From positions 1-47,491 of IMG/VR virus record IMGVR_UViG_3300037467_000655: a stretch of DNA of 47,491 nucleotides; one strand, given 5' to 3'. Source of the DNA: a virus. Within the stretch, counting starts at the first letter, position 1; each line of letters opens with the position of its first letter. Made by a program: the position numbers and the translations under genes. This document shows, one piece after another, positions 1-47,491 of the stretch. Below the pieces are notes generated by a model. The model was not told where the DNA came from, searched no databases, and saw nothing but the letters and a program-made list of their open reading frames with translations.

Positions 1-127
1 TTGTCGCTCGCGGCAAGACAGCAGCGGTTGAGATCAAGGACGGCTCTCTACCCAAAAGCAAGCGCCAGTTAACAGAAGGCGAAATGGATTTCATGCATTC
101 GTGGAAAGGGCTGTATTTCATCGTTGA
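1..127. repeat. Terminal direct repeat, copy A (identical to 47365..47491)
   Basis: Read base by base: ttgtcgctcgcggcaagacagc...ttcatcgttga occurs at both window ends. Its length of 127 nt is typical of an assembler k-mer overlap on a circular contig. Confidence 0.95.
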
Positions 128-173
128 GTCGCTGGATGACGTGGTTAGGGTAGTGAAGGAGCTGGAGGCGTGA
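3..173 (+). CDS. PD-(D/E)XK nuclease (VRR-NUC-like), C-terminal part of the junction-spanning ORF that opens at 47247
   Basis: The frame continues from 47247..47491. The joined product is 96 aa (MTLRRAAKVDANQPEIVEAF...CDIFVARGKTAAVEIKDG...) with a D...E-x-K arrangement. Stop TGA 171-173 overlaps the next GTG start. Confidence 0.6.
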   Translation, partial: VARGKTAAVEIKDGSLPKSKRQLTEGEMDFMHSWKGLYFIVESLDDVVRVVKELEA

Positions 174-793
174 TTATCGACAAAGCAACTCTGCTGAACG
201 TTGACTGCATGGCTTACATGGCAATGTTGCCGGATAAGGCTTTTGATCTGGCGATAGTTGATCCGCCTTATGGGGTCGGAATGGATGGGAATAACAACTG
301 GAGCGGTTCTAAACACGCGGTAAAGCAATGGGATAACGAGGCTCCGGCGCCAATCTATTTCAAAGAGTTGCTGCGTGTATCTAAGAACCAGATTGTGTGG
401 GGGGCTAACCATTTTATGCACAATCTAGCTTTGGGTTCTAGTTGCTGGCTTGTGTGGGACAAAGAGAATGATGGGTTTTCTTTCGCTGATGCCGAGTTAG
501 CTTGGACTTCATTTAAGACCGCTGTCCGGTGTTTTAGGTACGCAAGAGGCAAACAGACCGATACACGCATTCACCCTACCCAAAAGCCCGTAAAGCTCTA
601 CGAATGGCTCCTTGCAAACTACGCCAAACCCGGTCAGAGCATCCTTGACACTCATCTAGGTTCAGGTTCAAGCGCGATAGCCTGCAATAACCTGGGATTT
701 GAGATGGTTGGTTGTGAGCTTGACTCTGACTACTACGAAGCAGCCTGCAAGAGAGTCCAGAAAGCAACAGAACAGATGAGGCTGTTCGCTTAA
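170..793 (+). CDS. DNA methyltransferase (N6-adenine/N4-cytosine family, DPPY type)
   Basis: 207 aa. Catalytic motif 'IVDPPYG' precedes 'HPTQKP' and the AdoMet motif 'ILDTHLGSGSS' (beta-class order). Confidence 0.85.
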   Translation: MIIDKATLLNVDCMAYMAMLPDKAFDLAIVDPPYGVGMDGNNNWSGSKHAVKQWDNEAPAPIYFKELLRVSKNQIVWGANHFMHNLALGSSCWLVWDKENDGFSFADAELAWTSFKTAVRCFRYARGKQTDTRIHPTQKPVKLYEWLLANYAKPGQSILDTHLGSGSSAIACNNLGFEMVGCELDSDYYEAACKRVQKATEQMRLFA

Positions 794-1176
794 TGGACAA
801 GCAAACCATCTTCCTAATCGGCCCTGTACAGCGTCAATACGCTAAGCAGTGTATCGACTCAGTACCAGAGGATTACGTCTGCATCCTGAAGCAGAAGACC
901 AGGACGTTGGAGCAGAACGCTCTTATGTGGGCGCTGCTGACTGACCTATCAAAACAAGTCAACTGGCACGGTCAATACCTAACGCCTGATGAGTGGAAAG
1001 ATGTGATGAGTGCTTCACTTAAAGCGCAAAAGGTTGTTCCAGGCGTTGACGGCGGCTTTGTTGTTATCGGCGCTAGGACAAGCAAAATGACCAAAAAGGA
1101 AATGTCGGATATGTGCGAACTAATCCAAGCTTTCGGCGCTAATCATGACGTGAAATGGAGTGAGCAATGCCAATAA
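793..1176 (+). CDS. ninB: NinB/Orf-family recombination mediator
   Basis: 127 aa. 'RTLEQNALMWALLTDLSKQVNWHGQYLTPDEWKDV...VVIGARTSKM...ELIQAFGANHDVKWS' parallels lambda NinB as I recall it. Confidence 0.8.
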   Translation: MDKQTIFLIGPVQRQYAKQCIDSVPEDYVCILKQKTRTLEQNALMWALLTDLSKQVNWHGQYLTPDEWKDVMSASLKAQKVVPGVDGGFVVIGARTSKMTKKEMSDMCELIQAFGANHDVKWSEQCQ

Positions 1177-1475
1177 GACCTGAAATGAGAGCGAGGTATC
1201 CACGTGACTGGAAGACTCGCAGTCGGTTCGTTCGGTTTATCAGGGCAAAAGGCAAGTGTGAATGGTGCGGTGTTGAGAACGGCAAGCCTCATCCAGTCAC
1301 GGGCAGCGTGGTTGTTCTGACGACTGCGCATGTTTTCGACCACAGGCCGGAAGCATCCAGTCTGCTTAACCTCGCAGCCCTGTGTCAGAAGTGCCACAAC
1401 TCACACGACGCCACTATGCGCAGGGCGGGAACTAGAGAGCGCAAACAAATCAACAAAGGGGCGTTATTCGCATGA
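1167..1475 (+). CDS. HNH endonuclease
   Basis: 102 aa. 'CEWCG...LTTAHVFDHRPE...NLAALCQKCHNSHD' is an HNH/zinc-finger pattern. Confidence 0.7.
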   Translation: MPIRPEMRARYPRDWKTRSRFVRFIRAKGKCEWCGVENGKPHPVTGSVVVLTTAHVFDHRPEASSLLNLAALCQKCHNSHDATMRRAGTRERKQINKGALFA

Positions 1476-1744
1476 GCAGGGCAGAAAAAGAACATATGGA
1501 CAAAGTAGCTCAGCTCTCCTGCGTTGTTTGCCGCTATAAGCTAGGCATCGAGACTCGCCCGGTAGAAGTGCATCACGTAACAGTCCCTGCTGATGACTTT
1601 GCTGTAGCTGCTTTATGTCCAGAACATCACAGGGGCGCAACAGGAGTTCATGGATTGCATAGGAGAGGCTTCCTGAGAGTGTGGAAACTGGATGAAGTGG
1701 GATTGCTGGCTTTGACTAATCAGGCGTTGGCGGAGGGGAGATGA
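1472..1744 (+). CDS. Ref-like (DUF968-type) HNH nuclease
   Basis: 90 aa. 'HMDKVAQLSCVVC...VEVHHV...ALCPEHHRG..GVHG' resembles the P1 Ref recombination-enhancement family. ATGA-type overlap with its neighbours. Confidence 0.5.
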   Translation: MSRAEKEHMDKVAQLSCVVCRYKLGIETRPVEVHHVTVPADDFAVAALCPEHHRGATGVHGLHRRGFLRVWKLDEVGLLALTNQALAEGR

Positions 1745-1887
1745 TAATGAAAGCGCAAGAAATGATTCTGGTGATAGCTTTTGTGCTGGCTTTGTTCGTT
1801 GGTGTTGGACTAGCCCTGCCGTGGATTGGAGTGGCCTTTGATTATTGGATTGAATACGCCAAGTGGGTCAAAGGAGTGGCGAAATGA
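1741..1887 (+). CDS. Small membrane protein (48 aa, below ORF-track cutoff)
   Basis: ATG 1741 overlaps the upstream stop. The product MIMKAQEMILVIAFVLALFVGVGLALPWIGVAF... has one or two hydrophobic helices. Stop 1885-1887 overlaps the next ATG. Confidence 0.45.
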   Translation: MIMKAQEMILVIAFVLALFVGVGLALPWIGVAFDYWIEYAKWVKGVAK

Positions 1888-2084
1888 AATTCCCGGTTGA
1901 GATAGATGGTGACGCATATTTTCTGATGATTGAGCAAATCAAGAAGAAATGCGATTCGTGGAAACTGCCCGACGACATGAACGTGACGATGGCTCAGATA
2001 GATAAAGTGCTATTAGCTTTCGATGAGCTTTATTGCGATCAGGACGAATCAACCGAAACAGACAATACGCTGGAGGTTGTGTGA
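1884..2084 (+). CDS. Hypothetical protein (66 aa)
   Basis: ATG 1884 has AAGGAG 7 nt upstream and an ATGA overlap with the upstream ORF. The track's 1863 start is less likely. Confidence 0.5.
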   Translation: MKFPVEIDGDAYFLMIEQIKKKCDSWKLPDDMNVTMAQIDKVLLAFDELYCDQDESTETDNTLEVV

Positions 2085-2251
2085 GAGCTATTACCTACCT
2101 GATTTACATCCTGTTATTTGAGGGTCTGGTATTTGGCGGCACAGGCTACGCTGTGTTCGTTCTTGATCGCAGCGGTTGGTGGTTTTTGCTGGCGTTATTT
2201 GTGAGTTGTGGGGCGTACAGACCTGACTCATGGGCGCGGCTCAGCAAATGA
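2081..2251 (+). CDS. Small membrane protein (56 aa)
   Basis: GTG 2081 overlaps the upstream stop (GTGA). There are two hydrophobic stretches, 'ITYLIYILLFEGLVFGG' and 'WWFLLALFVSCGA'. Confidence 0.4.
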   Translation: MRAITYLIYILLFEGLVFGGTGYAVFVLDRSGWWFLLALFVSCGAYRPDSWARLSK

Positions 2252-2445
2252 CAGCGCTCCCCTCCTGGATGTACGGAAGCCCACTAGACATTATCGACGG
2301 TCAACGTGCTTTGGCATTAAAGCAGTCTAAAAAACGCACTGTAGAGCCTGTACGTGCGCCTAGAGATAGGTATTACACACAGAGCAGGTCGGTACACATA
2401 AAGGCAGTGGTGAAGGATCGGATTATGAACGGAGGGAGTCGATGA
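2248..2445 (+). CDS. Hypothetical protein (65 aa; alternative start 2230)
   Basis: ATG 2248 overlaps the upstream TGA (ATGA). No recognisable motif. Confidence 0.4.
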   Translation: MTALPSWMYGSPLDIIDGQRALALKQSKKRTVEPVRAPRDRYYTQSRSVHIKAVVKDRIMNGGSR

Positions 2446-2804
2446 TTGAGGCGCTGGTGATCAATAGGCTGATACGGTGGGCGAAGTGGAAGATGAATAC
2501 CGGGAATGGATTAGGGTATCCATCGCAGGTCAGCTTCATCCGGCTTGCTCCTGCTACTAAGCACTTCCGTGACCCAGGTATTGATGCAGAGTGCATGATT
2601 ACGGAGAAGGCTTATGAGCTGTTGCCCGTCATATCAAAAGGAGTGCTGTGGGTAGAGTTCCTGTCTACAGCGATAAGCGAATCACACAAGGCGCATCTGT
2701 TCGGCAGGTCAAGGAGGCAGTACCGGGAATGCCTCGTTGATGCGTATGTTAAGATCGGCAACACAATTGAGTTGCTGTACGAGAAGAGGGAGGAGGTTGC
2801 GTGA
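2442..2804 (+). CDS. Q-like late-gene antiterminator (candidate)
   Basis: 120 aa, in the last regulatory position before the late promoter. 'RWAKW...GLGYPS...DAECMI...LVDAY' follows the layout I recall for the Phage_antitermQ (QuuD-like) family. Confidence 0.55.
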   Translation: MIEALVINRLIRWAKWKMNTGNGLGYPSQVSFIRLAPATKHFRDPGIDAECMITEKAYELLPVISKGVLWVEFLSTAISESHKAHLFGRSRRQYRECLVDAYVKIGNTIELLYEKREEVA

Positions 2805-2992
2805 ATAAAGGAGAGTTGGTCGTAAAGGCAGAGCAGGAAATCTCGGCTATTCTTGCCAAGCTTGAGCAGGATTTAGGTATGGCTGTAGACTCAATAGAAT
2901 TACAGACAATCGATGTAAGCTCAATCAACAGTAAGGAATACGTCAAGAGAGTAGTGATTGAAATGCATAAACAGTCAATGGCGCATTGGTAA
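2801..2992 (+). CDS. Hypothetical protein (63 aa)
   Basis: ORF with a GTGA overlap to the Q-like gene. No motif recognised. Confidence 0.4.
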   Translation: MNKGELVVKAEQEISAILAKLEQDLGMAVDSIELQTIDVSSINSKEYVKRVVIEMHKQSMAHW

Positions 2993-3015
2993 TACGGCAA
3001 ATACGCAAATAACCC

Positions 3016-3044
3016 TTGATTAGCCCCCCAATTTCATATACACT
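3016..3044 (+). promoter_or_regulatory. Candidate late promoter (PR'-like)
   Basis: TTGATT (3016-3021), a 17-nt spacer, then TACACT (3039-3044). It lies directly downstream of the Q-like gene. A -10-like TATCGT at 3050-3055 could act as a sigma-dependent pause element. Confidence 0.5.
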
Positions 3045-3074
3045 TGTGCTATCGTGTGAATATTCCGCACAGCC

Positions 3075-3102
3075 AAAGCCATCCATAGAGGTGGCTTTTT
3101 TT
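3075..3102 (+). terminator. Intrinsic terminator about 50 nt downstream of the late promoter (tR'-like)
   Basis: Stem AAAGCCATC/GGTGGCTTT (one G-U pair), a 6-nt loop, then a T run to 3102 that abuts ATG 3103. Confidence 0.6.
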
Positions 3103-3420
3103 ATGCCCGTAGACCGCCCATCAGCAGCTAAGAGGGGATACGGCGCAGCATGGCAGAAGTACAGAGCAGGATACCTACGCAGTCATCCGTACTGCGCTCA
3201 ATGCGCTAAGCAAGGCAAGCGCAGCATAGCTTCAGTAGTAGACCACGTTAGCCCGCATAGAGGCGATCAAGACAAGTTTTGGGATAAGGCTAATCATCAG
3301 GCACTGTGCAAGCTATGCCATGACAGCTACAAGCAACGACTAGAGAAGTCTGGGCGTGTAGTTGGATGTGATGTAACGGGCAGGCCGATTGATCCTAATC
3401 ATCATTGGAATAGAGCATGA
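3103..3420 (+). CDS. HNH endonuclease (packaging-associated, HK97 gp74-like position)
   Basis: 105 aa from ATG 3103. 'RGYGAAWQKYRAGYLRSHPYCAQC...VDHVSPHRGD...NHQALCKLCH'. It sits just upstream of terS/terL. The track's TTG 3016 start would read through the promoter and terminator. Confidence 0.8.
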   Translation: MPVDRPSAAKRGYGAAWQKYRAGYLRSHPYCAQCAKQGKRSIASVVDHVSPHRGDQDKFWDKANHQALCKLCHDSYKQRLEKSGRVVGCDVTGRPIDPNHHWNRA

Positions 3421-3665
3421 ACTGCATTGAACCACATGCAAATGGAGATGTACTGTTCAGGCACATCAAAGAAGTGCTCAACCTGCCAGATGGTATACGC
3501 AATCTAAGCATATCCATTAAGGATGGCGCTATCACTGGATGGCAATGTAAGTGTCCCACAGGCAAAGATGTGACTCTGCAATGGAGTCTTGTGCAAATCG
3601 CATCACGCCCTGACATAGAGCAGATCAGAGCAGAAGTGGGAGAAAGTCGCACTTCTCCATCGTAA
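3417..3665 (+). CDS. Hypothetical protein (82 aa)
   Basis: ATGA overlap with the HNH gene. No motif recognised. Confidence 0.45.
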   Translation: MNCIEPHANGDVLFRHIKEVLNLPDGIRNLSISIKDGAITGWQCKCPTGKDVTLQWSLVQIASRPDIEQIRAEVGESRTSPS

Positions 3666-3767
3666 AATTCAGAGAAAGTGGGAGGGGGAGGCAAAATCTC
3701 TGGTGTTTTAGGCTCCAGACCGCGCCCCTGGTCTCGCATCCATAAATCTATACAAAAAACCTGAAAA

Positions 3768-4175
3768 ATGGCTAAGAAGTCAGCGGCCAGCTTGTCTGTC
3801 GTCCAGGTTAAGCCGAAAGACGCCAGGATAGCCCCGCCTTTATTTCTGACAGAGCGTCAGAAAGAATTGTGGCTCGAAGTGGCAAACGCTAAACCGGCAG
3901 ACTGGTTTACAGAAGATTGCAAATCTCTGCTGGTTGCGTATGTCAAGGCAATCGCATCACACGAAGTTATCTCTACCCGTATTGACCAAATAGAGTCTGG
4001 AGCATTAGTGCTTGAACTTCGCGACGAAGATAGATTGTATGCCATGCAAGAGAGGCAGGCAAGGTTAATCCAGAGCCTTGCAACCAAGATGCGCCTTACT
4101 AACCAATCGCGCTACCAAAACTCAACAGCGGCTGTTAAGTCTTCCAAGGCTGGTACAGCCAGGCCGTGGGATTAA
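3768..4175 (+). CDS. terS: Terminase small subunit (P27 family)
   Basis: 135 aa. 'PPLFLTERQKELWLEVA...SLLVAYVKA...' follows the P27-family layout and lies immediately upstream of terL. Confidence 0.75.
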   Translation: MAKKSAASLSVVQVKPKDARIAPPLFLTERQKELWLEVANAKPADWFTEDCKSLLVAYVKAIASHEVISTRIDQIESGALVLELRDEDRLYAMQERQARLIQSLATKMRLTNQSRYQNSTAAVKSSKAGTARPWD

Positions 4176-5674
4176 GATCAGACAGAAATATAGCGTGGGT
4201 TGAAAAGCACTGTAGGATTCCAGAAGGCAAGTTTGTAGGAAAGGAAATCAATCTCACTGCTGAACAAAAGCAGTGGATCAGGGATATTTACGATTCGCCT
4301 ACGCGGACGTTTATCCTCAGCATGGGGCGGAAAAATGCCAAGACGGCGTTTTCCGCTTTTTTATTGCTCCTTCACCTATGCGGCCCGGAATCAAAGCGCA
4401 ATTCTCAGCTATACAGCACGGCGCAGAGCAGGGAACAAGCGGCTATCCTGTTCTCCCTGGCGGCAAAAATAGTCCGCATGTCGCCGGATTTAAACCAATA
4501 CGTTGTAATCCGCGACACTGCCAAGCAATTAGCTTGCCCTGAACTCGGGACGCTTTACCGGGCGCTATCCGCTGATGCTTCCACGGCATACGGCTTAAGC
4601 CCAGCATTTACCGTCCACGACGAACTAGGGCAGGTCAAGGGCAACCGTTACGAGCTTTACGAGGCGATAGAAACCGCTGCGGCTGCTCAGGAAGAGCCGT
4701 TAAGCGTAATCATCAGCACACAGGCACCTACAGATGCCGACCTGCTCAGTCTGCTGATAGACGACGCTCTCTCTGGCGCTGATCCTCGCGTCAAGGTAAG
4801 AATTCACGCTGCACCGATGGATGCTGATCCATTCTCGGAGCCTGCTATACGTGCGGCCAACCCGCACTACGACGTTTTCATGAACAAGCAGGAGGTACTG
4901 CGCCAGGCCGACGAGGCTAAGCGCATGCCTTCGCGTGAAGCCGCTTACCGTAACCTAGTCCTTAACCAAAGAGTAGAGGCAAGAGACCCGTTCGTTTCTC
5001 GTCAGTTATGGATAGACAACACCGGCGATCCGCTAACGATTTTTGACGGGCTTGAAGTATATGGCGGACTAGACCTCTCTAGCGTGTCTGACTTAACAGC
5101 CCTGGTTCTGCTAACCAAGCCTGCAGATACATGGCACGTTAAACCTACATTCTGGCTGCCACGTGAAGGATTAGAGCAGAAGGCCAAGACAGATCGTGTG
5201 GCCTATGACGTGTGGGCTGATCAGGGTTATCTGGAGACTACCCCAGGAAAAGCCATCGAATATGAGTTCGTTGCTGAGTACCTGAGAGGCGTATTCGACC
5301 GCTGCAACGTCAGGGCAATCGCTTTTGACCGTTACAACATGAAGCACCTTAAACCGTGGCTTGTACGGGCCGGGTTCTCTGAGGAAGAGTTAGAGCGGTT
5401 TGTGGAGTTCGGGCAGGGCTTTGCAAGCATGTCCCCTGCAATTCGCGAACTCGAATCTCTGCTCCTGGCAAAGAAGCTTGAACACGGCGGGCATCCTGTT
5501 TTAACAATGTGCGCGGCAAACGCGACTGTAGTTAAAGACCCGGCAGAGAACCGTAAGTTTACCAAGGCGAAAGCAACTGGGCGCATTGACGGAATGGTTG
5601 CGCTGGCTATGGCTGTCGGTGTTGCCTCGTCTATGGAAGCGCAAGAGGTTGAACCAAGGATTACATGGCTCTAA
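4166..5674 (+). CDS. terL: Terminase large subunit (HK97/Terminase_1 type)
   Basis: 502 aa. 'NLTAEQKQWIRDIY', the Walker-like 'MGRKNAKTAFSA', and a C-terminal nuclease region. Its position between terS and the portal fits. Confidence 0.9.
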   Translation: MGLRSDRNIAWVEKHCRIPEGKFVGKEINLTAEQKQWIRDIYDSPTRTFILSMGRKNAKTAFSAFLLLLHLCGPESKRNSQLYSTAQSREQAAILFSLAAKIVRMSPDLNQYVVIRDTAKQLACPELGTLYRALSADASTAYGLSPAFTVHDELGQVKGNRYELYEAIETAAAAQEEPLSVIISTQAPTDADLLSLLIDDALSGADPRVKVRIHAAPMDADPFSEPAIRAANPHYDVFMNKQEVLRQADEAKRMPSREAAYRNLVLNQRVEARDPFVSRQLWIDNTGDPLTIFDGLEVYGGLDLSSVSDLTALVLLTKPADTWHVKPTFWLPREGLEQKAKTDRVAYDVWADQGYLETTPGKAIEYEFVAEYLRGVFDRCNVRAIAFDRYNMKHLKPWLVRAGFSEEELERFVEFGQGFASMSPAIRELESLLLAKKLEHGGHPVLTMCAANATVVKDPAENRKFTKAKATGRIDGMVALAMAVGVASSMEAQEVEPRITWL

Positions 5675-7191
5675 ACCCATTTCCAGCAATCCGGCGAGCA
5701 TGGAACGCGCTACGTGTTAATCCAGCAAATCCTCAAACTGGCGGATATTTTTTCTTCGGACAGAATAGGGCTGGCGTACACGTTACGCACGAACTAGCTT
5801 TAACCGCATCCGCCGTATGGGCATGCATTGATGTAGTCGCGTCAAGCCTTGCGTCATCTGACTGGAACGTGTATTCCGGCGTTCGTGGAGGCGACAACAA
5901 GCAGGCAATACCTGATGACGGCCTGCAATATATCCTGAATACCCGCTTCAACCCCGAGATGACAGCTCAGGCCGGTAAGCGAGCAATGATGATTGCCGCT
6001 GTAGGGTATGGGAATGGGTACGCCGAGATAGAGCGTGATTTATCTCGCCGGGTTGTGGCTCTGTGGCCTATTTCGCCTGATCGTGTAAGCCCTGTTAGAA
6101 ACGAGTTCGGCAACTTTGTATATCGCGTAACACAGGATTACGCAGGCGGGACTGTCGATCTTGATCCTTCTGATGTCTACCACGTACGGGGCCCTAGTGT
6201 AATAGGCAGCGTAGGCGACGACATGATAGGCAAGGCCATTGAAACGATTGGCCGCGCTATTGCGATTGATCAGTTCGCCTCTGCTTACTTCGGGAACAAC
6301 GCCTCCATCGGGGTCATATTCCAACATAAAGGGAATCTTACTCCGGCGAAAAAAGCAGAAATAGAAGACGGCATTACAAAGCGTTACAGCGGCCCTAAAA
6401 AGTCCCACAGGCCAGCAGTTTTTGAGGGTGAGTGGCAAATACATCAACTCTCGAACGATGCTGATAAAGCCCAGCTCATCGAGGCCAAGTATCAAATGGT
6501 CGAGGAAGTATGTCGCTGGTTCCGCGTTCCCCCGCACAAGGTAGCGCACCTTCTTAGGGCGACGAATAACAACATAGAGCATCAAGGGCTTGAGTTCTCC
6601 CGCGACACACTAAGACCTTGGGTTCAAGAAATCCAGCAAGAGGCTGATTACAAACTGATTCCTGTTCGCGGCGGGAAAAAGTTTATCGAGATTGACGTTG
6701 ATTGGGCGTCTGAGGGCGATTTTCAAAGCCGCATGCAAGGATTCTCGACCGGCATTAATACCGGCGTCTATTCCGTCAACGACGTACTTCGCAAGCTAGG
6801 TGAAAACACCATAGGTTCAGAAGGCGATGTCCGCATGGTTCAGGGCGCAATGATGCGGCTTGAGGATGTCGGCAAGAACATGCTTCCTGCTCAACAAGGG
6901 ACTGATCAGCGGCGGCAGAAAGGCAAGCTGGTAGCAGAGGCGTGGTTATCCTCGGTTTATGCCAGAGTGCAAAGGTTTAACGGAAATCGCTGTGCCGATC
7001 TTCAAAAGGCTGGTCACAAGGATTGTCAAGCTAGAGCTGACAGAGATGCTGCTGAGTACGCCAAGAATCAATTAAGCGAACTGCGCGATGCTCTTGGCGA
7101 CAAGATGGAGAAGGCAATACAGGGCTCTATTGAAGTAATTAACGGACAGGACGCGGACATTGCCGCTGCTAAGGTTTTTGAGGGGAACTAA
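5665..7191 (+). CDS. Portal protein (HK97 family)
   Basis: 508 aa. 'LTASAVWACIDVVASSLAS', 'YHVRGPS', and 'RWFRVPPHKV' typical of Phage_portal. Confidence 0.9.
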   Translation: MALNPFPAIRRAWNALRVNPANPQTGGYFFFGQNRAGVHVTHELALTASAVWACIDVVASSLASSDWNVYSGVRGGDNKQAIPDDGLQYILNTRFNPEMTAQAGKRAMMIAAVGYGNGYAEIERDLSRRVVALWPISPDRVSPVRNEFGNFVYRVTQDYAGGTVDLDPSDVYHVRGPSVIGSVGDDMIGKAIETIGRAIAIDQFASAYFGNNASIGVIFQHKGNLTPAKKAEIEDGITKRYSGPKKSHRPAVFEGEWQIHQLSNDADKAQLIEAKYQMVEEVCRWFRVPPHKVAHLLRATNNNIEHQGLEFSRDTLRPWVQEIQQEADYKLIPVRGGKKFIEIDVDWASEGDFQSRMQGFSTGINTGVYSVNDVLRKLGENTIGSEGDVRMVQGAMMRLEDVGKNMLPAQQGTDQRRQKGKLVAEAWLSSVYARVQRFNGNRCADLQKAGHKDCQARADRDAAEYAKNQLSELRDALGDKMEKAIQGSIEVINGQDADIAAAKVFEGN

Positions 7192-7874
7192 TGAACAAAG
7201 CATTTTTTGCCAAGAAAACCGGGTCACGCGGCGAGATTTACATCTACGAGGACATCGGTGAAGGCTGGTTCGGCGGTATCACCGCTAAGGCGTTCTCCGA
7301 CTCAATGAAAGAACTCGGTAATGTTGACGCCCTGGATATCTATATAAACAGCCCTGGAGGCTCGGTATTCGACGGCGTAGCCATTTACAACCAGATAAAG
7401 CGTTTTGCTGGCGAAAAGATTATTCATATTGACGGCATTGCGGCAAGCATCGCATCAGTTATCGCCATGGCTGGGGATGAGATCAGGATTGCCGCAAACG
7501 GCATGATCATGATTCATGATCCGTGGGGCATGGCTGTAGGGACTGCTGGCGAAATGCGCAAGATGGCAGACTCACTGGACAAGGTAAGAGACACGATCCT
7601 TACTACCTACATCGCAAAGACAGGAAAGGGCGAAAAGCAAATATCGGACTGGATGACAGCCGAGACATGGATGAATGCGGAAGAGTCCGTCAAGAACGGC
7701 TTCGCTACTAAGGTTACAGACGAGAAGGCCATGAAAGCCGAGTTCCCAATGCTTTCCAAATTCAACAACGTGCCAGAGCAGTTAAAGAAGCAGTCTGTCG
7801 CGTCTAATGCACTTATTGCCCGCATGGAAATGCGCAGCAAGCAACTAATTCGCGGAGCCAGCTCCGGAAAATAA
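7191..7874 (+). CDS. Prohead (head-maturation) protease, ClpP/S14-like
   Basis: 227 aa. 'IYINSPGGSVFDGVAIYN', 'IDGIAASIASVIAMAGD', 'MIMIHDPW'. Confidence 0.9.
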   Translation: MNKAFFAKKTGSRGEIYIYEDIGEGWFGGITAKAFSDSMKELGNVDALDIYINSPGGSVFDGVAIYNQIKRFAGEKIIHIDGIAASIASVIAMAGDEIRIAANGMIMIHDPWGMAVGTAGEMRKMADSLDKVRDTILTTYIAKTGKGEKQISDWMTAETWMNAEESVKNGFATKVTDEKAMKAEFPMLSKFNNVPEQLKKQSVASNALIARMEMRSKQLIRGASSGK

Positions 7875-7898
7875 GGGCCAGCCCTTCAACCATCCACC

Positions 7899-7920
7899 AG
7901 CCGCCTAGAGCGGCTTTTTT
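7899..7920 (+). terminator. Intrinsic terminator between the protease and capsid genes
   Basis: AGCCGC-CTAGA-GCGGCT followed by TTTTTT. The same 22-nt element recurs at 25847. Confidence 0.7.
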
Positions 7921-7939
7921 ATTTTCTAAAGGATTAAAA

Positions 7940-9289
7940 ATGAACGATACGCTGGAGCAGCTCCAAAACAGACTTATCGAGTTGAAAGACTCGGCAAACA
8001 ACATCCAAGCTCGTGCTGATGCGGAAAAGCGCGAATTGACGGGCGACGAACAGAAGGAAATCGCTGACATTTTCGCGGCTTTTGAGAACGTCGAGGCTGA
8101 TATTGCTCGCCGCGAACAGCTTGACGCGATCAACGCGAAAGTTGCCGCTCCTGCTGGCCGCAAGACGAGCCCCGAAGTTGTTGACGAGCCGCAAGCTGCC
8201 GCGAAGCCTGCCCACAAGGTTTACGCTCAGCCTCGCAGTGCGGATGCGAACAAATGGGGATTCCGCTCGCAGGCTGAGTATCTCTCAGCCGTCATTGCTT
8301 CTTCCCGTAAGGGCGGTCAGATTGATCCGCGCTTGATTGCCAATGCGCCAAGCGCGTACGGCACTGAAGGTTCAGGCGCTGACGGCGGCTTCGCTATCCC
8401 GCCCGATTTTCGCAGCAACATCATCTCCAAAGTCACCGGCGAAGAATCGCTGCTTTCCTTGACCGATCAGCAAGTCACGTCTGGAAACAGCATTACTTTC
8501 CCTGTGGACGAAACCACTCCGTGGCAAAGCTCAGGCGGCATCCAAGCGTATTGGGAATCGGAGGCCGGCCAGCATACCCAATCCAAGCCAGCGTTCGTCG
8601 AAAAGACCATCAAAGCCAACAAGATCATCGCCCTGGTTCCTTTGACTGATGAGTTGCTTGACGACGCCGCGGCGATGTCGAGTTACGTGAACCGCAAAGC
8701 ACCGGAAAAAATCCTGTTCCGCTTGAACGACGCGATTATCAACGGAACTGGCGCTGGAATGCCCCTCGGTATCCTCCCGTCTGCTGGGACGATAACTGTT
8801 GCGGCTGAAGGAAGCCAGACCGCAGATACGGTCAATTTCAACAACATCATCAAAATGTATTCGGCCTTGACGCCTTCCGCTCGCGCCCGGGCGAAGTGGA
8901 TTATGAATCCTGATGTTGAACAGCAACTCATGACCATGAGCTTCCCTGGCACTGGCACTGCTGTTCCTGCCTATCTGCCTCCTGGCGGCTTGTCTGCCTC
9001 TGCTTACGGCACGTTGCTTGGTCGTCCTATCATCACCAGCGAAGCCTGCTCGGCGCTCGGCGACAAGGGTGACATTATCTTCGGCGATCTGGCCAATTAC
9101 TTGACCGTGGTCAAATCTGGCGGCATCCGTTCGGATATGTCGATCCATCTCTGGTTCGACTACGACATCACCGCATTCCGGTTCGTTATGCGGATTGGCG
9201 GTCAGCCGTGGTGGAATACCGCGATCACCGCCTACAAGTCCGGCAGTTCGGCTCGCGGCTTCTTCTCGGTGTTGGCTAACCGCCCCTAA
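7940..9289 (+). CDS. Major capsid protein (HK97 fold) with N-terminal scaffold-like delta domain
   Basis: 449 aa. It has a coiled-coil N-terminus, then 'GSGADGGFAIPPDF', 'ALVPLTDELLDD', 'DAIINGTGAGMPLGIL'. Confidence 0.9.
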   Translation: MNDTLEQLQNRLIELKDSANNIQARADAEKRELTGDEQKEIADIFAAFENVEADIARREQLDAINAKVAAPAGRKTSPEVVDEPQAAAKPAHKVYAQPRSADANKWGFRSQAEYLSAVIASSRKGGQIDPRLIANAPSAYGTEGSGADGGFAIPPDFRSNIISKVTGEESLLSLTDQQVTSGNSITFPVDETTPWQSSGGIQAYWESEAGQHTQSKPAFVEKTIKANKIIALVPLTDELLDDAAAMSSYVNRKAPEKILFRLNDAIINGTGAGMPLGILPSAGTITVAAEGSQTADTVNFNNIIKMYSALTPSARARAKWIMNPDVEQQLMTMSFPGTGTAVPAYLPPGGLSASAYGTLLGRPIITSEACSALGDKGDIIFGDLANYLTVVKSGGIRSDMSIHLWFDYDITAFRFVMRIGGQPWWNTAITAYKSGSSARGFFSVLANRP

Positions 9290-9299
9290 ACCATGAATA

Positions 9300-9317
9300 G
9301 CGAGGCTTCGGCCTCGC
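9300..9317 (+). other. Stable stem-loop after the capsid gene (no T run)
   Basis: GCGAGGC-TTCG-GCCTCGC, a 7-bp stem with a UUCG tetraloop. Possibly an mRNA stabiliser or weak attenuator. Confidence 0.5.
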
Positions 9318-9345
9318 CCCATGAATCCAAAATAAGGAAATCATC

Positions 9346-9786
9346 ATGCAAATGACTTCAAAACCAAGCGAACGCGCGGCAGTTGTCGCTGTAATCAGCC
9401 CCGGCGCTCAGACCGCTGGAGCCAAGAACTCTGGATGGGTTGACCTCACTCTCTTCACCCGGCTGATGGCCGTTGTATCGACAGGAACGATGGGCGCTTC
9501 AGCCACTCTTGACGCCAAATGGCAGCAGGCCGATGACTCGTCTGGCACGAATGCTACGGACGTCGGTACTTCTCTTACGCAAATCCTGAAGGCAAGCGGC
9601 GACAACAAGCAAGCCGTGATGAACTTCGTGCCGAGCGTTAGCTATACCTCTAAGCCATATGCCCGCCTGGTTATGACTGTCGGTACTGCGACTTCGGACG
9701 CTGGAGCTGTCGTTCTTGGTTTTGATCCTCGTCACCTCCCGGCCAGCGATAACGACGCGACCTCTGTTGTTCAGATCGTCGGCTAA
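9346..9786 (+). CDS. Hypothetical virion protein (Ala/Thr/Gly-rich; possible decoration protein)
   Basis: 146 aa, directly after the capsid gene. No family recognised. Confidence 0.5.
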   Translation: MQMTSKPSERAAVVAVISPGAQTAGAKNSGWVDLTLFTRLMAVVSTGTMGASATLDAKWQQADDSSGTNATDVGTSLTQILKASGDNKQAVMNFVPSVSYTSKPYARLVMTVGTATSDAGAVVLGFDPRHLPASDNDATSVVQIVG

Positions 9787-9986
9787 TGAAAACAATACGT
9801 CTGTTAAAGGACGTTGTTGGAGCAAACGAAGAGCCCTTCAAGGAGGGCTCTTTTCAGACGCTCAACGACGCATCCGCCGATCACTGGCTAAAGCGTGGCC
9901 TCGCTGTCGAGGTATCGGAGCAGGAAGTAACGAAAGAGAGTTCGACTCTCACTCTCCCGCGCAAGAAAAACAAGGAGAAAGCGTGA
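9786..9986 (+). CDS. Hypothetical protein (66 aa)
   Basis: ATGA overlap. The N-terminus 'IRLLKDVVG...ADHWLKRGLAV' resembles a ribosomal L9 N-domain pattern (weak). Confidence 0.45.
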   Translation: MKTIRLLKDVVGANEEPFKEGSFQTLNDASADHWLKRGLAVEVSEQEVTKESSTLTLPRKKNKEKA

Positions 9987-10180
9987 TTCCGCTGATCTGG
10001 ACTGCCAAGGGCAATATGCCCATCGAGCAGTTGGAATACCGTACGGAATGGTTCGAAAACGCCGATGAGATCGGCTTGGCTGAAATATACGAATTCAAAG
10101 GCGAAGTGGTGCGCCGTAGCGTTCACGTTCGCAAGAAACGCGGCGCCGACATGGGCGCAGAACAAGAGAGGATGGGCTGA
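9983..10180 (+). CDS. Hypothetical protein (65 aa)
   Basis: GTG 9983 overlaps the upstream TGA. The longer track ORF from 9716 would overlap two genes. Confidence 0.4.
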   Translation: MIPLIWTAKGNMPIEQLEYRTEWFENADEIGLAEIYEFKGEVVRRSVHVRKKRGADMGAEQERMG

Positions 10181-10635
10181 TGGCTAACACTGCCGCTATT
10201 TGCAATAGTTTCAAAACTGAGTTGATGAACGGTATCCATGCGTTCGGGACTTCGGTAGTCCGCGCTGGGACGACTGCTGACACGTTCAAGGCGGCGTTGT
10301 ATCTTGCTTCGGCAACGATCAACAAATCTACCACGGCTTACAGCGCGACCGGCGAAGTCTCTGGCACGAACTATACCGCTGGCGGCGTGACGGTGACGAA
10401 CGCGAACGCTCCGGCTAACGCTTCAGATATCACTTACTGGACGCCTTCTGCTTCTTTCTCATGGACTACGGTCACGCTCAGCACGGCTTTCGACGCTTGC
10501 CTGATCTACAACAGCACGCAAAGCAATAAGGCAGTCGCTGTGTATACGTTCAGCTCGCAGACCGTTACGGCTGGCAACTTTACCTTGACCATGCCGACTA
10601 ACGACCAAACGACCGGGCTGCTGAGATTGTCGTGA
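10180..10635 (+). CDS. Hypothetical structural protein (151 aa, Thr/Ala/Ser-rich)
   Basis: Tightly coupled ORF (ATGA). The beta-rich composition is typical of virion proteins. Confidence 0.5.
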   Translation: MANTAAICNSFKTELMNGIHAFGTSVVRAGTTADTFKAALYLASATINKSTTAYSATGEVSGTNYTAGGVTVTNANAPANASDITYWTPSASFSWTTVTLSTAFDACLIYNSTQSNKAVAVYTFSSQTVTAGNFTLTMPTNDQTTGLLRLS

Positions 10636-10955
10636 TAGCGTTAAAGGAGTGGATTTACCAGAATTTCATTGTTCTGGATCAGTGGGCGAACGCCTTCTTT
10701 TTCGGGGGCTCGGCAGATGAAACCATGTCATCCCGTTGCTACCGGCTAAACCACATCAAAGCATACAGAGCGCTTGAAGTAATCATCAATGCAGGGTTTC
10801 GTCCCTTCCAAGGGCCTGAACATTGCCGCAACGCATACATCAAGGAAGTTCGTGGGCGTCAGTTGCCTCATGATTTCTTCGACAAGGCAATCTTGATGGG
10901 GATATTCCCGGCTGATCCTGAGGTGCTAGGGGATGAAGTGAAGGTGGGTGAATGA
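10632..10955 (+). CDS. Hypothetical protein (107 aa)
   Basis: Coupled ORF containing 'LDQWANAFFFGGSADETMSSRCYR'. No function known to me. Confidence 0.5.
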   Translation: MIALKEWIYQNFIVLDQWANAFFFGGSADETMSSRCYRLNHIKAYRALEVIINAGFRPFQGPEHCRNAYIKEVRGRQLPHDFFDKAILMGIFPADPEVLGDEVKVGE

Positions 10956-11440
10956 TTATTCAGGGGCTGTTCGAAGAACTGAGCGCCGATCCGGAGGCGC
11001 TCGGGTACCTGCCACTGATTCAGGCAAAGAACGATCAAGGGGTTGCTGATCTCCTGAACGCGCAGACATTCAGCGTGCCAGTGACGAGAATAATTACGGC
11101 TCGCGGGATTCTCTCTGATTACCCCGGCGGCCCATCTGCTGCCGCTACTGTTCTTGACAAGCTGGACGCAGCATCAGCATCGATTTCCGCTTTGAAATGG
11201 GCATGGAAGTTCATTAGCGGGGAGGGTTTGGATATAGGGCATGCGGCCACCCAAGGGATGCTTGATTTCCTGGCTACTGCTGGCGCAGGGAGCGTTCTAA
11301 CCGCACAGGAGGCCAGTAACTTAAAGTCGCTTGGCATGGCAAACAAGAGCCGCTCAGAAATTTTGTTCGGCAAGCAAACGACTGCTAACGAGGTAGCGTC
11401 TGTAGTGCGCGACGATTCTGGCAATCAATTAATAGGATAA
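10952..11440 (+). CDS. Hypothetical protein (162 aa)
   Basis: Coupled ORF. No motif recognised. Confidence 0.5.
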   Translation: MIIQGLFEELSADPEALGYLPLIQAKNDQGVADLLNAQTFSVPVTRIITARGILSDYPGGPSAAATVLDKLDAASASISALKWAWKFISGEGLDIGHAATQGMLDFLATAGAGSVLTAQEASNLKSLGMANKSRSEILFGKQTTANEVASVVRDDSGNQLIG

Positions 11441-11444
11441 AAGC

Positions 11445-11831
11445 ATGGCGCTAACAAAAACAGCGCGGACAATAGTTGCCTCTGCTTCTAACGCGGCCGC
11501 TGGCACAACTCGCGGCAGGCTGGATATGAACGCCGTGCAAGGCGGCGGCTTCCTCACTATCAAGATGACAAATGGGGGAACCGGGCCAACAGTGCAATGC
11601 ACAGCAAATGTGCTTATTGCTCATAACGCCACTCTACCCGCTGCGGCGTCTGCTGGCACAGACTGGAAAACGATAGCTAGCTACGGCGGCGGCACTACAG
11701 CCAGCGCCGTTACTGAAATCGGCATGCCTATTGATCCGTCCATCATGGCTCTTGAAGTCGAGTTCACGGGGAATACAGGGCAAGCGGTAACGGTCGAGGC
11801 TTTCTTAAGCGAACTGACATCGGCGGTGTAA
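11445..11831 (+). CDS. Hypothetical structural protein (128 aa, Ala/Thr/Gly-rich)
   Basis: Its composition and length resemble the ORF at 9346..9786. Confidence 0.5.
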   Translation: MALTKTARTIVASASNAAAGTTRGRLDMNAVQGGGFLTIKMTNGGTGPTVQCTANVLIAHNATLPAAASAGTDWKTIASYGGGTTASAVTEIGMPIDPSIMALEVEFTGNTGQAVTVEAFLSELTSAV

Positions 11832-11832
11832 C

Positions 11833-13284
11833 GTGGGCGGCATGATCGCCCTTCCGCAGCGGTTTCTCTCCCAGCCGCAGTATCAGGTTCCGGTAGCGCA
11901 GCGGTTCCAGGCTTTCTCGCCGAAGATAGCCGTGCTCCCCGCCTCTGCCGTAAACATAACCAATGGCAAGTCAATATCGTTTGCCAATGACGCAACCCGG
12001 AAGGGCGGGAATTTCTACTTCCCGGGCGCAAATGGTTATGTCGATCTAGGCTCTGATGCATTCGTAGGATCGACAAATTTCTCGTTTGTCGTTGTATCGA
12101 AACTCGATTCGTTCCCAGGTTCTTTCCCTGTCGTCCTCGGCCTTAAGACCACTGCTGGCACGAATCTGGCCGCGTTCTACTCGAATAGTGCAGCCTACAT
12201 TGACTTCACTGTTGGGCAGAATGGCATAGGCGACCCGTTCTCGCTGACTCCGTTCGGCAGCGTTACCGGGACGTGGCACAGCTTCGTATACACGAATAAC
12301 GGAGCAGGGAAGCTGTTCTGCAACGGTGTACAAGCAACGAAAGGCGCCGCAAACTCACTGGCAGCATCAAGTGGGAATACCGTTTTAGGGCAGTCAAACC
12401 CAGGCAACCTTGCCAACGATTTCAATGGGTCGATAGCCTGTTTCGCGCTGTTCAATGGAGTACTTCCAGATGATTTAGCGCGGCAGGTATCCGCAAACCC
12501 TTGGCAGATATTCCAAGCCCCAGCAAGGCGAATTTGGGCATCCGACGCTTCCTCTGACGTAAGCGTCGGCTTAACCGGCCAATCGGCATCTTTAGCGCGA
12601 GGAACACTAGCTCCGTCAACAACGGTAGCGCTGACCGGGCGGAGTTTGACATCCGCTCAAGGCTCTGTAAAACCCGCTCTTAGTGTTTCCTTAACCGGGC
12701 AGGCGTTAACCAGTGCGAAGGGAGCGCTAGGTGTAAGCGCAAGTGTTGCTCTATCCGGGCAAGCCTTAGCATCAGCAAGAGGAACGCTATCCCCAGCAAC
12801 AAGCGTCGCCCTGTCAGGGCGAATCCTGGCAAGCGCTCAAGGTACTCTGAGCGTATCTGGAGCGGCGTCTGTCGCGCTCTCAGGGCAATCGCTGACATCG
12901 GCGCAAGGGACGCTAACACCGCTCGCAGCATCGAATGTCGCGTTAACCGGGCAGCAACTTAGCTCGGCACAGGGAACGCTTGGCCCCGGCAACTCAGTAG
13001 CGCTTTCGGGCCAGTATTTAACAAGCAATCAAGGATCGGTAAGCGCCGGGACAGCGGTAACACTGTCAGGACAGACAGCGACGCTAGCGCAAGGCAGTCT
13101 CGGAATAACCGGCGACAGATCGGTTCAGCTAACCGGTATTCAGTCATCGTTACTAATGGGTAGCCTAACGCCGTCTATCGGCGCGGTCTCTTCTTTAGTC
13201 GAGCGCACCGCGATATTTCATCAAATCGTTTCCCGCTCTACAAAATTCCAGCGCAGCAAGGCTGTCACTGTCAGGTTTAACTAA
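11833..13284 (+). CDS. LamG/concanavalin-like domain protein with C-terminal tandem repeats
   Basis: 483 aa. The N-terminal half, 'FSFVVVSKLD...TWHSFVYTNNGAGKLFCNGV...GSIACFALFNGVL', looks like a LamG jelly-roll. The C-terminal half holds about 10 repeats of V-x-L-[ST]-G-Q-x-L-x-S-A-x-G-[ST]-L. Confidence 0.65.
   Translation: MGGMIALPQRFLSQPQYQVPVAQRFQAFSPKIAVLPASAVNITNGKSISFANDATRKGGNFYFPGANGYVDLGSDAFVGSTNFSFVVVSKLDSFPGSFPVVLGLKTTAGTNLAAFYSNSAAYIDFTVGQNGIGDPFSLTPFGSVTGTWHSFVYTNNGAGKLFCNGVQATKGAANSLAASSGNTVLGQSNPGNLANDFNGSIACFALFNGVLPDDLARQVSANPWQIFQAPARRIWASDASSDVSVGLTGQSASLARGTLAPSTTVALTGRSLTSAQGSVKPALSVSLTGQALTSAKGALGVSASVALSGQALASARGTLSPATSVALSGRILASAQGTLSVSGAASVALSGQSLTSAQGTLTPLAASNVALTGQQLSSAQGTLGPGNSVALSGQYLTSNQGSVSAGTAVTLSGQTATLAQGSLGITGDRSVQLTGIQSSLLMGSLTPSIGAVSSLVERTAIFHQIVSRSTKFQRSKAVTVRFN
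12565..13173 (+). repeat. Coding tandem repeat array (about 10 units of 60-66 bp)
   Basis: Units include VGLTGQSASLARGTL, VALTGRSLTSAQGSV, VSLTGQALTSAKGAL, VALSGQALASARGTL and others. They are degenerate at the DNA level. Confidence 0.85.
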
Positions 13285-13586
13285 TGGCCGATTTCGTGAG
13301 TGGAGACACGGCGTCTACGCTGCTTGTCACATGCAAGGATGGCGATGGCACAGCGGTCAATTTGACCGGCTGCACCGTCAAACTGCGCTGGCAAGAGGCA
13401 ACAGGAACCGTTGCGGACAGGACTATGACCATTGTGAGTGCCTCGGAAGGAACAGTCAGCTATAAATTCTTAGCTGATGAGCTTTATGCGCCCTCTATGT
13501 CTTTCGAGGTCAAAATCACCGACGCAGACGGATACCTTTTGCGTAACCCTGGCCTGATCACGGAAATGGTGCGTGAGGCTCTATGA
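13284..13586 (+). CDS. Ig-like (BppU-N/DUF2479-like) small protein
   Basis: 100 aa. 'GDTASTLLVTCKDGDGTAVNLTGCTVKLRW...EGTVSYKF...FEVKITDADG' is a pattern seen in phage Ig-like adhesion domains. Confidence 0.45.
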   Translation: MADFVSGDTASTLLVTCKDGDGTAVNLTGCTVKLRWQEATGTVADRTMTIVSASEGTVSYKFLADELYAPSMSFEVKITDADGYLLRNPGLITEMVREAL

Positions 13587-14143
13587 AACTCATCACGCCG
13601 CCTTTAATAGAGCCAGTCTCTATCGCTGAAGTTAAAGAACAGATCGGGATTGCAGACAATGTTCTGGACGGCATCATTTCACGCCGCATCACTGAGGCGC
13701 GGAAATATGCGGAGGACTATACCGGCAGGGCCTTGATCACTCAAACCAGAGAGAAGCGCTGGGATAACTTTGTTGACGAACATGAACTGCCCTCTGCGCT
13801 GACTGTTGTTTCGTTCAACTATATTGGCGAAGACGGAACTGAGTATACGATTGACCCATCGTATTACGTTCTTGATACCTACGCGACAATACCATTTGTA
13901 AGACTCGCCTATGGCTATTCCTGGCCCTATAGGCGTTATGAACGTAACGCTGTAAGGATTCAGTACACCGCAGGCTACGGCTCAACAGCAGCCACCGTAG
14001 AGCCTCTGATACGTGAGGCAATCATCCTGCTCGTAGGGCATTGGATGAACCATCAAGGCCAGAACGAAAACGGCATAACAATTTCCCGCGTCCCGTATGC
14101 AGTTCGGGACATGCTAGACCCCTACAAGCTCTACTTCGTTTAA
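13583..14143 (+). CDS. Head-tail connector (gp6-like, Phage_connect_1)
   Basis: 186 aa. 'PPLIEPVSIAEVKEQIGI...RRITEARKYAEDYTGRALITQT'. Confidence 0.75.
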   Translation: MKLITPPLIEPVSIAEVKEQIGIADNVLDGIISRRITEARKYAEDYTGRALITQTREKRWDNFVDEHELPSALTVVSFNYIGEDGTEYTIDPSYYVLDTYATIPFVRLAYGYSWPYRRYERNAVRIQYTAGYGSTAATVEPLIREAIILLVGHWMNHQGQNENGITISRVPYAVRDMLDPYKLYFV

Positions 14144-14605
14144 ATGCACGCTCGGCAGCAAATCAGAGAGGCGGTTAAAACCATCCTCTCTAGGGCTCCT
14201 GTTGCCTGGAGTTCGGTAATCGGTTCACGCATTGCATCAACCATGCAGCGCTGGCCGTACCTGATGGTATTCGCCGACTCTGAACAGTCCGACGCGGTAA
14301 CGGTTAACGATCCTTGCGTCTATGACCGGACATTGATCCTGACAGTTGCTGGAATGCTGCGTCTACCTGGCACAGGGGATACGTACACCATCGAGGACAA
14401 GATGGATGAGTGCGCTGCTGAGATCGAGACGAAGCTCACTCAATCGGCATTGCGCGGCGAGGTCGCTCAAGTACAGACGCTATCGCTAGTCAGCACCAGC
14501 ATGGAAGTGGTTATCGAGGACGACGGCGTAGACCATGCCGAAGTAATCACGTCTTGGCGCATCGGTTACTCAACATTGGAAGGTTCACCAGAAACATTAA
14601 TTTAG
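14144..14605 (+). CDS. Tail completion/terminator-like protein
   Basis: 153 aa. The position just before the tail tube gene and a DUF3168-like N-terminus support it (weak). Confidence 0.4.
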   Translation: MHARQQIREAVKTILSRAPVAWSSVIGSRIASTMQRWPYLMVFADSEQSDAVTVNDPCVYDRTLILTVAGMLRLPGTGDTYTIEDKMDECAAEIETKLTQSALRGEVAQVQTLSLVSTSMEVVIEDDGVDHAEVITSWRIGYSTLEGSPETLI

Positions 14606-14614
14606 GAGAAGTTC

Positions 14615-15277
14615 ATGGCAAATATTTACAAGAATTCTGGTTTGGTGCTGGCGATGCAGAGCGCTGCCGGGACAGCTACTGCGATCACCACGTTCACCAA
14701 TGCAAACCCTGGCGTCGCTGGTGCTACAGGACACGGCCTGCTCGACGGCGACATTATCCTAACCACATCTGTTGGCATGATCGAGATTGATCAACGCATG
14801 TTCGTTGTGGTCAACAAGACAACAGACACCTTCCAGTTAAAGAACGCCGCAACCGGCGCGGTTGGAATCGACACGACCAATTACGGCGTATTCACATCCG
14901 GTACGTTTACGAAACTGACGCTCGGAACGACGATTCCCGGCGTTCAAGACTTCTCCCCCCAAGGTGGAGACATCAAGTTCCTTGATACCACTACCGTTTC
15001 CGATACTCGCGACAAGCAGATCGTGGGCGGGATTACTGCTATGTCCTACGCGATGACTATACAGTGGGACCCTTCCGACACTGCTCAAGCCGCCATGCAA
15101 GCCGCGTTCGAAACCGGCGCGGCCAAGGGCTTCCGTATCAAATGGCCGAATGGGCGCTACACGATGTTCTACGGCTCGGTTGGCTTTAACGGTATGCCTG
15201 GTGGAAGCAGCCAAGGTGTTACCACGACTCAGGCGGCTGTGTCGATGAATGGATTGGCTACCCACGGTATTCCGTAA
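14615..15277 (+). CDS. Major tail (tube) protein
   Basis: 220 aa, with AGGAG upstream. It immediately precedes the chaperone and tape-measure genes. Beta-rich composition. Confidence 0.65.
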   Translation: MANIYKNSGLVLAMQSAAGTATAITTFTNANPGVAGATGHGLLDGDIILTTSVGMIEIDQRMFVVVNKTTDTFQLKNAATGAVGIDTTNYGVFTSGTFTKLTLGTTIPGVQDFSPQGGDIKFLDTTTVSDTRDKQIVGGITAMSYAMTIQWDPSDTAQAAMQAAFETGAAKGFRIKWPNGRYTMFYGSVGFNGMPGGSSQGVTTTQAAVSMNGLATHGIP

Positions 15278-15621
15278 TGAGCCAAATCCTGATTGACAAA
15301 ATCCGCAACGCTCGGCAGACTAGGGTGGAGGCTGGAGGCTTTACCTTTATCTGCCGTCGCCCGACTTATCGAGAAGCCCAGGAGATGAAATCCAAGGGCG
15401 TTACCGGCTGGGAGCTTCTCGACCGGTTCATACTTGGATGGGAAGGCGTCAAAGAGTCTGACATAGTTTCAAGTGGAGACTCTAGCCCAGCAGAATTTTC
15501 CCCTGAGCTGTGCGCTGAATGGCTGGCTGATCGTCCGCAAATGTGGGAAGGCATCAGCGACGCGATTCTGAATGAGTACAAATCGTACGTTGAGAAACTG
15601 GCCGAAGCAGAAAAAAAATAA
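15277..15621 (+). CDS. Tail assembly chaperone (gpG-like)
   Basis: 114 aa, acidic. Its position upstream of the tape measure fits. It ends with the slippery run GAAAAAAAATAA. Confidence 0.75.
   Translation: MSQILIDKIRNARQTRVEAGGFTFICRRPTYREAQEMKSKGVTGWELLDRFILGWEGVKESDIVSSGDSSPAEFSPELCAEWLADRPQMWEGISDAILNEYKSYVEKLAEAEKK
15612..15618 (+). promoter_or_regulatory. -1 programmed ribosomal frameshift site (A AAA AAA)
   Basis: An A8 run at 15611-15618 sits in X XXY YYZ register relative to the G frame, one codon before the stop. Confidence 0.7.
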
Positions 15622-15836
15622 CAGCCTGGCTGGATGAGTTCAAGTTACCCAAGGAGCTCCAGTCAGGCGAGATTCCGCAAGAGTGCATTCTGGCAAAACA
15701 AATATGGATCATGTCGGGTCGCACGATTGACTACGCGGCTCTGCCTGTTCTGTGCGAGATGTACGGCGTTGAAGATATTGAAACTCTGTTGATTCAGTTA
15801 GTGGCAATGCGGGATTTCGAATGGCCGACGCGATAA
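15618..15836 (+). CDS. T-extension of the gpGT frameshift fusion (no own start)
   Basis: I translated the -1 frame by hand. It is open for 73 codons (ITAWLDEFKLPKELQSGEIPQECILAKQIWIMSGRTIDYAALPVLCEMYGVEDIETLLIQLVAMRDFEWPTR) up to TAA 15834-15836. Confidence 0.7.
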   Translation: MTAWLDEFKLPKELQSGEIPQECILAKQIWIMSGRTIDYAALPVLCEMYGVEDIETLLIQLVAMRDFEWPTR

Positions 15837-16288
15837 CCATTACCGGGCTTAAAGAGATTCAGAAGAGTCTCTATTCCTATTCGCAAAGGCTCGGGGATCG
15901 TGTTGTACTAGGGGCTTTACGGCAGGGGGCTAACCTCATCAAGCGCGAGGCTCAGGCTAACGCTCCCGTCAGCAAGAACGGTAATCCAAAGCTAGGGACG
16001 ACGCCGGGGAACTTAAAGCGTGGCATAGTCGTACGCAAATCAAAGATACATCGCGGCAAGCTATCTAGCGACATGATTGGTTTGTACCTGACGATCAAAA
16101 GCACGAAGAAAACCGATCCTTTCTATGGACGTTTCCAAGAGAGCGGCTGGAAAGCAGGGAATCGCTTAATCCCTGGCAAGAAGTTCATAGACCGAGCCTT
16201 TCATGACAAGAAGGAAGAGGCCGTCGCTTTAATCGTCAAATCCGCAACATCAGCGGCCGATCTATTGGCTGCTAAATTGGGTCTGTAA
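15821..16288 (+). CDS. HK97 gp10-family protein (neck/tail-completion)
   Basis: 155 aa. 'ITGLKEIQKSL...LRQGANLIKREAQANAPV...DPFYGRFQESG...IPGKKFIDRAF'. Confidence 0.7.
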   Translation: MADAITITGLKEIQKSLYSYSQRLGDRVVLGALRQGANLIKREAQANAPVSKNGNPKLGTTPGNLKRGIVVRKSKIHRGKLSSDMIGLYLTIKSTKKTDPFYGRFQESGWKAGNRLIPGKKFIDRAFHDKKEEAVALIVKSATSAADLLAAKLGL

Positions 16289-18508
16289 ATGGCTGGCAAT
16301 TCAATAACTGTCGATTTCAATGCCAATGTGGCCCGGTTCACATCTGGCATAGACAAGGTAACTAATGACCTGTCTAAATTCCAGTCCAATGCAGACCGCG
16401 TCAGCAAGAACATAAATAATGTTCTAGGCAACATTGGCGTAGGCCTGTCTGCCGCTGGCGTTGTCGCGTTCGGCAAGTCTGTTATTGACGGGCTGGATAA
16501 GCTCAATGGGTTGAGCAAAACAACTGGCATTGCGGCAAACCAGCTCGCAGGTCTAGGGTACGCCGCGAAGCAGTCGAACTCCGATCTAGAAAGTGTTGCC
16601 GCGTCTGTGGCAAAGCTGTCGGTAAATATCGGCAAGGACGGAGAAAAATTCCGTGCGCTCGGCATCACGGCCAAAGACCCGATTGAGGCTTTCAAGCAAC
16701 TAGCTGATGTATTCGTTGCTATTAAAGACCCTCAGGAGCGTGCTGCGGTAGCATCTGCCGCTTTGGGTAAATCCTGGCAGGAAGCTGCGCCACTGTTAGC
16801 TGAGGGTGGCGCTGCGATTGGTCGCATGGTAGGGGAGGGGGAGAAAGCCTCTGGCGTTACCCAGGAGATGACAGAGGCTGCAAACAGGTTTAATGGTCAG
16901 TTAGACGCGATGAAGGCCAAGTTTGCTGGAGTTTCTGTCAGCATCGTTGGCGACTTTTTGCCTGCCATGAATGGAGTGCTGGATAAACTCCGCATCGCGT
17001 CTCAGTCTGGCGGAGTGTTCGGTTTCTTCACCGCATCAAACGAAGAAGAGGCCAACGCACAGAAAACAATCGATGGGCTCAAGCAAAAAGTACAGTCGCT
17101 CCAAAAACTGCGCGAGGAACTGACAGCGCCAACACTCGCGAACAAGTTTAACAATAGTTTGCTGGGCAGCCTTCTTTCTGGCGGTGTGTCAGACGTTAAG
17201 ACGCTCGACAATCAGATTTTTGCAATACAGAAGAAAATCAGCTACTTGCAAGGACTTGTTAAGTCTGCGAATGAAGTAACAGAAGGGGCGAAGCCGGTTA
17301 AAGCGCCAAGCGCAAAGGCGATCCAAGATTTTCTTGGTAATACATCTGAAGCTGACAAGGCAGCAAAAGCCCTAGCAGAGAGACAGAAGAATTTTATCGA
17401 GTCGTTGCAAAAGGAAGCGGCGACTCTAGGCATGACCTCTGCTGAGCTTAAGGTCTATGAGGCCCAGCTTCTGAAAATTAGCGGTGCTAAGTTGGAAGGC
17501 GTCCGTGCTGATGCTCAGCGCATCGAGACATTCAAGTTTGAACAAGATGCGGCTGAGAAATCACGCGATGCTTACGCAGAAGCCGCTGACTCATACCTGA
17601 AATTCATCAATGCGACGGCTTCCGATAACAAGGCTGCGGCTGACAAGCTGGACAGGCTCAAGGTAGAGCTTGGATTGCTCGACAAAACTGAGGCCGAGAG
17701 AAAATCTCTGCTCGCGTCGTATGACCTTGAAATTAAATTCAAGGAACGCCTGAAGGAACTTGATGGGCTGGACACTGGAGAAGCGGTGCGCCAGATTCAG
17801 ATTGCCAATCTCGAAAAGGAAAAGGCCGCTCAAGCTGAAGTGATCCGCTTCGAGGAACAGCTTGATATGCAAAAGCAGAAAGCCGCAGAGATGCAAAAGG
17901 TGTGGGATAACTTCGGCTTCAACATTCAGCGCAACCTTGGCGATCAGCTCTTTAACATACTGGACGGCAATTTCAAGAACATCGGGACAGCCTGGAAATC
18001 CATGCTGCTTCGTATGGTTTCAGATGCTGCGGCGGCGCAAGTCTCTAAGGCATTGTTCAGCACTGACATGCTGAAGTCTGGCTTGTCTATTCTTGGTTCT
18101 ATATTTGGGAGCTTTAGCGGAGCGTCAGGGGCTGGGTCGCAGCTGCGGGTAACTGCCCCAGGTTCAATCGGATATGCAGCTAACGGAGCTTTCTTCGATG
18201 GCAACGTTGCCAAGTTCGCTCTAGGTGGCATCGTGAATACCCCTACGGCGTTCCAGTTTGCCTCTGGTGGCGCGTTTCATAAAGGGTTGATGGGTGAGGC
18301 TGGGCCTGAGGCTATCATGCCTCTAAAGCGCGATTCTCAGGGGAGGTTAGGCGTGTCAGGGGGGCGTGGCGTGTCCGTCAATTACGCTCCGGTTATTCAG
18401 ATTGACTCCCGCACGGACAGAGCAGAAGTGCACGCCATCGTCTCCAGAGCAGTGAAGCAAGGTAACGCCGATCTCGTCGATAAGCTGCAACGGCAGGGCG
18501 CTATCTGA
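16289..18508 (+). CDS. Tape measure protein
   Basis: 739 aa. It has long coiled-coil regions, Gly-rich hydrophobic segments, and the expected position after G/GT. Confidence 0.9.
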   Translation: MAGNSITVDFNANVARFTSGIDKVTNDLSKFQSNADRVSKNINNVLGNIGVGLSAAGVVAFGKSVIDGLDKLNGLSKTTGIAANQLAGLGYAAKQSNSDLESVAASVAKLSVNIGKDGEKFRALGITAKDPIEAFKQLADVFVAIKDPQERAAVASAALGKSWQEAAPLLAEGGAAIGRMVGEGEKASGVTQEMTEAANRFNGQLDAMKAKFAGVSVSIVGDFLPAMNGVLDKLRIASQSGGVFGFFTASNEEEANAQKTIDGLKQKVQSLQKLREELTAPTLANKFNNSLLGSLLSGGVSDVKTLDNQIFAIQKKISYLQGLVKSANEVTEGAKPVKAPSAKAIQDFLGNTSEADKAAKALAERQKNFIESLQKEAATLGMTSAELKVYEAQLLKISGAKLEGVRADAQRIETFKFEQDAAEKSRDAYAEAADSYLKFINATASDNKAAADKLDRLKVELGLLDKTEAERKSLLASYDLEIKFKERLKELDGLDTGEAVRQIQIANLEKEKAAQAEVIRFEEQLDMQKQKAAEMQKVWDNFGFNIQRNLGDQLFNILDGNFKNIGTAWKSMLLRMVSDAAAAQVSKALFSTDMLKSGLSILGSIFGSFSGASGAGSQLRVTAPGSIGYAANGAFFDGNVAKFALGGIVNTPTAFQFASGGAFHKGLMGEAGPEAIMPLKRDSQGRLGVSGGRGVSVNYAPVIQIDSRTDRAEVHAIVSRAVKQGNADLVDKLQRQGAI

Positions 18509-19119
18509 TGGCTGTTATTACGTGGTCATCAAGCCTTAGGGTTGCTCGCTGCTCGTGGTCGCAACAACGCAATGATGTTGAGTTTCGCTCTATGTTCGGG
18601 GCTCAGGCTGTCGAGGTATCTGCTCCGGTATGGGTTGTAACTCTTGAAGCAACGCCGGGGCTTGAGGCTTCTGGAGGCGAGTGGAAGGTGTTAGGACTCA
18701 AACTACGCGGCAAGACAAACCAGCTTGCTCTGTGGGACTTAGCGCGGCCTATCCCTTTAGGCACGATGCGCGGCACTATGACGCTCAACAGCGACGCGGC
18801 ACAGGGAGCGACTACATTATCTATCGTTGCAAGCGGTCAAGCGTCTAAAACGCTGCTGATGGGCGACCATCTAGGAATAGGGACATTGACGACTCAACAG
18901 GTAGTCATGGTAACGGCTGACGCAACCGGCAACGGCTCAGGCGTTATCTCCGTTACTGTCGAGCCTCCTTTGCGTAATGCGTTCTCTGCTGGCGAGTCCG
19001 TGACATGGGATAAGCCGAAAGCCCTGTTCCGTCGCGTTGATTCGAAATTCGGCTGGCAGAATTATGGCGCAGTGGTTGAGGGGTTCAGTCTCGATCTCAT
19101 TGAGGACTGGAGGCCGTGA
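18508..19119 (+). CDS. Minor tail protein (distal tail/tip component)
   Basis: 203 aa, in the first position after the tape measure (ATGA overlap). Confidence 0.55.
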   Translation: MAVITWSSSLRVARCSWSQQRNDVEFRSMFGAQAVEVSAPVWVVTLEATPGLEASGGEWKVLGLKLRGKTNQLALWDLARPIPLGTMRGTMTLNSDAAQGATTLSIVASGQASKTLLMGDHLGIGTLTTQQVVMVTADATGNGSGVISVTVEPPLRNAFSAGESVTWDKPKALFRRVDSKFGWQNYGAVVEGFSLDLIEDWRP

Positions 19120-19700
19120 CAATCCTCTCAGGCACGCAACAGACGGAACTGGAAAAACCAGTCACGCGCACAGTCTACTTCGTTGAACTGAACTTCCTGA
19201 ACGCAACGGTCTATATTTGTTCAGCCAATCAAACGCTAACCTGGGGCGGGCATGACTGGATCGGGCTAGGAAGCATTGGCGCGATTAGCCCTATCGAGGA
19301 ATCGGAAGGAACTGAGTCGAAGTCACTGACCTTTACGCTGAATGTCGCCCAAGCCTCTTACCTGTCGCTGGCTGTTGGTAACGTGGAAGAGTATAGGGGG
19401 CGAACAGCTAAGCTGTACTTTTGCCCACTAGACGAGTCATTCCAACTCGTTGGCACTCCTCAACGGTGCTGGCGCGGGATCATGGATTTGATGGCGATTG
19501 GCATAGAGGGCGAAGAGGGCAAGATAACGCTTAAGTGCGAGACGAGCGCATACGGATTGAAGAGACAGCCGGGATTAAGGCTTAACGCTGCGCAGCACAA
19601 AGAGCGCCATCCTGGGGACACAGGACTAGATTACCTGAACGATCTAATTGCTAACCCTCAAGTGTGGATGTCCGCGAAGCTGCAAAGAGCGTTGAATTAG
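19116..19700 (+). CDS. Minor tail protein (tip/hub component, DUF2163-like)
   Basis: 194 aa. 'VYFVELNFLNATVYICSANQTLTWGGHDWIGLGSIG' resembles the BR0599/DUF2163 pattern (weak). Confidence 0.5.
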   Translation: MTILSGTQQTELEKPVTRTVYFVELNFLNATVYICSANQTLTWGGHDWIGLGSIGAISPIEESEGTESKSLTFTLNVAQASYLSLAVGNVEEYRGRTAKLYFCPLDESFQLVGTPQRCWRGIMDLMAIGIEGEEGKITLKCETSAYGLKRQPGLRLNAAQHKERHPGDTGLDYLNDLIANPQVWMSAKLQRALN

Positions 19701-19725
19701 GTGTCGTTAACATCTCCATTTCACC

Positions 19726-19754
19726 GTAGCCAAGGCTGACAGGAAGAATATAAT
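19726..19754 (+). promoter_or_regulatory. Candidate moron promoter
   Basis: A perfect TATAAT at 19749-19754 with a poor -35 (GTAGCC). It lies in the only non-coding gap of the tail operon, 30 nt upstream of a GGAGGA SD. Confidence 0.35.
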
Positions 19755-19783
19755 CCGCCTCATACTGTTCCATTGGAGGAAAT

Positions 19784-20089
19784 ATGAGACTGATTGCGTT
19801 ACTTTTGGCCGCGGGGTTGGGGGGGTGCGCACATACACCTTGGGGATACAATTTCTCAAGGAATGGAGAAATACCCGAAAGCTACAGGGCAGACAAAGCC
19901 GAGTGCCACGATCAGGCGTGGTCAGATGCTGGGAAAGAGGTAAGCACCCCCCTGAATGATGTCTTTATACATCTGTTCGACAAAGGCATTGTCAAGTGTA
20001 TGGAAGACAAAGGTTATAAAAGAGTAAATGACGTTTCAAGAATATATCGCATCGCATCTAACGAAGCAGTTCAAGTGGGGCGAGAATGA
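19784..20089 (+). CDS. Lipoprotein (moron; possible exclusion or conversion factor)
   Basis: 101 aa. The signal peptide has lipobox 'LLAAGLGG-C'. A strong GGAGGA SD precedes it. The 3' end overlaps the next gene by 62 nt. Confidence 0.7.
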   Translation: MRLIALLLAAGLGGCAHTPWGYNFSRNGEIPESYRADKAECHDQAWSDAGKEVSTPLNDVFIHLFDKGIVKCMEDKGYKRVNDVSRIYRIASNEAVQVGRE

Positions 20090-20387
20090 TTGCTGTACTT
20101 TCTGTGTCGGATGGGTTCAGATAAAGACAGGGCGGGATTACTTAACGGCGCATAGGCCGTGGCGAACAGCTAGACAAGCAGCAAAAAAACTAAGAGACCT
20201 CGGCGGTCTCTTTTTTTTGCTCGAAGAAAACCTCACCAGCATTCATCCAAATATGGCGCAAGACGGAGACTTGGCGATTGTGGATGGCGTGCTTTGCCTA
20301 TTTACTGGGCGGCATGTAGTCGCTGTAGGGATGAACGGACTCGAATACGCGGATAGAACGAGAGCACAATGCGCTTGGCGCTGTTAG
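20028..20387 (+). CDS. Tail-tip associated protein (gpK-position, 'WGENDCC' family)
   Basis: 119 aa. 'FKWGENDCCTFCVGWV...TGRDY...GGL...QDGDLAIV...AWR' matches a small conserved phage family that I recall upstream of J-like genes. Confidence 0.5.
   Translation: MTFQEYIASHLTKQFKWGENDCCTFCVGWVQIKTGRDYLTAHRPWRTARQAAKKLRDLGGLFFLLEENLTSIHPNMAQDGDLAIVDGVLCLFTGRHVVAVGMNGLEYADRTRAQCAWRC
20183..20218 (+). terminator. Strong intrinsic-terminator-like hairpin inside the CDS at 20028..20387
   Basis: An A7 run, then stem AAGAGACC/GGTCTCTT (8 bp) with loop TCGGC, followed by T8. It is translated as KKLRDLGGLFFLL. Confidence 0.55.
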
Positions 20388-23300
20388 TTTTTCTGCTGTT
20401 GCCGTGGCCGGTTCACGCGATGCCTCCAGCATTCTTTGTTGCAATAGGGTTCTCGGTGGCAGCGGCAGAGATGGCATCTATTGCCGTCACCATCGCCTCT
20501 ATCGCCCTAACGATTGGCACTACCGTATATGGGGCTGTAGCGCAGAAAGCGGCGGCCAAGAAAGCCAAGCGCAAAGCAGCACAGGCAAGACAGGACTTCC
20601 TTAACTCGCTGCAAGACCGCACGATCACCCGCATCGTTACAGACGCGCCTATACGGTACGTTTACGGTCGTGCGCGTGTTGGATCGGATATTGTTGGGCT
20701 TCTTTCAAGTGGGGATATCGACCAGTACCGGCACTTGGTATGCGTCCACGCCGGACACGAGTGCGACGGCATTGAAGAGATTTACATTGATGGCAAGGCT
20801 CTAGGGCCACTCGACGCCGATGGGTACGTCACGACAGGTGATTATTTCGCGGCGTCAACGACAGAGAACATAACCGAGACTTTTAGCACCTCGCCGTTCA
20901 CGCTACAGCACACGCCATCGAGCGCGGTCAAGGTCATTGCTTATAGCGCCAGCTCGTCGACCGTCTACTCGTTCGGCAGGAAGAGTGCTGAGGTTGCGTA
21001 CACACGCTCCGGCAACACGATAACCGTAACCGGGACTACATCCTTCGCGGTTTCCTACTACAGCGTTACCTATCAGTACTCAGTCGGGAACGCTCAGGTA
21101 AGGGTCAAGATTCACTTGGGCGAGCCGGGTCAGACTGCTGATGCTTCTTTGCTCGCCGAGTGTCCAGACAAATGGGCCTCGACAGCCACGTTAACCGGGC
21201 TGTGCTATACGGTAATTCGCCTTGATCTGAGGCAGGAAAAGTTCCAAGGCGGGATACCTGAGATACAGGTATTGCTCCGTGGCAAGAAACTATACGACTT
21301 GCGCGACGGGACGACGGCATGGAGTCAAAACCCGGCGCTGGCGATTTACGATTACCTCACGTCAGAGATGTGCGGAGTCGATGCTTCGGACATTCCCGCT
21401 GCTCACGTTATCACTGCCGCTAATGTCTGCGATGAGCCGCAATCGTTCGGGCCGCTGTACACCTGCAACGGCACGGTTACGGCTGACCAGGATCAGGCCA
21501 ATGTTCTTGATGCTATGGCTGATTCAATGGCGGGCGGGATCGTTTCTACCACATGGGAGATGTTCGCCGGTAAGTACGTCGCGCCTATTGCCTCACTAAG
21601 CCAGTCAGACATAGTGGGGGCGCTTGCGGTTACTCCTGGCATATCCGACGCGGACATTATCAACGGAGTACGCGGGCAGAACATCACGGCTGAGAACCTG
21701 TACGTCGCCACCGATTACGAGCCATACCAGAACGTCACGTACCGGGAGGCAGACGGAAGGGACAAATACGCTCCAGTAGATTATCCCTTTACTGACACGA
21801 AGCAGCGCGTACACAACCTCGCCAGGATCATGGTTGAGGATATGCGCAACGGCTTCACGGTCAAGGCTGAGTTTAGCCTCAAGGCATGGGATTTAAGGGT
21901 AGGGGATAGGCTTACCTTTACCAGTGCTTTTTTAGGGCAGACCGATAAGGTCTACCGGATTACCGATAAGAAGTACGCTCCTGATTCGTCCGTCGAACTG
22001 ACGATGAAGGAGGACGCGGCAAGCATTTGGGATTTGGCTGATACCGTCACTCTTGACGATACGCCTAATACCGATCTGCCTGATCCGTTCGTTGTCGAGA
22101 AACTTGGGTATGTGACCTGCAATTCCGGTACTGCACAACTACTCATGCAGGGTGACGGAACTATCGTTTCCCGCATTCTGGTTACTTGGGGCGCTGCCAC
22201 TGGAGAAGCTGCATTTTCCGGCCTTGTCGAGATCGAGTGGAAAAAAGACTCAGATTCGGTCTGGAGAAAGACAACCGCAACCGGCAGCGACACAGGAGTC
22301 TATCTCTTTCCCGTCGAGGATAAGTCCTGGTATGTAGTCCGCGCAAGGGCTGTTAATCCCTATCTCAACATCAAATCCGACTGGACGTACGCTACGCTCC
22401 ATCAGGTAATCGGGAAGAGCGAGCCGCCATCTGACATATCCGGTCTAGCGATAGATGGGGCTGTACTGTCATGGGATGCAGTAACAGATATAGACCTTGC
22501 GGGCTACGTATTCAAGTTTCACTACGGCTCAAACGTCGATTGGGGAACCGCTAATGCACTGCATAACGGGCTAGTAACGGGCTCTCCGTTTGACCTCGTT
22601 AACCTGCCTTACGCCTCTGTAACAATCATGGGCAAGGCGGTTGACACGAGCGGCAATGAGTCGGTCAACGCAGCAACTATCCTGACCAATCTCGGCGATG
22701 CGCCGGTTGCTAATGTAGTCGAGACGCACAGCTTTCACCCGACATTCGCTGGGACTCTGGACAGTTGTTCTGTATCTGGCGGACAGCTTGTTGCGGGCGC
22801 TGCTGATACGTTCTTCGGAGATGATTCGCAGTCCCTTTACGGGGCCACGTCCTCTGATTCGTTCTACAAGCCCGCTGCCGGTTATAGGCAGATGGTCTAT
22901 ACGACCGATGTCATGACGGTTTCCTCGGCCCTGACCGGCTCGAAGATTACTATCGACATCGACACGCAAGGCACGGACGTAAAGATCGAGTATGCAGTGT
23001 CCGGCGAAGGATCGTTCTATGGCGCTGATTCTGAGCCGTTTTACGGAGATGACGGGTACGGGTTCTATGTCCCTGGGCCAAGCGCTTTCGACGCAATCAC
23101 AGCGACGTCATTTGATGCAAACAATCCTGACTCGTTTGCTGTGGCTGCTGACTCTGGATTCAATCCGGCAAATCCTGACTCATTCCTTGCTGTTGACCGT
23201 TCTGCATTCACCGGGACTTCCTTCGGGTCGTTCTTCGGCTCGTACAGCACGGCATGGTTGCATTGGCCTGGGCAAGTCACTGCGAAGAATGCTGATTACC

Positions 23301-23614
23301 AGTTCAGGGTGACGATAGGATCAGGCGCGACTCAGGGCATGATCAGCAGATTCACGGTAACGATAGATGCTCCTGATATGGTTGAAAGTATTGCTGATCT
23401 AGAGATCAGCGCATCTGGAACGGCGATCCCCTACACAAAGCAATTCTCTGCAATCAAGTTCATAACGTTTGGCGCTCTTCAGCCTGGATTCAGTGGCGCT
23501 CAGAGGCTGACCGTTAATAAAACAAATCCACTTGTTCCTGTTGTGACCGCCGTGAATGGTTCGGGCACGGCTGTTTCGGGGGCGAAAGTAGATATTTACA
23601 TGGGCGGCTATTAA
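20369..23614 (+). CDS. Host-specificity / central tail fibre protein (lambda gpJ-like)
   Basis: 1081 aa. 'WSQNPALAIYDYLTSEMCGVDASDI...AANVCDE' parallels the lambda J segment 'NNMAWCLWDMLTHPRYG...'. An FN3-like 'LSWDAVTDIDLAGYVFKFHYG' is present. The N-terminus is hydrophobic, then Lys/Ala-rich. Confidence 0.85.
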   Translation: MRLALLVFLLLPWPVHAMPPAFFVAIGFSVAAAEMASIAVTIASIALTIGTTVYGAVAQKAAAKKAKRKAAQARQDFLNSLQDRTITRIVTDAPIRYVYGRARVGSDIVGLLSSGDIDQYRHLVCVHAGHECDGIEEIYIDGKALGPLDADGYVTTGDYFAASTTENITETFSTSPFTLQHTPSSAVKVIAYSASSSTVYSFGRKSAEVAYTRSGNTITVTGTTSFAVSYYSVTYQYSVGNAQVRVKIHLGEPGQTADASLLAECPDKWASTATLTGLCYTVIRLDLRQEKFQGGIPEIQVLLRGKKLYDLRDGTTAWSQNPALAIYDYLTSEMCGVDASDIPAAHVITAANVCDEPQSFGPLYTCNGTVTADQDQANVLDAMADSMAGGIVSTTWEMFAGKYVAPIASLSQSDIVGALAVTPGISDADIINGVRGQNITAENLYVATDYEPYQNVTYREADGRDKYAPVDYPFTDTKQRVHNLARIMVEDMRNGFTVKAEFSLKAWDLRVGDRLTFTSAFLGQTDKVYRITDKKYAPDSSVELTMKEDAASIWDLADTVTLDDTPNTDLPDPFVVEKLGYVTCNSGTAQLLMQGDGTIVSRILVTWGAATGEAAFSGLVEIEWKKDSDSVWRKTTATGSDTGVYLFPVEDKSWYVVRARAVNPYLNIKSDWTYATLHQVIGKSEPPSDISGLAIDGAVLSWDAVTDIDLAGYVFKFHYGSNVDWGTANALHNGLVTGSPFDLVNLPYASVTIMGKAVDTSGNESVNAATILTNLGDAPVANVVETHSFHPTFAGTLDSCSVSGGQLVAGAADTFFGDDSQSLYGATSSDSFYKPAAGYRQMVYTTDVMTVSSALTGSKITIDIDTQGTDVKIEYAVSGEGSFYGADSEPFYGDDGYGFYVPGPSAFDAITATSFDANNPDSFAVAADSGFNPANPDSFLAVDRSAFTGTSFGSFFGSYSTAWLHWPGQVTAKNADYQFRVTIGSGATQGMISRFTVTIDAPDMVESIADLEISASGTAIPYTKQFSAIKFITFGALQPGFSGAQRLTVNKTNPLVPVVTAVNGSGTAVSGAKVDIYMGGY

Positions 23615-24247
23615 ATGGCATGGAATGACCTAGCAACGGTTGTCAAGCGCGTCACAAAAGGTTCAGCTCTAACCTTCCCTGAGTACGACGCGAATATTGA
23701 TAACCTCAACGCAAAACAGGCAACCAAAGCTCCGTATGAGCTGAGCGGCAGCAACATCATCGGGTTTACCGGGGCATCAGGGTTTGTCTACCCTGTGATT
23801 TTTAGGCCCATAGAGATTCTGTCTGGATCGGCTGTAGCGTCTTCCTGCTCGTCTACCGGCGCAGATGAGCTTCTCGCGGTGTTCACCATCTATACCGGTA
23901 CGCTAGGGGTCAACAGCACTCTGCAAATAGAGCCATTATGGACATTCACGAGCAGCGTGAATAACAAAATCCTGAAGGTTAAGATAGGCGCATCGACGGT
24001 ATATAGCGCAACCCGCACGACCTCAGCTAAAGAAGCGCCGTTGATCGTTCTGGCGAACCGCAATTCCTTATCATCGCAAATCCAGCCCTACGACAACACC
24101 TACATCACGGCAGGATCAGGTGCGCCAGCGACGTACACAATAGATTTCTCGGGGCCGGTGCTTGTGCAAATTACGGGGCAGCGAGCTAATTCTGGAGACT
24201 CCTTGACCCTTGAATATTTTCGCTGTTTACATTTTGTAGGTGACTAA
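23615..24247 (+). CDS. Tail fibre/adaptor-like hypothetical protein
   Basis: 210 aa, coupled between the J-like protein and the tailspike. Confidence 0.4.
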   Translation: MAWNDLATVVKRVTKGSALTFPEYDANIDNLNAKQATKAPYELSGSNIIGFTGASGFVYPVIFRPIEILSGSAVASSCSSTGADELLAVFTIYTGTLGVNSTLQIEPLWTFTSSVNNKILKVKIGASTVYSATRTTSAKEAPLIVLANRNSLSSQIQPYDNTYITAGSGAPATYTIDFSGPVLVQITGQRANSGDSLTLEYFRCLHFVGD

Positions 24248-25824
24248 TGGCTATCTGGTACGTTAGACCAAACACGTCACACAGCGGCACGCGCAACGGC
24301 ACGTCCTACGCAACCGCTTGGGGTGGGTGGTCTGAGATCGTATGGGGCGTCTCTGGCGTCAATGCGGGGGATACACTCTACCTCTGCGGGGCTCATGCGT
24401 ATACGGCCTCTATCGCGCTTGGGGCGCATGGCGCAACCTCAGATTCAAACAGGGTAACGATTCGTGGCGACTACGCAACATCTCCAGGAAGTATAGCGTT
24501 CAGCACGGCTGGCTGGTTTGACTTTGGGCGGAAATACACAACGCTCAAATCGGTGACGATTACCAGCACATCCAGCGGATTCAACTGTATTTACATATCA
24601 GGCTCTGCAACTGCTGGCGTGGTTATTGATGGATGCACATTGACCGGCGCAGATAATGGGGTAGTCCTAGCTGGTTCAACCGCCTTCACTTCGCTGACCA
24701 TCAAGAACTGCAATATCAGCGGGCAGACAAACTCTGCGATAAACCAGACCAGCGCGACCGCATCGCTGACTTCCTCGGGGATCGTCATAACCGGCAACAC
24801 GATCCACGATACGAGCCTGTACGGCATCTACATGGTGATCAACTCGCCAGCATGGGATACATCGTATTTCAATGACTATTACATAGCCAATAATACGATT
24901 TACAACCTGCCAGGCGGGCCAATGCACTTGCGAGTTTGCAATTCAGACACAACTACGGCTCCTGTTAACTACTCGTCGGGCCTGGTCATATCCGGCAATA
25001 CGATTTACAACTGCGGCACTGTCGCTGGGGCGAGCGGAACTCATGGCACGCCAAACATCGAGGGCTTTATAGGCGCTGTGATAGTGAATAACACCGTGCG
25101 TGATTGCTACGCTGAAGGTGCTGGACTTCAAACATGGAAGAACAAGAACCCGCTAATCGCGTTTAACACGATCCTGCGCATACGCTCAGCCACGCGTACC
25201 GATGGATTTCAGAACGGACTGCCCATCGACGGCAACGGGATATTCTTTGACGTGCTGACTGTCGGCGGGCTTGCCTACGGCAACTATATATCCGATCTGA
25301 TCAGCACCGGAAACACCAATTCTGGAACAGCGCTTTCCTTCTGGAACTGTACCGGATCACGTTTCATTGGCAATGTCGTCGAGAATTGCTACGTAGGCGC
25401 GTCCTACGGCCACACAAACGAGACCGGCAACGAGATATACAACAACACATTTATTAATTGCACAAAAGGCGTGGACAAAGTAGGGACTCTAACGCTGACC
25501 GGCAATTTAACCGTCAAGAACAACATTTTCAGCGGCTGCACAAACGGCTTTACCATCGGCGCGAATCCCGGCATCACAGCCGATTACAACTGCATACACG
25601 GCGCGACAACTGCTTATACAGGCATATCAGCCGGGGCTAATGACTTAGCCGTAAACCCTCTGCTTGACACTAAATACAGAACGCAGTCTCCAACGCTGAA
25701 GCGATCCGGTACAGCCATAACCGGAAAGGATTTCTACGGCAAGGTTTTTTATAGCACGCCAACAATCGGCGCGGTGGAAGATCACAGAACGCCAGCATGG
25801 GCCGCAGTGGGCCAAGTCACTTAA
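24247..25824 (+). CDS. Right-handed beta-helix tailspike (putative polysaccharide depolymerase)
   Basis: 525 aa. It has repeated PbH1-like motifs: 'IKNCNISGQ', 'ITGNTIHD', 'IANNTIYN', 'ISGNTIYNCG', 'VNNTVRDC', 'IGNVVENC', 'IYNNTFINC', 'VKNNIFSGC'. Confidence 0.75.
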   Translation: MAIWYVRPNTSHSGTRNGTSYATAWGGWSEIVWGVSGVNAGDTLYLCGAHAYTASIALGAHGATSDSNRVTIRGDYATSPGSIAFSTAGWFDFGRKYTTLKSVTITSTSSGFNCIYISGSATAGVVIDGCTLTGADNGVVLAGSTAFTSLTIKNCNISGQTNSAINQTSATASLTSSGIVITGNTIHDTSLYGIYMVINSPAWDTSYFNDYYIANNTIYNLPGGPMHLRVCNSDTTTAPVNYSSGLVISGNTIYNCGTVAGASGTHGTPNIEGFIGAVIVNNTVRDCYAEGAGLQTWKNKNPLIAFNTILRIRSATRTDGFQNGLPIDGNGIFFDVLTVGGLAYGNYISDLISTGNTNSGTALSFWNCTGSRFIGNVVENCYVGASYGHTNETGNEIYNNTFINCTKGVDKVGTLTLTGNLTVKNNIFSGCTNGFTIGANPGITADYNCIHGATTAYTGISAGANDLAVNPLLDTKYRTQSPTLKRSGTAITGKDFYGKVFYSTPTIGAVEDHRTPAWAAVGQVT

Positions 25825-25846
25825 CCAAATCTCATCTCAACAAATA

Positions 25847-25869
25847 AGCCGCCTAGAGCGGCTTTTTTT
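25847..25869 (+). terminator. Intrinsic terminator after the tailspike gene
   Basis: AGCCGC-CTAGA-GCGGCT followed by T7. The hairpin is identical to the one at 7899. Confidence 0.7.
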
Positions 25870-25874
25870 ATGCC

Positions 25875-26570
25875 ATGACAGCGCTACCAGCAAAAACAAG
25901 CATCTCCGACACATACCCAAATCCTTCCAATGCAGTCGCTCGCGCTGGGTTCGCAACGCTTTGGGACGCCCTGAACGAGTTTACCGAAAAGTCAGAGATA
26001 GACCTCGCATCTGCCGCGACTTGCGAGATCGGGGCGCAGCTATCGACAAAGCTCAGGATCACCGGAACGACAGGGATAACAAGTTTCGGAACGACTTATC
26101 GCGGGCCAATCCTGCTCAGGTTTGCTGGTGCCGTGACATTGACGCACAACTCGACAACTTTGCTATGTCCAGGCAACGCAAATCTGATCACAGCAGCAGG
26201 AGATACGCTGATTGCATGGCCCAAGTCAACAACAAGCGGAACGGCAGATGGCTGGCAAGTGGTGCGCATAGGACACGGGCTGGGCATAGGCCAGGCTTGG
26301 CAGAACGTGGCGGCCAGTCGAGCTACTGGCACGACTTACACGAATAGTACAGGCCGACCGATACAGCTCGCCATAGCCGTGGCCATTAACACAGCCAGCG
26401 CCTGGATTAATCTCATCATCGACGGTAGTGCTGTCACGCGCTCGGCTGGCACCTATGCGATCGGAGCTGGAGTTGAGATTAACGGGGTAGTCATCCCGGC
26501 TGGCTCCGCCTACTCAGTCACGGTAAGCGCCGGGGTCGCAACTATTCAAAACTGGTTCGAGCTGAGGTAA
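25875..26570 (+). CDS. Tail fibre protein (second receptor-binding candidate)
   Basis: 231 aa. The C-terminal 'GIGQAWQNVAASRATGTTYTNSTGRPIQLAIAV' is a motif common in phage fibre tips. Confidence 0.6.
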   Translation: MTALPAKTSISDTYPNPSNAVARAGFATLWDALNEFTEKSEIDLASAATCEIGAQLSTKLRITGTTGITSFGTTYRGPILLRFAGAVTLTHNSTTLLCPGNANLITAAGDTLIAWPKSTTSGTADGWQVVRIGHGLGIGQAWQNVAASRATGTTYTNSTGRPIQLAIAVAINTASAWINLIIDGSAVTRSAGTYAIGAGVEINGVVIPAGSAYSVTVSAGVATIQNWFELR

Positions 26571-26572
26571 TC

Positions 26573-26941
26573 ATGGCATTTAAATATTACAAAGACGCAA
26601 ACAATAAAGTCTATGCATTTGAGGCAGACGGATCACAAGATGCTTATATCAAGCCCGGCCTGATCTCGATCACGAATGCGCAGGCCGACGCACTCCGCGC
26701 CACTCCCGTCGCCGCGCCGACAGTCATCTCCATGCGCCAAGCGCGGCTTGCGCTGCATCAGCGGGGTTATCTCAGTCAGGTCGAAACGCTCGTCTCAGGC
26801 ATGACGGAGGACGCGAAGATCACGTGGAACTATGCGACAGAGGTACGCAGAGAGCATCCGCTTGTTGCTGCTATCGCTGCCGCTCTCAATCTTACATCAC
26901 AACAACTCGACGATCTCTTCACCCTCGGGGCGTCGCTATGA
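26573..26941 (+). CDS. Tail fibre assembly/chaperone-like protein (DUF4376-like C-terminus)
   Basis: 122 aa. 'YAFEADGSQDAYIKPGLISIT', then 'QARLALHQRGYLSQVE...ITWNYATEVRREHPLV...LNLTSQQLDDLF'. Confidence 0.55.
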   Translation: MAFKYYKDANNKVYAFEADGSQDAYIKPGLISITNAQADALRATPVAAPTVISMRQARLALHQRGYLSQVETLVSGMTEDAKITWNYATEVRREHPLVAAIAAALNLTSQQLDDLFTLGASL

Positions 26942-26973
26942 CTGCCGGAATAACTTTTTACAGGAGAAAGAAA

Positions 26974-27096
26974 ATGTTTGAAGAGCAAATAGGAAAGGTT
27001 GAAGAGAAGGCCGATTCGTTTCTGGCTGCTTTGATCAAGTCCAAGTTGACTTGGGCTGCTCTAGCTGGCGTGTTTGTGCTGGCGGTGATTTTTTAG
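26974..27096 (+). CDS. Tail-anchored mini membrane protein (40 aa, below track cutoff)
   Basis: AGGAG lies 7 nt upstream. The product MFEEQIGKVEEKADSFLAALIKSKLTWAALAGVFVLAVIF has a C-terminal TM segment. Confidence 0.45.
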   Translation: MFEEQIGKVEEKADSFLAALIKSKLTWAALAGVFVLAVIF

Positions 27097-27105
27097 GGAC
27101 TGATC

Positions 27106-27273
27106 ATGCCTGAACTCAGCAGAGAGGAAAAAAAAGAGATCGTCAAAGAAGCGATCAACGAATGGCTTGATGCGAAATACGCTGAGTTCGGAAAGCGGAG
27201 TTTGCATGGCGTGGCTGCGGCTGCTTTTGGATACGCGGTTTATTTCCTGATTACGAACGGCTGGATCAAGTAA
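27106..27273 (+). CDS. Tail-anchored mini membrane protein (55 aa, below track cutoff)
   Basis: The product MPELSREEKKEIVKEAINEWLDAKYAEFGKRSLHGVAAAAFGYAVYFLITNGWIK has a C-terminal TM segment. Its stop overlaps the next ATG (TAATG). Confidence 0.45.
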   Translation: MPELSREEKKEIVKEAINEWLDAKYAEFGKRSLHGVAAAAFGYAVYFLITNGWIK

Positions 27274-27467
27274 TGGACGAGATAGACCGCGCATCGGAAG
27301 CAGAGGAGATGCACTTACTAGCGGCTCTCAGCAAGAGAGAGTTTGTGCCAGAGCATGACGGCCATTGCCTGAACTGTGGGAAAGAATCAGAGGGAGCTTA
27401 CTGTGACAGCGAATGCAGGGAAGATGCAGAACGATTCGACAGGGCAAGGGCAAGGGCGGGGCTGTAA
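27273..27467 (+). CDS. TraR/DksA-type C4 zinc-finger protein
   Basis: 64 aa. An acidic N-terminus 'DEIDRASEAEE' is followed by 'CLNCG...CDSEC'. Confidence 0.55.
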   Translation: MDEIDRASEAEEMHLLAALSKREFVPEHDGHCLNCGKESEGAYCDSECREDAERFDRARARAGL

Positions 27468-27540
27468 GCCAAGGAAGAAGTCACGGACGCTGAAGTTTAA
27501 CAAATGGACGGGATATGCAGCGGCTGCGGTGTCAGGAGTG

Positions 27541-27669
27541 ATGAGCTTGGGCGACGTGTTTGGATTCATGAAAACAGACTGGACTTGCGCTCTCCTGCTT
27601 GTCGCTGTCGCTGGAATCTGTGGGTACAACTACTGGTTGAGGTTACACACGTGCGAGCCGGTTAATTGA
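27541..27669 (+). CDS. Small membrane protein (start uncertain; track ORF 27376..27669)
   Basis: The hydrophobic core is 'TCALLLVAVAGICGYNYW'. The upstream part of the track ORF overlaps the TraR gene, and no clean SD exists for any start. Confidence 0.3.
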   Translation: MSLGDVFGFMKTDWTCALLLVAVAGICGYNYWLRLHTCEPVN

Positions 27670-28403
27670 AAGTCCTTTTGCTGGACACGGAAACAGCGCC
27701 TCATCTCGCTTGGGTTTGGGGCTTATGGCAGCAAAACGTAGCAGTTAACCAGATAGAGGAAGCGGGGCATGTGCTTTGCTGGGCGGCTAAGTGGCTCGGT
27801 GAGGATGTTCAGTTTGCCAGCATTCAGAACGGTAAACCGCTTCAAATGCTCGGCAAGATTCACAGGCTACTAGATCAAGCGGATGTGGTAGTCCACTACA
27901 ACGGCAAGAAGTTCGACATACCAACTCTGAACCGCGAGTTCATTACTCACGGAATGCTTCCTCCTAGTCCCTATAAACAGGTTGATTTACTCCAAACCGC
28001 ACGTTCTCAGTTCAGGTTCCCAAGCAACAAACTTGAGTACCTACTTAAAGCCCTGAAGATTGGGCAGAAGGTGCAAACAGGCGGCTTTGAACTGTGGCTC
28101 GGCTGCATGAAAGGGGATAAAGCGGCATGGGAAAAGATGCGGGAATACAACATAGGCGACGTAATAGAGATGGAGAAGCTCTATCTCAAACTCCTGCCGT
28201 GGATCAAGGGGCATCCTAACCCGGCTTTGTTCTCTGCCGACAAAGAGATGTGTCCTGCCTGTGGCAGCCATGAGTACCAGCATCGGGGCTATGCGCGGAC
28301 TGGCGCTTATATCTACAAGCGGTATCAGTGCAAAGGATGCGGCAAGTGGTTCCGAGGCACTAAGAGCGAGGGCGGAAGGCAGGTTCAGAATGTGGCTGCT
28401 TGA
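27666..28403 (+). CDS. DEDD (DnaQ/RNase H-fold) 3'-5' exonuclease fused to a C-terminal zinc ribbon
   Basis: 245 aa. Exo I 'LLDTETAP', Exo II 'HYNGKKFDIPTL', Exo III 'YNIGDV', then 'CPACG...CKGCG'. It has a TTG start. Confidence 0.7.
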   Translation: MKVLLLDTETAPHLAWVWGLWQQNVAVNQIEEAGHVLCWAAKWLGEDVQFASIQNGKPLQMLGKIHRLLDQADVVVHYNGKKFDIPTLNREFITHGMLPPSPYKQVDLLQTARSQFRFPSNKLEYLLKALKIGQKVQTGGFELWLGCMKGDKAAWEKMREYNIGDVIEMEKLYLKLLPWIKGHPNPALFSADKEMCPACGSHEYQHRGYARTGAYIYKRYQCKGCGKWFRGTKSEGGRQVQNVAA

Positions 28404-28548
28404 CCCAAAGATTTTCAACTACGTAATCATGCTCCTGTATGGCCTGAATATAGCTCGCTGGCTTATAGCGGGCAGCATGGCAGACGCAATGTACTGGACA
28501 GGGGCTTTATGGATAACCGCAACGGTGACATTTGGATATGACAGATAA
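28390..28548 (+). CDS. Small two-TM membrane protein (52 aa)
   Basis: ATG 28390. The product is MWLLDPKIFNYVIMLLYGLNIARWLIAGSMADAMYWTGALWITATVTFGYDR. The longer track version overlaps the exonuclease gene. Confidence 0.45.
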   Translation: MWLLDPKIFNYVIMLLYGLNIARWLIAGSMADAMYWTGALWITATVTFGYDR

Positions 28549-28858
28549 CACAAAAACTACCTATGCCGGGAAGCTTGCAGCAATAGAAACCACGCATCTT
28601 CCTCCTTCAATCAATATAAATCCATTTGATAGGACGCATGAGGCAAAAGCCGCGCTATCGACACAGGTAGGTGGCAACCACTACTCGAAGCTGAAGATTC
28701 AGCCGGTAGAGTTTATTCATGCAAACAACATCCCGTTTATCGAGGGCTGCATTATCAAGTACGCCACTCGCTGGAGGGATAAAGGCGGCATTAAAGACTT
28801 GGAGAAGATCAAGCACTTTGTTGACTTGCTGATCGAACTTGAGGGCAAAGCGAAATGA
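28532..28858 (+). CDS. DUF3310 (SaV-like) protein
   Basis: 108 aa. 'QVGGNHYSKLKIQPVEFIHANNIPFIEGCIIKYATRWRDKGGIKDLEKIKHFVDLLI'. Confidence 0.75.
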   Translation: MDMTDNTKTTYAGKLAAIETTHLPPSININPFDRTHEAKAALSTQVGGNHYSKLKIQPVEFIHANNIPFIEGCIIKYATRWRDKGGIKDLEKIKHFVDLLIELEGKAK

Positions 28859-29013
28859 AATGGCTCAAAGGCTGGCCCGTAACGTACATGGGCATTGCCT
28901 CCCTCTCCGCTGGCTCATGGATCAATGGCGGGGCAGATGCAGGGCTTATTACCTGTGGACTCTGCCTCATCGTAACTGGACTTATTCAACTGGCAAAAGC
29001 ATGCAACTTATAG
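28855..29013 (+). CDS. Small two-TM membrane protein (52 aa; holin/antiholin candidate)
   Basis: ATGA overlap with DUF3310. The product is MKWLKGWPVTYMGIASLSAGSWINGGADAGLITCGLCLIVTGLIQLAKACNL. Confidence 0.45.
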   Translation: MKWLKGWPVTYMGIASLSAGSWINGGADAGLITCGLCLIVTGLIQLAKACNL

Positions 29014-29237
29014 ACAACTGGAAAGAAGTATTAACTCAAGCATGGAGCGTCAAGACCGGCGCACTGGCTGCATTGTTTGCGGGACTGCAGCAGGCATTGC
29101 CGATGATCCAGCCTGGCTTGATGGGCCTGACCCTTGAGCAGTCAACGGCGATAGGCGGGGTATTCGGTGCGCTGGGCGTTCTGTTCGGTGCGCTCGTGCC
29201 TGTAGTGCGGATATTCGATCAGGGTTTGGCGAAGTGA
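29001..29237 (+). CDS. Holin candidate (78 aa, two hydrophobic helices)
   Basis: ATG 29001. 'TGALAALFAGLQQALP' and 'AIGGVFGALGVLFGALVPVV'. It lies immediately upstream of the endolysin and is coupled to it (GTGA). Confidence 0.55.
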   Translation: MQLIDNWKEVLTQAWSVKTGALAALFAGLQQALPMIQPGLMGLTLEQSTAIGGVFGALGVLFGALVPVVRIFDQGLAK

Positions 29238-29698
29238 GCGAGAAACGAAGAGCAGTAGCTTTTTTTGCATTATCAGCTTCGGCGTTTGTCGCCCTTGCCA
29301 TGAACGAGGGGTATCGAGACACGGCCTACATGCCGACGCCTAACGACGTTCCGACCATTGGATTCGGCACGACAGAAGGGGTCAAGCTCGGGCAAACAAT
29401 CACTGTTCCTGCCGCATTGGAACGCGCTCTCCGTGACGTATCAAAGTTTGAGGGCGCTCTGAAGCAGTGCGTCACAGTCCCGTTGACTCAGAACGAGTAC
29501 GACGCCTACGTTGATCTTGCTTACAACATCGGCTCAAGCGCTTTCTGCTCATCAAGTCTCGTAAGGAAATTGAACAATGGAGACTACGCCGGGGCCTGCG
29601 GAGAGATAAAACGCTGGAACAGGCAAGCCGGGAAGGTATTGCCCGGACTCACTAATCGCCGCGAGAAGGAATACAAGCAATGCATGGGAATCGCGTAA
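29234..29698 (+). CDS. SAR endolysin (GH24 lysozyme)
   Basis: 154 aa. After 'EKRR' the N-terminus carries the weakly hydrophobic 'AVAFFALSASAFVALAM'. It also has 'NEGY', 'PTIGFG', and 'LVRKLNNGDYAGACGEIKRWNRQAGKVLPGLTNRREKE', like P21 R and P22 gp19. Confidence 0.85.
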   Translation: MSEKRRAVAFFALSASAFVALAMNEGYRDTAYMPTPNDVPTIGFGTTEGVKLGQTITVPAALERALRDVSKFEGALKQCVTVPLTQNEYDAYVDLAYNIGSSAFCSSSLVRKLNNGDYAGACGEIKRWNRQAGKVLPGLTNRREKEYKQCMGIA

Positions 29699-29973
29699 CA
29701 CTCGAAGAGGCAAAAGGGCGCGTGCTGTACGTGCGCTGCCACGTCAGCGACCAAATACCCGGCAAGTATTCCAAGGGGTTTGATCTTGAGGAGACGGAGC
29801 CCGGTATATGGGAGGCCAAGATTGCCGAGGAATCAATGACTCAAGATCAGAGGAGGGACTTTCAAAGAGCCGTGTTAGCCCGAGGCGATATTTTCAAGAT
29901 CATCTGGACGCGCTACGAGGAAAACAGAACAAAGCGCAGGGAAACGATTTTTCAACCAAAGAAGGAGAAGTGA
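29680..29973 (+). CDS. Hypothetical protein (97 aa, charged)
   Basis: The ORF overlaps the endolysin 3' end by 19 nt. No motif recognised. Confidence 0.4.
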   Translation: MHGNRVTLEEAKGRVLYVRCHVSDQIPGKYSKGFDLEETEPGIWEAKIAEESMTQDQRRDFQRAVLARGDIFKIIWTRYEENRTKRRETIFQPKKEK

Positions 29974-29976
29974 AAA

Positions 29977-30153
29977 ATGGCACAAAACGTGAAGATCAGC
30001 ATGGAAGTAACCGAAGCGAACGGCGACAAGTTTTTCGACGCGACGGTGAATTACTACAACTGCTCGCCCGCTGATGTCGTGAAGATCGAGGACAAGCAGC
30101 TTGGTGTGGTTCAGTCGCTTCACGCTGAAGCTCAAGCCGCTGTTGCTGGCTAA
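29977..30153 (+). CDS. Hypothetical small protein (58 aa, below track cutoff)
   Basis: AAGGAG lies 8 nt upstream of ATG 29977. The product is MAQNVKISMEVTEANGDKFFDATVNYYNCSPADVVKIEDKQLGVVQSLHAEAQAAVAG. Confidence 0.45.
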   Translation: MAQNVKISMEVTEANGDKFFDATVNYYNCSPADVVKIEDKQLGVVQSLHAEAQAAVAG

Positions 30154-30161
30154 ACCGGAAT

Positions 30162-30180
30162 GGGCCAGAAATGGCCCTTT
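30162..30180 (+). other. GNRA-loop hairpin upstream of the protease gene
   Basis: GGGCCA-GAAA-TGGCCC followed by TTT. It overlaps the track's 30171 start, which favours ATG 30204. Confidence 0.5.
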
Positions 30181-30203
30181 CCAAAACAACAATAAGGATA
30201 AAA

Positions 30204-31925
30204 ATGCGTTTCCTGCTATTCGTGTTGATGTCCCTGATTCCGTCCATCAGCTATTCAGACAAGCCGGAGAGGTTTGCTCACGGGCGAGTTTTGTTCATGC
30301 CTCGGGGAGGTCTGCCAGCGCATGAGCTTCAAAAGATTATCAAGGCCAAGAAGATAGGCCAGAGTGATTTATACGTTGCCGAAGTAGAGCATGGCTCAGA
30401 AAAGTCAGTAGTGGCCCGGTTGTCTCACAATCCACATTTCAAGTTTGCTGAGTTGGATTTGATCATTGAGCCAGAAACAATCCCGAACGATCCATATTAT
30501 TTCAACGCATGGCACTTGCCCAAGATCGGCGCTGATGCTGCCTGGGATATGTCGCAAGGAGCGGGTGTGACCATCGCTATCCTTGATTCCGGCGCTGATC
30601 CTACTCATCCAGACTTATCAAGCCGATTAGTTCCGGGCTGGAATTTCTTCGACAACAACTCGAACACTGCCGATGTTCACGGACATGGCACGATAGTCGC
30701 TGGCACTGCCGCTGCGGCAAGCAATAATAGCGTTGGTGTGGCTGCTGTGTCCGGTCAATCCCGGATCCTGCCTATCCGCGTTACTGATCTGACTGGATCC
30801 GGATACACAAGCATGATAGCAAGCGGATTGATTTACGCAGCAGATCATGGGGCGAAGGTGGCAAATGTCAGCTTTGCAAACATGCCTTCAAGGTCTGCCG
30901 TAATTTCTGCCGCACAGTACATGAAGGACAAAGGCGGTCTGGTTGTCGTCGCAGCGGGGAATAGCGGGATTGACGAAGGCTTCACTCCTACAACGTCCCT
31001 GATTCCCGTCTCCGCTACAGACGGCAACGACATGAAAGCCTCATGGTCAAGCTATGGCAGCTACGTTGCTCTGTCTGCTCCTGGAGTTGGTATATGGAGC
31101 ACTGCGAACGGCAGCGGGTACGGCTCTTACTCAGGAACGTCAGTCGCAAGCCCCGTTGCTGCCGGAGTTGTTGCCCTAGTGTTTGCGGCGAATGCCTCTC
31201 TGAAGAATACCGATGTAGAGAAGCTGATTTACTCTACCGCTGTTGACCTTGGCGACATGGGCCGGGATATCTATTACGGCTATGGCCGGGTCAATGCGTA
31301 CGGGGCCGTATCTGCCGCAAGAACGGCAATATCCACTGTTGACACTCAAGCCCCATCGGTTTCTATCACGTCTCCTGCTGACGGCTCGACAGCCTCAGGG
31401 CTTGTTCCGGTCGATGTATCGGCTTCTGATAACGTCGGTGTGAGTAGGGTAGAACTACGAGCAAACGGCAATTCCGTTGCTATCGACTCATCGTCTCCCT
31501 TCGCTTTTACATGGGATTCAACTGGTTCTCCAAACGGCACAGCTAAGCTCGTTGCTTACGCCTATGACGCTGCTGGCAACTTTGCCGCATCCGCTCCTGT
31601 TTCCGTCAACGTTTCGAATACGGTCATTCTCAGGCAAAGCGACACAACGCCTCCGGTTATTAAGATCGTCAATCCCGTTGCGGGGAATGTCTCTGGAAAC
31701 GTTGCGATCAGCATAAGCGCAAGCGACGACAGCGGTGCGGCTGGAATCAAACTGTCTATTTACGTCGATGACGTCCTCAAGGCAAGCGGCGCAGGAAGCA
31801 CGCTAGGTTATAACTGGAACACGAAACCGAAGAATTTAAGCGGATTGCATACGGTGAAGGCTGTTGCAACGGACGCAACAGGGAATTCCTCCTCAACTTC
31901 GGTAACTGTCAACGTTGTTCGCTGA
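30204..31925 (+). CDS. Secreted subtilisin-family serine protease (peptidase S8) with I9-like propeptide and two C-terminal Ig-like domains
   Basis: The signal peptide is MRFLLFVLMSLIPSISYS. The catalytic triad motifs are 'AILDSGAD', 'HGHGTIVAGTAAA' and 'GTSVASPVAAGVVAL'. Two repeats of about 95 aa start 'DTQAPSVSITSP...' and 'DTTPPVIKIVNP...'. AAGGA lies 6 nt upstream of ATG 30204. Confidence 0.9.
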   Translation: MRFLLFVLMSLIPSISYSDKPERFAHGRVLFMPRGGLPAHELQKIIKAKKIGQSDLYVAEVEHGSEKSVVARLSHNPHFKFAELDLIIEPETIPNDPYYFNAWHLPKIGADAAWDMSQGAGVTIAILDSGADPTHPDLSSRLVPGWNFFDNNSNTADVHGHGTIVAGTAAAASNNSVGVAAVSGQSRILPIRVTDLTGSGYTSMIASGLIYAADHGAKVANVSFANMPSRSAVISAAQYMKDKGGLVVVAAGNSGIDEGFTPTTSLIPVSATDGNDMKASWSSYGSYVALSAPGVGIWSTANGSGYGSYSGTSVASPVAAGVVALVFAANASLKNTDVEKLIYSTAVDLGDMGRDIYYGYGRVNAYGAVSAARTAISTVDTQAPSVSITSPADGSTASGLVPVDVSASDNVGVSRVELRANGNSVAIDSSSPFAFTWDSTGSPNGTAKLVAYAYDAAGNFAASAPVSVNVSNTVILRQSDTTPPVIKIVNPVAGNVSGNVAISISASDDSGAAGIKLSIYVDDVLKASGAGSTLGYNWNTKPKNLSGLHTVKAVATDATGNSSSTSVTVNVVR

Positions 31926-31986
31926 TTGCCCAAAATCTGAGCGATTTAAAGGCTCTACAATCGATTATTTTTGTTGAGGTAATGCA

Positions 31987-32487
31987 ATGCCATTCCTGGC
32001 GGCTTTAAATCCAATACACTGGCTCCTGCTGGCGTTTGCGTTGATTTCTACTGTTTTAGGTGGGTTGTACTACTTCCAAGGCAAGGAGTTTGAGCTAGAG
32101 AAGGCCCGACACGCTGCTTTCGTTGCAGAAACCAAGGCAGTCGGGCTAGTTCAGGAACGGAAGGGCAAGGAACAGAAGGAAAAGGACGATCAACGCAAAA
32201 AGGAAGCTGACCATGAAATCACTCTCGCTCGTAACTCTATCGCTGCTTATGCTGACCGCTTGCGCCTCGCCGCAAAAAATACCCGTAGCGGCTTATTGTC
32301 CTCCAGCACCGGAAGTCCCGGAAGTTCTGAAGGAGCCTGTTTCGACAGAGCCCAGCTTATTGCAGCGCTGGGGGAATACTCTGAGGAGATGGGATCAATT
32401 AGACGAGAAGCTACGGAACTCGTTATTGAAGGCGCAAAAGGCGTAGCTGATCTGGACGGGGCTAAGGAGTGGGCTCATGGTGAATAG
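31987..32487 (+). CDS. Rz: i-spanin (Rz-like)
   Basis: 166 aa. It has an N-terminal TM segment 'IHWLLLAFALISTVLGGLYYF', a charged coiled-coil body, and an embedded lipoprotein ORF. Confidence 0.75.
   Translation: MPFLAALNPIHWLLLAFALISTVLGGLYYFQGKEFELEKARHAAFVAETKAVGLVQERKGKEQKEKDDQRKKEADHEITLARNSIAAYADRLRLAAKNTRSGLLSSSTGSPGSSEGACFDRAQLIAALGEYSEEMGSIRREATELVIEGAKGVADLDGAKEWAHGE
32213..32446 (+). CDS. Rz1: o-spanin (Rz1-like lipoprotein) embedded in Rz in the +1 frame
   Basis: 77 aa. The lipobox is 'LLMLTA-C', and the mature part is Pro-rich ('CPPAPEVPEV'). It lies entirely within 31987..32487. Confidence 0.75.
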   Translation: MKSLSLVTLSLLMLTACASPQKIPVAAYCPPAPEVPEVLKEPVSTEPSLLQRWGNTLRRWDQLDEKLRNSLLKAQKA

Positions 32488-32641
32488 CGGGTGCCGGTTC
32501 GATTCCTGGATGCGTCTTGGCTGCTGCTAGCGCGACTTGCCAAGCTGCGTTCCATATTTCTCTTCCTATGTATTTTTCCGAATTGCCTAGATAAGTATTA
32601 TGCAATTTCCACCAGCGTTCAAATTCTTCCTTGCAGTCCAT
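32462..32641 (-). CDS. Hypothetical small protein (59 aa, below track cutoff)
   Basis: AGAGGGA lies upstream of the ATG. The product is MDCKEEFERWWKLHNTYLGNSEKYIGREIWNAAWQVALAAAKTHPGIEPAPAIHHEPTP. It is convergent with Rz and overlaps its 3' end by 26 nt. Confidence 0.35.
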   Translation of the reverse strand: MDCKEEFERWWKLHNTYLGNSEKYIGREIWNAAWQVALAAAKTHPGIEPAPAIHHEPTP

Positions 32642-32703
32642 TTATCCCTCTGTCATTTATCCAAAAATCGTATAGTAAATATATAGCAATCAGGCCGCGG
32701 ACA

Positions 32704-33681
32704 TTACCGCAATTTCTTTGCTATGTCCTCAGCGCTTTCCCTGTAATAGACCTGAAGCATTCTTAAATCCTTGTGTCCTATCGCTCTAGCAAGGGCGTTA
32801 ATGTCCAGTTTAGACGCTAGTCTAGTTACGGCCTCAGCGCGTGAGTCGTGGAAGTGCAAGTCTTTGATAAGAGCCCTGTCCTTTGCTTTCCTGAACAACG
32901 CATCAATCTGTTGCGTCTTTAAACAAAATACAGAGTCCTCGTTCCGATCCAGGCTCTTAAGAATCTCTATCGCTTTTGGAGATAGAGGGACATCTCTATA
33001 TGCTGCCCGTGTCTTTCCAAAAGTTTTGAGGTAAGACTTATCCAAATACACTCTATCCCACGTCAGACCGGCAATCTCTCCAGCCCTCATTCCAGTCTCA
33101 ATAGCAAAGAGAAAAGCTGCTCCAACTCTTGCTGATATCGTTGACGGAGTATTTCCGTCATAGCCCAGGATGTACAGTAGCGTATCTATTTCTTTCTCGT
33201 TGATGCGTCTGTCGCGCGATTGTGGGGCCTCTGGGCGCTTGACTCCCTTCATTGGATGCTTGGGTAGCCACTTCCACTCATCAACTGCTGTAGAGCACGC
33301 AGCAGATAGTATGTTCCATTCACGTCTTACACTTGCTGCCGAGACTGACTTGAGCCTTCTATCGCGCCATCCTGCAATGTGCGGCTGATCCAGCTCAACC
33401 AGCTTTACATTCGCTATCTCATCCTCTAGTAACAAGTTAATCCGCGTCTTTTCCCACTTCTCGCCGCGTTTCTTGCTGCTAACCTCATCCCTGTAACGTT
33501 CCATTAACGCCCGAAAGGTAATATCAGGAACGCCGCTTGCTTTGCCTGCTACAATTAGAGCCTCAGTGTCTGCTGCCCATTTAGCGGCCTGTGTTTTGGA
33601 GTCGAAAGTAGCGTGTTTCTCTACCCCTAGTTTTCGAATCTCGACATACCAGCCCTTACCCCTCTTCCTGATATACGCCAT
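32704..33681 (-). CDS. int: Tyrosine integrase
   Basis: 325 aa. It has an N-terminal SAM-like domain, 'ETGMRAGEIAGLTWDRV', 'HFHDSRAEAVTRL' and 'GHKDLRMLQVYY' (R..H-x-x-R..Y). Confidence 0.9.
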   Translation of the reverse strand: MAYIRKRGKGWYVEIRKLGVEKHATFDSKTQAAKWAADTEALIVAGKASGVPDITFRALMERYRDEVSSKKRGEKWEKTRINLLLEDEIANVKLVELDQPHIAGWRDRRLKSVSAASVRREWNILSAACSTAVDEWKWLPKHPMKGVKRPEAPQSRDRRINEKEIDTLLYILGYDGNTPSTISARVGAAFLFAIETGMRAGEIAGLTWDRVYLDKSYLKTFGKTRAAYRDVPLSPKAIEILKSLDRNEDSVFCLKTQQIDALFRKAKDRALIKDLHFHDSRAEAVTRLASKLDINALARAIGHKDLRMLQVYYRESAEDIAKKLR

Positions 33682-33711
33682 GACGGAATCCCTGACGGAA
33701 AAATGACGGAA
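33681..33711. repeat. Three phased direct repeats of TGACGGAA (candidate arm-type/RDF binding sites)
   Basis: Copies at 33681-88, 33693-700 and 33704-711, spaced 12 and 11 bp. The first overlaps the int start codon. Confidence 0.6.
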
Positions 33712-33835
33712 TAGGGTAGCAAATAGAGTGGTTTTGGTACAGTTCGAGTTGGATTAAGTTGTAACGCGGAAGAGGCTGAAACCCAATGGATACGCGGGTA
33801 AGCGGCTAAATACGGGGGGTTGGGGAAATACTGCT

Positions 33836-33863
33836 TGGTGCCCAGAAGAGGACTCGTTGACCC
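33836..33863 (-). other. Candidate attP core: mimic of a tRNA 3' end
   Basis: The minus strand reads GGGTCAA-CGAGT-CCTCT-TCTGGGC-A-CCA. That is a T-loop remnant, a 5-nt T-stem strand, a 7-nt acceptor strand, a discriminator and CCA, in exactly tRNA spacing. Confidence 0.5.
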
Positions 33864-33889
33864 TTTATCCATGCCGTTTCCCAAGTGTT

Positions 33890-33909
33890 TGACGGAAAAA
33901 ATGACGGAG
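33890..33909. repeat. Two more direct repeats of TGACGGA(A/G)
   Basis: Copies at 33890-97 and 33902-09, spaced 12 bp, in the same orientation as the three at 33681-33711. Together they flank the tRNA-like core. Confidence 0.6.
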
Positions 33910-33910
33910 T

Positions 33911-34141
33911 TCATGCAAACTCTTCCGTATTTTCTCTCGGCCTTCCCTTTTGTTTCTGCCTGCATTTTACCAGCCATTCGTGCACATCGGACTCCAGCCA
34001 GAGCAAGGTTCGGCTACCTGGGATTACTAGGCGCGGCGGCAAACTGTTTGGCCGTCTCTTTACGTCCATGTAGATCGTATCTGGCGATTTGTGGAGTATT
34101 TTGCAAATCTCTGGCACGCCAAGCGTTCTAAGGTCACTCAT
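33911..34141 (-). CDS. xis: AlpA/excisionase-family DNA-binding protein (recombination directionality factor candidate)
   Basis: 76 aa. 'LGVPEICKILHKSPDTIYMDVKRRPNSLPPRLVIPGSRTLLWLESDVHEWL' is an HTH_17/AlpA pattern. Confidence 0.7.
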   Translation of the reverse strand: MSDLRTLGVPEICKILHKSPDTIYMDVKRRPNSLPPRLVIPGSRTLLWLESDVHEWLVKCRQKQKGRPRENTEEFA

Positions 34142-34481
34142 CCGGCACTTCCTCTCCGTATTTGCTTATAACATAGCAGCGCATAGCAGCGATGAGCGCA
34201 GTCTCACCTTCCTCCCATACCCACATTGGCTCTTTGTCGCACGGGCCATAACATGCGTACCATTTATCATTACTTGGCTCAAGAGTAATTTTATCTCTCC
34301 CGATAATCGGCCCGCCCTGTGACCAGTCGGTTGAGTACCTCTGATTGATAGGCTTCTTATGCGTAAAACAGTATTCAGTGTGCAATCTCGATGTGATGTG
34401 ATCAGTGGGGCATGCGTCCTTCCCCTCTGCCTTCGCTACCCACATATCTAGCAACGCCCCTGCAAGCTCAGATACCTTCAC
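34134..34481 (-). CDS. DUF2591-like phage protein
   Basis: 115 aa. 'LAGALLDMWVAKAEGKD' is a signature N-terminus. Confidence 0.55.
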   Translation of the reverse strand: MKVSELAGALLDMWVAKAEGKDACPTDHITSRLHTEYCFTHKKPINQRYSTDWSQGGPIIGRDKITLEPSNDKWYACYGPCDKEPMWVWEEGETALIAAMRCYVISKYGEEVPDE

Positions 34482-34816
34482 GATTCCCCCTCCATCTCCC
34501 TGATAACAGTCCGCAACCTCTCAATCTCATCTGCCGCCGCACGCTGTAGCGGATTCGTGGGGTATGGAGTTTCGATGTTCGGATAGATACCTCTGAGCCT
34601 GTCTACTATCGTTTCAGGATCAGCAATAGCGGCGGCAATCTGCTCTTTTGTTATCCTCCCATGCTCAGTAGGGCAGACTAAACGGGCTTCCTGCCAGGCT
34701 TGCCAGGCCAATGAAACGGTATCGTCAAGGAAACACTGTTCCTGTTCGTTCCATGTCAGTGGCAGGTTCGGTCTGACATACCGCATAAACCGCATGAAGT
34801 GCTCGCGGTTGGTCAT
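34478..34816 (-). CDS. Hypothetical protein (112 aa)
   Basis: Coupled ORF in the early-left operon. Confidence 0.45.
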   Translation of the reverse strand: MTNREHFMRFMRYVRPNLPLTWNEQEQCFLDDTVSLAWQAWQEARLVCPTEHGRITKEQIAAAIADPETIVDRLRGIYPNIETPYPTNPLQRAAADEIERLRTVIREMEGES

Positions 34817-35433
34817 TTCTTCTCCAGTGCGTCGCGGAGGTCGTTACTTAAACTCCATACGTCAACCCCGTTAAACATGCCGATATCGGATTTATCCGCA
34901 AGCGCTTCGAGAACAGGCAAAGACTTCTCCGCCGCCTTCCGCAGTTCGTCAGATTGTGGGCGAGTGTAGAGTTTTGCGCCAATATCAAATGGGCATCGAC
35001 CATTCAGAATAGGGAAAAATCGAATCGTTGCTGTCAGGTCAATTTCTCTGTAAGAAATTACTTCGGCCACCGGCTCAGCCTCCTGCGCTGGCGGTGTCGC
35101 TCTCTTAACTGCTTCGAGCGTATCTCGAATAATCGCGTATCCATGATGGCCCTCGTGAAAATTCACAAGTTTTCCGAGATGGGATAGGATAGGATCGTCC
35201 GAATTGTGGGCATTCGACGGGACTGAATCGCAGATAATCATTGCTAACTCAAGGGCTCGAAGAACTGCCTCATGCACTGATGGCTGCGCTGGCGGTGTCG
35301 GGGCGGCTGCGAGCATGTCTATAAATATTTCCTTGGCATCAAGGTGGGCATAGGAAACACCGAGTCTCTTTTCTATTTCTGCGGCCCCAGTCCTTATCAT
35401 CTCTTCTGTCGGCCATCCTTCTGGTATATTCAT
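34813..35433 (-). CDS. Hypothetical protein (206 aa) with a duplicated Pro/Ala linker
   Basis: Coupled ORF. 'APTPPAQP' and 'ATPPAQEAEP' are encoded by a 17-nt exact direct repeat. Confidence 0.45.
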   Translation of the reverse strand: MNIPEGWPTEEMIRTGAAEIEKRLGVSYAHLDAKEIFIDMLAAAPTPPAQPSVHEAVLRALELAMIICDSVPSNAHNSDDPILSHLGKLVNFHEGHHGYAIIRDTLEAVKRATPPAQEAEPVAEVISYREIDLTATIRFFPILNGRCPFDIGAKLYTRPQSDELRKAAEKSLPVLEALADKSDIGMFNGVDVWSLSNDLRDALEKK

Positions 35434-35792
35434 TTCACGCCCCGTATTAAACGCTCTGTCGCTTTTTGGTAAGCCTCAGCATCTATGATCAATTCCGCCA
35501 AACCCGTCTTCAATTGCTCTACTTCAGCATGAAGCGCGGCGTTTTTGGCTTCCTCGTTGTCAACAGCTTTGTTCGCGGACACCAGGCTTTCGGTTAATAA
35601 ATTGATCTGCGCCTTGAGCGCGGCGTTTTCTTCCAATGCTGCGAGATGGCTATCTCGATGATGCGATGCTCTCACCTTGAGCGCATCAATCTCGGGCTGG
35701 CGAGCGTTCCAGCCTTGACCTGCGGCCCACTTGTCGCCGCCGTACATGAGATTTTCATCAGCCCACTTCTCGAATTCTTCTCTGCCGCTCAT
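35430..35792 (-). CDS. Hypothetical coiled-coil protein (120 aa from ATG 35792)
   Basis: 'EEFEKWADEN...' followed by heptad-rich sequence. The ATG overlaps the upstream stop (TGATG). Confidence 0.45.
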   Translation of the reverse strand: MSGREEFEKWADENLMYGGDKWAAGQGWNARQPEIDALKVRASHHRDSHLAALEENAALKAQINLLTESLVSANKAVDNEEAKNAALHAEVEQLKTGLAELIIDAEAYQKATERLIRGVK

Positions 35793-35926
35793 CACTTCCC
35801 CCAATCCCTTATAGCCACGTAAATCTTCCCTACGTACTTAACGCCTAGCCATACAGCACAAGTAATACCGGCTACTACGAATAGGAACTCGACGATGTTC
35901 CATGCAACTTGTGACCAATCAATCAT
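35792..35926 (-). CDS. Small membrane protein (44 aa, below track cutoff)
   Basis: The product is MIDWSQVAWNIVEFLFVVAGITCAVWLGVKYVGKIYVAIRDWGK. ATGA overlap with the upstream gene. Confidence 0.45.
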   Translation of the reverse strand: MIDWSQVAWNIVEFLFVVAGITCAVWLGVKYVGKIYVAIRDWGK

Positions 35927-36276
35927 GACGGCTCCTTGTGCTTGGCGAGGAGGGCTACCGCTCTGTTACCGAGTTCGTTCGTGTATTTGCCATGCGCAAG
36001 TTCACGCAACACGTCCAAAGCCTCGTCGCGCTCTTGCGTAAGCTGCCTGTTCTTGACTGCAACGGAAGTAACCATACAAAGAACGTCTCCTTCTTCCTCA
36101 ATCCTCCCTGTGGCGCATCCCTCAAACGCATTCCAGCAAGCGACTAGACGGCGGGCGTTGGCCTTTATCTCTTCGTCGCTTTTCCATACACCAATAACAT
36201 CAGCGACTAAGTAACCCTCTTCGTCAATAATAGAGTTATCGTCGTCTACGACAAGCCTTCCTTCCGTATGGCTCAT
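35923..36276 (-). CDS. Hypothetical protein (117 aa)
   Basis: 'MSHTEGRL...ANARRLVACWNAFEG' is a pattern common in small phage early proteins. ATG 36276 overlaps the upstream TGA. Confidence 0.45.
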   Translation of the reverse strand: MSHTEGRLVVDDDNSIIDEEGYLVADVIGVWKSDEEIKANARRLVACWNAFEGCATGRIEEEGDVLCMVTSVAVKNRQLTQERDEALDVLRELAHGKYTNELGNRAVALLAKHKEPS

Positions 36277-36785
36277 TTTCCACTCCACAAGACAGGCTGC
36301 AGGGAGTAGGGCAAGTAAAGCGGGTGCGCCGGGCTCCCGTCAGAGTTGAGTTTCAGGTAATGGATTTTCTCGGGCGAATGACGCTGAATGAGTTTCCTGA
36401 TCAGATTGCCGGCAGTTAGATAAGCCCCATGTGTTCCCCAGGCACAAATCGCCATGGCGCAATCCTGTACGGCATCTACAATGGCATCCACATTCCCCGG
36501 GCCAACAGGATCATCAGCCTCATAAAGCGCCTTTGGATCTGTAGACCTCAGTGCGAAGAGATTGACCACTTCCAATCCGCCATACCCCAGCATTTCCGCA
36601 CGTTTCTTGCATCGTGATACCGTTGGATCGAGCGCATTCTCATCAGCCGTAGAAGGATTGAGCATGACGAAACACGCCTTGGGCTTTGTCTCATCCCACA
36701 CTCGCCATAGCCGGTATCGGTAGCGCTCGCAGTCCGAAAAGACCGCGCCAGCGGAAGCGATACCGCGTTCAATCGTGCCGCTCAT
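36273..36785 (-). CDS. DUF1643 domain protein
   Basis: 170 aa from ATG 36785. 'CERYRYRLWRVW...ACFVMLNPSTADENALDPTVSRC...VVNLFALRSTDP'. Confidence 0.7.
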   Translation of the reverse strand: MSGTIERGIASAGAVFSDCERYRYRLWRVWDETKPKACFVMLNPSTADENALDPTVSRCKKRAEMLGYGGLEVVNLFALRSTDPKALYEADDPVGPGNVDAIVDAVQDCAMAICAWGTHGAYLTAGNLIRKLIQRHSPEKIHYLKLNSDGSPAHPLYLPYSLQPVLWSGK

Positions 36786-37075
36786 GCCTGAATACCCCTC
36801 TCTTCCTTTATCTGTTTCCACCAGTCATAGACGGTTCCTGCGCTAACTCCCAACGCCTTGCCAACTTTTACGTTGCTCAGCCCCTCTGACTTCATTTGGA
36901 TAATCTTGTCCGCAACAGCCTTAATTCGCTCCCTTGCCTGGGTCTTGTTGGCAGGTTCCGGGCGAGCAACAGTCTCCTGCCTCATGCATCCTTGTAAGTC
37001 TCTAAGCAGAGTGGTGAGGTATATGACCGGATGCCATGTGTAAGCTCCTGTCTCTATTGTTGGGTAGTCGCTCAT
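36782..37075 (-). CDS. HTH DNA-binding protein
   Basis: 97 aa. The C-terminal 'EGLSNVKVGKALGVSAGTVYDWWKQ' is a helix-turn-helix. Confidence 0.5.
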   Translation of the reverse strand: MSDYPTIETGAYTWHPVIYLTTLLRDLQGCMRQETVARPEPANKTQARERIKAVADKIIQMKSEGLSNVKVGKALGVSAGTVYDWWKQIKEERGIQA

Positions 37076-37299
37076 GTCCGAACTCCTTCAATCGGCATGG
37101 TCATTTCAATTTCTGGCGCACATTCCATTTGCTTTGCTATCTCGGCATGGTGAGCAATATCTCTATCTGTCATGTAGCCGAGTACGCTTATGATTGCGAC
37201 GATGAACAGCCAAGCAAATGTCCACTTCAGTGACTTGCTAAGAGGCTTGCGCGTTGGCTTTGCAGGGTTGCATGCGCGGAACAGTTTGTCGTGGTTCAT
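37072..37299 (-). CDS. Membrane protein (75 aa)
   Basis: Single TM segment 'WTFAWLFIVAIISVLGYM'. Confidence 0.45.
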   Translation of the reverse strand: MNHDKLFRACNPAKPTRKPLSKSLKWTFAWLFIVAIISVLGYMTDRDIAHHAEIAKQMECAPEIEMTMPIEGVRT

Positions 37300-37496
37300 T
37301 TCTTCCTCGCCTCCAGCATTGCGTCTGCGATGTCATACGCCTTTCGAGCAACCCCATTAACCTTATTTGGGTCGATGTAACAATCCAGCGATTGGGAAGC
37401 GCACTCGCCTTGCATAGCCTTTGCCGCAAAATAATCCCTGAGAGTGAGGCCAAACGCTGGCCCGCCGGTATCTTCTTTGCTCATGTTGTTCTCCAT
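37296..37496 (-). CDS. Hypothetical protein (66 aa)
   Basis: 'GLTLRDYFAAKAMQG' is a motif recurrent in small phage proteins. Confidence 0.45.
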   Translation of the reverse strand: MENNMSKEDTGGPAFGLTLRDYFAAKAMQGECASQSLDCYIDPNKVNGVARKAYDIADAMLEARKK

Positions 37497-37909
37497 CAGA
37501 AGGGGATATCTGAATCATCCGCAGCGGAAAAATCACCCTTCGTCGCTGGCTTGCTTTGCGCCGGTTGAGAGTCGCCCTTGCTGCCGAGCATCTGCATGTT
37601 CTCGACGATGATCTTTGTGGAGTACTTCTCGACTCCGGCCTTATCGGTGTACTTGTCAGTTTTCATCCTGCCGCTGACAAAAACTTGGCTACCTTTCTTG
37701 AGGTACTTTTCGCAAATCTCGCCTAGCTTGCCAAACGCGGTACAGCTAACCCACTCCGTTGACTCCTGCTTCTCGCCGGATTTGTCTTTCCAGGCGCTGC
37801 CCACCGCAAGGCTAAAGCTGGAAACAGCGTCTCCGCTCGACGTGTAGCGGGTATCAACGTCCTTGCCGAGCCTCCCGATAAATTGACACTGGTTTAGATC
37901 GCTTGCCAT
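37496..37909 (-). CDS. ssb: Single-stranded DNA-binding protein
   Basis: 137 aa. It has an OB-fold N-terminus 'NQCQFIGRLGKDVDTRYTSSGDAV...TEWVSCTAFGKLGE' and an acidic tip 'DDSDIPF'. Confidence 0.9.
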   Translation of the reverse strand: MASDLNQCQFIGRLGKDVDTRYTSSGDAVSSFSLAVGSAWKDKSGEKQESTEWVSCTAFGKLGEICEKYLKKGSQVFVSGRMKTDKYTDKAGVEKYSTKIIVENMQMLGSKGDSQPAQSKPATKGDFSAADDSDIPF

Positions 37910-38533
37910 TTATGCTGCCTCCTTAATTGTTTGAAGTGTTTCGTGGACTAGGCAGATAAACTCATCACGCCTCGCCCTTAATCGTTTAATCTCGTCTTGG
38001 TAATCTTCGTGATACAGCCGGTGAACGATTAACTGTTTCTCTTCAGGGAACTCCGCGCAGTAGCTGATAAAGTCAACCCATTCCCTTCCGGTGCAATCCA
38101 GGTGGCCTACCAATTGCCACTTGTAGGACGGATCAAAGCTATTCCGGCGCAGTGTTGCGTAGTGCGTGGAGGCTATGACTGACTTGATCTCGACTACTCC
38201 TTGCTTGCCTATCAGGCCATCCGGTGAATCGCCGTAGCTGCCCCAGTCAAAGAATCCGCCGTTCAGCACGTCACAGAAATGTTCTTGTTCGTACAGCATT
38301 CTGGCTACCGGCTCCTGTTCGTGGCCTCGCTCCATATGCTCATTGGAGAAACCTGATTCAGTCTTCTTCCCGGTAAGCATTTCCAGAGCAATCTGTATTG
38401 CGTATTTCTTGGCTGGATCGCCGAATGCGCGACCTTCGTTAGCCATGATTACGCAGAACTGTGACGCTGTAGCCTTGCCTAGCCGCAGCTGTATCCATTG
38501 ATCGGAGTTTTGGGGAACATCGTGGAAGATCAC
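37910..38533 (-). CDS. YqaJ-type (lambda Exo-like) recombination exonuclease
   Basis: 207 aa. 'QNSDQWIQLRLGKATASQ', 'MERGHEQEPVAR', 'SPDGLIGKQGVVEIKS'. Confidence 0.8.
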   Translation of the reverse strand: MIFHDVPQNSDQWIQLRLGKATASQFCVIMANEGRAFGDPAKKYAIQIALEMLTGKKTESGFSNEHMERGHEQEPVARMLYEQEHFCDVLNGGFFDWGSYGDSPDGLIGKQGVVEIKSVIASTHYATLRRNSFDPSYKWQLVGHLDCTGREWVDFISYCAEFPEEKQLIVHRLYHEDYQDEIKRLRARRDEFICLVHETLQTIKEAA

Positions 38534-38817
38534 GCTGATTCCCTCAGCGCGTCACGTAGGTTATCCAAAACCTCGTATTCTTCGTTTGTATCGAACCCAT
38601 ACCCGGCTTCTAACTCTGTTAGAAGAAGCTCTGCGTCCTCTGCGGCTCTCCGCAGTTTGTCGTTGGTCTTGCGGGTGTAGAGCGCTATAACCTCCGCCCC
38701 CTCTTCCGCCGCTTGATCCGCTAGAACTTGTATATACGTGACAGTGCGCGGCTCAGACTCACCATGTCGCACAACCCAGGCATACGGCGCATCTTCTGTA
38801 TGGCTCATTCCGCACAC
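38530..38817 (-). CDS. Hypothetical protein (95 aa)
   Basis: Coupled ORF. No motif recognised. Confidence 0.4.
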   Translation of the reverse strand: MCGMSHTEDAPYAWVVRHGESEPRTVTYIQVLADQAAEEGAEVIALYTRKTNDKLRRAAEDAELLLTELEAGYGFDTNEEYEVLDNLRDALRESA

Positions 38818-39296
38818 TCCGCAATGAGCTGAGCCTGATGCTCTTCGCTGATACTTACTTTTGATAGTACCGAGTCAAGGTTTCCGTCCCGTTTGTAGGC
38901 TTCCTTAGCCCTATCCCATCCCTTGCTGCCCGGTACCAGAACTTTCTTCTCCGGTGCGTGAGGACTGATCCGCAGCCCCTCGACAGTCTCTTTTCCGAAA
39001 CGAACGTTGCTGTCCACGTAGACGGTTATCCTCACGTTCTGCCAGTCGTCGATAAATGCTGATCCTGTTAGTCCGCTCATCGTTTTGCTGTTCGATGCGT
39101 TCAGGATCATCGGTTTCAGCTTTTCACCGGGCCGGATTTCCTTTTCGACAAAGTAAGCGGTGTTAAAGGAGTCACGGGTTTTCTTGGTCTGGTCTATCTC
39201 AAGCGCTACGTGATGCACCGTCAGAACGGTAGGCTCTACAATGTCCGCGCTGGAAAGGTAGGGACTGTTAAATGCTTTTCTGTAATGTGTTTTCAT
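38805..39296 (-). CDS. Conserved hypothetical phage protein (163 aa) adjacent to the recombination genes
   Basis: 'SPYLSSADI...LKPMILNASNSKTM...FIDDWQNVRITVYVD...GLRI'. I recall similar ORFs near phage recombinases, function unknown. Confidence 0.45.
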   Translation of the reverse strand: MKTHYRKAFNSPYLSSADIVEPTVLTVHHVALEIDQTKKTRDSFNTAYFVEKEIRPGEKLKPMILNASNSKTMSGLTGSAFIDDWQNVRITVYVDSNVRFGKETVEGLRISPHAPEKKVLVPGSKGWDRAKEAYKRDGNLDSVLSKVSISEEHQAQLIAECAE

Positions 39297-39359
39297 TTTT
39301 CACCTCTTAGAATTAATCCCGGCTGTCTGCAACGTGCGCCGGGGGACACGGGGAGGGGA

Positions 39360-39686
39360 TCAGGCAGACTCTGAGGGTATTTCTACTTCTTGCCATTCGG
39401 TGTGAATCCACTCCATGAACCCCGGCCATCTTTCTACCTGCTCTGGATCAGGCCCATGTGTTACATTGCATATAGAAGCAAAAACGTGCTTTTCACCGCG
39501 CATAGCCGCCACCCGATACCGCACCTTTACTAGCTCAGGCTTGACGCGGTATGCGCAGCCAGTAACCCATTCAGGCTTATCAATATCAAGCCACAATCCA
39601 TCGTCTGCTTGAACCTGAACGACTTTCCCGTCAGCCCAAGCCTTAATCACTTCTGCATGCTTGTGTGGTTTACGTTCGTTACTCAC
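39360..39686 (-). CDS. Hypothetical protein (108 aa)
   Basis: 'HKHAEVIKAWADGKVVQV...YRVKP' is a recurrent phage motif. Confidence 0.45.
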   Translation of the reverse strand: MSNERKPHKHAEVIKAWADGKVVQVQADDGLWLDIDKPEWVTGCAYRVKPELVKVRYRVAAMRGEKHVFASICNVTHGPDPEQVERWPGFMEWIHTEWQEVEIPSESA

Positions 39687-39945
39687 CGTTCGCCCTCCTG
39701 AATTTTTCAGCAGCCATGTCTATCGCATCGCGCAGAGTGTTCTCTTTCGTTCTCTGGCCTAGCAGATCGTAGATAACGAATTTGCTGCTCGTGGTACTTG
39801 TGGAGCGCTGGTAATGCGATTTATCCAGGTCGCAATGCTCGCCTAGCCAGTCCAAGCGCTCCGTGTCGGTCAATTTTTGCGGCACAGGACGGCGCTCGAT
39901 TAACGCGGTCTGCTCATACCAGCGAAGGGATTCTAGGGCGCTCAT
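39679..39945 (-). CDS. Hypothetical protein (88 aa)
   Basis: Coupled ORF. Confidence 0.4.
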   Translation of the reverse strand: MSALESLRWYEQTALIERRPVPQKLTDTERLDWLGEHCDLDKSHYQRSTSTTSSKFVIYDLLGQRTKENTLRDAIDMAAEKFRRANGE

Positions 39946-40124
39946 GATTGCTCTTCCTTGTAGAAGAGTTCGACAGGGTTATATGGAGCGAACGTCCTGA
40001 ATGCTGATTTTTCCAAACCGCTTGCTACCTCATCTGCCCTGTCGAATGTCTTAAAGTGCATACCCCAAACAGGGCATCCATCTTTATCAACTATCCCCCA
40101 TCCGTAACTTTTCATCCCTTCCAT
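39942..40124 (-). CDS. Hypothetical protein (60 aa from ATG 40124; track ORF extends to 40253)
   Basis: A strong AGGAGGGG SD lies 3 nt upstream of ATG 40124 (MEGMKSYGWGIVDKDG...). The upstream in-frame extension has only a TTG or weak ATG start. Confidence 0.45.
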   Translation of the reverse strand: MEGMKSYGWGIVDKDGCPVWGMHFKTFDRADEVASGLEKSAFRTFAPYNPVELFYKEEQS

Positions 40125-40385
40125 ATTCCCCTCCTGTGATAACTGGTAGAGCGCGGCACGTGCTGATCTCGTGCTTTCCTCTGTTCTGCGGCGTAAGGCA
40201 ACTCCACCCAAGGCGTGGTCAGCTCCCGACATTTGCCCCGCATACATCGCCAATCAGCCTTGGCAATTCCCCGCTCATACGGCTGGTTACTGAATAGACC
40301 CACCAAGTTCAGACGCTACTCTGATACTCCCGGCAGCTACCGGGCCACCTAATGGATATTCCCCTTCAATAACCATGCGTATGAG

Positions 40386-40399
40386 GCCGGTTTCCCGGC
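40386..40399 (-). other. Hairpin GCCGG-GAAA-CCGGC (minus-strand RNA), copy 2
   Basis: A 5-bp GC stem with a GNRA tetraloop, 7 nt downstream of the 34-aa ORF stop. Confidence 0.5.
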
Positions 40400-40405
40400 G
40401 CTCTG

Positions 40406-40510
40406 TTACTCTTCCTCTCCCGTTCCGCACTTGATGAACATCCCCGCAAGCAGTCCTACAGGAGCGGATAAAACAATCCAAAATGCGAATATCCATTCAA
40501 GCAGAGTCAT
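40406..40510 (-). CDS. Mini membrane protein (34 aa, below track cutoff), first ORF after the PL-like promoter
   Basis: GGAGG lies 5 nt upstream. The product is MTLLEWIFAFWIVLSAPVGLLAGMFIKCGTGEEE. Confidence 0.45.
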   Translation of the reverse strand: MTLLEWIFAFWIVLSAPVGLLAGMFIKCGTGEEE

Positions 40511-40532
40511 GATTCCTCCATCTTGTTTTAAT

Positions 40533-40548
40533 GCCGGTCTTTCCCGGC
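40533..40548 (-). other. Hairpin GCCGG-GAAAGA-CCGGC (minus-strand RNA), copy 1; boxB-like
   Basis: It has the same stem as copy 2 and sits in the 5' leader about 120 nt downstream of the promoter. The loop resembles lambda nutL boxB (GAAGA). Confidence 0.45.
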
Positions 40549-40664
40549 TGTCATCCTTGCTTAAGGGAACCCGGAGTGCTCCATTTAAGGAACTCGTGGC
40601 TTTTAACGAGGCCAAGCCCTCGAAGCGTTGCTGCTCTTCGTGCCGTTTTGTGCGGCATGGGAGA

Positions 40665-40693
40665 ACTATAGCAAAGCTATACGCTAAATGCAA
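40665..40693 (-). promoter_or_regulatory. PL-like early-left promoter
   Basis: The minus strand reads TTGCAT (40693-40688), a 17-nt spacer, then TATAGT (40670-40665). Two operator-like palindromes overlap it. Confidence 0.7.
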
Positions 40694-40708
40694 TAGCTCT
40701 GCTACAGT
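40665..40708. promoter_or_regulatory. OL-like operators (2 sites)
   Basis: ACTATAGCAAAGCTATACG (40665-83) and GCAATAGCTCTGCTACAGT (40690-708). The core is TAGC-N3-GCTA and the centres are 25 bp apart. Confidence 0.65.
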
Positions 40709-40738
40709 TTTCTGCTACAATACGGTTTCGATGAGCAA

Positions 40739-40763
40739 CAAAAAACCCGCTCGGGGCGGGTTT
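40739..40763 (-). terminator. Intrinsic terminator ending the repressor operon
   Basis: The minus strand reads AAACCCGC-CCCGA-GCGGGTTT followed by a T run, so T7 overall. An A/T run on each side makes it potentially bidirectional. Confidence 0.8.
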
Positions 40764-40834
40764 AATTGATTAGAGAAAAGGAGGGTAGGTGGAAACGGAA
40801 TTACCAAGCGGGCAACACGGCGTGCCTATGAAGA

Positions 40835-41080
40835 TTAATGCCGGTGACCTGGCTGAGCTGGAGTCGCGGAGTTATCAAGTTTCTCAAGTGCCTTCTGTAT
40901 ATCGCCTATCAAGTCACGTGCTTGTTGAGGCGTTAGTGCGTAATGGCGGCTCGGCTGAGCCTCTTCCATTGATTGCATCGAATGAGAAAGGAAGCGCGGA
41001 CGAAAAATAACAAGATTCAAGGGTAGCACTGGGCCGATCAGCCATTCGGTGACCGGGAACAAAGGTATTTCATCAGACAT
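40835..41080 (-). CDS. BssS-like small protein (candidate biofilm/regulatory factor)
   Basis: 81 aa from ATG 41080. 'FPVTEWLIGPV...LTPQQARDLIGDIQKALEKLD...GHRH' follows the layout I recall for E. coli BssS/YceP ('HPLVGWDIS...LTTDVARQFISILEAGIAKIE...YRRH'). Confidence 0.4.
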   Translation of the reverse strand: MSDEIPLFPVTEWLIGPVLPLNLVIFRPRFLSHSMQSMEEAQPSRHYALTPQQARDLIGDIQKALEKLDNSATPAQPGHRH

Positions 41081-41137
41081 AGGAGTCCCTCTTGTTATGG
41101 TTGATGTGGAAATCAAATCTTAACATGTAGGGATTCC

Positions 41138-41452
41138 TTATTTTTCCCCTCCCCATAACTTCCCAAAGTCAGGCGCACTCTTATCAGGTATCTTTTCCCC
41201 CTTCAGTTGCGCCAGCTCCTGTTCTAAGGCCAGGACTTTTTTCTCCAATTCAGATCGTTCGCCCTCAAGCCTTATAGCCCATTCGCGGGCCTGTAGCGCT
41301 TCCTCAGATATTTTGGTGGCCTTGGTGTGGAGGATTGACCGCTTCTCTACTGTGTAAAGATTCTCTGAGATCCGGCCAATCTGATTGAGATGAGTGATGA
41401 TCTTGTGAAGCGAGGAGATAGGCATTAAGACTGAGCGGAGCAGGGGGATCAA
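41138..41452 (-). CDS. Hypothetical coiled-coil protein (104 aa; TTG start, or 95 aa from ATG 41425)
   Basis: TTGA overlap with the upstream gene. 'ERSELEKKVLALEQELAQLKGE' forms heptads. Confidence 0.4.
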   Translation of the reverse strand: MIPLLRSVLMPISSLHKIITHLNQIGRISENLYTVEKRSILHTKATKISEEALQAREWAIRLEGERSELEKKVLALEQELAQLKGEKIPDKSAPDFGKLWGGEK

Positions 41453-41964
41453 TCCAAATCCAGGCCAAGCTTAGGAGAATAATTCCCTATGCTCTTGCCT
41501 GTTCTGCTGTCTTTAAATATCACAAGAGATAACTGCGAATTTCCGCCCATTTTGTAGTAGTCATACACCACCGCGGCGAGATTCTGTTTCATATCAAAGT
41601 CCATTTGGTAGAACGCTTGCTTGACCCAGACGTGAGGGTAATCTCCGGGAGTCGTGATTTTCTGAATAACTTCATACTTAATGGCATCTTCGATAAATTT
41701 CTTGCGAACCACCTGTTTTTGTTCCGTTTGTTTTTCTCTCTGTTTCTGTGGGTCATCGTATGTTTTAGCCACCTCAGCTTCTTTAGGTATTTTTATCCCT
41801 AGCTTTTGCGTAAGTTCATCGAAGCACGCTAAACGCTTCAAGCCGGTAGGGGCGGCTGCACACTTTGCTATCTCGTCTTTTGTATCAGCAAAGGCTTGTG
41901 CGCTAACAATGAAAAGCAGTGAAACCAAGAGCGCTGGCTTAATGATCATGTAAGCGTCTATCAT
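41449..41964 (-). CDS. Secreted/periplasmic hypothetical protein (171 aa)
   Basis: The signal peptide is 'MIIKPALLVSLLFIVSAQAFA|DT'. A Cys pair occurs in 'KCAAAPTGLKRLAC'. ATGA overlap with the upstream ORF. The segment is AT-richer. Confidence 0.55.
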   Translation of the reverse strand: MIDAYMIIKPALLVSLLFIVSAQAFADTKDEIAKCAAAPTGLKRLACFDELTQKLGIKIPKEAEVAKTYDDPQKQREKQTEQKQVVRKKFIEDAIKYEVIQKITTPGDYPHVWVKQAFYQMDFDMKQNLAAVVYDYYKMGGNSQLSLVIFKDSRTGKSIGNYSPKLGLDLD

Positions 41965-42206
41965 TTCTCTCTTCCGACTGCACGTAGCACCATTCGATAG
42001 AGCAGGATTGCTACCGTCCCCACCGCAAAGGTTTTACTTTCATACAAAAGCCCGGTTGCCACCGTCCCAAACCCCTTGTCCTTCGTGGTGAAAGTTGCCG
42101 CCCCTCCAGTTATTTCACCAGCCCTGGCCCGCGCGGCGAGAGTTTCAAAAGCCTCGACCGTATCATGAGAAATAGTTTCGCGAACAAAAGTAAATGGCTT
42201 AGTCAT
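41961..42206 (-). CDS. Hypothetical protein (81 aa) translationally coupled to the repressor
   Basis: The ATG lies inside the last codons of the repressor gene (8-nt overlap). The C-terminal segment 'FAVGTVAILLYRMVL' is hydrophobic. Confidence 0.45.
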   Translation of the reverse strand: MTKPFTFVRETISHDTVEAFETLAARARAGEITGGAATFTTKDKGFGTVATGLLYESKTFAVGTVAILLYRMVLRAVGREK

Positions 42207-42744
42207 TTCCTTTTTTTCTCCTTTGGAGTTGCCCCATATCTTCTATGGGCGGGTGGTTGTGGAACCTAGTGTCATGGGGATCAGGTGGAATATCAGGGCC
42301 AAGTCTGCGCTCTGGATTGTGTCCAATATCTTTCTTGCGGCGTTCTACTGGTCGTCTAGAAAGCAGCGCGCCCATATTCAATAAAACCTTGTTTGCATCT
42401 TTGTCTAGGTTCGCCATGAACGCGAGCATCTGCTCTTGTTCTTTTGTAAGAGCTTGATATTCCGCTTTTGGCTCTTCGACTGTTAAACGAACATCCCCTG
42501 TCAGGGAGAGGGCCTGGTGGGCTTCCATTGCTAGCCTTGGACTGATCTCCTCAAGCGGGCAGTCAAAACCTCGCGCATAGGCTTGCGCTGCTTCAATGCT
42601 TATCGGGCGCCTTCCAGTGATGTGCTGGTAAATCATCGACTGCCCGCCTTTCACCTTGAAATCCCTCGCAAAAGCTGCCCTGTTGACGCCCTGAAATCGC
42701 GCCGCCAACCGTTTTGCCTCTTCCTCGATAGTCCACATTTTCAT
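42199..42744 (-). CDS. XRE-family (CI-like) repressor without a recognisable S24 autocleavage domain
   Basis: 181 aa from ATG 42744. The HTH is 'FARDFKVKGGQSMIYQHITGRRPISIEAAQAYARGF'. The C-terminal half shows no Ser/Lys peptidase motifs. The track start at 42849 would run through the operators. Confidence 0.7.
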   Translation of the reverse strand: MKMWTIEEEAKRLAARFQGVNRAAFARDFKVKGGQSMIYQHITGRRPISIEAAQAYARGFDCPLEEISPRLAMEAHQALSLTGDVRLTVEEPKAEYQALTKEQEQMLAFMANLDKDANKVLLNMGALLSRRPVERRKKDIGHNPERRLGPDIPPDPHDTRFHNHPPIEDMGQLQRRKKGND

Positions 42745-42810
42745 ATGTAGCAATGCTATCGGCAAAAAACTGTAGCGTGGCTTGCTTTTTAACTGTAGCG
42801 GTGCTATAGT
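42744..42810. promoter_or_regulatory. OR-like operators (3 sites)
   Basis: TATGTAGCAATGCTATCGG (42744-62), ACTGTAGCGTGGCTTGCTT (42769-87) and ACTGTAGCGGTGCTATAGT (42792-810). The centres are 25 and 23 bp apart. Confidence 0.7.
42782..42810 (+). promoter_or_regulatory. PR-like early-right promoter
   Basis: TTGCTT (42782-87), a 17-nt spacer, then TATAGT (42805-10). Operator sites 2 and 3 overlap it. Confidence 0.65.
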
Positions 42811-42838
42811 TTGCACATCTTGATAACCATTTCCTGCT

Positions 42839-43084
42839 ATGGAAAGCATATTTGAACCTGTTAAGCGAGCTTGCGATGCGGTTGGAGGTCAGGCTGCGCT
42901 AGCGCGTTCCGTCGATGTTCCGCCAGCGTTTGTATACCAATGGATAAATAAAAAGCGTCCAGTTCCTGTTGGTCGTTGCATGGCTATTGAGAAAGCAACG
43001 AGCGGCAAAGTAACCAGAAGCGAGCTTCGCCCCGACGACTGGCACCTGATCTGGCCCGAACTGAAGCGCAAAAAAGCTGCGTAA
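42839..43084 (+). CDS. cro: Cro/YdaS-like HTH regulator
   Basis: 81 aa. 'ACDAVGGQAALARSVDVPPAFVYQWINKKRPVPVGRCMAIEKATSGKVTRSELRPD'. It is divergent from the repressor. Confidence 0.7.
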   Translation: MESIFEPVKRACDAVGGQAALARSVDVPPAFVYQWINKKRPVPVGRCMAIEKATSGKVTRSELRPDDWHLIWPELKRKKAA

Positions 43085-43094
43085 CTCCCCCTTC

Positions 43095-43385
43095 ATGCAA
43101 AGAAAAAGAAAAGAGAAGTTCGACAACCGTCGCCGGGTTGACTTCAACGATACGCAAGCTGACTTCTGCGACTCGAAATCCGATGAGCTTGGTCTGTCTT
43201 TCATGGCGTACATACGCAAATTGGTTAATGAAGAAATGGCACGTGATAAGGAATTATCACAGCCTTCAGAGCAAGGAAATACGTCCATTTCGGGGCAAAA
43301 CCGGACTAGTCCAGATGGACTATTAACGGCTGAACAAGTCGCGCAAGTTATCGGCGCTGCCATGAAGTGGAGAGGTGATAAGTAG
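43095..43385 (+). CDS. Hypothetical protein, possible ribbon-helix-helix DNA binder
   Basis: 96 aa. It has a basic N-terminus and 'VDFNDTQADFCDSKSDELGLSFMAYIRKLV', which is RHH/MobC-like. Confidence 0.35.
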   Translation: MQRKRKEKFDNRRRVDFNDTQADFCDSKSDELGLSFMAYIRKLVNEEMARDKELSQPSEQGNTSISGQNRTSPDGLLTAEQVAQVIGAAMKWRGDK

Positions 43386-43444
43386 TTCATGAGCGGCATT
43401 TTGAAGCAGCTCAGCAATACAAACAACATTTGTTGGAGGCAGGA

Positions 43445-43891
43445 ATGAATGTACTGGATGCAGCGCAGGACATAGGTAAAGACTATCCGGGCGGAATTGA
43501 GTCTCTTTATCCGAGACTCAATATGAAATCCTCTGCTCTCTTAAGAGCAAAGCTGAACCCGAACTGCGATACCAATCACCTTACTCTGAAAGAGTCCGTC
43601 GATATTCAACAGAAGTCCGGTCTGCACTACATCCTTTTTGCGATGGCTACCGAACTCGGGTATGCGGCTCCGATACCACTTCCAGACATTCACTCCAAAA
43701 ATGTCCCGCAAGGGATCAGCAAGATGTGTGCTGAATTTGGTGATTATCTCCGCACGGTAGATGAGGTTTTCGATGACGGGAAAGTTACTCCCAACGAAGC
43801 GAAATCTCTGCAAAAGGAATTAACACAAATGATCGCTGCCGCAGTTCGGCTCCAGTCGATATTGACCGGGAAGGGCGGTAATGAACCCTAA
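43445..43891 (+). CDS. CII-like regulatory protein (Phage_CP76-like)
   Basis: 148 aa from ATG 43445, with GGAGG 5 nt upstream. 'LLRAKLNPNCDTNHLTLKESVDIQQKSG...ILFAMATELGY...DDGKVTPNEAKSLQKE'. Confidence 0.55.
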   Translation: MNVLDAAQDIGKDYPGGIESLYPRLNMKSSALLRAKLNPNCDTNHLTLKESVDIQQKSGLHYILFAMATELGYAAPIPLPDIHSKNVPQGISKMCAEFGDYLRTVDEVFDDGKVTPNEAKSLQKELTQMIAAAVRLQSILTGKGGNEP

Positions 43892-43994
43892 ATTCAAGGC
43901 TTCCATGAAAGCTGCTCAGCGTATCAAGACGGCAGCGAACAAGAGAAGGGCGGTTTTGTACTGGTGCAAGGCTATTAAGAAGGCGCTCTCTTGA
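43881..43994 (+). CDS. Small basic protein (37 aa, below track cutoff)
   Basis: The product is MNPKFKASMKAAQRIKTAANKRRAVLYWCKAIKKALS. It bridges the CII-like and O-like genes with overlaps at both ends. Confidence 0.25.
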   Translation: MNPKFKASMKAAQRIKTAANKRRAVLYWCKAIKKALS

Positions 43995-44707
43995 GTATCG
44001 ACGCTATCTCCTGGGCATTCAAACAGGAAATTAAACCGTCATCCTTAAAGTTCGTGCTTGTCGCCTTGGCGGACAACGCTACAGCAGACGGTATGGCGTG
44101 GCCATCGATAAAGGCTTTGTGTGAAAAGACGAGTCAAGACAGAAAAACGGTAATCGCGTCTTTGGATAAGTTGGAAGAAATGGGAATTATCTCTGATAGC
44201 GGCAAGAGGACAGGGGCAACTGGGCAGGTGAAAGTCTACCGTTTTAACAGTACCGAAAACGGAACAGTACCGAAAACGGAACAGTACCGAATTTCCCATG
44301 AAACAGTACCGTTTTTCCGTGGTAACAGTACCGAAAACGGTACACGGAACCTTAAAGGAACCATAAAGGAACCTACTAGTAATACTGACGTATTACTTGT
44401 CGCTGATAGCGACCCTCCGAAATGCCCGCATCAAGAAATCATAAACCTGTATCACCGAATCCTCCCTGCTTGCCCTCGAATTAGAGACTGGACAGCAACA
44501 CGAGCCAAGGCGTTAAAGGCTCGTTGGTGCGAGAACAAAGAACATCAGTCCCTTGCTTACTGGGAAGCATTGTTCCGGTACATCGCTAGATGCCCGTTCC
44601 TTGTCGGGAAGTCTGGTGCGCGACCGTTCTTTGCTTCCCTTGACTGGATTTGCAAGGCAGAGAACTTCGCGAAGATACGCGAAGGCAGGTATGAGGAGGT
44701 GGCGTGA
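43991..44707 (+). CDS. Replication initiator (lambda O-like, N-terminal winged-helix)
   Basis: 238 aa. 'ISWAFKQEIKPSSLKFVLVALADNATADGMAWPSIKALCEKTSQDRKTVIASLDKLEEMGII'. Iterons lie inside the gene. Confidence 0.75.
   Translation: MSIDAISWAFKQEIKPSSLKFVLVALADNATADGMAWPSIKALCEKTSQDRKTVIASLDKLEEMGIISDSGKRTGATGQVKVYRFNSTENGTVPKTEQYRISHETVPFFRGNSTENGTRNLKGTIKEPTSNTDVLLVADSDPPKCPHQEIINLYHRILPACPRIRDWTATRAKALKARWCENKEHQSLAYWEALFRYIARCPFLVGKSGARPFFASLDWICKAENFAKIREGRYEEVA
44246..44343. repeat. Origin iterons: five copies of AACAGTACCG(AAAACGG)
   Basis: Copies start at 44246, 44263, 44280, 44302 and 44324. The first three are exactly 17 bp apart. The last forms the palindrome GTACCGAAAACGGTAC. Confidence 0.8.
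44346..44397. repeat. Phased GGAACC triplet (11-bp period) plus an 8-bp inverted repeat
   Basis: GGAACC occurs at 44346, 44357 and 44368. AGTAATAC-TGAC-GTATTACT spans 44378-44397. Confidence 0.7.
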
Positions 44708-45624
44708 ATAAAGTGTTCTTTGGCGACTGCCAAGAATCAATGCGGCAAATGATAGCTGATGGCGTAAAGGTTCAGATGGCTGTAACGAGTCCGCCTTACT
44801 TCGGACTGCGTGATTATGGACATCCTGGGCAACTGGGGCTTGAAGCAACTCCGCAAGAGTACGTCAGCAACCTGGTTGAAGTATTTCGTTTGGTCAGAGA
44901 ACTGCTGAATAAAGACGGAACGCTATGGCTGAATCTTGGGGATAGCTACGCTGCAAATCGTGGCTATCAAGTGGCCAGCACGCTAATTAATGGGCAAGCA
45001 ACGAATGAGGCTCAAGCCGCTGGAGGGAAGGGCAGCAAAGTACCAGACGGACTCAAACCAAAGGACTTGATCGGTATTCCTTGGCACGTAGCCTTCGCTC
45101 TGCAAGCAGACGGATGGTTTTTGCGTCAAGACATTATATGGGCCAAACCCAACCCCATGCCTGAGAGCGTTACAGACCGATGCACCAAATCACATGAGTA
45201 CATGTTCCTGCTGAGCAAGAGCGAGCGGTACTACTTCGACCATGAGGCGATAAAGGAGCCAGCCGTTATAGGCAACAAGCCGCGTAACTTTGGCCCGCAG
45301 GACAAGGACGGCGGCAGAGACGACGGCAACAAGCGTGATAACTATATTTGCGACGGAACCCGCAACCGCCGAAGCGTGTGGGAAGTGGCAACACAACCAT
45401 ACTCCGGCGCTCACTTCGCAACATTCCCTCCAGCTTTAATCGAGCCTTGCATTGCTGCCGGATCACGCCCAGGGGATGTTGTTCTTGATCCGTTCTTTGG
45501 ATCAGGCACAACCGGGCAGGTATGTGAGTCGCTAGGGCGGAAGTGGATCGGGTGTGAAGTCAATGACGCATACCTGCCGCTTCAGAAGAAGCGTACAGCA
45601 CAAATGGGGATAGCGTTCGCATGA
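44704..45624 (+). CDS. DNA methyltransferase (N6_N4_Mtase family, SPPY type)
   Basis: 306 aa. 'MAVTSPPYFGLRDYG', 'DIIWAKPNPMPES' and 'VLDPFFGSGTTGQV'. Confidence 0.85.
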   Translation: MNKVFFGDCQESMRQMIADGVKVQMAVTSPPYFGLRDYGHPGQLGLEATPQEYVSNLVEVFRLVRELLNKDGTLWLNLGDSYAANRGYQVASTLINGQATNEAQAAGGKGSKVPDGLKPKDLIGIPWHVAFALQADGWFLRQDIIWAKPNPMPESVTDRCTKSHEYMFLLSKSERYYFDHEAIKEPAVIGNKPRNFGPQDKDGGRDDGNKRDNYICDGTRNRRSVWEVATQPYSGAHFATFPPALIEPCIAAGSRPGDVVLDPFFGSGTTGQVCESLGRKWIGCEVNDAYLPLQKKRTAQMGIAFA

Positions 45625-46889
45625 GCCTCGAATCAGAACAATCCGTCCTCGGCGCACTGCTCCGCGATAACGGAGCATACGACCGCATCAACAACTTCCC
45701 GGTAAGCGCATTCCTTCGAGACGATCACAGGACGATCTATCGCTCGATGCAGATGATGCTGGATGCAGGCAAGTCTGTTGACCTGATCCTGCTTGCTGAA
45801 GCCCTGGACGCTCACGGAGATTTGGAAAGGGTAGGGGGCTTGCCTTACCTGACAAGCCTTGTCCAGTGCGTCAACACCTCAGCGAACATCAAGTACCACG
45901 CAAAGATAGTTCAAAACGCAGCGATCCTGCGGAACCTGCGGGCCAGCGCTGAGGAAATATCCACGGCCTGCGATTCTAAGCAAGACCCGCGAGAAATAGC
46001 AGAGGCTGCCGAAGCAAAGATTCTCTCCGTGCTTGATACCGGAACGGAGCGGGATTACGTCCACATCGGCGCTGCTGTTGCTGAAGCAATCGAATGGGAA
46101 GACTCAGACCATACCGGGCTGAAAACCGGACTTAGGGATTTGGACTCGCTCACTGGCGGGCTGAATAACTCAGACCTGATCATTCTCGCCGCCCGTCCTG
46201 CGATGGGCAAAACATCGCTGGCCTTGCAGATAGCTGAGCATGTTTCCAAGTCTGCTCCTGCTGCTGTTTTCTCCCTCGAAATGTCCCGCCGTCAACTCGC
46301 GGGAAGGATGCTCAAGTACCACACGAACATGACGAATCGCAGCGAAGCGGTACGTCACCTCTACGGCCTGAACATGCAGATCGACGATACGCCTGGAGTG
46401 ACTGTAGGGCATATCCGCTCACGTTGCAGGCGCATCAAGAGACAGCACGGTTTATCTCTGATCGTTGTTGACTACCTGCAACTGATGAGGGGCGACGGAG
46501 ACAACCGCAACCAGGAGATCGGCAGCATCAGCAGGGGACTCAAGGGAATGGCAAAAGAGTTCGACGTGCCCGTTATCGCTTTATCTCAGCTTAGCCGCAA
46601 GGTTGAGGAAAGGGCAGACAAGCGGCCTGTTATGTCGGATTTGCGCGAGTCGGGAGAGATAGAGCAGGACGCTGATTTGATCCTGTTTGTTTATAGGGAC
46701 GAGGTTTATGACCCAAGATCGGAAGCGGCTGGAACGGCTGAGATTATCTCTAGGAAGAATCGGCACGGCGCAATTGGCGATTGCCGCCTTACTTTTGAAG
46801 GCCAGTTCACCCGTTTCGGAGACTACTCCGGGCCAATGATTGAAAGGCAGGAAAAGACGGCAGAGCGCGGGTTTAAGGTGGGCTTTTGA
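45621..46889 (+). CDS. dnaB: Replicative DNA helicase DnaB
   Basis: 422 aa. 'SEQSVLGALL', Walker A 'ARPAMGKTSLALQIA', 'LIVVDYLQLM', 'ALSQLSR' and 'DADLILFVYRDEVY'. Confidence 0.9.
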   Translation: MSLESEQSVLGALLRDNGAYDRINNFPVSAFLRDDHRTIYRSMQMMLDAGKSVDLILLAEALDAHGDLERVGGLPYLTSLVQCVNTSANIKYHAKIVQNAAILRNLRASAEEISTACDSKQDPREIAEAAEAKILSVLDTGTERDYVHIGAAVAEAIEWEDSDHTGLKTGLRDLDSLTGGLNNSDLIILAARPAMGKTSLALQIAEHVSKSAPAAVFSLEMSRRQLAGRMLKYHTNMTNRSEAVRHLYGLNMQIDDTPGVTVGHIRSRCRRIKRQHGLSLIVVDYLQLMRGDGDNRNQEIGSISRGLKGMAKEFDVPVIALSQLSRKVEERADKRPVMSDLRESGEIEQDADLILFVYRDEVYDPRSEAAGTAEIISRKNRHGAIGDCRLTFEGQFTRFGDYSGPMIERQEKTAERGFKVGF

Positions 46890-47071
46890 ATGACTCCGAA
46901 CAATACCGCAGTGAATGCGAAGCAAGGTACGTGCTGGCAATGGACAGATACAGACGTGAGGCTTTTTACCAAGGCGTGTTTGAAAAGCGCGGGCGGGAAG
47001 CGGTGAACCAGTTAATTGAGGACGTGAACAAGATGCGAAGAGCAGATAAGGCTAAGGAGGCGGTGAAGTGA
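46886..47071 (+). CDS. Hypothetical protein (61 aa)
   Basis: Coupled ORF (ATGA-type overlaps). Confidence 0.4.
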   Translation: MNDSEQYRSECEARYVLAMDRYRREAFYQGVFEKRGREAVNQLIEDVNKMRRADKAKEAVK

Positions 47072-47250
47072 TTGATGGCGATGTGTTGCGCGGGCCAAAG
47101 GCGGTAATGAACATGATTAACGCAGGATGGCTGGGGATGGTGATTCCTAGATTATTTGGGAGGCGAACCAATTTTGAGTGTCCCGTTACAAAGCGCACCT
47201 TAACTGTCGTTGAGTGGCGAGGAAGGGAATACTGCCTGGAGTTTAAATGA
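47068..47250 (+). CDS. Hypothetical protein (60 aa)
   Basis: Coupled ORF with a GTG start. Confidence 0.35.
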   Translation: MIDGDVLRGPKAVMNMINAGWLGMVIPRLFGRRTNFECPVTKRTLTVVEWRGREYCLEFK

Positions 47251-47491
47251 CCCTCCGCCGCGCCGCCAAGGTAGACGCAAACCAGCCTGAGATAGTCGAG
47301 GCATTCCGGCGCATGGGTTGTTCTGTGCTGATTATCAGTCAGCTTAAGAACTGCTGTGACATTTTTGTCGCTCGCGGCAAGACAGCAGCGGTTGAGATCA
47401 AGGACGGCTCTCTACCCAAAAGCAAGCGCCAGTTAACAGAAGGCGAAATGGATTTCATGCATTCGTGGAAAGGGCTGTATTTCATCGTTGA
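47247..47491 (+). CDS. PD-(D/E)XK nuclease (VRR-NUC-like), N-terminal part; continues at base 128 of the circle (= 3..173 of this window)
   Basis: ATG 47247 overlaps the upstream TGA (ATGA). The ORF stays open to the window end and continues in frame at the window start. Confidence 0.6.
   Translation, partial: MTLRRAAKVDANQPEIVEAFRRMGCSVLIISQLKNCCDIFVARGKTAAVEIKDGSLPKSKRQLTEGEMDFMHSWKGLYFIV
47365..47491. repeat. Terminal direct repeat, copy B (identical to 1..127)
   Basis: See copy A. Confidence 0.95.

Follow-up and report, generated by a model that had tools for sequence, protein, structure and literature searches.

The window analysed here, a stretch of viral DNA of 47,491 nucleotides, is a complete genome with a 127-bp terminal repeat in which terminase, capsid, tail, replication, and integrase genes are all present, and it is that of a temperate phage, probably of ammonia-oxidising Nitrosospira/Nitrosomonas bacteria. 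Its lysis region runs from a holin-like gene through a SAR GH24 endolysin, a 97-aa ORF, a 58-aa ORF, a hairpin, and the gene for a 573-aa S8 protease (hereafter S8) to an embedded Rz/Rz1 pair and the integrase. Every element of the layout described in the initial annotation, from the holin candidate to Rz/Rz1, was recovered where it had been placed or close by. The features are as follows:

28839..29237, plus strand: holin-like membrane protein (DUF7940; PF25612 DUF7940 at 3.5e-08, phrog_1356 holin at 1.1e-06)
29234..29698, plus strand: GH24 endolysin with SAR-like N-terminus (PF00959 Phage_lysozyme at 2.5e-40, phrog_7 endolysin at 1e-49)
29680..29973, plus strand: p97, a 97-aa charged cytoplasmic protein (overlap with the endolysin end)
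29977..30153, plus strand: p58, a 58-aa protein (AAGGAG upstream)
30157..30182 (core 30162-30177), plus strand: GNRA-tetraloop hairpin at the 3' end of the p58 gene (GGGCCA-GAAA-TGGCCC; fold energy)
30204..31925, plus strand: predicted secreted thermitase-type S8A subtilase, 573 aa, inserted cargo gene (PF00082 at 1.5e-45, two Big_7 domains, 1thm, triad, model)
30204..30257, plus strand: predicted Sec-type signal peptide MRFLLFVLMSLIPSISYS (sequence)
30258..30479, plus strand: I9-like propeptide, aa ~19-92 (model secondary structure, 3whi match)
30480..31328, plus strand: catalytic domain, aa ~93-375, with D128/H161/N253/S313 (thermitase alignment, conservation, model)
31356..31916, plus strand: two Ig-like (Big_7) beta-sandwich domains, aa 385-470 and 485-571 (PF17957 at 2.8e-26 in two stretches, model strands)
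31941..31971, plus strand: degenerate copy, GCGATTTAAAGGCTCTACAATCGATTATTTT, of a conserved single-copy intergenic motif, upstream of Rz (consensus GCCCT(A/G)CAATCGATTTAAAT)
31987..32487, plus strand: i-spanin, Rz-like (N-terminal TM segment LLLAFALISTVLGGL, weak phrog_5777 match, position and embedded partner gene)
32213..32446, plus strand: o-spanin, Rz1-like, inside Rz in another frame (phrog_456 'Rz-like spanin' at 6.8e-4, sequence)
32704..33681, minus strand: tyrosine integrase, convergent with the late/lysis array (ORF, homologues at the same place in contigs L001 and L002)

The holin-like gene probably has its true start at ATG 29001 (78 aa) and encodes the hydrophobic segment VFGALGVLFGALVPV. 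The N-terminus of the endolysin is a weakly hydrophobic, Ala/Ser-rich segment (AVAFFALSASAFVAL, KD 2.24) consistent with a SAR domain, and the Rz1-like product displays a lipobox, LTAC (LLMLTAC), and a Pro-rich mature part. With a GH24 enzyme bearing a weakly hydrophobic N-terminal TM segment, an i-spanin TM segment, and an o-spanin lipoprotein embedded out of frame, the predicted products fit a SAR endolysin/two-component embedded spanin cassette. The integrases of L001 and L002 are homologous 325-aa proteins with PF00589, in the same location as that of the window.

The longest form of the S8 ORF opens at ATG 30171, within the hairpin; ATG 30204 has an AAGGA Shine-Dalgarno sequence and agrees with the starts of the other phage S8 copies, giving 573 aa. 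Pfam PF00082 (Peptidase_S8) matches at 156.2 bits, the gathering cutoff being 21.8, and thermitase (1thm) aligns at 1.2e-56 with ~43% identity over the catalytic domain. Residues D128 (AILDSG), H161 (HGHGT), and S313 (GTSVASP), together with the oxyanion N253 (AAGNSG), align to those of thermitase and are invariant in 69 homologues; the D/H/S triad, claimed initially to be complete, is indeed intact and in order. The nearest subfamily is the thermitase-type S8A of MEROPS, with which S8 shares the D-H-S order, the oxyanion Asn, and the identity just given, and from which it differs in being phage-encoded, in carrying two Big_7 domains, and in belonging to a mainly Nitrosomonadaceae family. No NCBIfam equivalog matched at its cutoff.

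The AlphaFold model of S8 (pLDDT 85.8) consists of a propeptide, a subtilisin core, and two beta-sandwiches, with a TM(target) of 0.89 against thermitase and of 0.81 against pro-subtilisin E. It matches unautoprocessed pro-subtilisin E (3whi, propeptide plus core) and fervidolysin (1r6v), which shares with ProN-Tk-SP and S8 an alpha/beta propeptide at the N-terminus and beta-sandwich domains at the C-terminus. The signal peptide is predicted by the -3/-1 rule to be cleaved between SYS and DK. The propeptide is modelled as beta-alpha-beta-beta-alpha-beta (strands at 24-33, 48-50, 57-60, and 79-88; helices at 39-45 and 66-74), with a low-pLDDT linker at 92-100, and the alignment of mature thermitase starts at aa 94; the Pfam I9 model gave no match to S8 at E <= 0.01. 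The annotated 573-aa protease with a Sec signal, an I9-like propeptide, and two Ig-like repeats is thus borne out by Pfam, the thermitase alignment, and the model, and these predicted features support an intact, exportable protease of the self-processing type.

The two small ORFs upstream have the properties ascribed to them, the overlap of p97 with the endolysin end being 19 nt and p58 having its own AAGGAG. Homologues of p97 are few (58-73% identity), lying directly 3' of SAR lysozymes in contigs L337 and L338, and no match to p97 was found in Pfam, PHROG, or NCBIfam searches. p58 is 55% identical to a 60-aa ORF next after the p97 homologue in L337, and an equivalent ORF is also present in L338 and L340. 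Judging from these neighbourhoods, p97 and p58 are an endolysin-linked pair, travelling with the endolysin rather than with S8. The suggestion that either protein binds or inhibits the protease finds no comparative support, because the pair accompanies the endolysin in L338, which has no S8, and in L337, where none is visible. The GGGCCA-GAAA-TGGCCC hairpin, present at 30162-30177 with a stem extended to 30157-30182, folds at -18.3 kcal/mol (z = -4.6; none of 200 shuffles folds as well). L338 and L337 have hairpins at this position too (L338: altered stem, unchanged GAAA loop, z = -3.7; L337: UUCG loop, z = -3.9), and on this comparison the hairpin belongs with the 3' end of the p58 gene. A canonical intrinsic terminator was considered and rejected, since the hairpin has no U-tract and the terminator scan made no call.

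The cassette of L338 reads endolysin-p97-p58-Rz/Rz1, p58 and Rz being adjacent, and when 30204-31925 is removed from the window the flanks align with the p58-Rz spacer of L338. As aligned, the two cassettes show S8 inserted as a bare Shine-Dalgarno-plus-ORF unit into the p58-Rz interval of an endolysin-p97-p58-Rz/Rz1 cassette that already existed. The 2.3-kb insert described initially therefore shrinks to S8 itself (1.72 kb), as p97, p58, and the hairpin belong to the endolysin and are present in the S8-less L338.

The S8 family was found on seven phage contigs, in five of them before Rz, in one after Rz/Rz1, and in one after tail-fibre genes. Homologues in other phage lysis cassettes, a check that had been proposed, do exist: L001, L002, L007, and L341 share the order endolysin-small ORF-S8-Rz, the stop codon of S8 adjoining or overlapping the start of Rz, and this order is kept even with a GH19 instead of a GH24 endolysin; in L340, S8 lies 3' of Rz/Rz1. 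In L010 it lies 3' of tail-fibre genes, outside any lysis cassette; no integrase was found in the 21.7 kb of this contig that were read, and it looks like a virulent phage. Apart from the window, all the temperate S8 phages derive from a pair of JGI metagenomes of adjacent accession series (3300042904 and 3300045996), a narrow breadth.

LysB of mycobacteriophages, an esterase widely conserved in its phage group, acts on the envelope of the producing cell. Similarly, S8 could be a true lysis-accessory enzyme, cleaving from the periplasm a host-specific barrier of the producing cell (a proteinaceous outer layer, or the tethers between outer membrane and peptidoglycan), in the way that LysB attacks the mycolyl layer, and so speeding or completing lysis. 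Both are added hydrolases encoded inside a lysis cassette, and each is plausibly suited to an outer layer particular to its host. In agreement with such a role, S8 stands between the endolysin module and the spanins in five phages whatever the endolysin type, is translationally abutted to Rz, and has a Sec signal that would direct it to the compartment of endolysin and spanin action; a secreted protease of phage origin that reportedly renders cells sensitive to lysins offers a precedent (the Listeria metzincin/TIMP pair, PMC8235301). However, S8 differs from LysB in being a protease, dispensable for the cassette architecture (L338), variable in position (L340, L010), and likely extracellular in action, as its Ig-like domains and a linkage to type II secretion in hosts would indicate; moreover, it copies an exoprotease that the host exports without lysing. 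A lysis-accessory function is accordingly regarded as quite improbable. A core component of the lysis cassette was also considered and rejected, S8 being absent in L338, 3' of the spanins in L340, and outside the cassette in L010. The same two displaced copies make splitting of the endolysin-spanin junction, emphasised in the initial annotation, unnecessary, and a mechanistic tie of S8 to that junction is unlikely because its position varies. Since S8-less relatives such as L338 exist, any benefit of S8 must be conditional.

The best 120 S8 homologues are Nitrosospira/Nitrosomonas S8 peptidases with 55-71% identity, and the nearest relatives (60-71%) are chromosomal Nitrosomonadaceae exoproteases. 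The family is mainly Nitrosomonadaceae, a few matches being labelled Rubrivivax or Noviherbaspirillum. In a neighbour-joining tree without bootstrap support, the phage copies are nested among host sequences in three or more distinct places. The signal is short in every phage copy; the host homologues instead carry long N-terminal leaders and Gly-rich linkers. c-di-GMP-I riboswitches lie 5' of the closest host S8 genes (L011, 73 bits; L006, 61.6 bits; L003, 67 bits) and are absent in the window and in every phage S8 locus. Set beside the host genes, the phage copies show the loss of both the long 5' leader and the long N-terminal region, and by its relationships the window S8 is a capture from this host exoprotease family.

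Values of dN/dS of 0.12 (L002 vs L007) and 0.08 (L001 vs host) show the signature of purifying selection on the phage copies, and dS between the window S8 and the nearest host genes is saturated, so that the capture would be old. GC content is 0.51-0.52 over 30-32 kb vs 0.50-0.53 on either side, with no compositional difference at S8. The host derivation of the gene does not appear in the initial annotation. A neutral passenger, recently acquired from the host and with no role for the phage, would share this host origin and could well be missing, as S8 is, from most related phages sampled via the exonuclease gene (about 160 loci). This explanation is already disfavoured, and very improbable, considering that (i) dN/dS is ~0.1 between phage copies, (ii) saturated dS points to an old capture, (iii) catalytic residues are intact in all S8 copies, (iv) every phage copy has a streamlined 5' end, and (v) S8 is kept in seven phage contigs with several different flanks.

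The genomic surroundings of the host genes are informative regarding the target. In Nitrosospira Nsp5 the host S8 gene is directly 3' of a gsp type II secretion cluster, other host S8 genes occupy a conserved site between purF-metZ and M48, and neighbours include XDD4 exosortase-dependent surface proteins (NF045504, 192 bits). This context favours a matrix or surface-protein target for S8, the XDD4/PEP-CTERM and c-di-GMP link being drawn from host rather than phage gene neighbourhoods.

The window S8 lies within a co-directional late/lysis gene array, and consensus-based promoter and terminator scans around it made no call, with counts equal to chance. Its description as a late-expressed exported protease holds as regards predicted export and position in the array, its late timing being read from gene order only. 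The consensus intergenic motif, whose degenerate copy lies upstream of Rz in the window, is found upstream of S8 in L001, L002, L007, and L341 and upstream of Rz in the S8-less L338, and it resembles a sigma-70 promoter. The L338 copy was called as TTGAGA-16-TAAATT, with a call count within chance, and in L339 a sigma-70-like motif, TTGACA-N15-TAAAAT, stands directly upstream of S8. With the motif directly upstream, S8 expression in L001, L002, L007, and L341 could be uncoupled from the late operon. In L340, only ~5 nt separate the end of a strong terminator-like hairpin from the annotated S8 start (~20 nt if the next in-frame ATG is taken); this leaves no promoter room, so that expression there would need terminator read-through.

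These signals bear on whether S8 is a lysogenic-conversion gene (a classical moron), expressed from the prophage as an extra host exoprotease freed from c-di-GMP control and used, for instance, in matrix remodelling, nutrient scavenging, or receptor cleavage against superinfection. The motif directly upstream of S8 in L001, L002, L007, L341, and L339, and the promoter call for its L338 copy are what such a gene would display, and spanins co-expressed without the endolysin would be harmless; besides, S8 is host-derived, is an extra gene missing from the related L338 cassette (part of the moron definition), and lies at the att/int-proximal genome end, a frequent place for cargo in temperate phages. 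In the window, on the contrary, S8 is upstream of the motif, preceded by only 50 nt (hairpin and Shine-Dalgarno) in which no promoter-like site was called, and, with no terminator 3' of S8, transcription of Rz/Rz1 must pass through it. Abutment to Rz in four phages, the terminator immediately 5' of S8 in L340, a GC content equal to that of the neighbours, and the presence of S8 in the virulent-looking L010 also disagree with prophage expression, which is considered unlikely.

The preferred reading, given about an even chance of being right, is that S8 is a host-derived secreted subtilase carried as cargo at the distal end of the late operon in a temperate Nitrosomonadaceae phage, exported, released at lysis, and acting on surface or matrix proteins. 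It would be transcribed late in infection by read-through with the lysis genes, Sec-exported to the periplasm beside the SAR endolysin, and autoprocessed there, to exit at lysis, via the host type II secretion system, or both. Outside the cell it would degrade host surface or matrix proteins, candidate substrates being the exosortase-dependent XDD4/PEP-CTERM surface proteins encoded beside the host paralogues, and this might free progeny from dense ammonia-oxidiser microcolonies or stop them sticking to debris. S8 would thus be an accessory factor, dispensable for envelope disruption itself. Its carriage by several related phages suggests that the enzyme helps new virions to leave the protein-rich colonies of the host. 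A broader proposal, possible but clearly tentative, is that phages of ammonia-oxidising bacteria (AOB) have on several occasions (three lineages at the least, perhaps five) captured a c-di-GMP-controlled matrix or surface protease of the host itself and rewired it from second-messenger control to lysis timing, as a dedicated egress or dispersal function beside holin, endolysin, and spanin, for escape from the exosortase-dependent protein matrix of nitrifier microcolonies.

Ammonia oxidisers grow as tight microcolonies and flocs, and phage exit from that matrix is little known. An exoprotease taken from the host and tied to lysis genes would offer a dispersal factor that is both concrete and testable and, if true, a case in which a phage has freed a c-di-GMP-regulated host enzyme from its usual control. 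As regards lysis, secreted cargo accumulates in the endolysin-spanin interval and at the distal end of the cassette, and the comparative set, in which cassettes have S8 on one or the other side of the spanins or lack it, is a natural experiment. AOB phages are now considered as nitrification-control agents. No description of an S8 gene in lysis cassettes or AOB phages was found in the searchable literature, AOB-phage papers included, in agreement with the earlier remark that no role for a subtilase inside a lysis cassette had been described.

Shiga toxin phages offer the closest logic of release: in lambdoid Stx phages the stx genes, whose product is a toxin for eukaryotes, are Sec-exported cargo in the late transcription unit, adjoining the lysis genes upstream of the holin. 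The window likewise has non-structural exported cargo in a late unit, with expression and release presumably tied to lytic growth with terminator read-through, which would carry the Stx-type logic of release by lysis over to a group of environmental phages. It differs in that S8 stands between the endolysin module and the spanins, in that the cargo copies a host housekeeping exoprotease, and in that late expression is deduced from gene order. Type 10 secretion systems, in which holin/endolysin/spanin cassettes release chitinases or toxins (PMC10847048, PMC10101115), also have a lysis cassette beside a secreted-enzyme gene, with perhaps cassette-dependent release. The window was rejected as such a system or domesticated locus, having full terminase, structural, replication, and integrase genes and a terminal repeat. 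Cultured phages (PHROG 3677; Bacillus phages and others) also encode S8 proteases; these belong to the same peptidase family (phrog_3677 at 5.6e-55, BFVD matches), but show at most 36% identity over less than half of the protein, have other hosts and domain sets, and are not described in lysis cassettes.

S8 in the window is best read as late-operon cargo of the moron or AMG kind. As with morons and auxiliary host-derived genes, S8 is present or absent at the same junction in related phages, being the extra gene between p58 and Rz, and the genes closest to it are cellular, from the presumed host clade, with the phage copies nested among them. It departs from such genes in having, in the window, no detectable promoter or terminator of its own and a composition like that of its neighbours, and in not being a metabolic enzyme. 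The recurrent carriage of one S8 family, possibly through several captures, is unusual among such genes.

The window constitutes a whole JGI metagenome contig of 47,491 bp that carries a 127-bp terminal direct repeat (1-127 and 47365-47491), and the phage genome is thus complete, either circular or terminally redundant, at ~47.36 kb. Its layout is lambdoid-temperate. The rightward array starts with replication and nin-type genes (DnaB-like helicase, methyltransferases, NinB, HNH), continues with the small and large terminase and the structural genes, and then with genes for a PolB-type exonuclease subunit (27666-28403), a DUF3310 protein and the lysis proteins, ending at 32487, convergent with a tyrosine integrase gene and the leftward early region. 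No Q-type antiterminator was recognisable in the window. The lysis genes are ordered as holin-like gene, endolysin, p97, p58, hairpin, subtilase (S8) and Rz with embedded Rz1, and the initial annotation had described this cassette accurately, including the overlap of p97 with the endolysin end and the AAGGAG of p58:

28839-29237, + strand, probable start 29001: holin-like gene (family matches to DUF7940 / phrog_1356)
29234-29698, + strand: SAR-type GH24 lysozyme (PF00959, 2.5e-40; Ala/Ser-rich hydrophobic N-terminus typical of SAR endolysins)
29680-29973: p97, ORF of 97 aa overlapping the endolysin end
29977-30153: p58, ORF of 58 aa with AAGGAG upstream
30204-31925, + strand: S8, secreted subtilase
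31987-32487: Rz, assigned by position and embedded partner gene
32213-32446: Rz1, embedded in Rz in another frame (lipobox LTAC; phrog_456 match)
32704-33681, - strand: tyrosine integrase ORF

A 95-aa ORF (28261-28548) that overlaps the end of the exonuclease gene, upstream of the DUF3310 gene, contains hydrophobic segments (VIMLLYGLNIARWLI...); it gave no family match and could encode a small holin or pinholin.

Two related contigs delimit what has been inserted into this cassette. L338, which lacks S8, presents a lysozyme, a p97 homologue (73%), a p58-like gene, a GAAA-tetraloop hairpin and Rz with embedded Rz1, while L337 shows a SAR lysozyme, homologues of p97 (67%) and p58 (55%) and a UUCG-tetraloop hairpin before the contig ends. 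Once 30204-31925 is taken out of the window, its flanks can be aligned to the p58-Rz spacer of L338, sharing the hairpin loop, CAGAAATGGC, on the left and CAAAATC-G-GCGATT-A-A-GC-CT-CAATCGATT on the right. These gene orders and the flank alignment indicate that the sole insertion is the unit formed by the Shine-Dalgarno (SD) sequence and S8, p97, p58 and the hairpin belonging to the endolysin module. Hence, of the 2.3-kb insert initially proposed, the S8 unit is retained as inserted and the remainder is not, being present in the S8-less L338.

The hairpin that follows the p58-type gene was found in all three cassettes, with different stem sequences in which compensating changes retain the pairing (folding z around -4, each significant):

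30157-30182, window: z of -4.6
883-904, L338: z of -3.7
10511-10530, L337: z of -3.9

The hairpin appears to be an mRNA element conserved within the endolysin-p97-p58 module. A role as S8-specific element or as a terminator setting S8 apart from the cassette was rejected, as it has no U-tract and is kept after p58 both in S8-less L338 and in L337, where no S8 appears before the contig end. Likewise, co-occurrence of p97 and p58 with the endolysin in these contigs led us to reject them as protease inhibitors or chaperones, and the earlier suggestion that they bind or inhibit the protease finds no comparative support. Neither protein matched Pfam, PHROG or NCBIfam; p97 has only a handful of homologues, and no homology was detectable between it and the ~105-aa proteins at the same position in two S8-bearing phage contigs, L002 and L007. 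An exhaustive HMMER search with p58 was uninformative, returning few small homologues and repeat units in giant proteins. Up to 11 stretches of such giants match p58; one of them has 3115 aa and a T9SS CHU_C sorting domain, another 1874 aa and PKD/RHS matches. Perhaps p58 represents a small beta-repeat domain in single copy. An Rfam abiF RNA (RF03085, 50.7 bits) was observed at L337:7415-7451, within the structural-gene region of this podovirus-like contig.

The S8 ORF as listed mechanically begins at ATG 30171, inside the hairpin. ATG 30204 is preceded by an AAGGA SD, and its leader (AATAAGGA-AAAA-ATG) is similar to the AAGGA(N)CAA(R)AATAAATG of the other phage copies; this start yields the 573 aa originally annotated, with the N-terminus MRFLLFVLMSLIPSISYS|DKPE. 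The signal peptide was read straight from the sequence, by its n/h/c layout and small residues at -3 and -1. Pfam matches correspond to Peptidase_S8 (1.5e-45) and two Big_7 domains, and the closest solved structures are thermitase and Ak.1 protease (1e-56), the thermitase alignment beginning at residue 94, where mature thermitase starts. The triad residues D128, H161 and S313, as well as the oxyanion N253, are invariant in an alignment of 69 sequences, in agreement with the complete D/H/S triad claimed before. The AlphaFold model built on this alignment (pLDDT 85.8, pTM 0.73) predicts a propeptide of beta-alpha-beta-beta-alpha-beta topology (aa 24-88), joined through a disordered stretch (92-100) to the subtilisin core, and a pair of beta-sandwich domains, bearing out the I9-like propeptide and the two Ig-like repeats of the initial reading. 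Foldseek matched the model to unautoprocessed pro-subtilisin E (propeptide and core), fervidolysin and ProN-Tk-SP. The enzyme is an ordinary S8A member, and its gene encodes an intact, exportable subtilase inserted into a working lysis cassette. That it serves there as an envelope-directed accessory to lysis is considered improbable.

S8 is nested among host proteins. The best 120 database matches (55-71% identity, full length) are almost all Nitrosospira/Nitrosomonas S8 peptidases or unnamed metagenome proteins, a few being labelled Rubrivivax or generic Pseudomonadota. The host-type loci examined are chromosomal. At a conserved site, S8 lies between trpBA-accD-folC-cvpA-purF-metZ and an M48 peptidase gene in Nitrosospira sp. 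Is2 and in two metagenome contigs, the latter encoding the closest relatives of the window protein (P0002, 71%; P0003, 69%). In Nitrosospira sp. Nsp5, one copy sits downstream of a gspC-M type II secretion cluster, and after this copy come genes for two PEP-CTERM-type proteins, a second S8 paralogue and a Kazal inhibitor. Genes for a 250-275-aa XDD4-family protein (exosortase-dependent/PEP-CTERM surface; NF045504, 192 bits) are consistent neighbours of the host S8 genes, and c-di-GMP-I riboswitch aptamers (RF01051 / RF03167, 62-73 bits) lie ~145 nt 5' of the closest, Nitrosospira-like, host S8 genes:

L011, 4931-5758: XDD4-family gene
L003, 12545-13339 and 13879-14673: XDD4-family genes
L004, 12168-12905, - strand: XDD4-family gene
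L006, 8822-9583: XDD4-family gene
L011, 5978-6064: c-di-GMP-I aptamer, 73 bits
L006, 9774-9861: c-di-GMP-I aptamer, 61.6 bits, GGC variant
L003 (second S8 paralogue), 14980-15066: c-di-GMP-I aptamer, 67 bits

The XDD4 surface proteins are candidate substrates or partners of the protease, and the whole context (type II secretion, exosortase-dependent surface proteins, c-di-GMP) points to a sessile or matrix lifestyle. We know of no description of c-di-GMP control in this exoprotease family. No riboswitch was detected in the window or in any phage S8 locus. Host proteins have 620-660 aa, including a long leader at the N-terminus and, after the signal peptide, a Gly-rich linker. Every phage copy measures 570-584 aa, and its signal peptide is short and plain. 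Taken together, the host-nested homologues, the trimmed N-terminus and the missing riboswitch indicate that the phage gene is a host exoprotease gene in streamlined form. The Kazal-type serine-protease-inhibitor gene of Nsp5 (L003:17383-18156) stands right behind the second S8 paralogue, and its product could be the cognate inhibitor there; the phages showed no counterpart.

Homologues in other phage lysis cassettes, for which the initial annotation had proposed to look, were found in L001, L002, L007 and L341, where S8 ends directly at the Rz start or overlaps it, and in L340, where S8 lies downstream of the spanins. Their cassettes differ. L001 (47.4 kb) carries a GH24 lysozyme without SAR segment, a 98-aa p97-like gene, S8, Rz, a separate Rz1 and an integrase; L002 and L341, a SAR lysozyme, a small TM protein and/or an unrelated ~105-aa protein, S8 and Rz with embedded Rz1; L007, a GH19 endolysin (PF00182, phrog_181), a 109-aa protein, S8, Rz/Rz1 and a different integrase; and L340, a SAR lysozyme, p97-like and p58-like genes, Rz/Rz1, a terminator-like hairpin with a T7 tract, S8 and an integrase. 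L339 holds a further copy. L010 is a virulent-looking siphovirus-like contig of 52.5 kb with thymidylate synthase (ThyA), DHFR, dUTPase, ligase and SbcCD-like genes; the 21.7 kb that were read contain no integrase. Its S8-family gene (10001-11722) comes last behind the central tail fibre and tail-fibre genes, so carriage is confined neither to temperate phages nor to lysis cassettes. Breadth is still narrow, since all temperate examples except the window come from two JGI metagenomes of neighbouring accession series. IMG/VR contains three close and two distant copies. Among ~160 IMG/VR and metagenome loci sampled via the exonuclease gene, S8 appeared only in two already-known contigs, the closest new relative (L173) having a different architecture. 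The integrase, used as bait for prophages in GTDB genomes and IMG/VR, found best matches of 48-57% identity, none labelled Nitrosomonadaceae and none with S8. Megablast of window 28500-33000 against GenBank phages gave zero matches, and tblastn with S8 against GenBank cultured phages returned no close homologue, only distant Bacillus-type S8s. Known phage S8 proteases (phrog_3677, Bacillus phages, BFVD matches) belong to the same peptidase family.

Placement of the copies relied on identity ranking and a neighbour-joining tree of 539 columns without bootstrap. The window protein groups with host P0002/P0003/P0004, those of L001, L002, L007 and L341 with Is2-type host sequences, and those of L010 and L340 near the N. 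multiformis-type group, but separately. The L001 copy is a mosaic: in the propeptide it shares 82-87% identity with L002 and L007, in the catalytic domain 68-70%, whereas a host-type sequence reaches 87% there. The copies stem either from several captures or from a single old phage copy that still recombines with host paralogues in lysogens; for the 5' end, the SD leader and the trimmed N-terminus that the phage copies share argue for some common phage ancestry. Values of dN/dS are 0.12 for L002 versus L007, 0.08 for L001 versus the Is2 host gene and 0.15 for two host orthologues, while dS is saturated between the window gene and its nearest host genes, indicating that S8 is old in phages and kept functional by purifying selection. 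Such conservation, together with its recurrence in phages of one host family, makes a neutral passenger very improbable.

Signals for expression were also compared. Consensus scans of the window gave promoter- and terminator-like sites no more often than in shuffles and none flanking S8, and the 50-nt gap between p58 and S8 is filled by the hairpin and SD. A conserved intergenic motif, GCCCT(A/G)CAATCGATTTAAAT, occurs once per genome, resembles a sigma-70 promoter and includes the palindrome AATCGATT; ahead of it there is often GGCGATT, together with a TTGA(C/G)A-like hexamer spaced 16 nt from TAAAT(T/C) on its 3' side. Its positions are:

L001, 9947-9966; L002, 7335-7354; L007, 5213-5232; L341, 1542-1561: motif just 5' of S8
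L339, 673-692: variant, 5' of S8
L338, 933-952: motif 5' of Rz in the S8-less cassette
Window, 31941-31971: degenerate motif, 5' of Rz and 3' of S8

Differing coding sequences flank the motif among contigs, and S8 has three distinct insertion points relative to it and the spanins. Its candidate roles are those of promoter/operator, RNA element and recombination site at a module boundary; its single copy per genome led us to reject it as a general late promoter. The motif is the main uncertainty for late-only expression of S8 in the other phages. A lysogenic-conversion moron is a rival reading here, and is regarded as rather unlikely. In L340, the strong terminator-like hairpin (2942-2962) ends ~5 nt 5' of the S8 start as annotated, the distance to the next in-frame ATG being ~20 nt, so that, as predicted from this arrangement, S8 can only be transcribed via read-through, as in antiterminated late operons. 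Several strong intrinsic-terminator-like hairpins inside the co-directional late array of L340 likewise suggest antitermination.

Phages are known to carry late-operon cargo genes released by lysis, as in Stx phages, and extra hydrolases in lysis cassettes, as with LysB. Further precedents are T10SS for cargo of late-operon type (PMC10847048, PMC10101115) and the Listeria metzincin/TIMP pair for an extra hydrolase (PMC8235301). The combination seen here is a host exoprotease family repeatedly captured by phages of ammonia-oxidising bacteria (AOB), placed inside the lysis cassette or at its end, and with loss of the riboswitch; we could not find it described. Neither the AOB-phage papers searched nor broader literature searches mentioned proteases, within an incomplete coverage in which absence is not proof.

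In the proposed mechanism, S8 would be produced together with the lysis proteins, taken by Sec to the periplasm before the holin fires, like the SAR endolysin, and autoprocessed there. It would exit via the host type II system and/or at lysis and degrade surface or matrix proteins, allowing progeny to escape aggregates or to avoid adsorbing to debris. The general part, a late-expressed extracellular accessory protease, is judged evenly balanced between right and wrong, and the specific dispersal and rewiring account is judged less likely. Matrix or surface proteins would be the best guess for its target because of the host context, in which the gene has a c-di-GMP riboswitch, XDD4/PEP-CTERM neighbours and a link to gsp.

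Two minor observations concern the integrase end of related genomes. In L340, a full tRNA gene (6853-6936) lies beside the integrase and is a likely attachment site. In L001, a gene (12493-13416) for a 307-aa HNH/NUMOD-type protein with a lipoprotein-like C-terminal segment separates the spanin genes from the integrase, a further place for variable cargo at this genome end.

What the first reader, a model, noticed from the sequence alone, without database searches (positions are those of the whole stretch)
40835..42206. Four-gene cassette in the rexAB slot of the immunity region
Seen:
- The repressor gene (42199..42744) is followed on the same strand by four ORFs.
- The first is 81 aa with a hydrophobic C-terminus, the second 171 aa with a cleavable signal peptide, the third about 100 aa with coiled-coil sequence, and the fourth 81 aa.
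- The first three are chained to the repressor and to each other by overlapping stop/start codons (8 nt, ATGA, TTGA).
- The unit ends at a strong terminator (40739-40763), which is immediately followed by the PL-like promoter and its operators.
- Four 60-nt lines I counted in 41461-41700 gave 35-50% G+C, against about 55% in one sampled capsid-gene line.

Established: in lambda this exact slot (between cI and OL/PL, co-transcribed with cI in lysogens) holds the rexA/rexB exclusion system.

Inference: this is a lysogen-expressed exclusion, abortive-infection or conversion module. I cannot assign it to any named defence family. Only the last ORF looks BssS-like, and that rests on my memory of the E. 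coli sequence.
Basis: partly seen in the sequence, partly recalled or inferred. Interest (0 to 1): 0.75.

Follow-up and report, generated by a model that had tools for sequence, protein, structure and literature searches.

The report
Composite lysogeny operon behind phage repressor
The four genes behind this phage's repressor are real and probably made in lysogens, but they are three separately mobile modules rather than one defence system, and the first belongs to a large unstudied protein family that sits directly after CI-type repressors in every related prophage inspected.

Summary
Four same-strand ORFs follow a CI-like repressor, with 8-nt, ATGA and TTGA overlaps, and end at an intrinsic terminator just before OL/PL. 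ORF4 is a BssS-family protein (Pfam E 1e-18). No ORF matches a PADLOC defence model.

The "four-gene cassette" reading is only partly right. Related loci split it into three modules.

- **ORF1** (81 aa) belongs to a family of at least 934 clusters with no Pfam, PHROG or PDB match. It follows a Cro/CI-type repressor in every locus inspected. In 46 of 49 IMG/VR loci an upstream gene ends within 40 nt of its start, usually with a 4-nt overlap. The genes downstream vary. ORF1 is therefore part of the immunity core, not cargo.
- **ORF2+ORF3** is a low-GC two-gene insert: a probably exported two-cysteine protein plus a coiled-coil protein. The pair recurs in the same slot in one other phage.
- **ORF4** carries its own 65-nt leader that folds into a hairpin burying its ribosome-binding site. 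Related phages share this leader and the terminator while the gene between them differs.

Function is inferred only: lysogen-expressed envelope or host-modulating genes. The architecture is well supported. The mechanism is not.

The parts
42199..42744 (-). CI-like repressor, 181 aa from the ATG at 42744: N-terminal HTH and a basic low-complexity C-terminal tail, with no S24 peptidase domain. Gene callers extend it to 42849 (216 aa), but that extension would cover the OR operators.
   Evidence: Weak HTH_3 and PHROG regulator hits. It is divergent from a cro-like gene with shared operators between them. Its N-terminus aligns with the homologous repressors.
42745..42810 (.). OR region. Operators lie at 42745-42761 and 42793-42809. 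The PR-like TTGCTT-17-TATAGT (42782-42810, + strand) was read by eye. The repressor ATG abuts an operator with no Shine-Dalgarno sequence, so its mRNA may be leaderless as for lambda PRM (inference).
42839..43084 (+). cro-like gene
   Evidence: Pfam YdaS_toxin E 1e-25 and P22_Cro E 1.7e-8.
41961..42206 (-). ORF1, 81 aa. It is a member of a large uncharacterised family that directly follows CI-type repressor genes. Its start overlaps the repressor stop by 8 nt.
   Evidence: 934 clusters at E<=1e-3, none with a Pfam domain among the 120 listed. No PHROG match for 120 members. Synteny. The AF2 model has pLDDT 87.9. No PDB fold match.
41449..41964 (-). ORF2, 171 aa. It has a Sec-type signal-like N-terminus, a conserved C-x12-C (KC...RLACFD) motif, a charged linker and a widespread uncharacterised C-terminal domain of about 90 aa. 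It is the one low-GC gene in the region.
   Evidence: Exhaustive phmmer gave 483 representatives at E<=1e-3, mostly matching residues ~80-171. Alignment. The C-terminal domain has no Pfam match; the VasI N-terminal hit is below cut-off. GC. A homologue occupies the same slot in L043.
41138..41452 (-). ORF3, 104 aa (95 aa if it starts at the ATG at 41425). Coiled-coil protein with no signal peptide or transmembrane segment. Its start overlaps the ORF2 stop (TTGA).
   Evidence: Homologues lie in the post-repressor slot of L025/L028, L043 and L092. Only sub-threshold coiled-coil Pfam hits.
41078..41142 (-). Conserved 65-nt leader of ORF4. It is a three-tier hairpin: P1 GGAAUCCC/GGGACUCC covers the Shine-Dalgarno sequence, P2 is UGUUA/UAACA, and P3 is UUGAU/AUCAA with loop UUCCAC. 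An alternative reading is an extended -10 promoter, TGnTAAGAT.
   Evidence: Found upstream of different genes in 11 distinct related sequences. Every variant folds the same way, z -1.5 to -4.4. Compensatory changes occur in P1 and P2. No Rfam match.
40835..41080 (-). ORF4, 81 aa, BssS-family protein
   Evidence: Pfam PF13991 E 1.1e-18, above cut-off. PHROG 10846 E 1e-14. The NCBIfam BssS equivalog scores 17.8 bits against a cut-off of 125.
40735..40763 (-). Intrinsic terminator that closes the operon. It is 97% identical to the terminator closing the equivalent cassette in L025.
40665..40707 (.). OL operators (40666-40682 and 40691-40707), with a PL-like TTGCAT-17-TATAGT on the minus strand (40693..40665) read by eye

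Best explanation
**What it is.** This is the repressor-side (PRM-type) operon of a lambdoid temperate phage of a Nitrosospira-like betaproteobacterium. It was built by mosaic assembly from three independent modules.

**How it is read (inferred).** In a lysogen, transcription starting at the repressor gene would run through ORF1, ORF2, ORF3 and ORF4 to the terminator at 40763..40743. Overlapping stop and start codons would pass ribosomes from the repressor into ORF1, ORF2 and ORF3.

**Module A, ORF1.** This is a core gene of the immunity region, not cargo. It directly follows CI-type repressors of unrelated specificity and is made in a fixed ratio with them. It stays 77-93% identical while the repressor diverges to 19-33%. 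Its target is therefore most likely something constant, such as a host factor or a conserved component of incoming phages, rather than the repressor's specificity domain.

**Module B, ORF2+ORF3.** This is a horizontally acquired two-gene insert. ORF2 is probably exported to the periplasm, and I infer that its two conserved cysteines form a disulfide. I infer that it acts at the envelope, as a superinfection-exclusion or conversion function. ORF3 is a cytoplasmic coiled-coil partner of unknown role.

**Module C, ORF4.** This is a BssS-family gene in a portable cassette. The cassette has a conserved leader hairpin that buries its ribosome-binding site, plus a shared terminator. ORF4 translation would therefore be gated separately from the rest of the operon.

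**Shown:** the gene order, overlaps, terminator, operators, family memberships, synteny and module boundaries. **Inferred:** transcription in lysogens, export of ORF2, all protein functions and the regulatory role of the hairpin.
For: **Anatomy.**. The phage context is an integrase, a YqaJ recombinase, CII-, O- and DnaB-like genes.

**ORF1 is core**
- The repressor-ORF1 order holds in all 15 or more individually inspected loci, with repressors of tail-type HTH, Phage_CI_repr, HTH_3/31 and S24 kinds.
- In the IMG/VR census, 46 of 49 complete loci have an upstream same-strand ORF ending within 40 nt of the ORF1 start, mostly with a 4-nt overlap. Thirty of the 46 hit HTH_3, with further HTH_31, HTH_19 and Phage_CI_repr hits.
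- Nucleotide homology to four related phages runs from about 20 nt upstream of ORF1 to its stop codon (41958..42226). It is 73-80% at nucleotide level against 81-91% at protein level. In a fifth, L004, it extends about 100 nt into the repressor tail (to 42303, 73%).
- The protein is real: AF2 pLDDT 87.9 from a 120-sequence alignment.

**ORF2+ORF3 are a module**
- L043 has repressor, ORF1 homologue, ORF2 homologue (40% identity) and ORF3 homologue with the same TTGA junction, then a terminator and no BssS gene.
- ORF2's G+C is in the lowest 0.2% of the window.
- By a crude rule, 14 of the 46 genes found directly downstream of ORF1 homologues start with a signal-peptide-, transmembrane- or lipoprotein-like N-terminus, as does the window's ORF2. 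Individually inspected examples include PEP-CTERM, Adhesin_E-like and DUF4124 proteins.

**ORF4 is a cassette**
- Against L025, only the leader (92% over 65 nt) and the terminator (97% over 33 nt) are conserved, with a different gene between them.
- The leader precedes BssS-like genes and unrelated genes of 73, 84, 120 and 165 aa.
- BssS-like genes also lie beside the repressor or cro genes of Salmonella phage F1055 and phage Ssp-JY37.
Against: - There is no expression or phenotype evidence of any kind.
- The promoter scan found no sigma-70 consensus site in 40300-43500. The PR, PL and PRM assignments are by eye.
- ORF2 export rests on reading the N-terminus and on two conserved cysteines, not on a predictor.
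- Only about a third of genes in the ORF1-downstream slot look exported, so an envelope function is a tendency and not a rule. Other phages carry HicAB-like or cytoplasmic genes there.
- ORF1's constancy could reflect recent recombination rather than a constant target.
- A remote ORF1 relative sits in a lytic Pseudomonas phage that has no repressor. This argues against any repressor-specific role, but it does not say what the role is.
- The leader could be a DNA-level promoter, since TGnTAAGAT is retained in every variant, rather than an RNA switch.
Confidence: 0.6

Rival explanations
1. ORF1 is an accessory part of the lysis-lysogeny switch itself. It could be a cofactor, a stabiliser, or a signal-responsive inactivator or proteolysis adaptor of repressors that cannot cleave themselves. 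The analogy is the ImmR-ImmA arrangement, where a repressor is co-transcribed with the factor that inactivates it.
For: - Tight translational coupling to the repressor is nearly universal.
- Of 46 partner repressors, 43 lack a Peptidase_S24 hit. The window's repressor lacks one too.
- The window has no LexA box near any early gene. The single hit, at 13063, is at chance level. No antirepressor domain was seen, so the induction route is unexplained.
- Partner repressors tend to carry basic, low-complexity C-terminal tails: 8.5 K+R per 40 aa against 5.2 elsewhere. In three Nitrosospira-type phages the tail motif ERRLGPxIPPDxHDT is conserved next to ORF1.
Against: - ORF1 does not co-vary with repressor specificity: 77-93% identity against 19-33%.
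- It also follows S24-type repressors.
- No tail motif is universal. The pattern [ED][RK][RK] occurs in 23 of 46 tails, and the last residues are partly dictated by ORF1's own Shine-Dalgarno sequence.
- A remote relative occurs in a lytic phage without a repressor.
- ORF1 has no protease or DNA-binding signature and no PDB fold match.
Confidence: 0.25
2. The four ORFs form one four-component defence, abortive-infection or exclusion system that replaces rexAB.
For: The position and strand match rexAB. The genes are chained by overlaps and share one terminator. In L025 the same slot holds a two-transmembrane protein plus an ORF3 homologue, which loosely recalls a membrane effector with a cytoplasmic partner.
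Against: - The components occur independently. ORF1 is found with dozens of different downstream genes. ORF2+ORF3 occur without ORF4. ORF3 occurs without ORF2. ORF4's flanks surround other genes.
- No PADLOC model matches at E below 0.004. The only hit is a coiled-coil artefact to PbeC.
- Only ORF2 is compositionally foreign.
Confidence: 0.07
3. The element upstream of ORF4 is a DNA-level moron promoter rather than an RNA switch. It would be an extended -10 site, TGnTAAGAT, possibly with an operator at the TTGAT-N6-ATCAA repeat. ORF4 would then be an autonomously transcribed moron in the classic promoter-gene-terminator form.
For: - TGnTA..(A/G)T is retained in all 11 variants, including the divergent L064 (TGGTAGAGT).
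- The 26-nt core is far more conserved than base-pairing alone would require.
- In L011, L013 and L064 the element with its gene sits alone between cro and cII on the opposite strand, where it would need its own promoter.
- The gene is followed by its own terminator.
Against: - The outer stem shows compensatory double changes between arms about 45 nt apart: GGGAAUUCC/GGAAUUCCC against GGAGAUUCC/GGAACCUCC and GGGAACCCC/GGGAUUCCC. P2 changes from UGAUA/UAUCA to UGUUA/UAACA. This is expected for RNA pairing and not for protein-binding sites.
- Every variant folds to the same hairpin.
- A transcript starting about 7 nt after TAAGAT would still contain P3 and the 3' arms, so the two readings do not exclude each other.
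Confidence: 0.35

Closest known systems
Lambda rexA-rexB (genes between cI and OL/PL, co-transcribed with cI from PRM); established knowledge
   Same: The genes occupy the same slot, strand and operon logic: after the repressor and before a terminator and OL/PL.
   Different: None of the four proteins matched any PADLOC defence model above noise, and none had a Pfam or PHROG hit to a Rex protein. No four-transmembrane RexB-like protein or ~280-aa RexA-like protein is present. The region is a composite of three modules rather than a two-gene system.
Exported or lipoprotein superinfection-exclusion genes placed next to prophage repressors: Ltp of S. thermophilus TP-J34 (PMC3952083), P22 SieA (PMC10883804), and K139 Glo (from my own knowledge)
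   Same: ORF2 is a small protein that looks exported and lies downstream of the repressor. About a third of the genes in this slot in related phages have signal-peptide or lipobox N-termini.
   Different: ORF2 shows no sequence or family relationship to them. It is not a lipoprotein, since no cysteine follows the signal. Its C-terminal domain belongs to a widespread uncharacterised bacterial family. No exclusion phenotype has been tested.
E. coli BssS (YceP), Pfam PF13991
   Same: ORF4 matches the family model over 66 of 72 positions at E 1.1e-18.
   Different: It scores far below the NCBIfam equivalog cut-off (17.8 against 125 bits), so it is a distant paralogue and not an orthologue. It is phage-borne and preceded by a conserved leader hairpin. 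The biofilm role is an annotation of the E. coli protein and was not tested here.
Morons of lambdoid phages: promoter, gene and terminator units with deviant composition (concept reviewed in PMC7067206)
   Same: ORF2 has deviant G+C. ORF4 has its own 5' element and terminator. Both occur sporadically among related phages.
   Different: The ORF4 cassette keeps conserved flanks while the gene between them is swapped. Its 5' element looks like an RNA hairpin that sequesters the ribosome-binding site, rather than (or as well as) a promoter.
ImmR-ImmA of ICEBs1 and Gram-positive phages: a repressor co-transcribed with its anti-repressor protease (my own knowledge)
   Same: A small gene sits directly after and is co-expressed with an HTH repressor that mostly lacks an S24 domain.
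   Different: ORF1 is 81 aa with no HEXXH or other protease motif. It has no homology to ImmA/IrrE and also follows S24 repressors. No interaction has been shown.

Membership tests
BssS family (Pfam PF13991), for ORF4 | Scores above the Pfam gathering threshold over most of the model | tested here: met
   67.6 bits against a cut-off of 27, E 1.1e-18, model positions 1-66 of 72.
BssS equivalog (NCBIfam NF008958, the E. coli biofilm regulator BssS), for ORF4 | Scores above the curated equivalog cut-off | tested here: not met
   17.8 bits against a cut-off of 125. ORF4 is a family member, not an orthologue.
BssS, for ORF4 | Affects biofilm formation or indole and AI-2 related gene expression | not testable with these tools
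   Needs expression or deletion in a host.
RexAB-type exclusion system | Homology to RexA or RexB | tested here: inconclusive
   No PADLOC hit above noise for any of the five proteins, and no Pfam or PHROG hit to Rex proteins. I did not confirm that these libraries contain RexA/RexB models, and no direct comparison with RexA or RexB sequences was run.
RexAB-type exclusion system | Located between the repressor gene and OL/PL on the repressor strand | tested here: met
Any defence system in PADLOC-DB v2 | Significant match of at least one protein to a system model | tested here: not met
   The best hit is ORF3 against PbeC at E 0.0044, covering a coiled-coil segment only. Slot genes from related loci were also negative.
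VasI (type VI secretion-associated, PF11319 / TIGR03360), for ORF2 | Scores above cut-off over the whole domain | tested here: not met
   19.1 bits against 26.5, covering only the N-terminal 57 of 184 model positions, which is the Cys...RLxCFD motif.
Sec-exported periplasmic protein, for ORF2 | Cleavable signal peptide and extracytoplasmic location | tested here: inconclusive
   The N-terminus is MIDAYMIIKPALLVSLLFIVSAQAFA|DT. A crude rule calls it signal-like. Two cysteines are conserved in full-length homologues. No dedicated predictor or experiment was available.
Moron (autonomous promoter-gene-terminator insert), for ORF4 | Own promoter, own terminator and sporadic distribution | tested here: inconclusive
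   The terminator and sporadic distribution are met. A promoter is only suggested by a conserved TGnTAAGAT and was not detected by the scan.
Cro/CI-type phage repressor, for the gene upstream of ORF1 | HTH domain, divergent cro-like gene and shared operators at two sites | tested here: met
   The HTH_3 hit is weak (E 0.024), but homologues hit HTH_3 and Phage_CI_repr.
Known RNA families (Rfam 15), for the ORF4 leader | Match to a covariance model | tested here: not met
   There is no hit at the leader. The only sub-threshold hits in 39500-44500 lie elsewhere.

The most novel reading that the evidence does not exclude
ORF1 defines a new and widespread class of small protein that is an obligate, translationally coupled second component of CI-type immunity switches in betaproteobacterial prophages. 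It could be the missing induction sensor or adaptor for repressors that lack a self-cleavage domain. Separately, the ORF4 leader may be a new cis-regulatory RNA that gates translation of interchangeable accessory genes in these phages.
Probability: 0.25. Interest if true: 0.7.

Novelty: new variant of a known kind. Interest (0 to 1): 0.45.

Why it matters
Accessory genes expressed next to prophage repressors are a known source of phage-exclusion and host-conversion functions. Three points here could be of wider use.

- **ORF1 family.** It has at least 934 clusters and is absent from Pfam, PHROGs, PADLOC and the PDB. It is a positional marker of the immunity core in betaproteobacterial prophages, including those of ammonia oxidisers. 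Its fixed coupling to repressors that mostly lack an S24 domain makes the question of how these prophages are induced or protected directly testable.
- **Slot after ORF1.** It is a hotspot for swapping exported proteins and lipoproteins, which makes it a natural place to look for new superinfection-exclusion genes.
- **ORF4 leader and terminator.** They bracket interchangeable genes. This suggests a cassette-like route for exchanging accessory genes, with a shared translational control.

None of this is yet backed by experiment.

Tried and rejected
- **Near-identity DNA searches.** The locus found nothing in the phage and E. coli collections. The first 25 kb matched only a 49-nt tape-measure stretch.
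- **ORF2 word-index protein search.** It found only itself. The exhaustive search was needed.
- **IMG/VR scans with ORF3 and ORF4 as single proteins.** Nothing found.
- **First AF2 model of ORF1.** With 12 close sequences it was poor, pLDDT 57, and was discarded in favour of the 120-sequence model.
- **Fold and structure searches for ORF1.** Foldseek against the PDB gave no meaningful match (best E 0.4, TM below 0.3). The MADS-box hits at the top were rejected as noise. PDB sequence searches with the ORF1, ORF2 and ORF4 queries found nothing.
- **tblastn of ORF1 relatives.** Nothing below E 0.005 against cultured phages or plasmids. The Vibrio nrdD hits were rejected as chance.
- **Shared repressor tail motif as a docking site for ORF1.** It is not universal.
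- **LexA-box search for an SOS-controlled antirepressor.** One chance-level hit inside the structural genes.
- **Sigma-70 promoter scan.** Nothing in the immunity region.
- **Folding the leader with extra flanks.** This gave an insignificant z of -0.93. Folding the element alone gave -1.5 to -4.4.
- **BLASTP of ORF3 against the L043 homologue.** No alignment, although the multiple alignment and an HMM show clear homology.
Full report
**Context**

The window is a 47.5-kb lambdoid temperate phage or prophage contig. It carries structural genes, an integrase (32704-33681, minus strand), a YqaJ recombinase and an immunity region. It also carries CII-like (Phage_CP76), O-like (HTH_36), methylase and DnaB genes. 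It has no close DNA relative among cultured phages or E. coli genomes. Protein relatives point to Nitrosospira-type betaproteobacteria.

**Checking the observation**

On the minus strand the repressor (42199..42744) is followed by ORF1, ORF2, ORF3 and ORF4.

| Gene | Coordinates | Length |
|---|---|---|
| ORF1 | 41961..42206 | 81 aa |
| ORF2 | 41449..41964 | 171 aa |
| ORF3 | 41138..41452 | 104 aa from TTG |
| ORF4 | 40835..41080 | 81 aa |

- The junctions are ATGACTAA (8-nt overlap), ATGA and TTGA, exactly as described.
- The terminator scan finds an 8-bp stem with a T run at 40763..40743.
- Operators of the form CTRTAGCNNNGCTAYAG, with at most 2 mismatches, occur only at 40666-40707 and 42745-42809. 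These sites bracket the repressor operon as OL and OR.
- By eye, PL is TTGCAT-17-TATAGT on the minus strand (40693..40665). PR is TTGCTT-17-TATAGT on the plus strand (42782..42810). The consensus scan did not call either site.
Only ORF2 is unusual, at 0.434. That places it in the lowest 0.2% of same-length windows, against 0.517 overall.
- ORF4 is a BssS-family protein by Pfam, E 1.1e-18. It lies far below the NCBIfam equivalog cut-off.
- PADLOC gives nothing.

**ORF1 belongs to the immunity core**

ORF1 has 77-93% identical homologues in a Nitrosospira sp. Nl5 prophage and in metagenomes.

- **Gene order.** In every locus, a cro-like gene is divergent from a repressor, and the repressor is directly followed by the ORF1 homologue. 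The genes after that differ: HicAB-like, Adhesin_E-like and others.
- **Repressor divergence.** The repressors are only 19-33% identical to the window's.
- **Family size.** A profile search found 934 clusters at E<=1e-3. All are named "hypothetical". Those listed are 74-100 aa with no Pfam domain. None of 120 members hits a PHROG.
- **More distant members.** Members in Variovorax, Nitrosovibrio, N. multiformis and metagenomes show the same synteny. This holds even where the repressor is S24-type or Phage_CI_repr-type.
- **Census of 50 IMG/VR loci.** In 46 of 49 complete cases a same-strand upstream ORF ends within 40 nt of the ORF1 start, most with an exact 4-nt overlap. Thirty of those 46 hit HTH_3, with further HTH_31, HTH_19 and Phage_CI_repr hits. 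Only 3 hit Peptidase_S24.
- **Boundaries.** In four related phages, nucleotide homology runs from about 20 nt upstream of ORF1 to its stop codon (41958..42226). In a fifth, L004, it extends about 100 nt into the repressor tail (to 42303). In all five it ends at or just before the ORF1 stop codon. That is the signature of a conserved module with a recombination joint where ORF2 begins.
- **Structure.** With a 120-sequence alignment AlphaFold gives a confident model, pLDDT 87.9. It is helix, beta-hairpin, long helix.
- **Fold matches.** There is no fold match in the PDB. The only matches are uncharacterised 77-87-aa phage proteins in BFVD.
- **A remote relative.** One BFVD match lies in the early, DNA-metabolism region of a lytic Pseudomonas phage. 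It aligns at 30% identity but lacks the SHD motif.
- **C-terminus.** It is an amphipathic helix, not a conserved membrane anchor.

**ORF2+ORF3 form a two-gene insert**

- **ORF2 relatives.** ORF2 has no relatives by the word-index search. Exhaustive phmmer found 483 representatives.
- **Shared domain.** Most share only the C-terminal ~90-aa domain. That domain usually follows a signal peptide or a zinc-ribbon-plus-transmembrane anchor. It is absent from Pfam and the PDB.
- **Full-length relatives.** A few full-length relatives keep the N-terminal KC...RLACFD two-cysteine motif. That motif explains the sub-threshold VasI hit.
- **L043.** One full-length relative, P0017 at 40% identity, lies in L043 in the same order: cro, repressor, ORF1 homologue, ORF2 homologue, ORF3 homologue. 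It has the same GLDLD*/TTGA junction. It is followed by a terminator and no BssS gene.
- **ORF3 elsewhere.** ORF3 homologues also occur after a two-transmembrane protein in the N. multiformis-type prophage L025. One occurs directly after the ORF1 homologue in L092.
- **Distribution.** Across all fetched loci the ORF2 and ORF3 families are sporadic.

**ORF4 sits in a portable cassette**

- **The leader.** The 57-nt gap between ORF3 and ORF4 is filled by a conserved element. An exact 18- or 19-mer from it was found in IMG/VR and metagenome contigs.
- **Genes it precedes.** In 11 distinct sequences it directly precedes three different BssS-like genes and unrelated genes of 73, 83-84, 119-120 and 165 aa.
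- **Conserved flanks.** Against L025, only this leader (92% over 65 nt) and the terminator (97% over 33 nt) are conserved, with a different gene between them.
- **Fold.** Every variant folds on its own into the same three-tier hairpin, and the outer stem pairs with the Shine-Dalgarno sequence (z -1.5 to -4.4).
- **Covariation.** The outer stem and the middle stem both show compensatory double changes.
- **Rfam.** No family matches.
- **Alternative reading.** A conserved TGnTAAGAT could also be an extended -10 promoter, and the two readings are compatible. In L011, L013 and L064 the element with its gene sits between cro and cII on the repressor strand.
- **BssS-like genes elsewhere.** They also lie near the repressor or cro genes of Salmonella phage F1055 and phage Ssp-JY37.

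**How it most likely works**

*Shown:* the gene order, overlaps, terminator, operators, module boundaries and family assignments.

*Inferred:*
- A PRM-type transcript, possibly leaderless since an operator abuts the repressor ATG and no Shine-Dalgarno sequence is present, runs through all four ORFs to the terminator.
- Translational coupling sets ORF1, and probably ORF2 and ORF3, in proportion to the repressor.
- The hairpin gates ORF4 separately.
- ORF2 is exported and acts at the envelope. This fits the slot's tendency to carry exported proteins and lipoproteins. A crude rule finds 14 of 46 such neighbours, and more are seen by eye.
- ORF1 acts on a constant target, because it does not co-vary with repressor specificity.

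The main rival for ORF1 is a switch-accessory role, as an induction sensor or adaptor. The scarcity of S24 domains among partner repressors favours it. So does the absence of a LexA box or antirepressor in the window. The lack of co-variation and the lytic-phage relative argue against it.

The single four-component defence system reading is disfavoured, because the parts are found independently of one another.

**Novelty and verdict**

Accessory genes downstream of a prophage repressor are a known kind of feature. Examples are lambda rexAB and the Ltp- and Sie-type genes (PMC3952083, PMC10883804). The moron concept is reviewed in PMC7067206.

Three things are new here. The first is an uncharacterised, very widespread small gene coupled to the repressor. 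The second is a recurrent ORF2/ORF3 insert built on an unannotated extracytoplasmic domain. The third is a conserved leader hairpin and terminator that bracket interchangeable genes.

Interest is moderate. The architecture is solid. Every functional statement remains inference.

Noticed in passing
window 41078-41142 (minus strand); also L011 3858-3920, L013 3923-3985, L014 7428-7490, L019 10912-10977, L021 932-996, L023 5418-5480, L024 592-654, L025 5754-5814, L034 2107-2169, L036 611-676, L064 762-828: A conserved ~65-nt element lies directly upstream of different small accessory genes in Nitrosospira-type phages. It folds as a three-tier hairpin that pairs with the Shine-Dalgarno sequence, shows compensatory changes and has an invariant apical sequence UAAGAUUUGAUUUCCACAUCAA. 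It has no Rfam match. It might also be an extended -10 promoter.
   Followed up: partly
L025 5063-5530 (also L028/L029 4376-4843): In the N. multiformis-type prophage the slot after the ORF1 homologue holds a 155-aa protein with two predicted membrane helices, overlapped by an ORF3 homologue. It has no Pfam or PADLOC hit. A membrane protein with a coiled-coil partner is worth testing as an exclusion or abortive-infection pair.
   Followed up: partly
window 42199-42744 and the whole window: The repressor has no S24 self-cleavage domain. No LexA box lies near any early gene and no antirepressor domain was seen. How this prophage is induced is unexplained. The same applies to 43 of 46 related repressors.
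   Followed up: partly
L032 3459-3698 (Pseudomonas phage YMC11/06/C171_PPU_BP, gene C171_00330): A remote relative of ORF1 (30% identity in the alignment, Foldseek probability 1.0) sits in the early, DNA-metabolism region of a lytic Autographiviridae phage, downstream of the DNA polymerase gene and just upstream of an endonuclease VII gene. The fold is therefore not restricted to repressor neighbourhoods.
   Followed up: partly
window 30171-31925 (+): A 584-aa subtilase (Peptidase_S8, E 1.5e-45) with Big_7 Ig-like domains is encoded after the tail genes and before the integrase. This is unusual cargo, or possibly a tail-associated enzyme.
   Followed up: no
window 43095-43385 (+); L011 3918-4280, L013 3947-4228 and L064 826-1185: The gap between cro and cII is a second variable slot. 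The window has a 96-aa ORF with no family on the cro strand. Related phages instead carry a leader-element gene (BssS-like, or a 119-120-aa family) on the opposite, repressor strand, where its transcript would run antisense to cro.
   Followed up: partly
window 40406-40510 (minus strand): The first ORF with a good Shine-Dalgarno sequence downstream of the PL-like promoter encodes a 34-aa hydrophobic peptide, MTLLEWIFAFWIVLSAPVGLLAGMFIKCGTGEEE. It follows an untranslated leader of about 150 nt that contains small hairpins. This was read by eye only.
   Followed up: no
L094 2989-3240 (Salmonella phage F1055) and L095 3001-3249 (phage Ssp-JY37): BssS-like genes annotated as hypothetical lie within about 0.5-1 kb of the repressor or cro genes in these cultured phages. 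BssS-family genes may be recurrent cargo of phage immunity regions.
   Followed up: partly
window 36273-36821 (minus strand) and 44704-45624 (+): A DUF1643 protein (E 3.5e-43) is encoded in the early-left operon. An N6/N4 DNA methylase lies between the O-like and DnaB-like replication genes.
   Followed up: no
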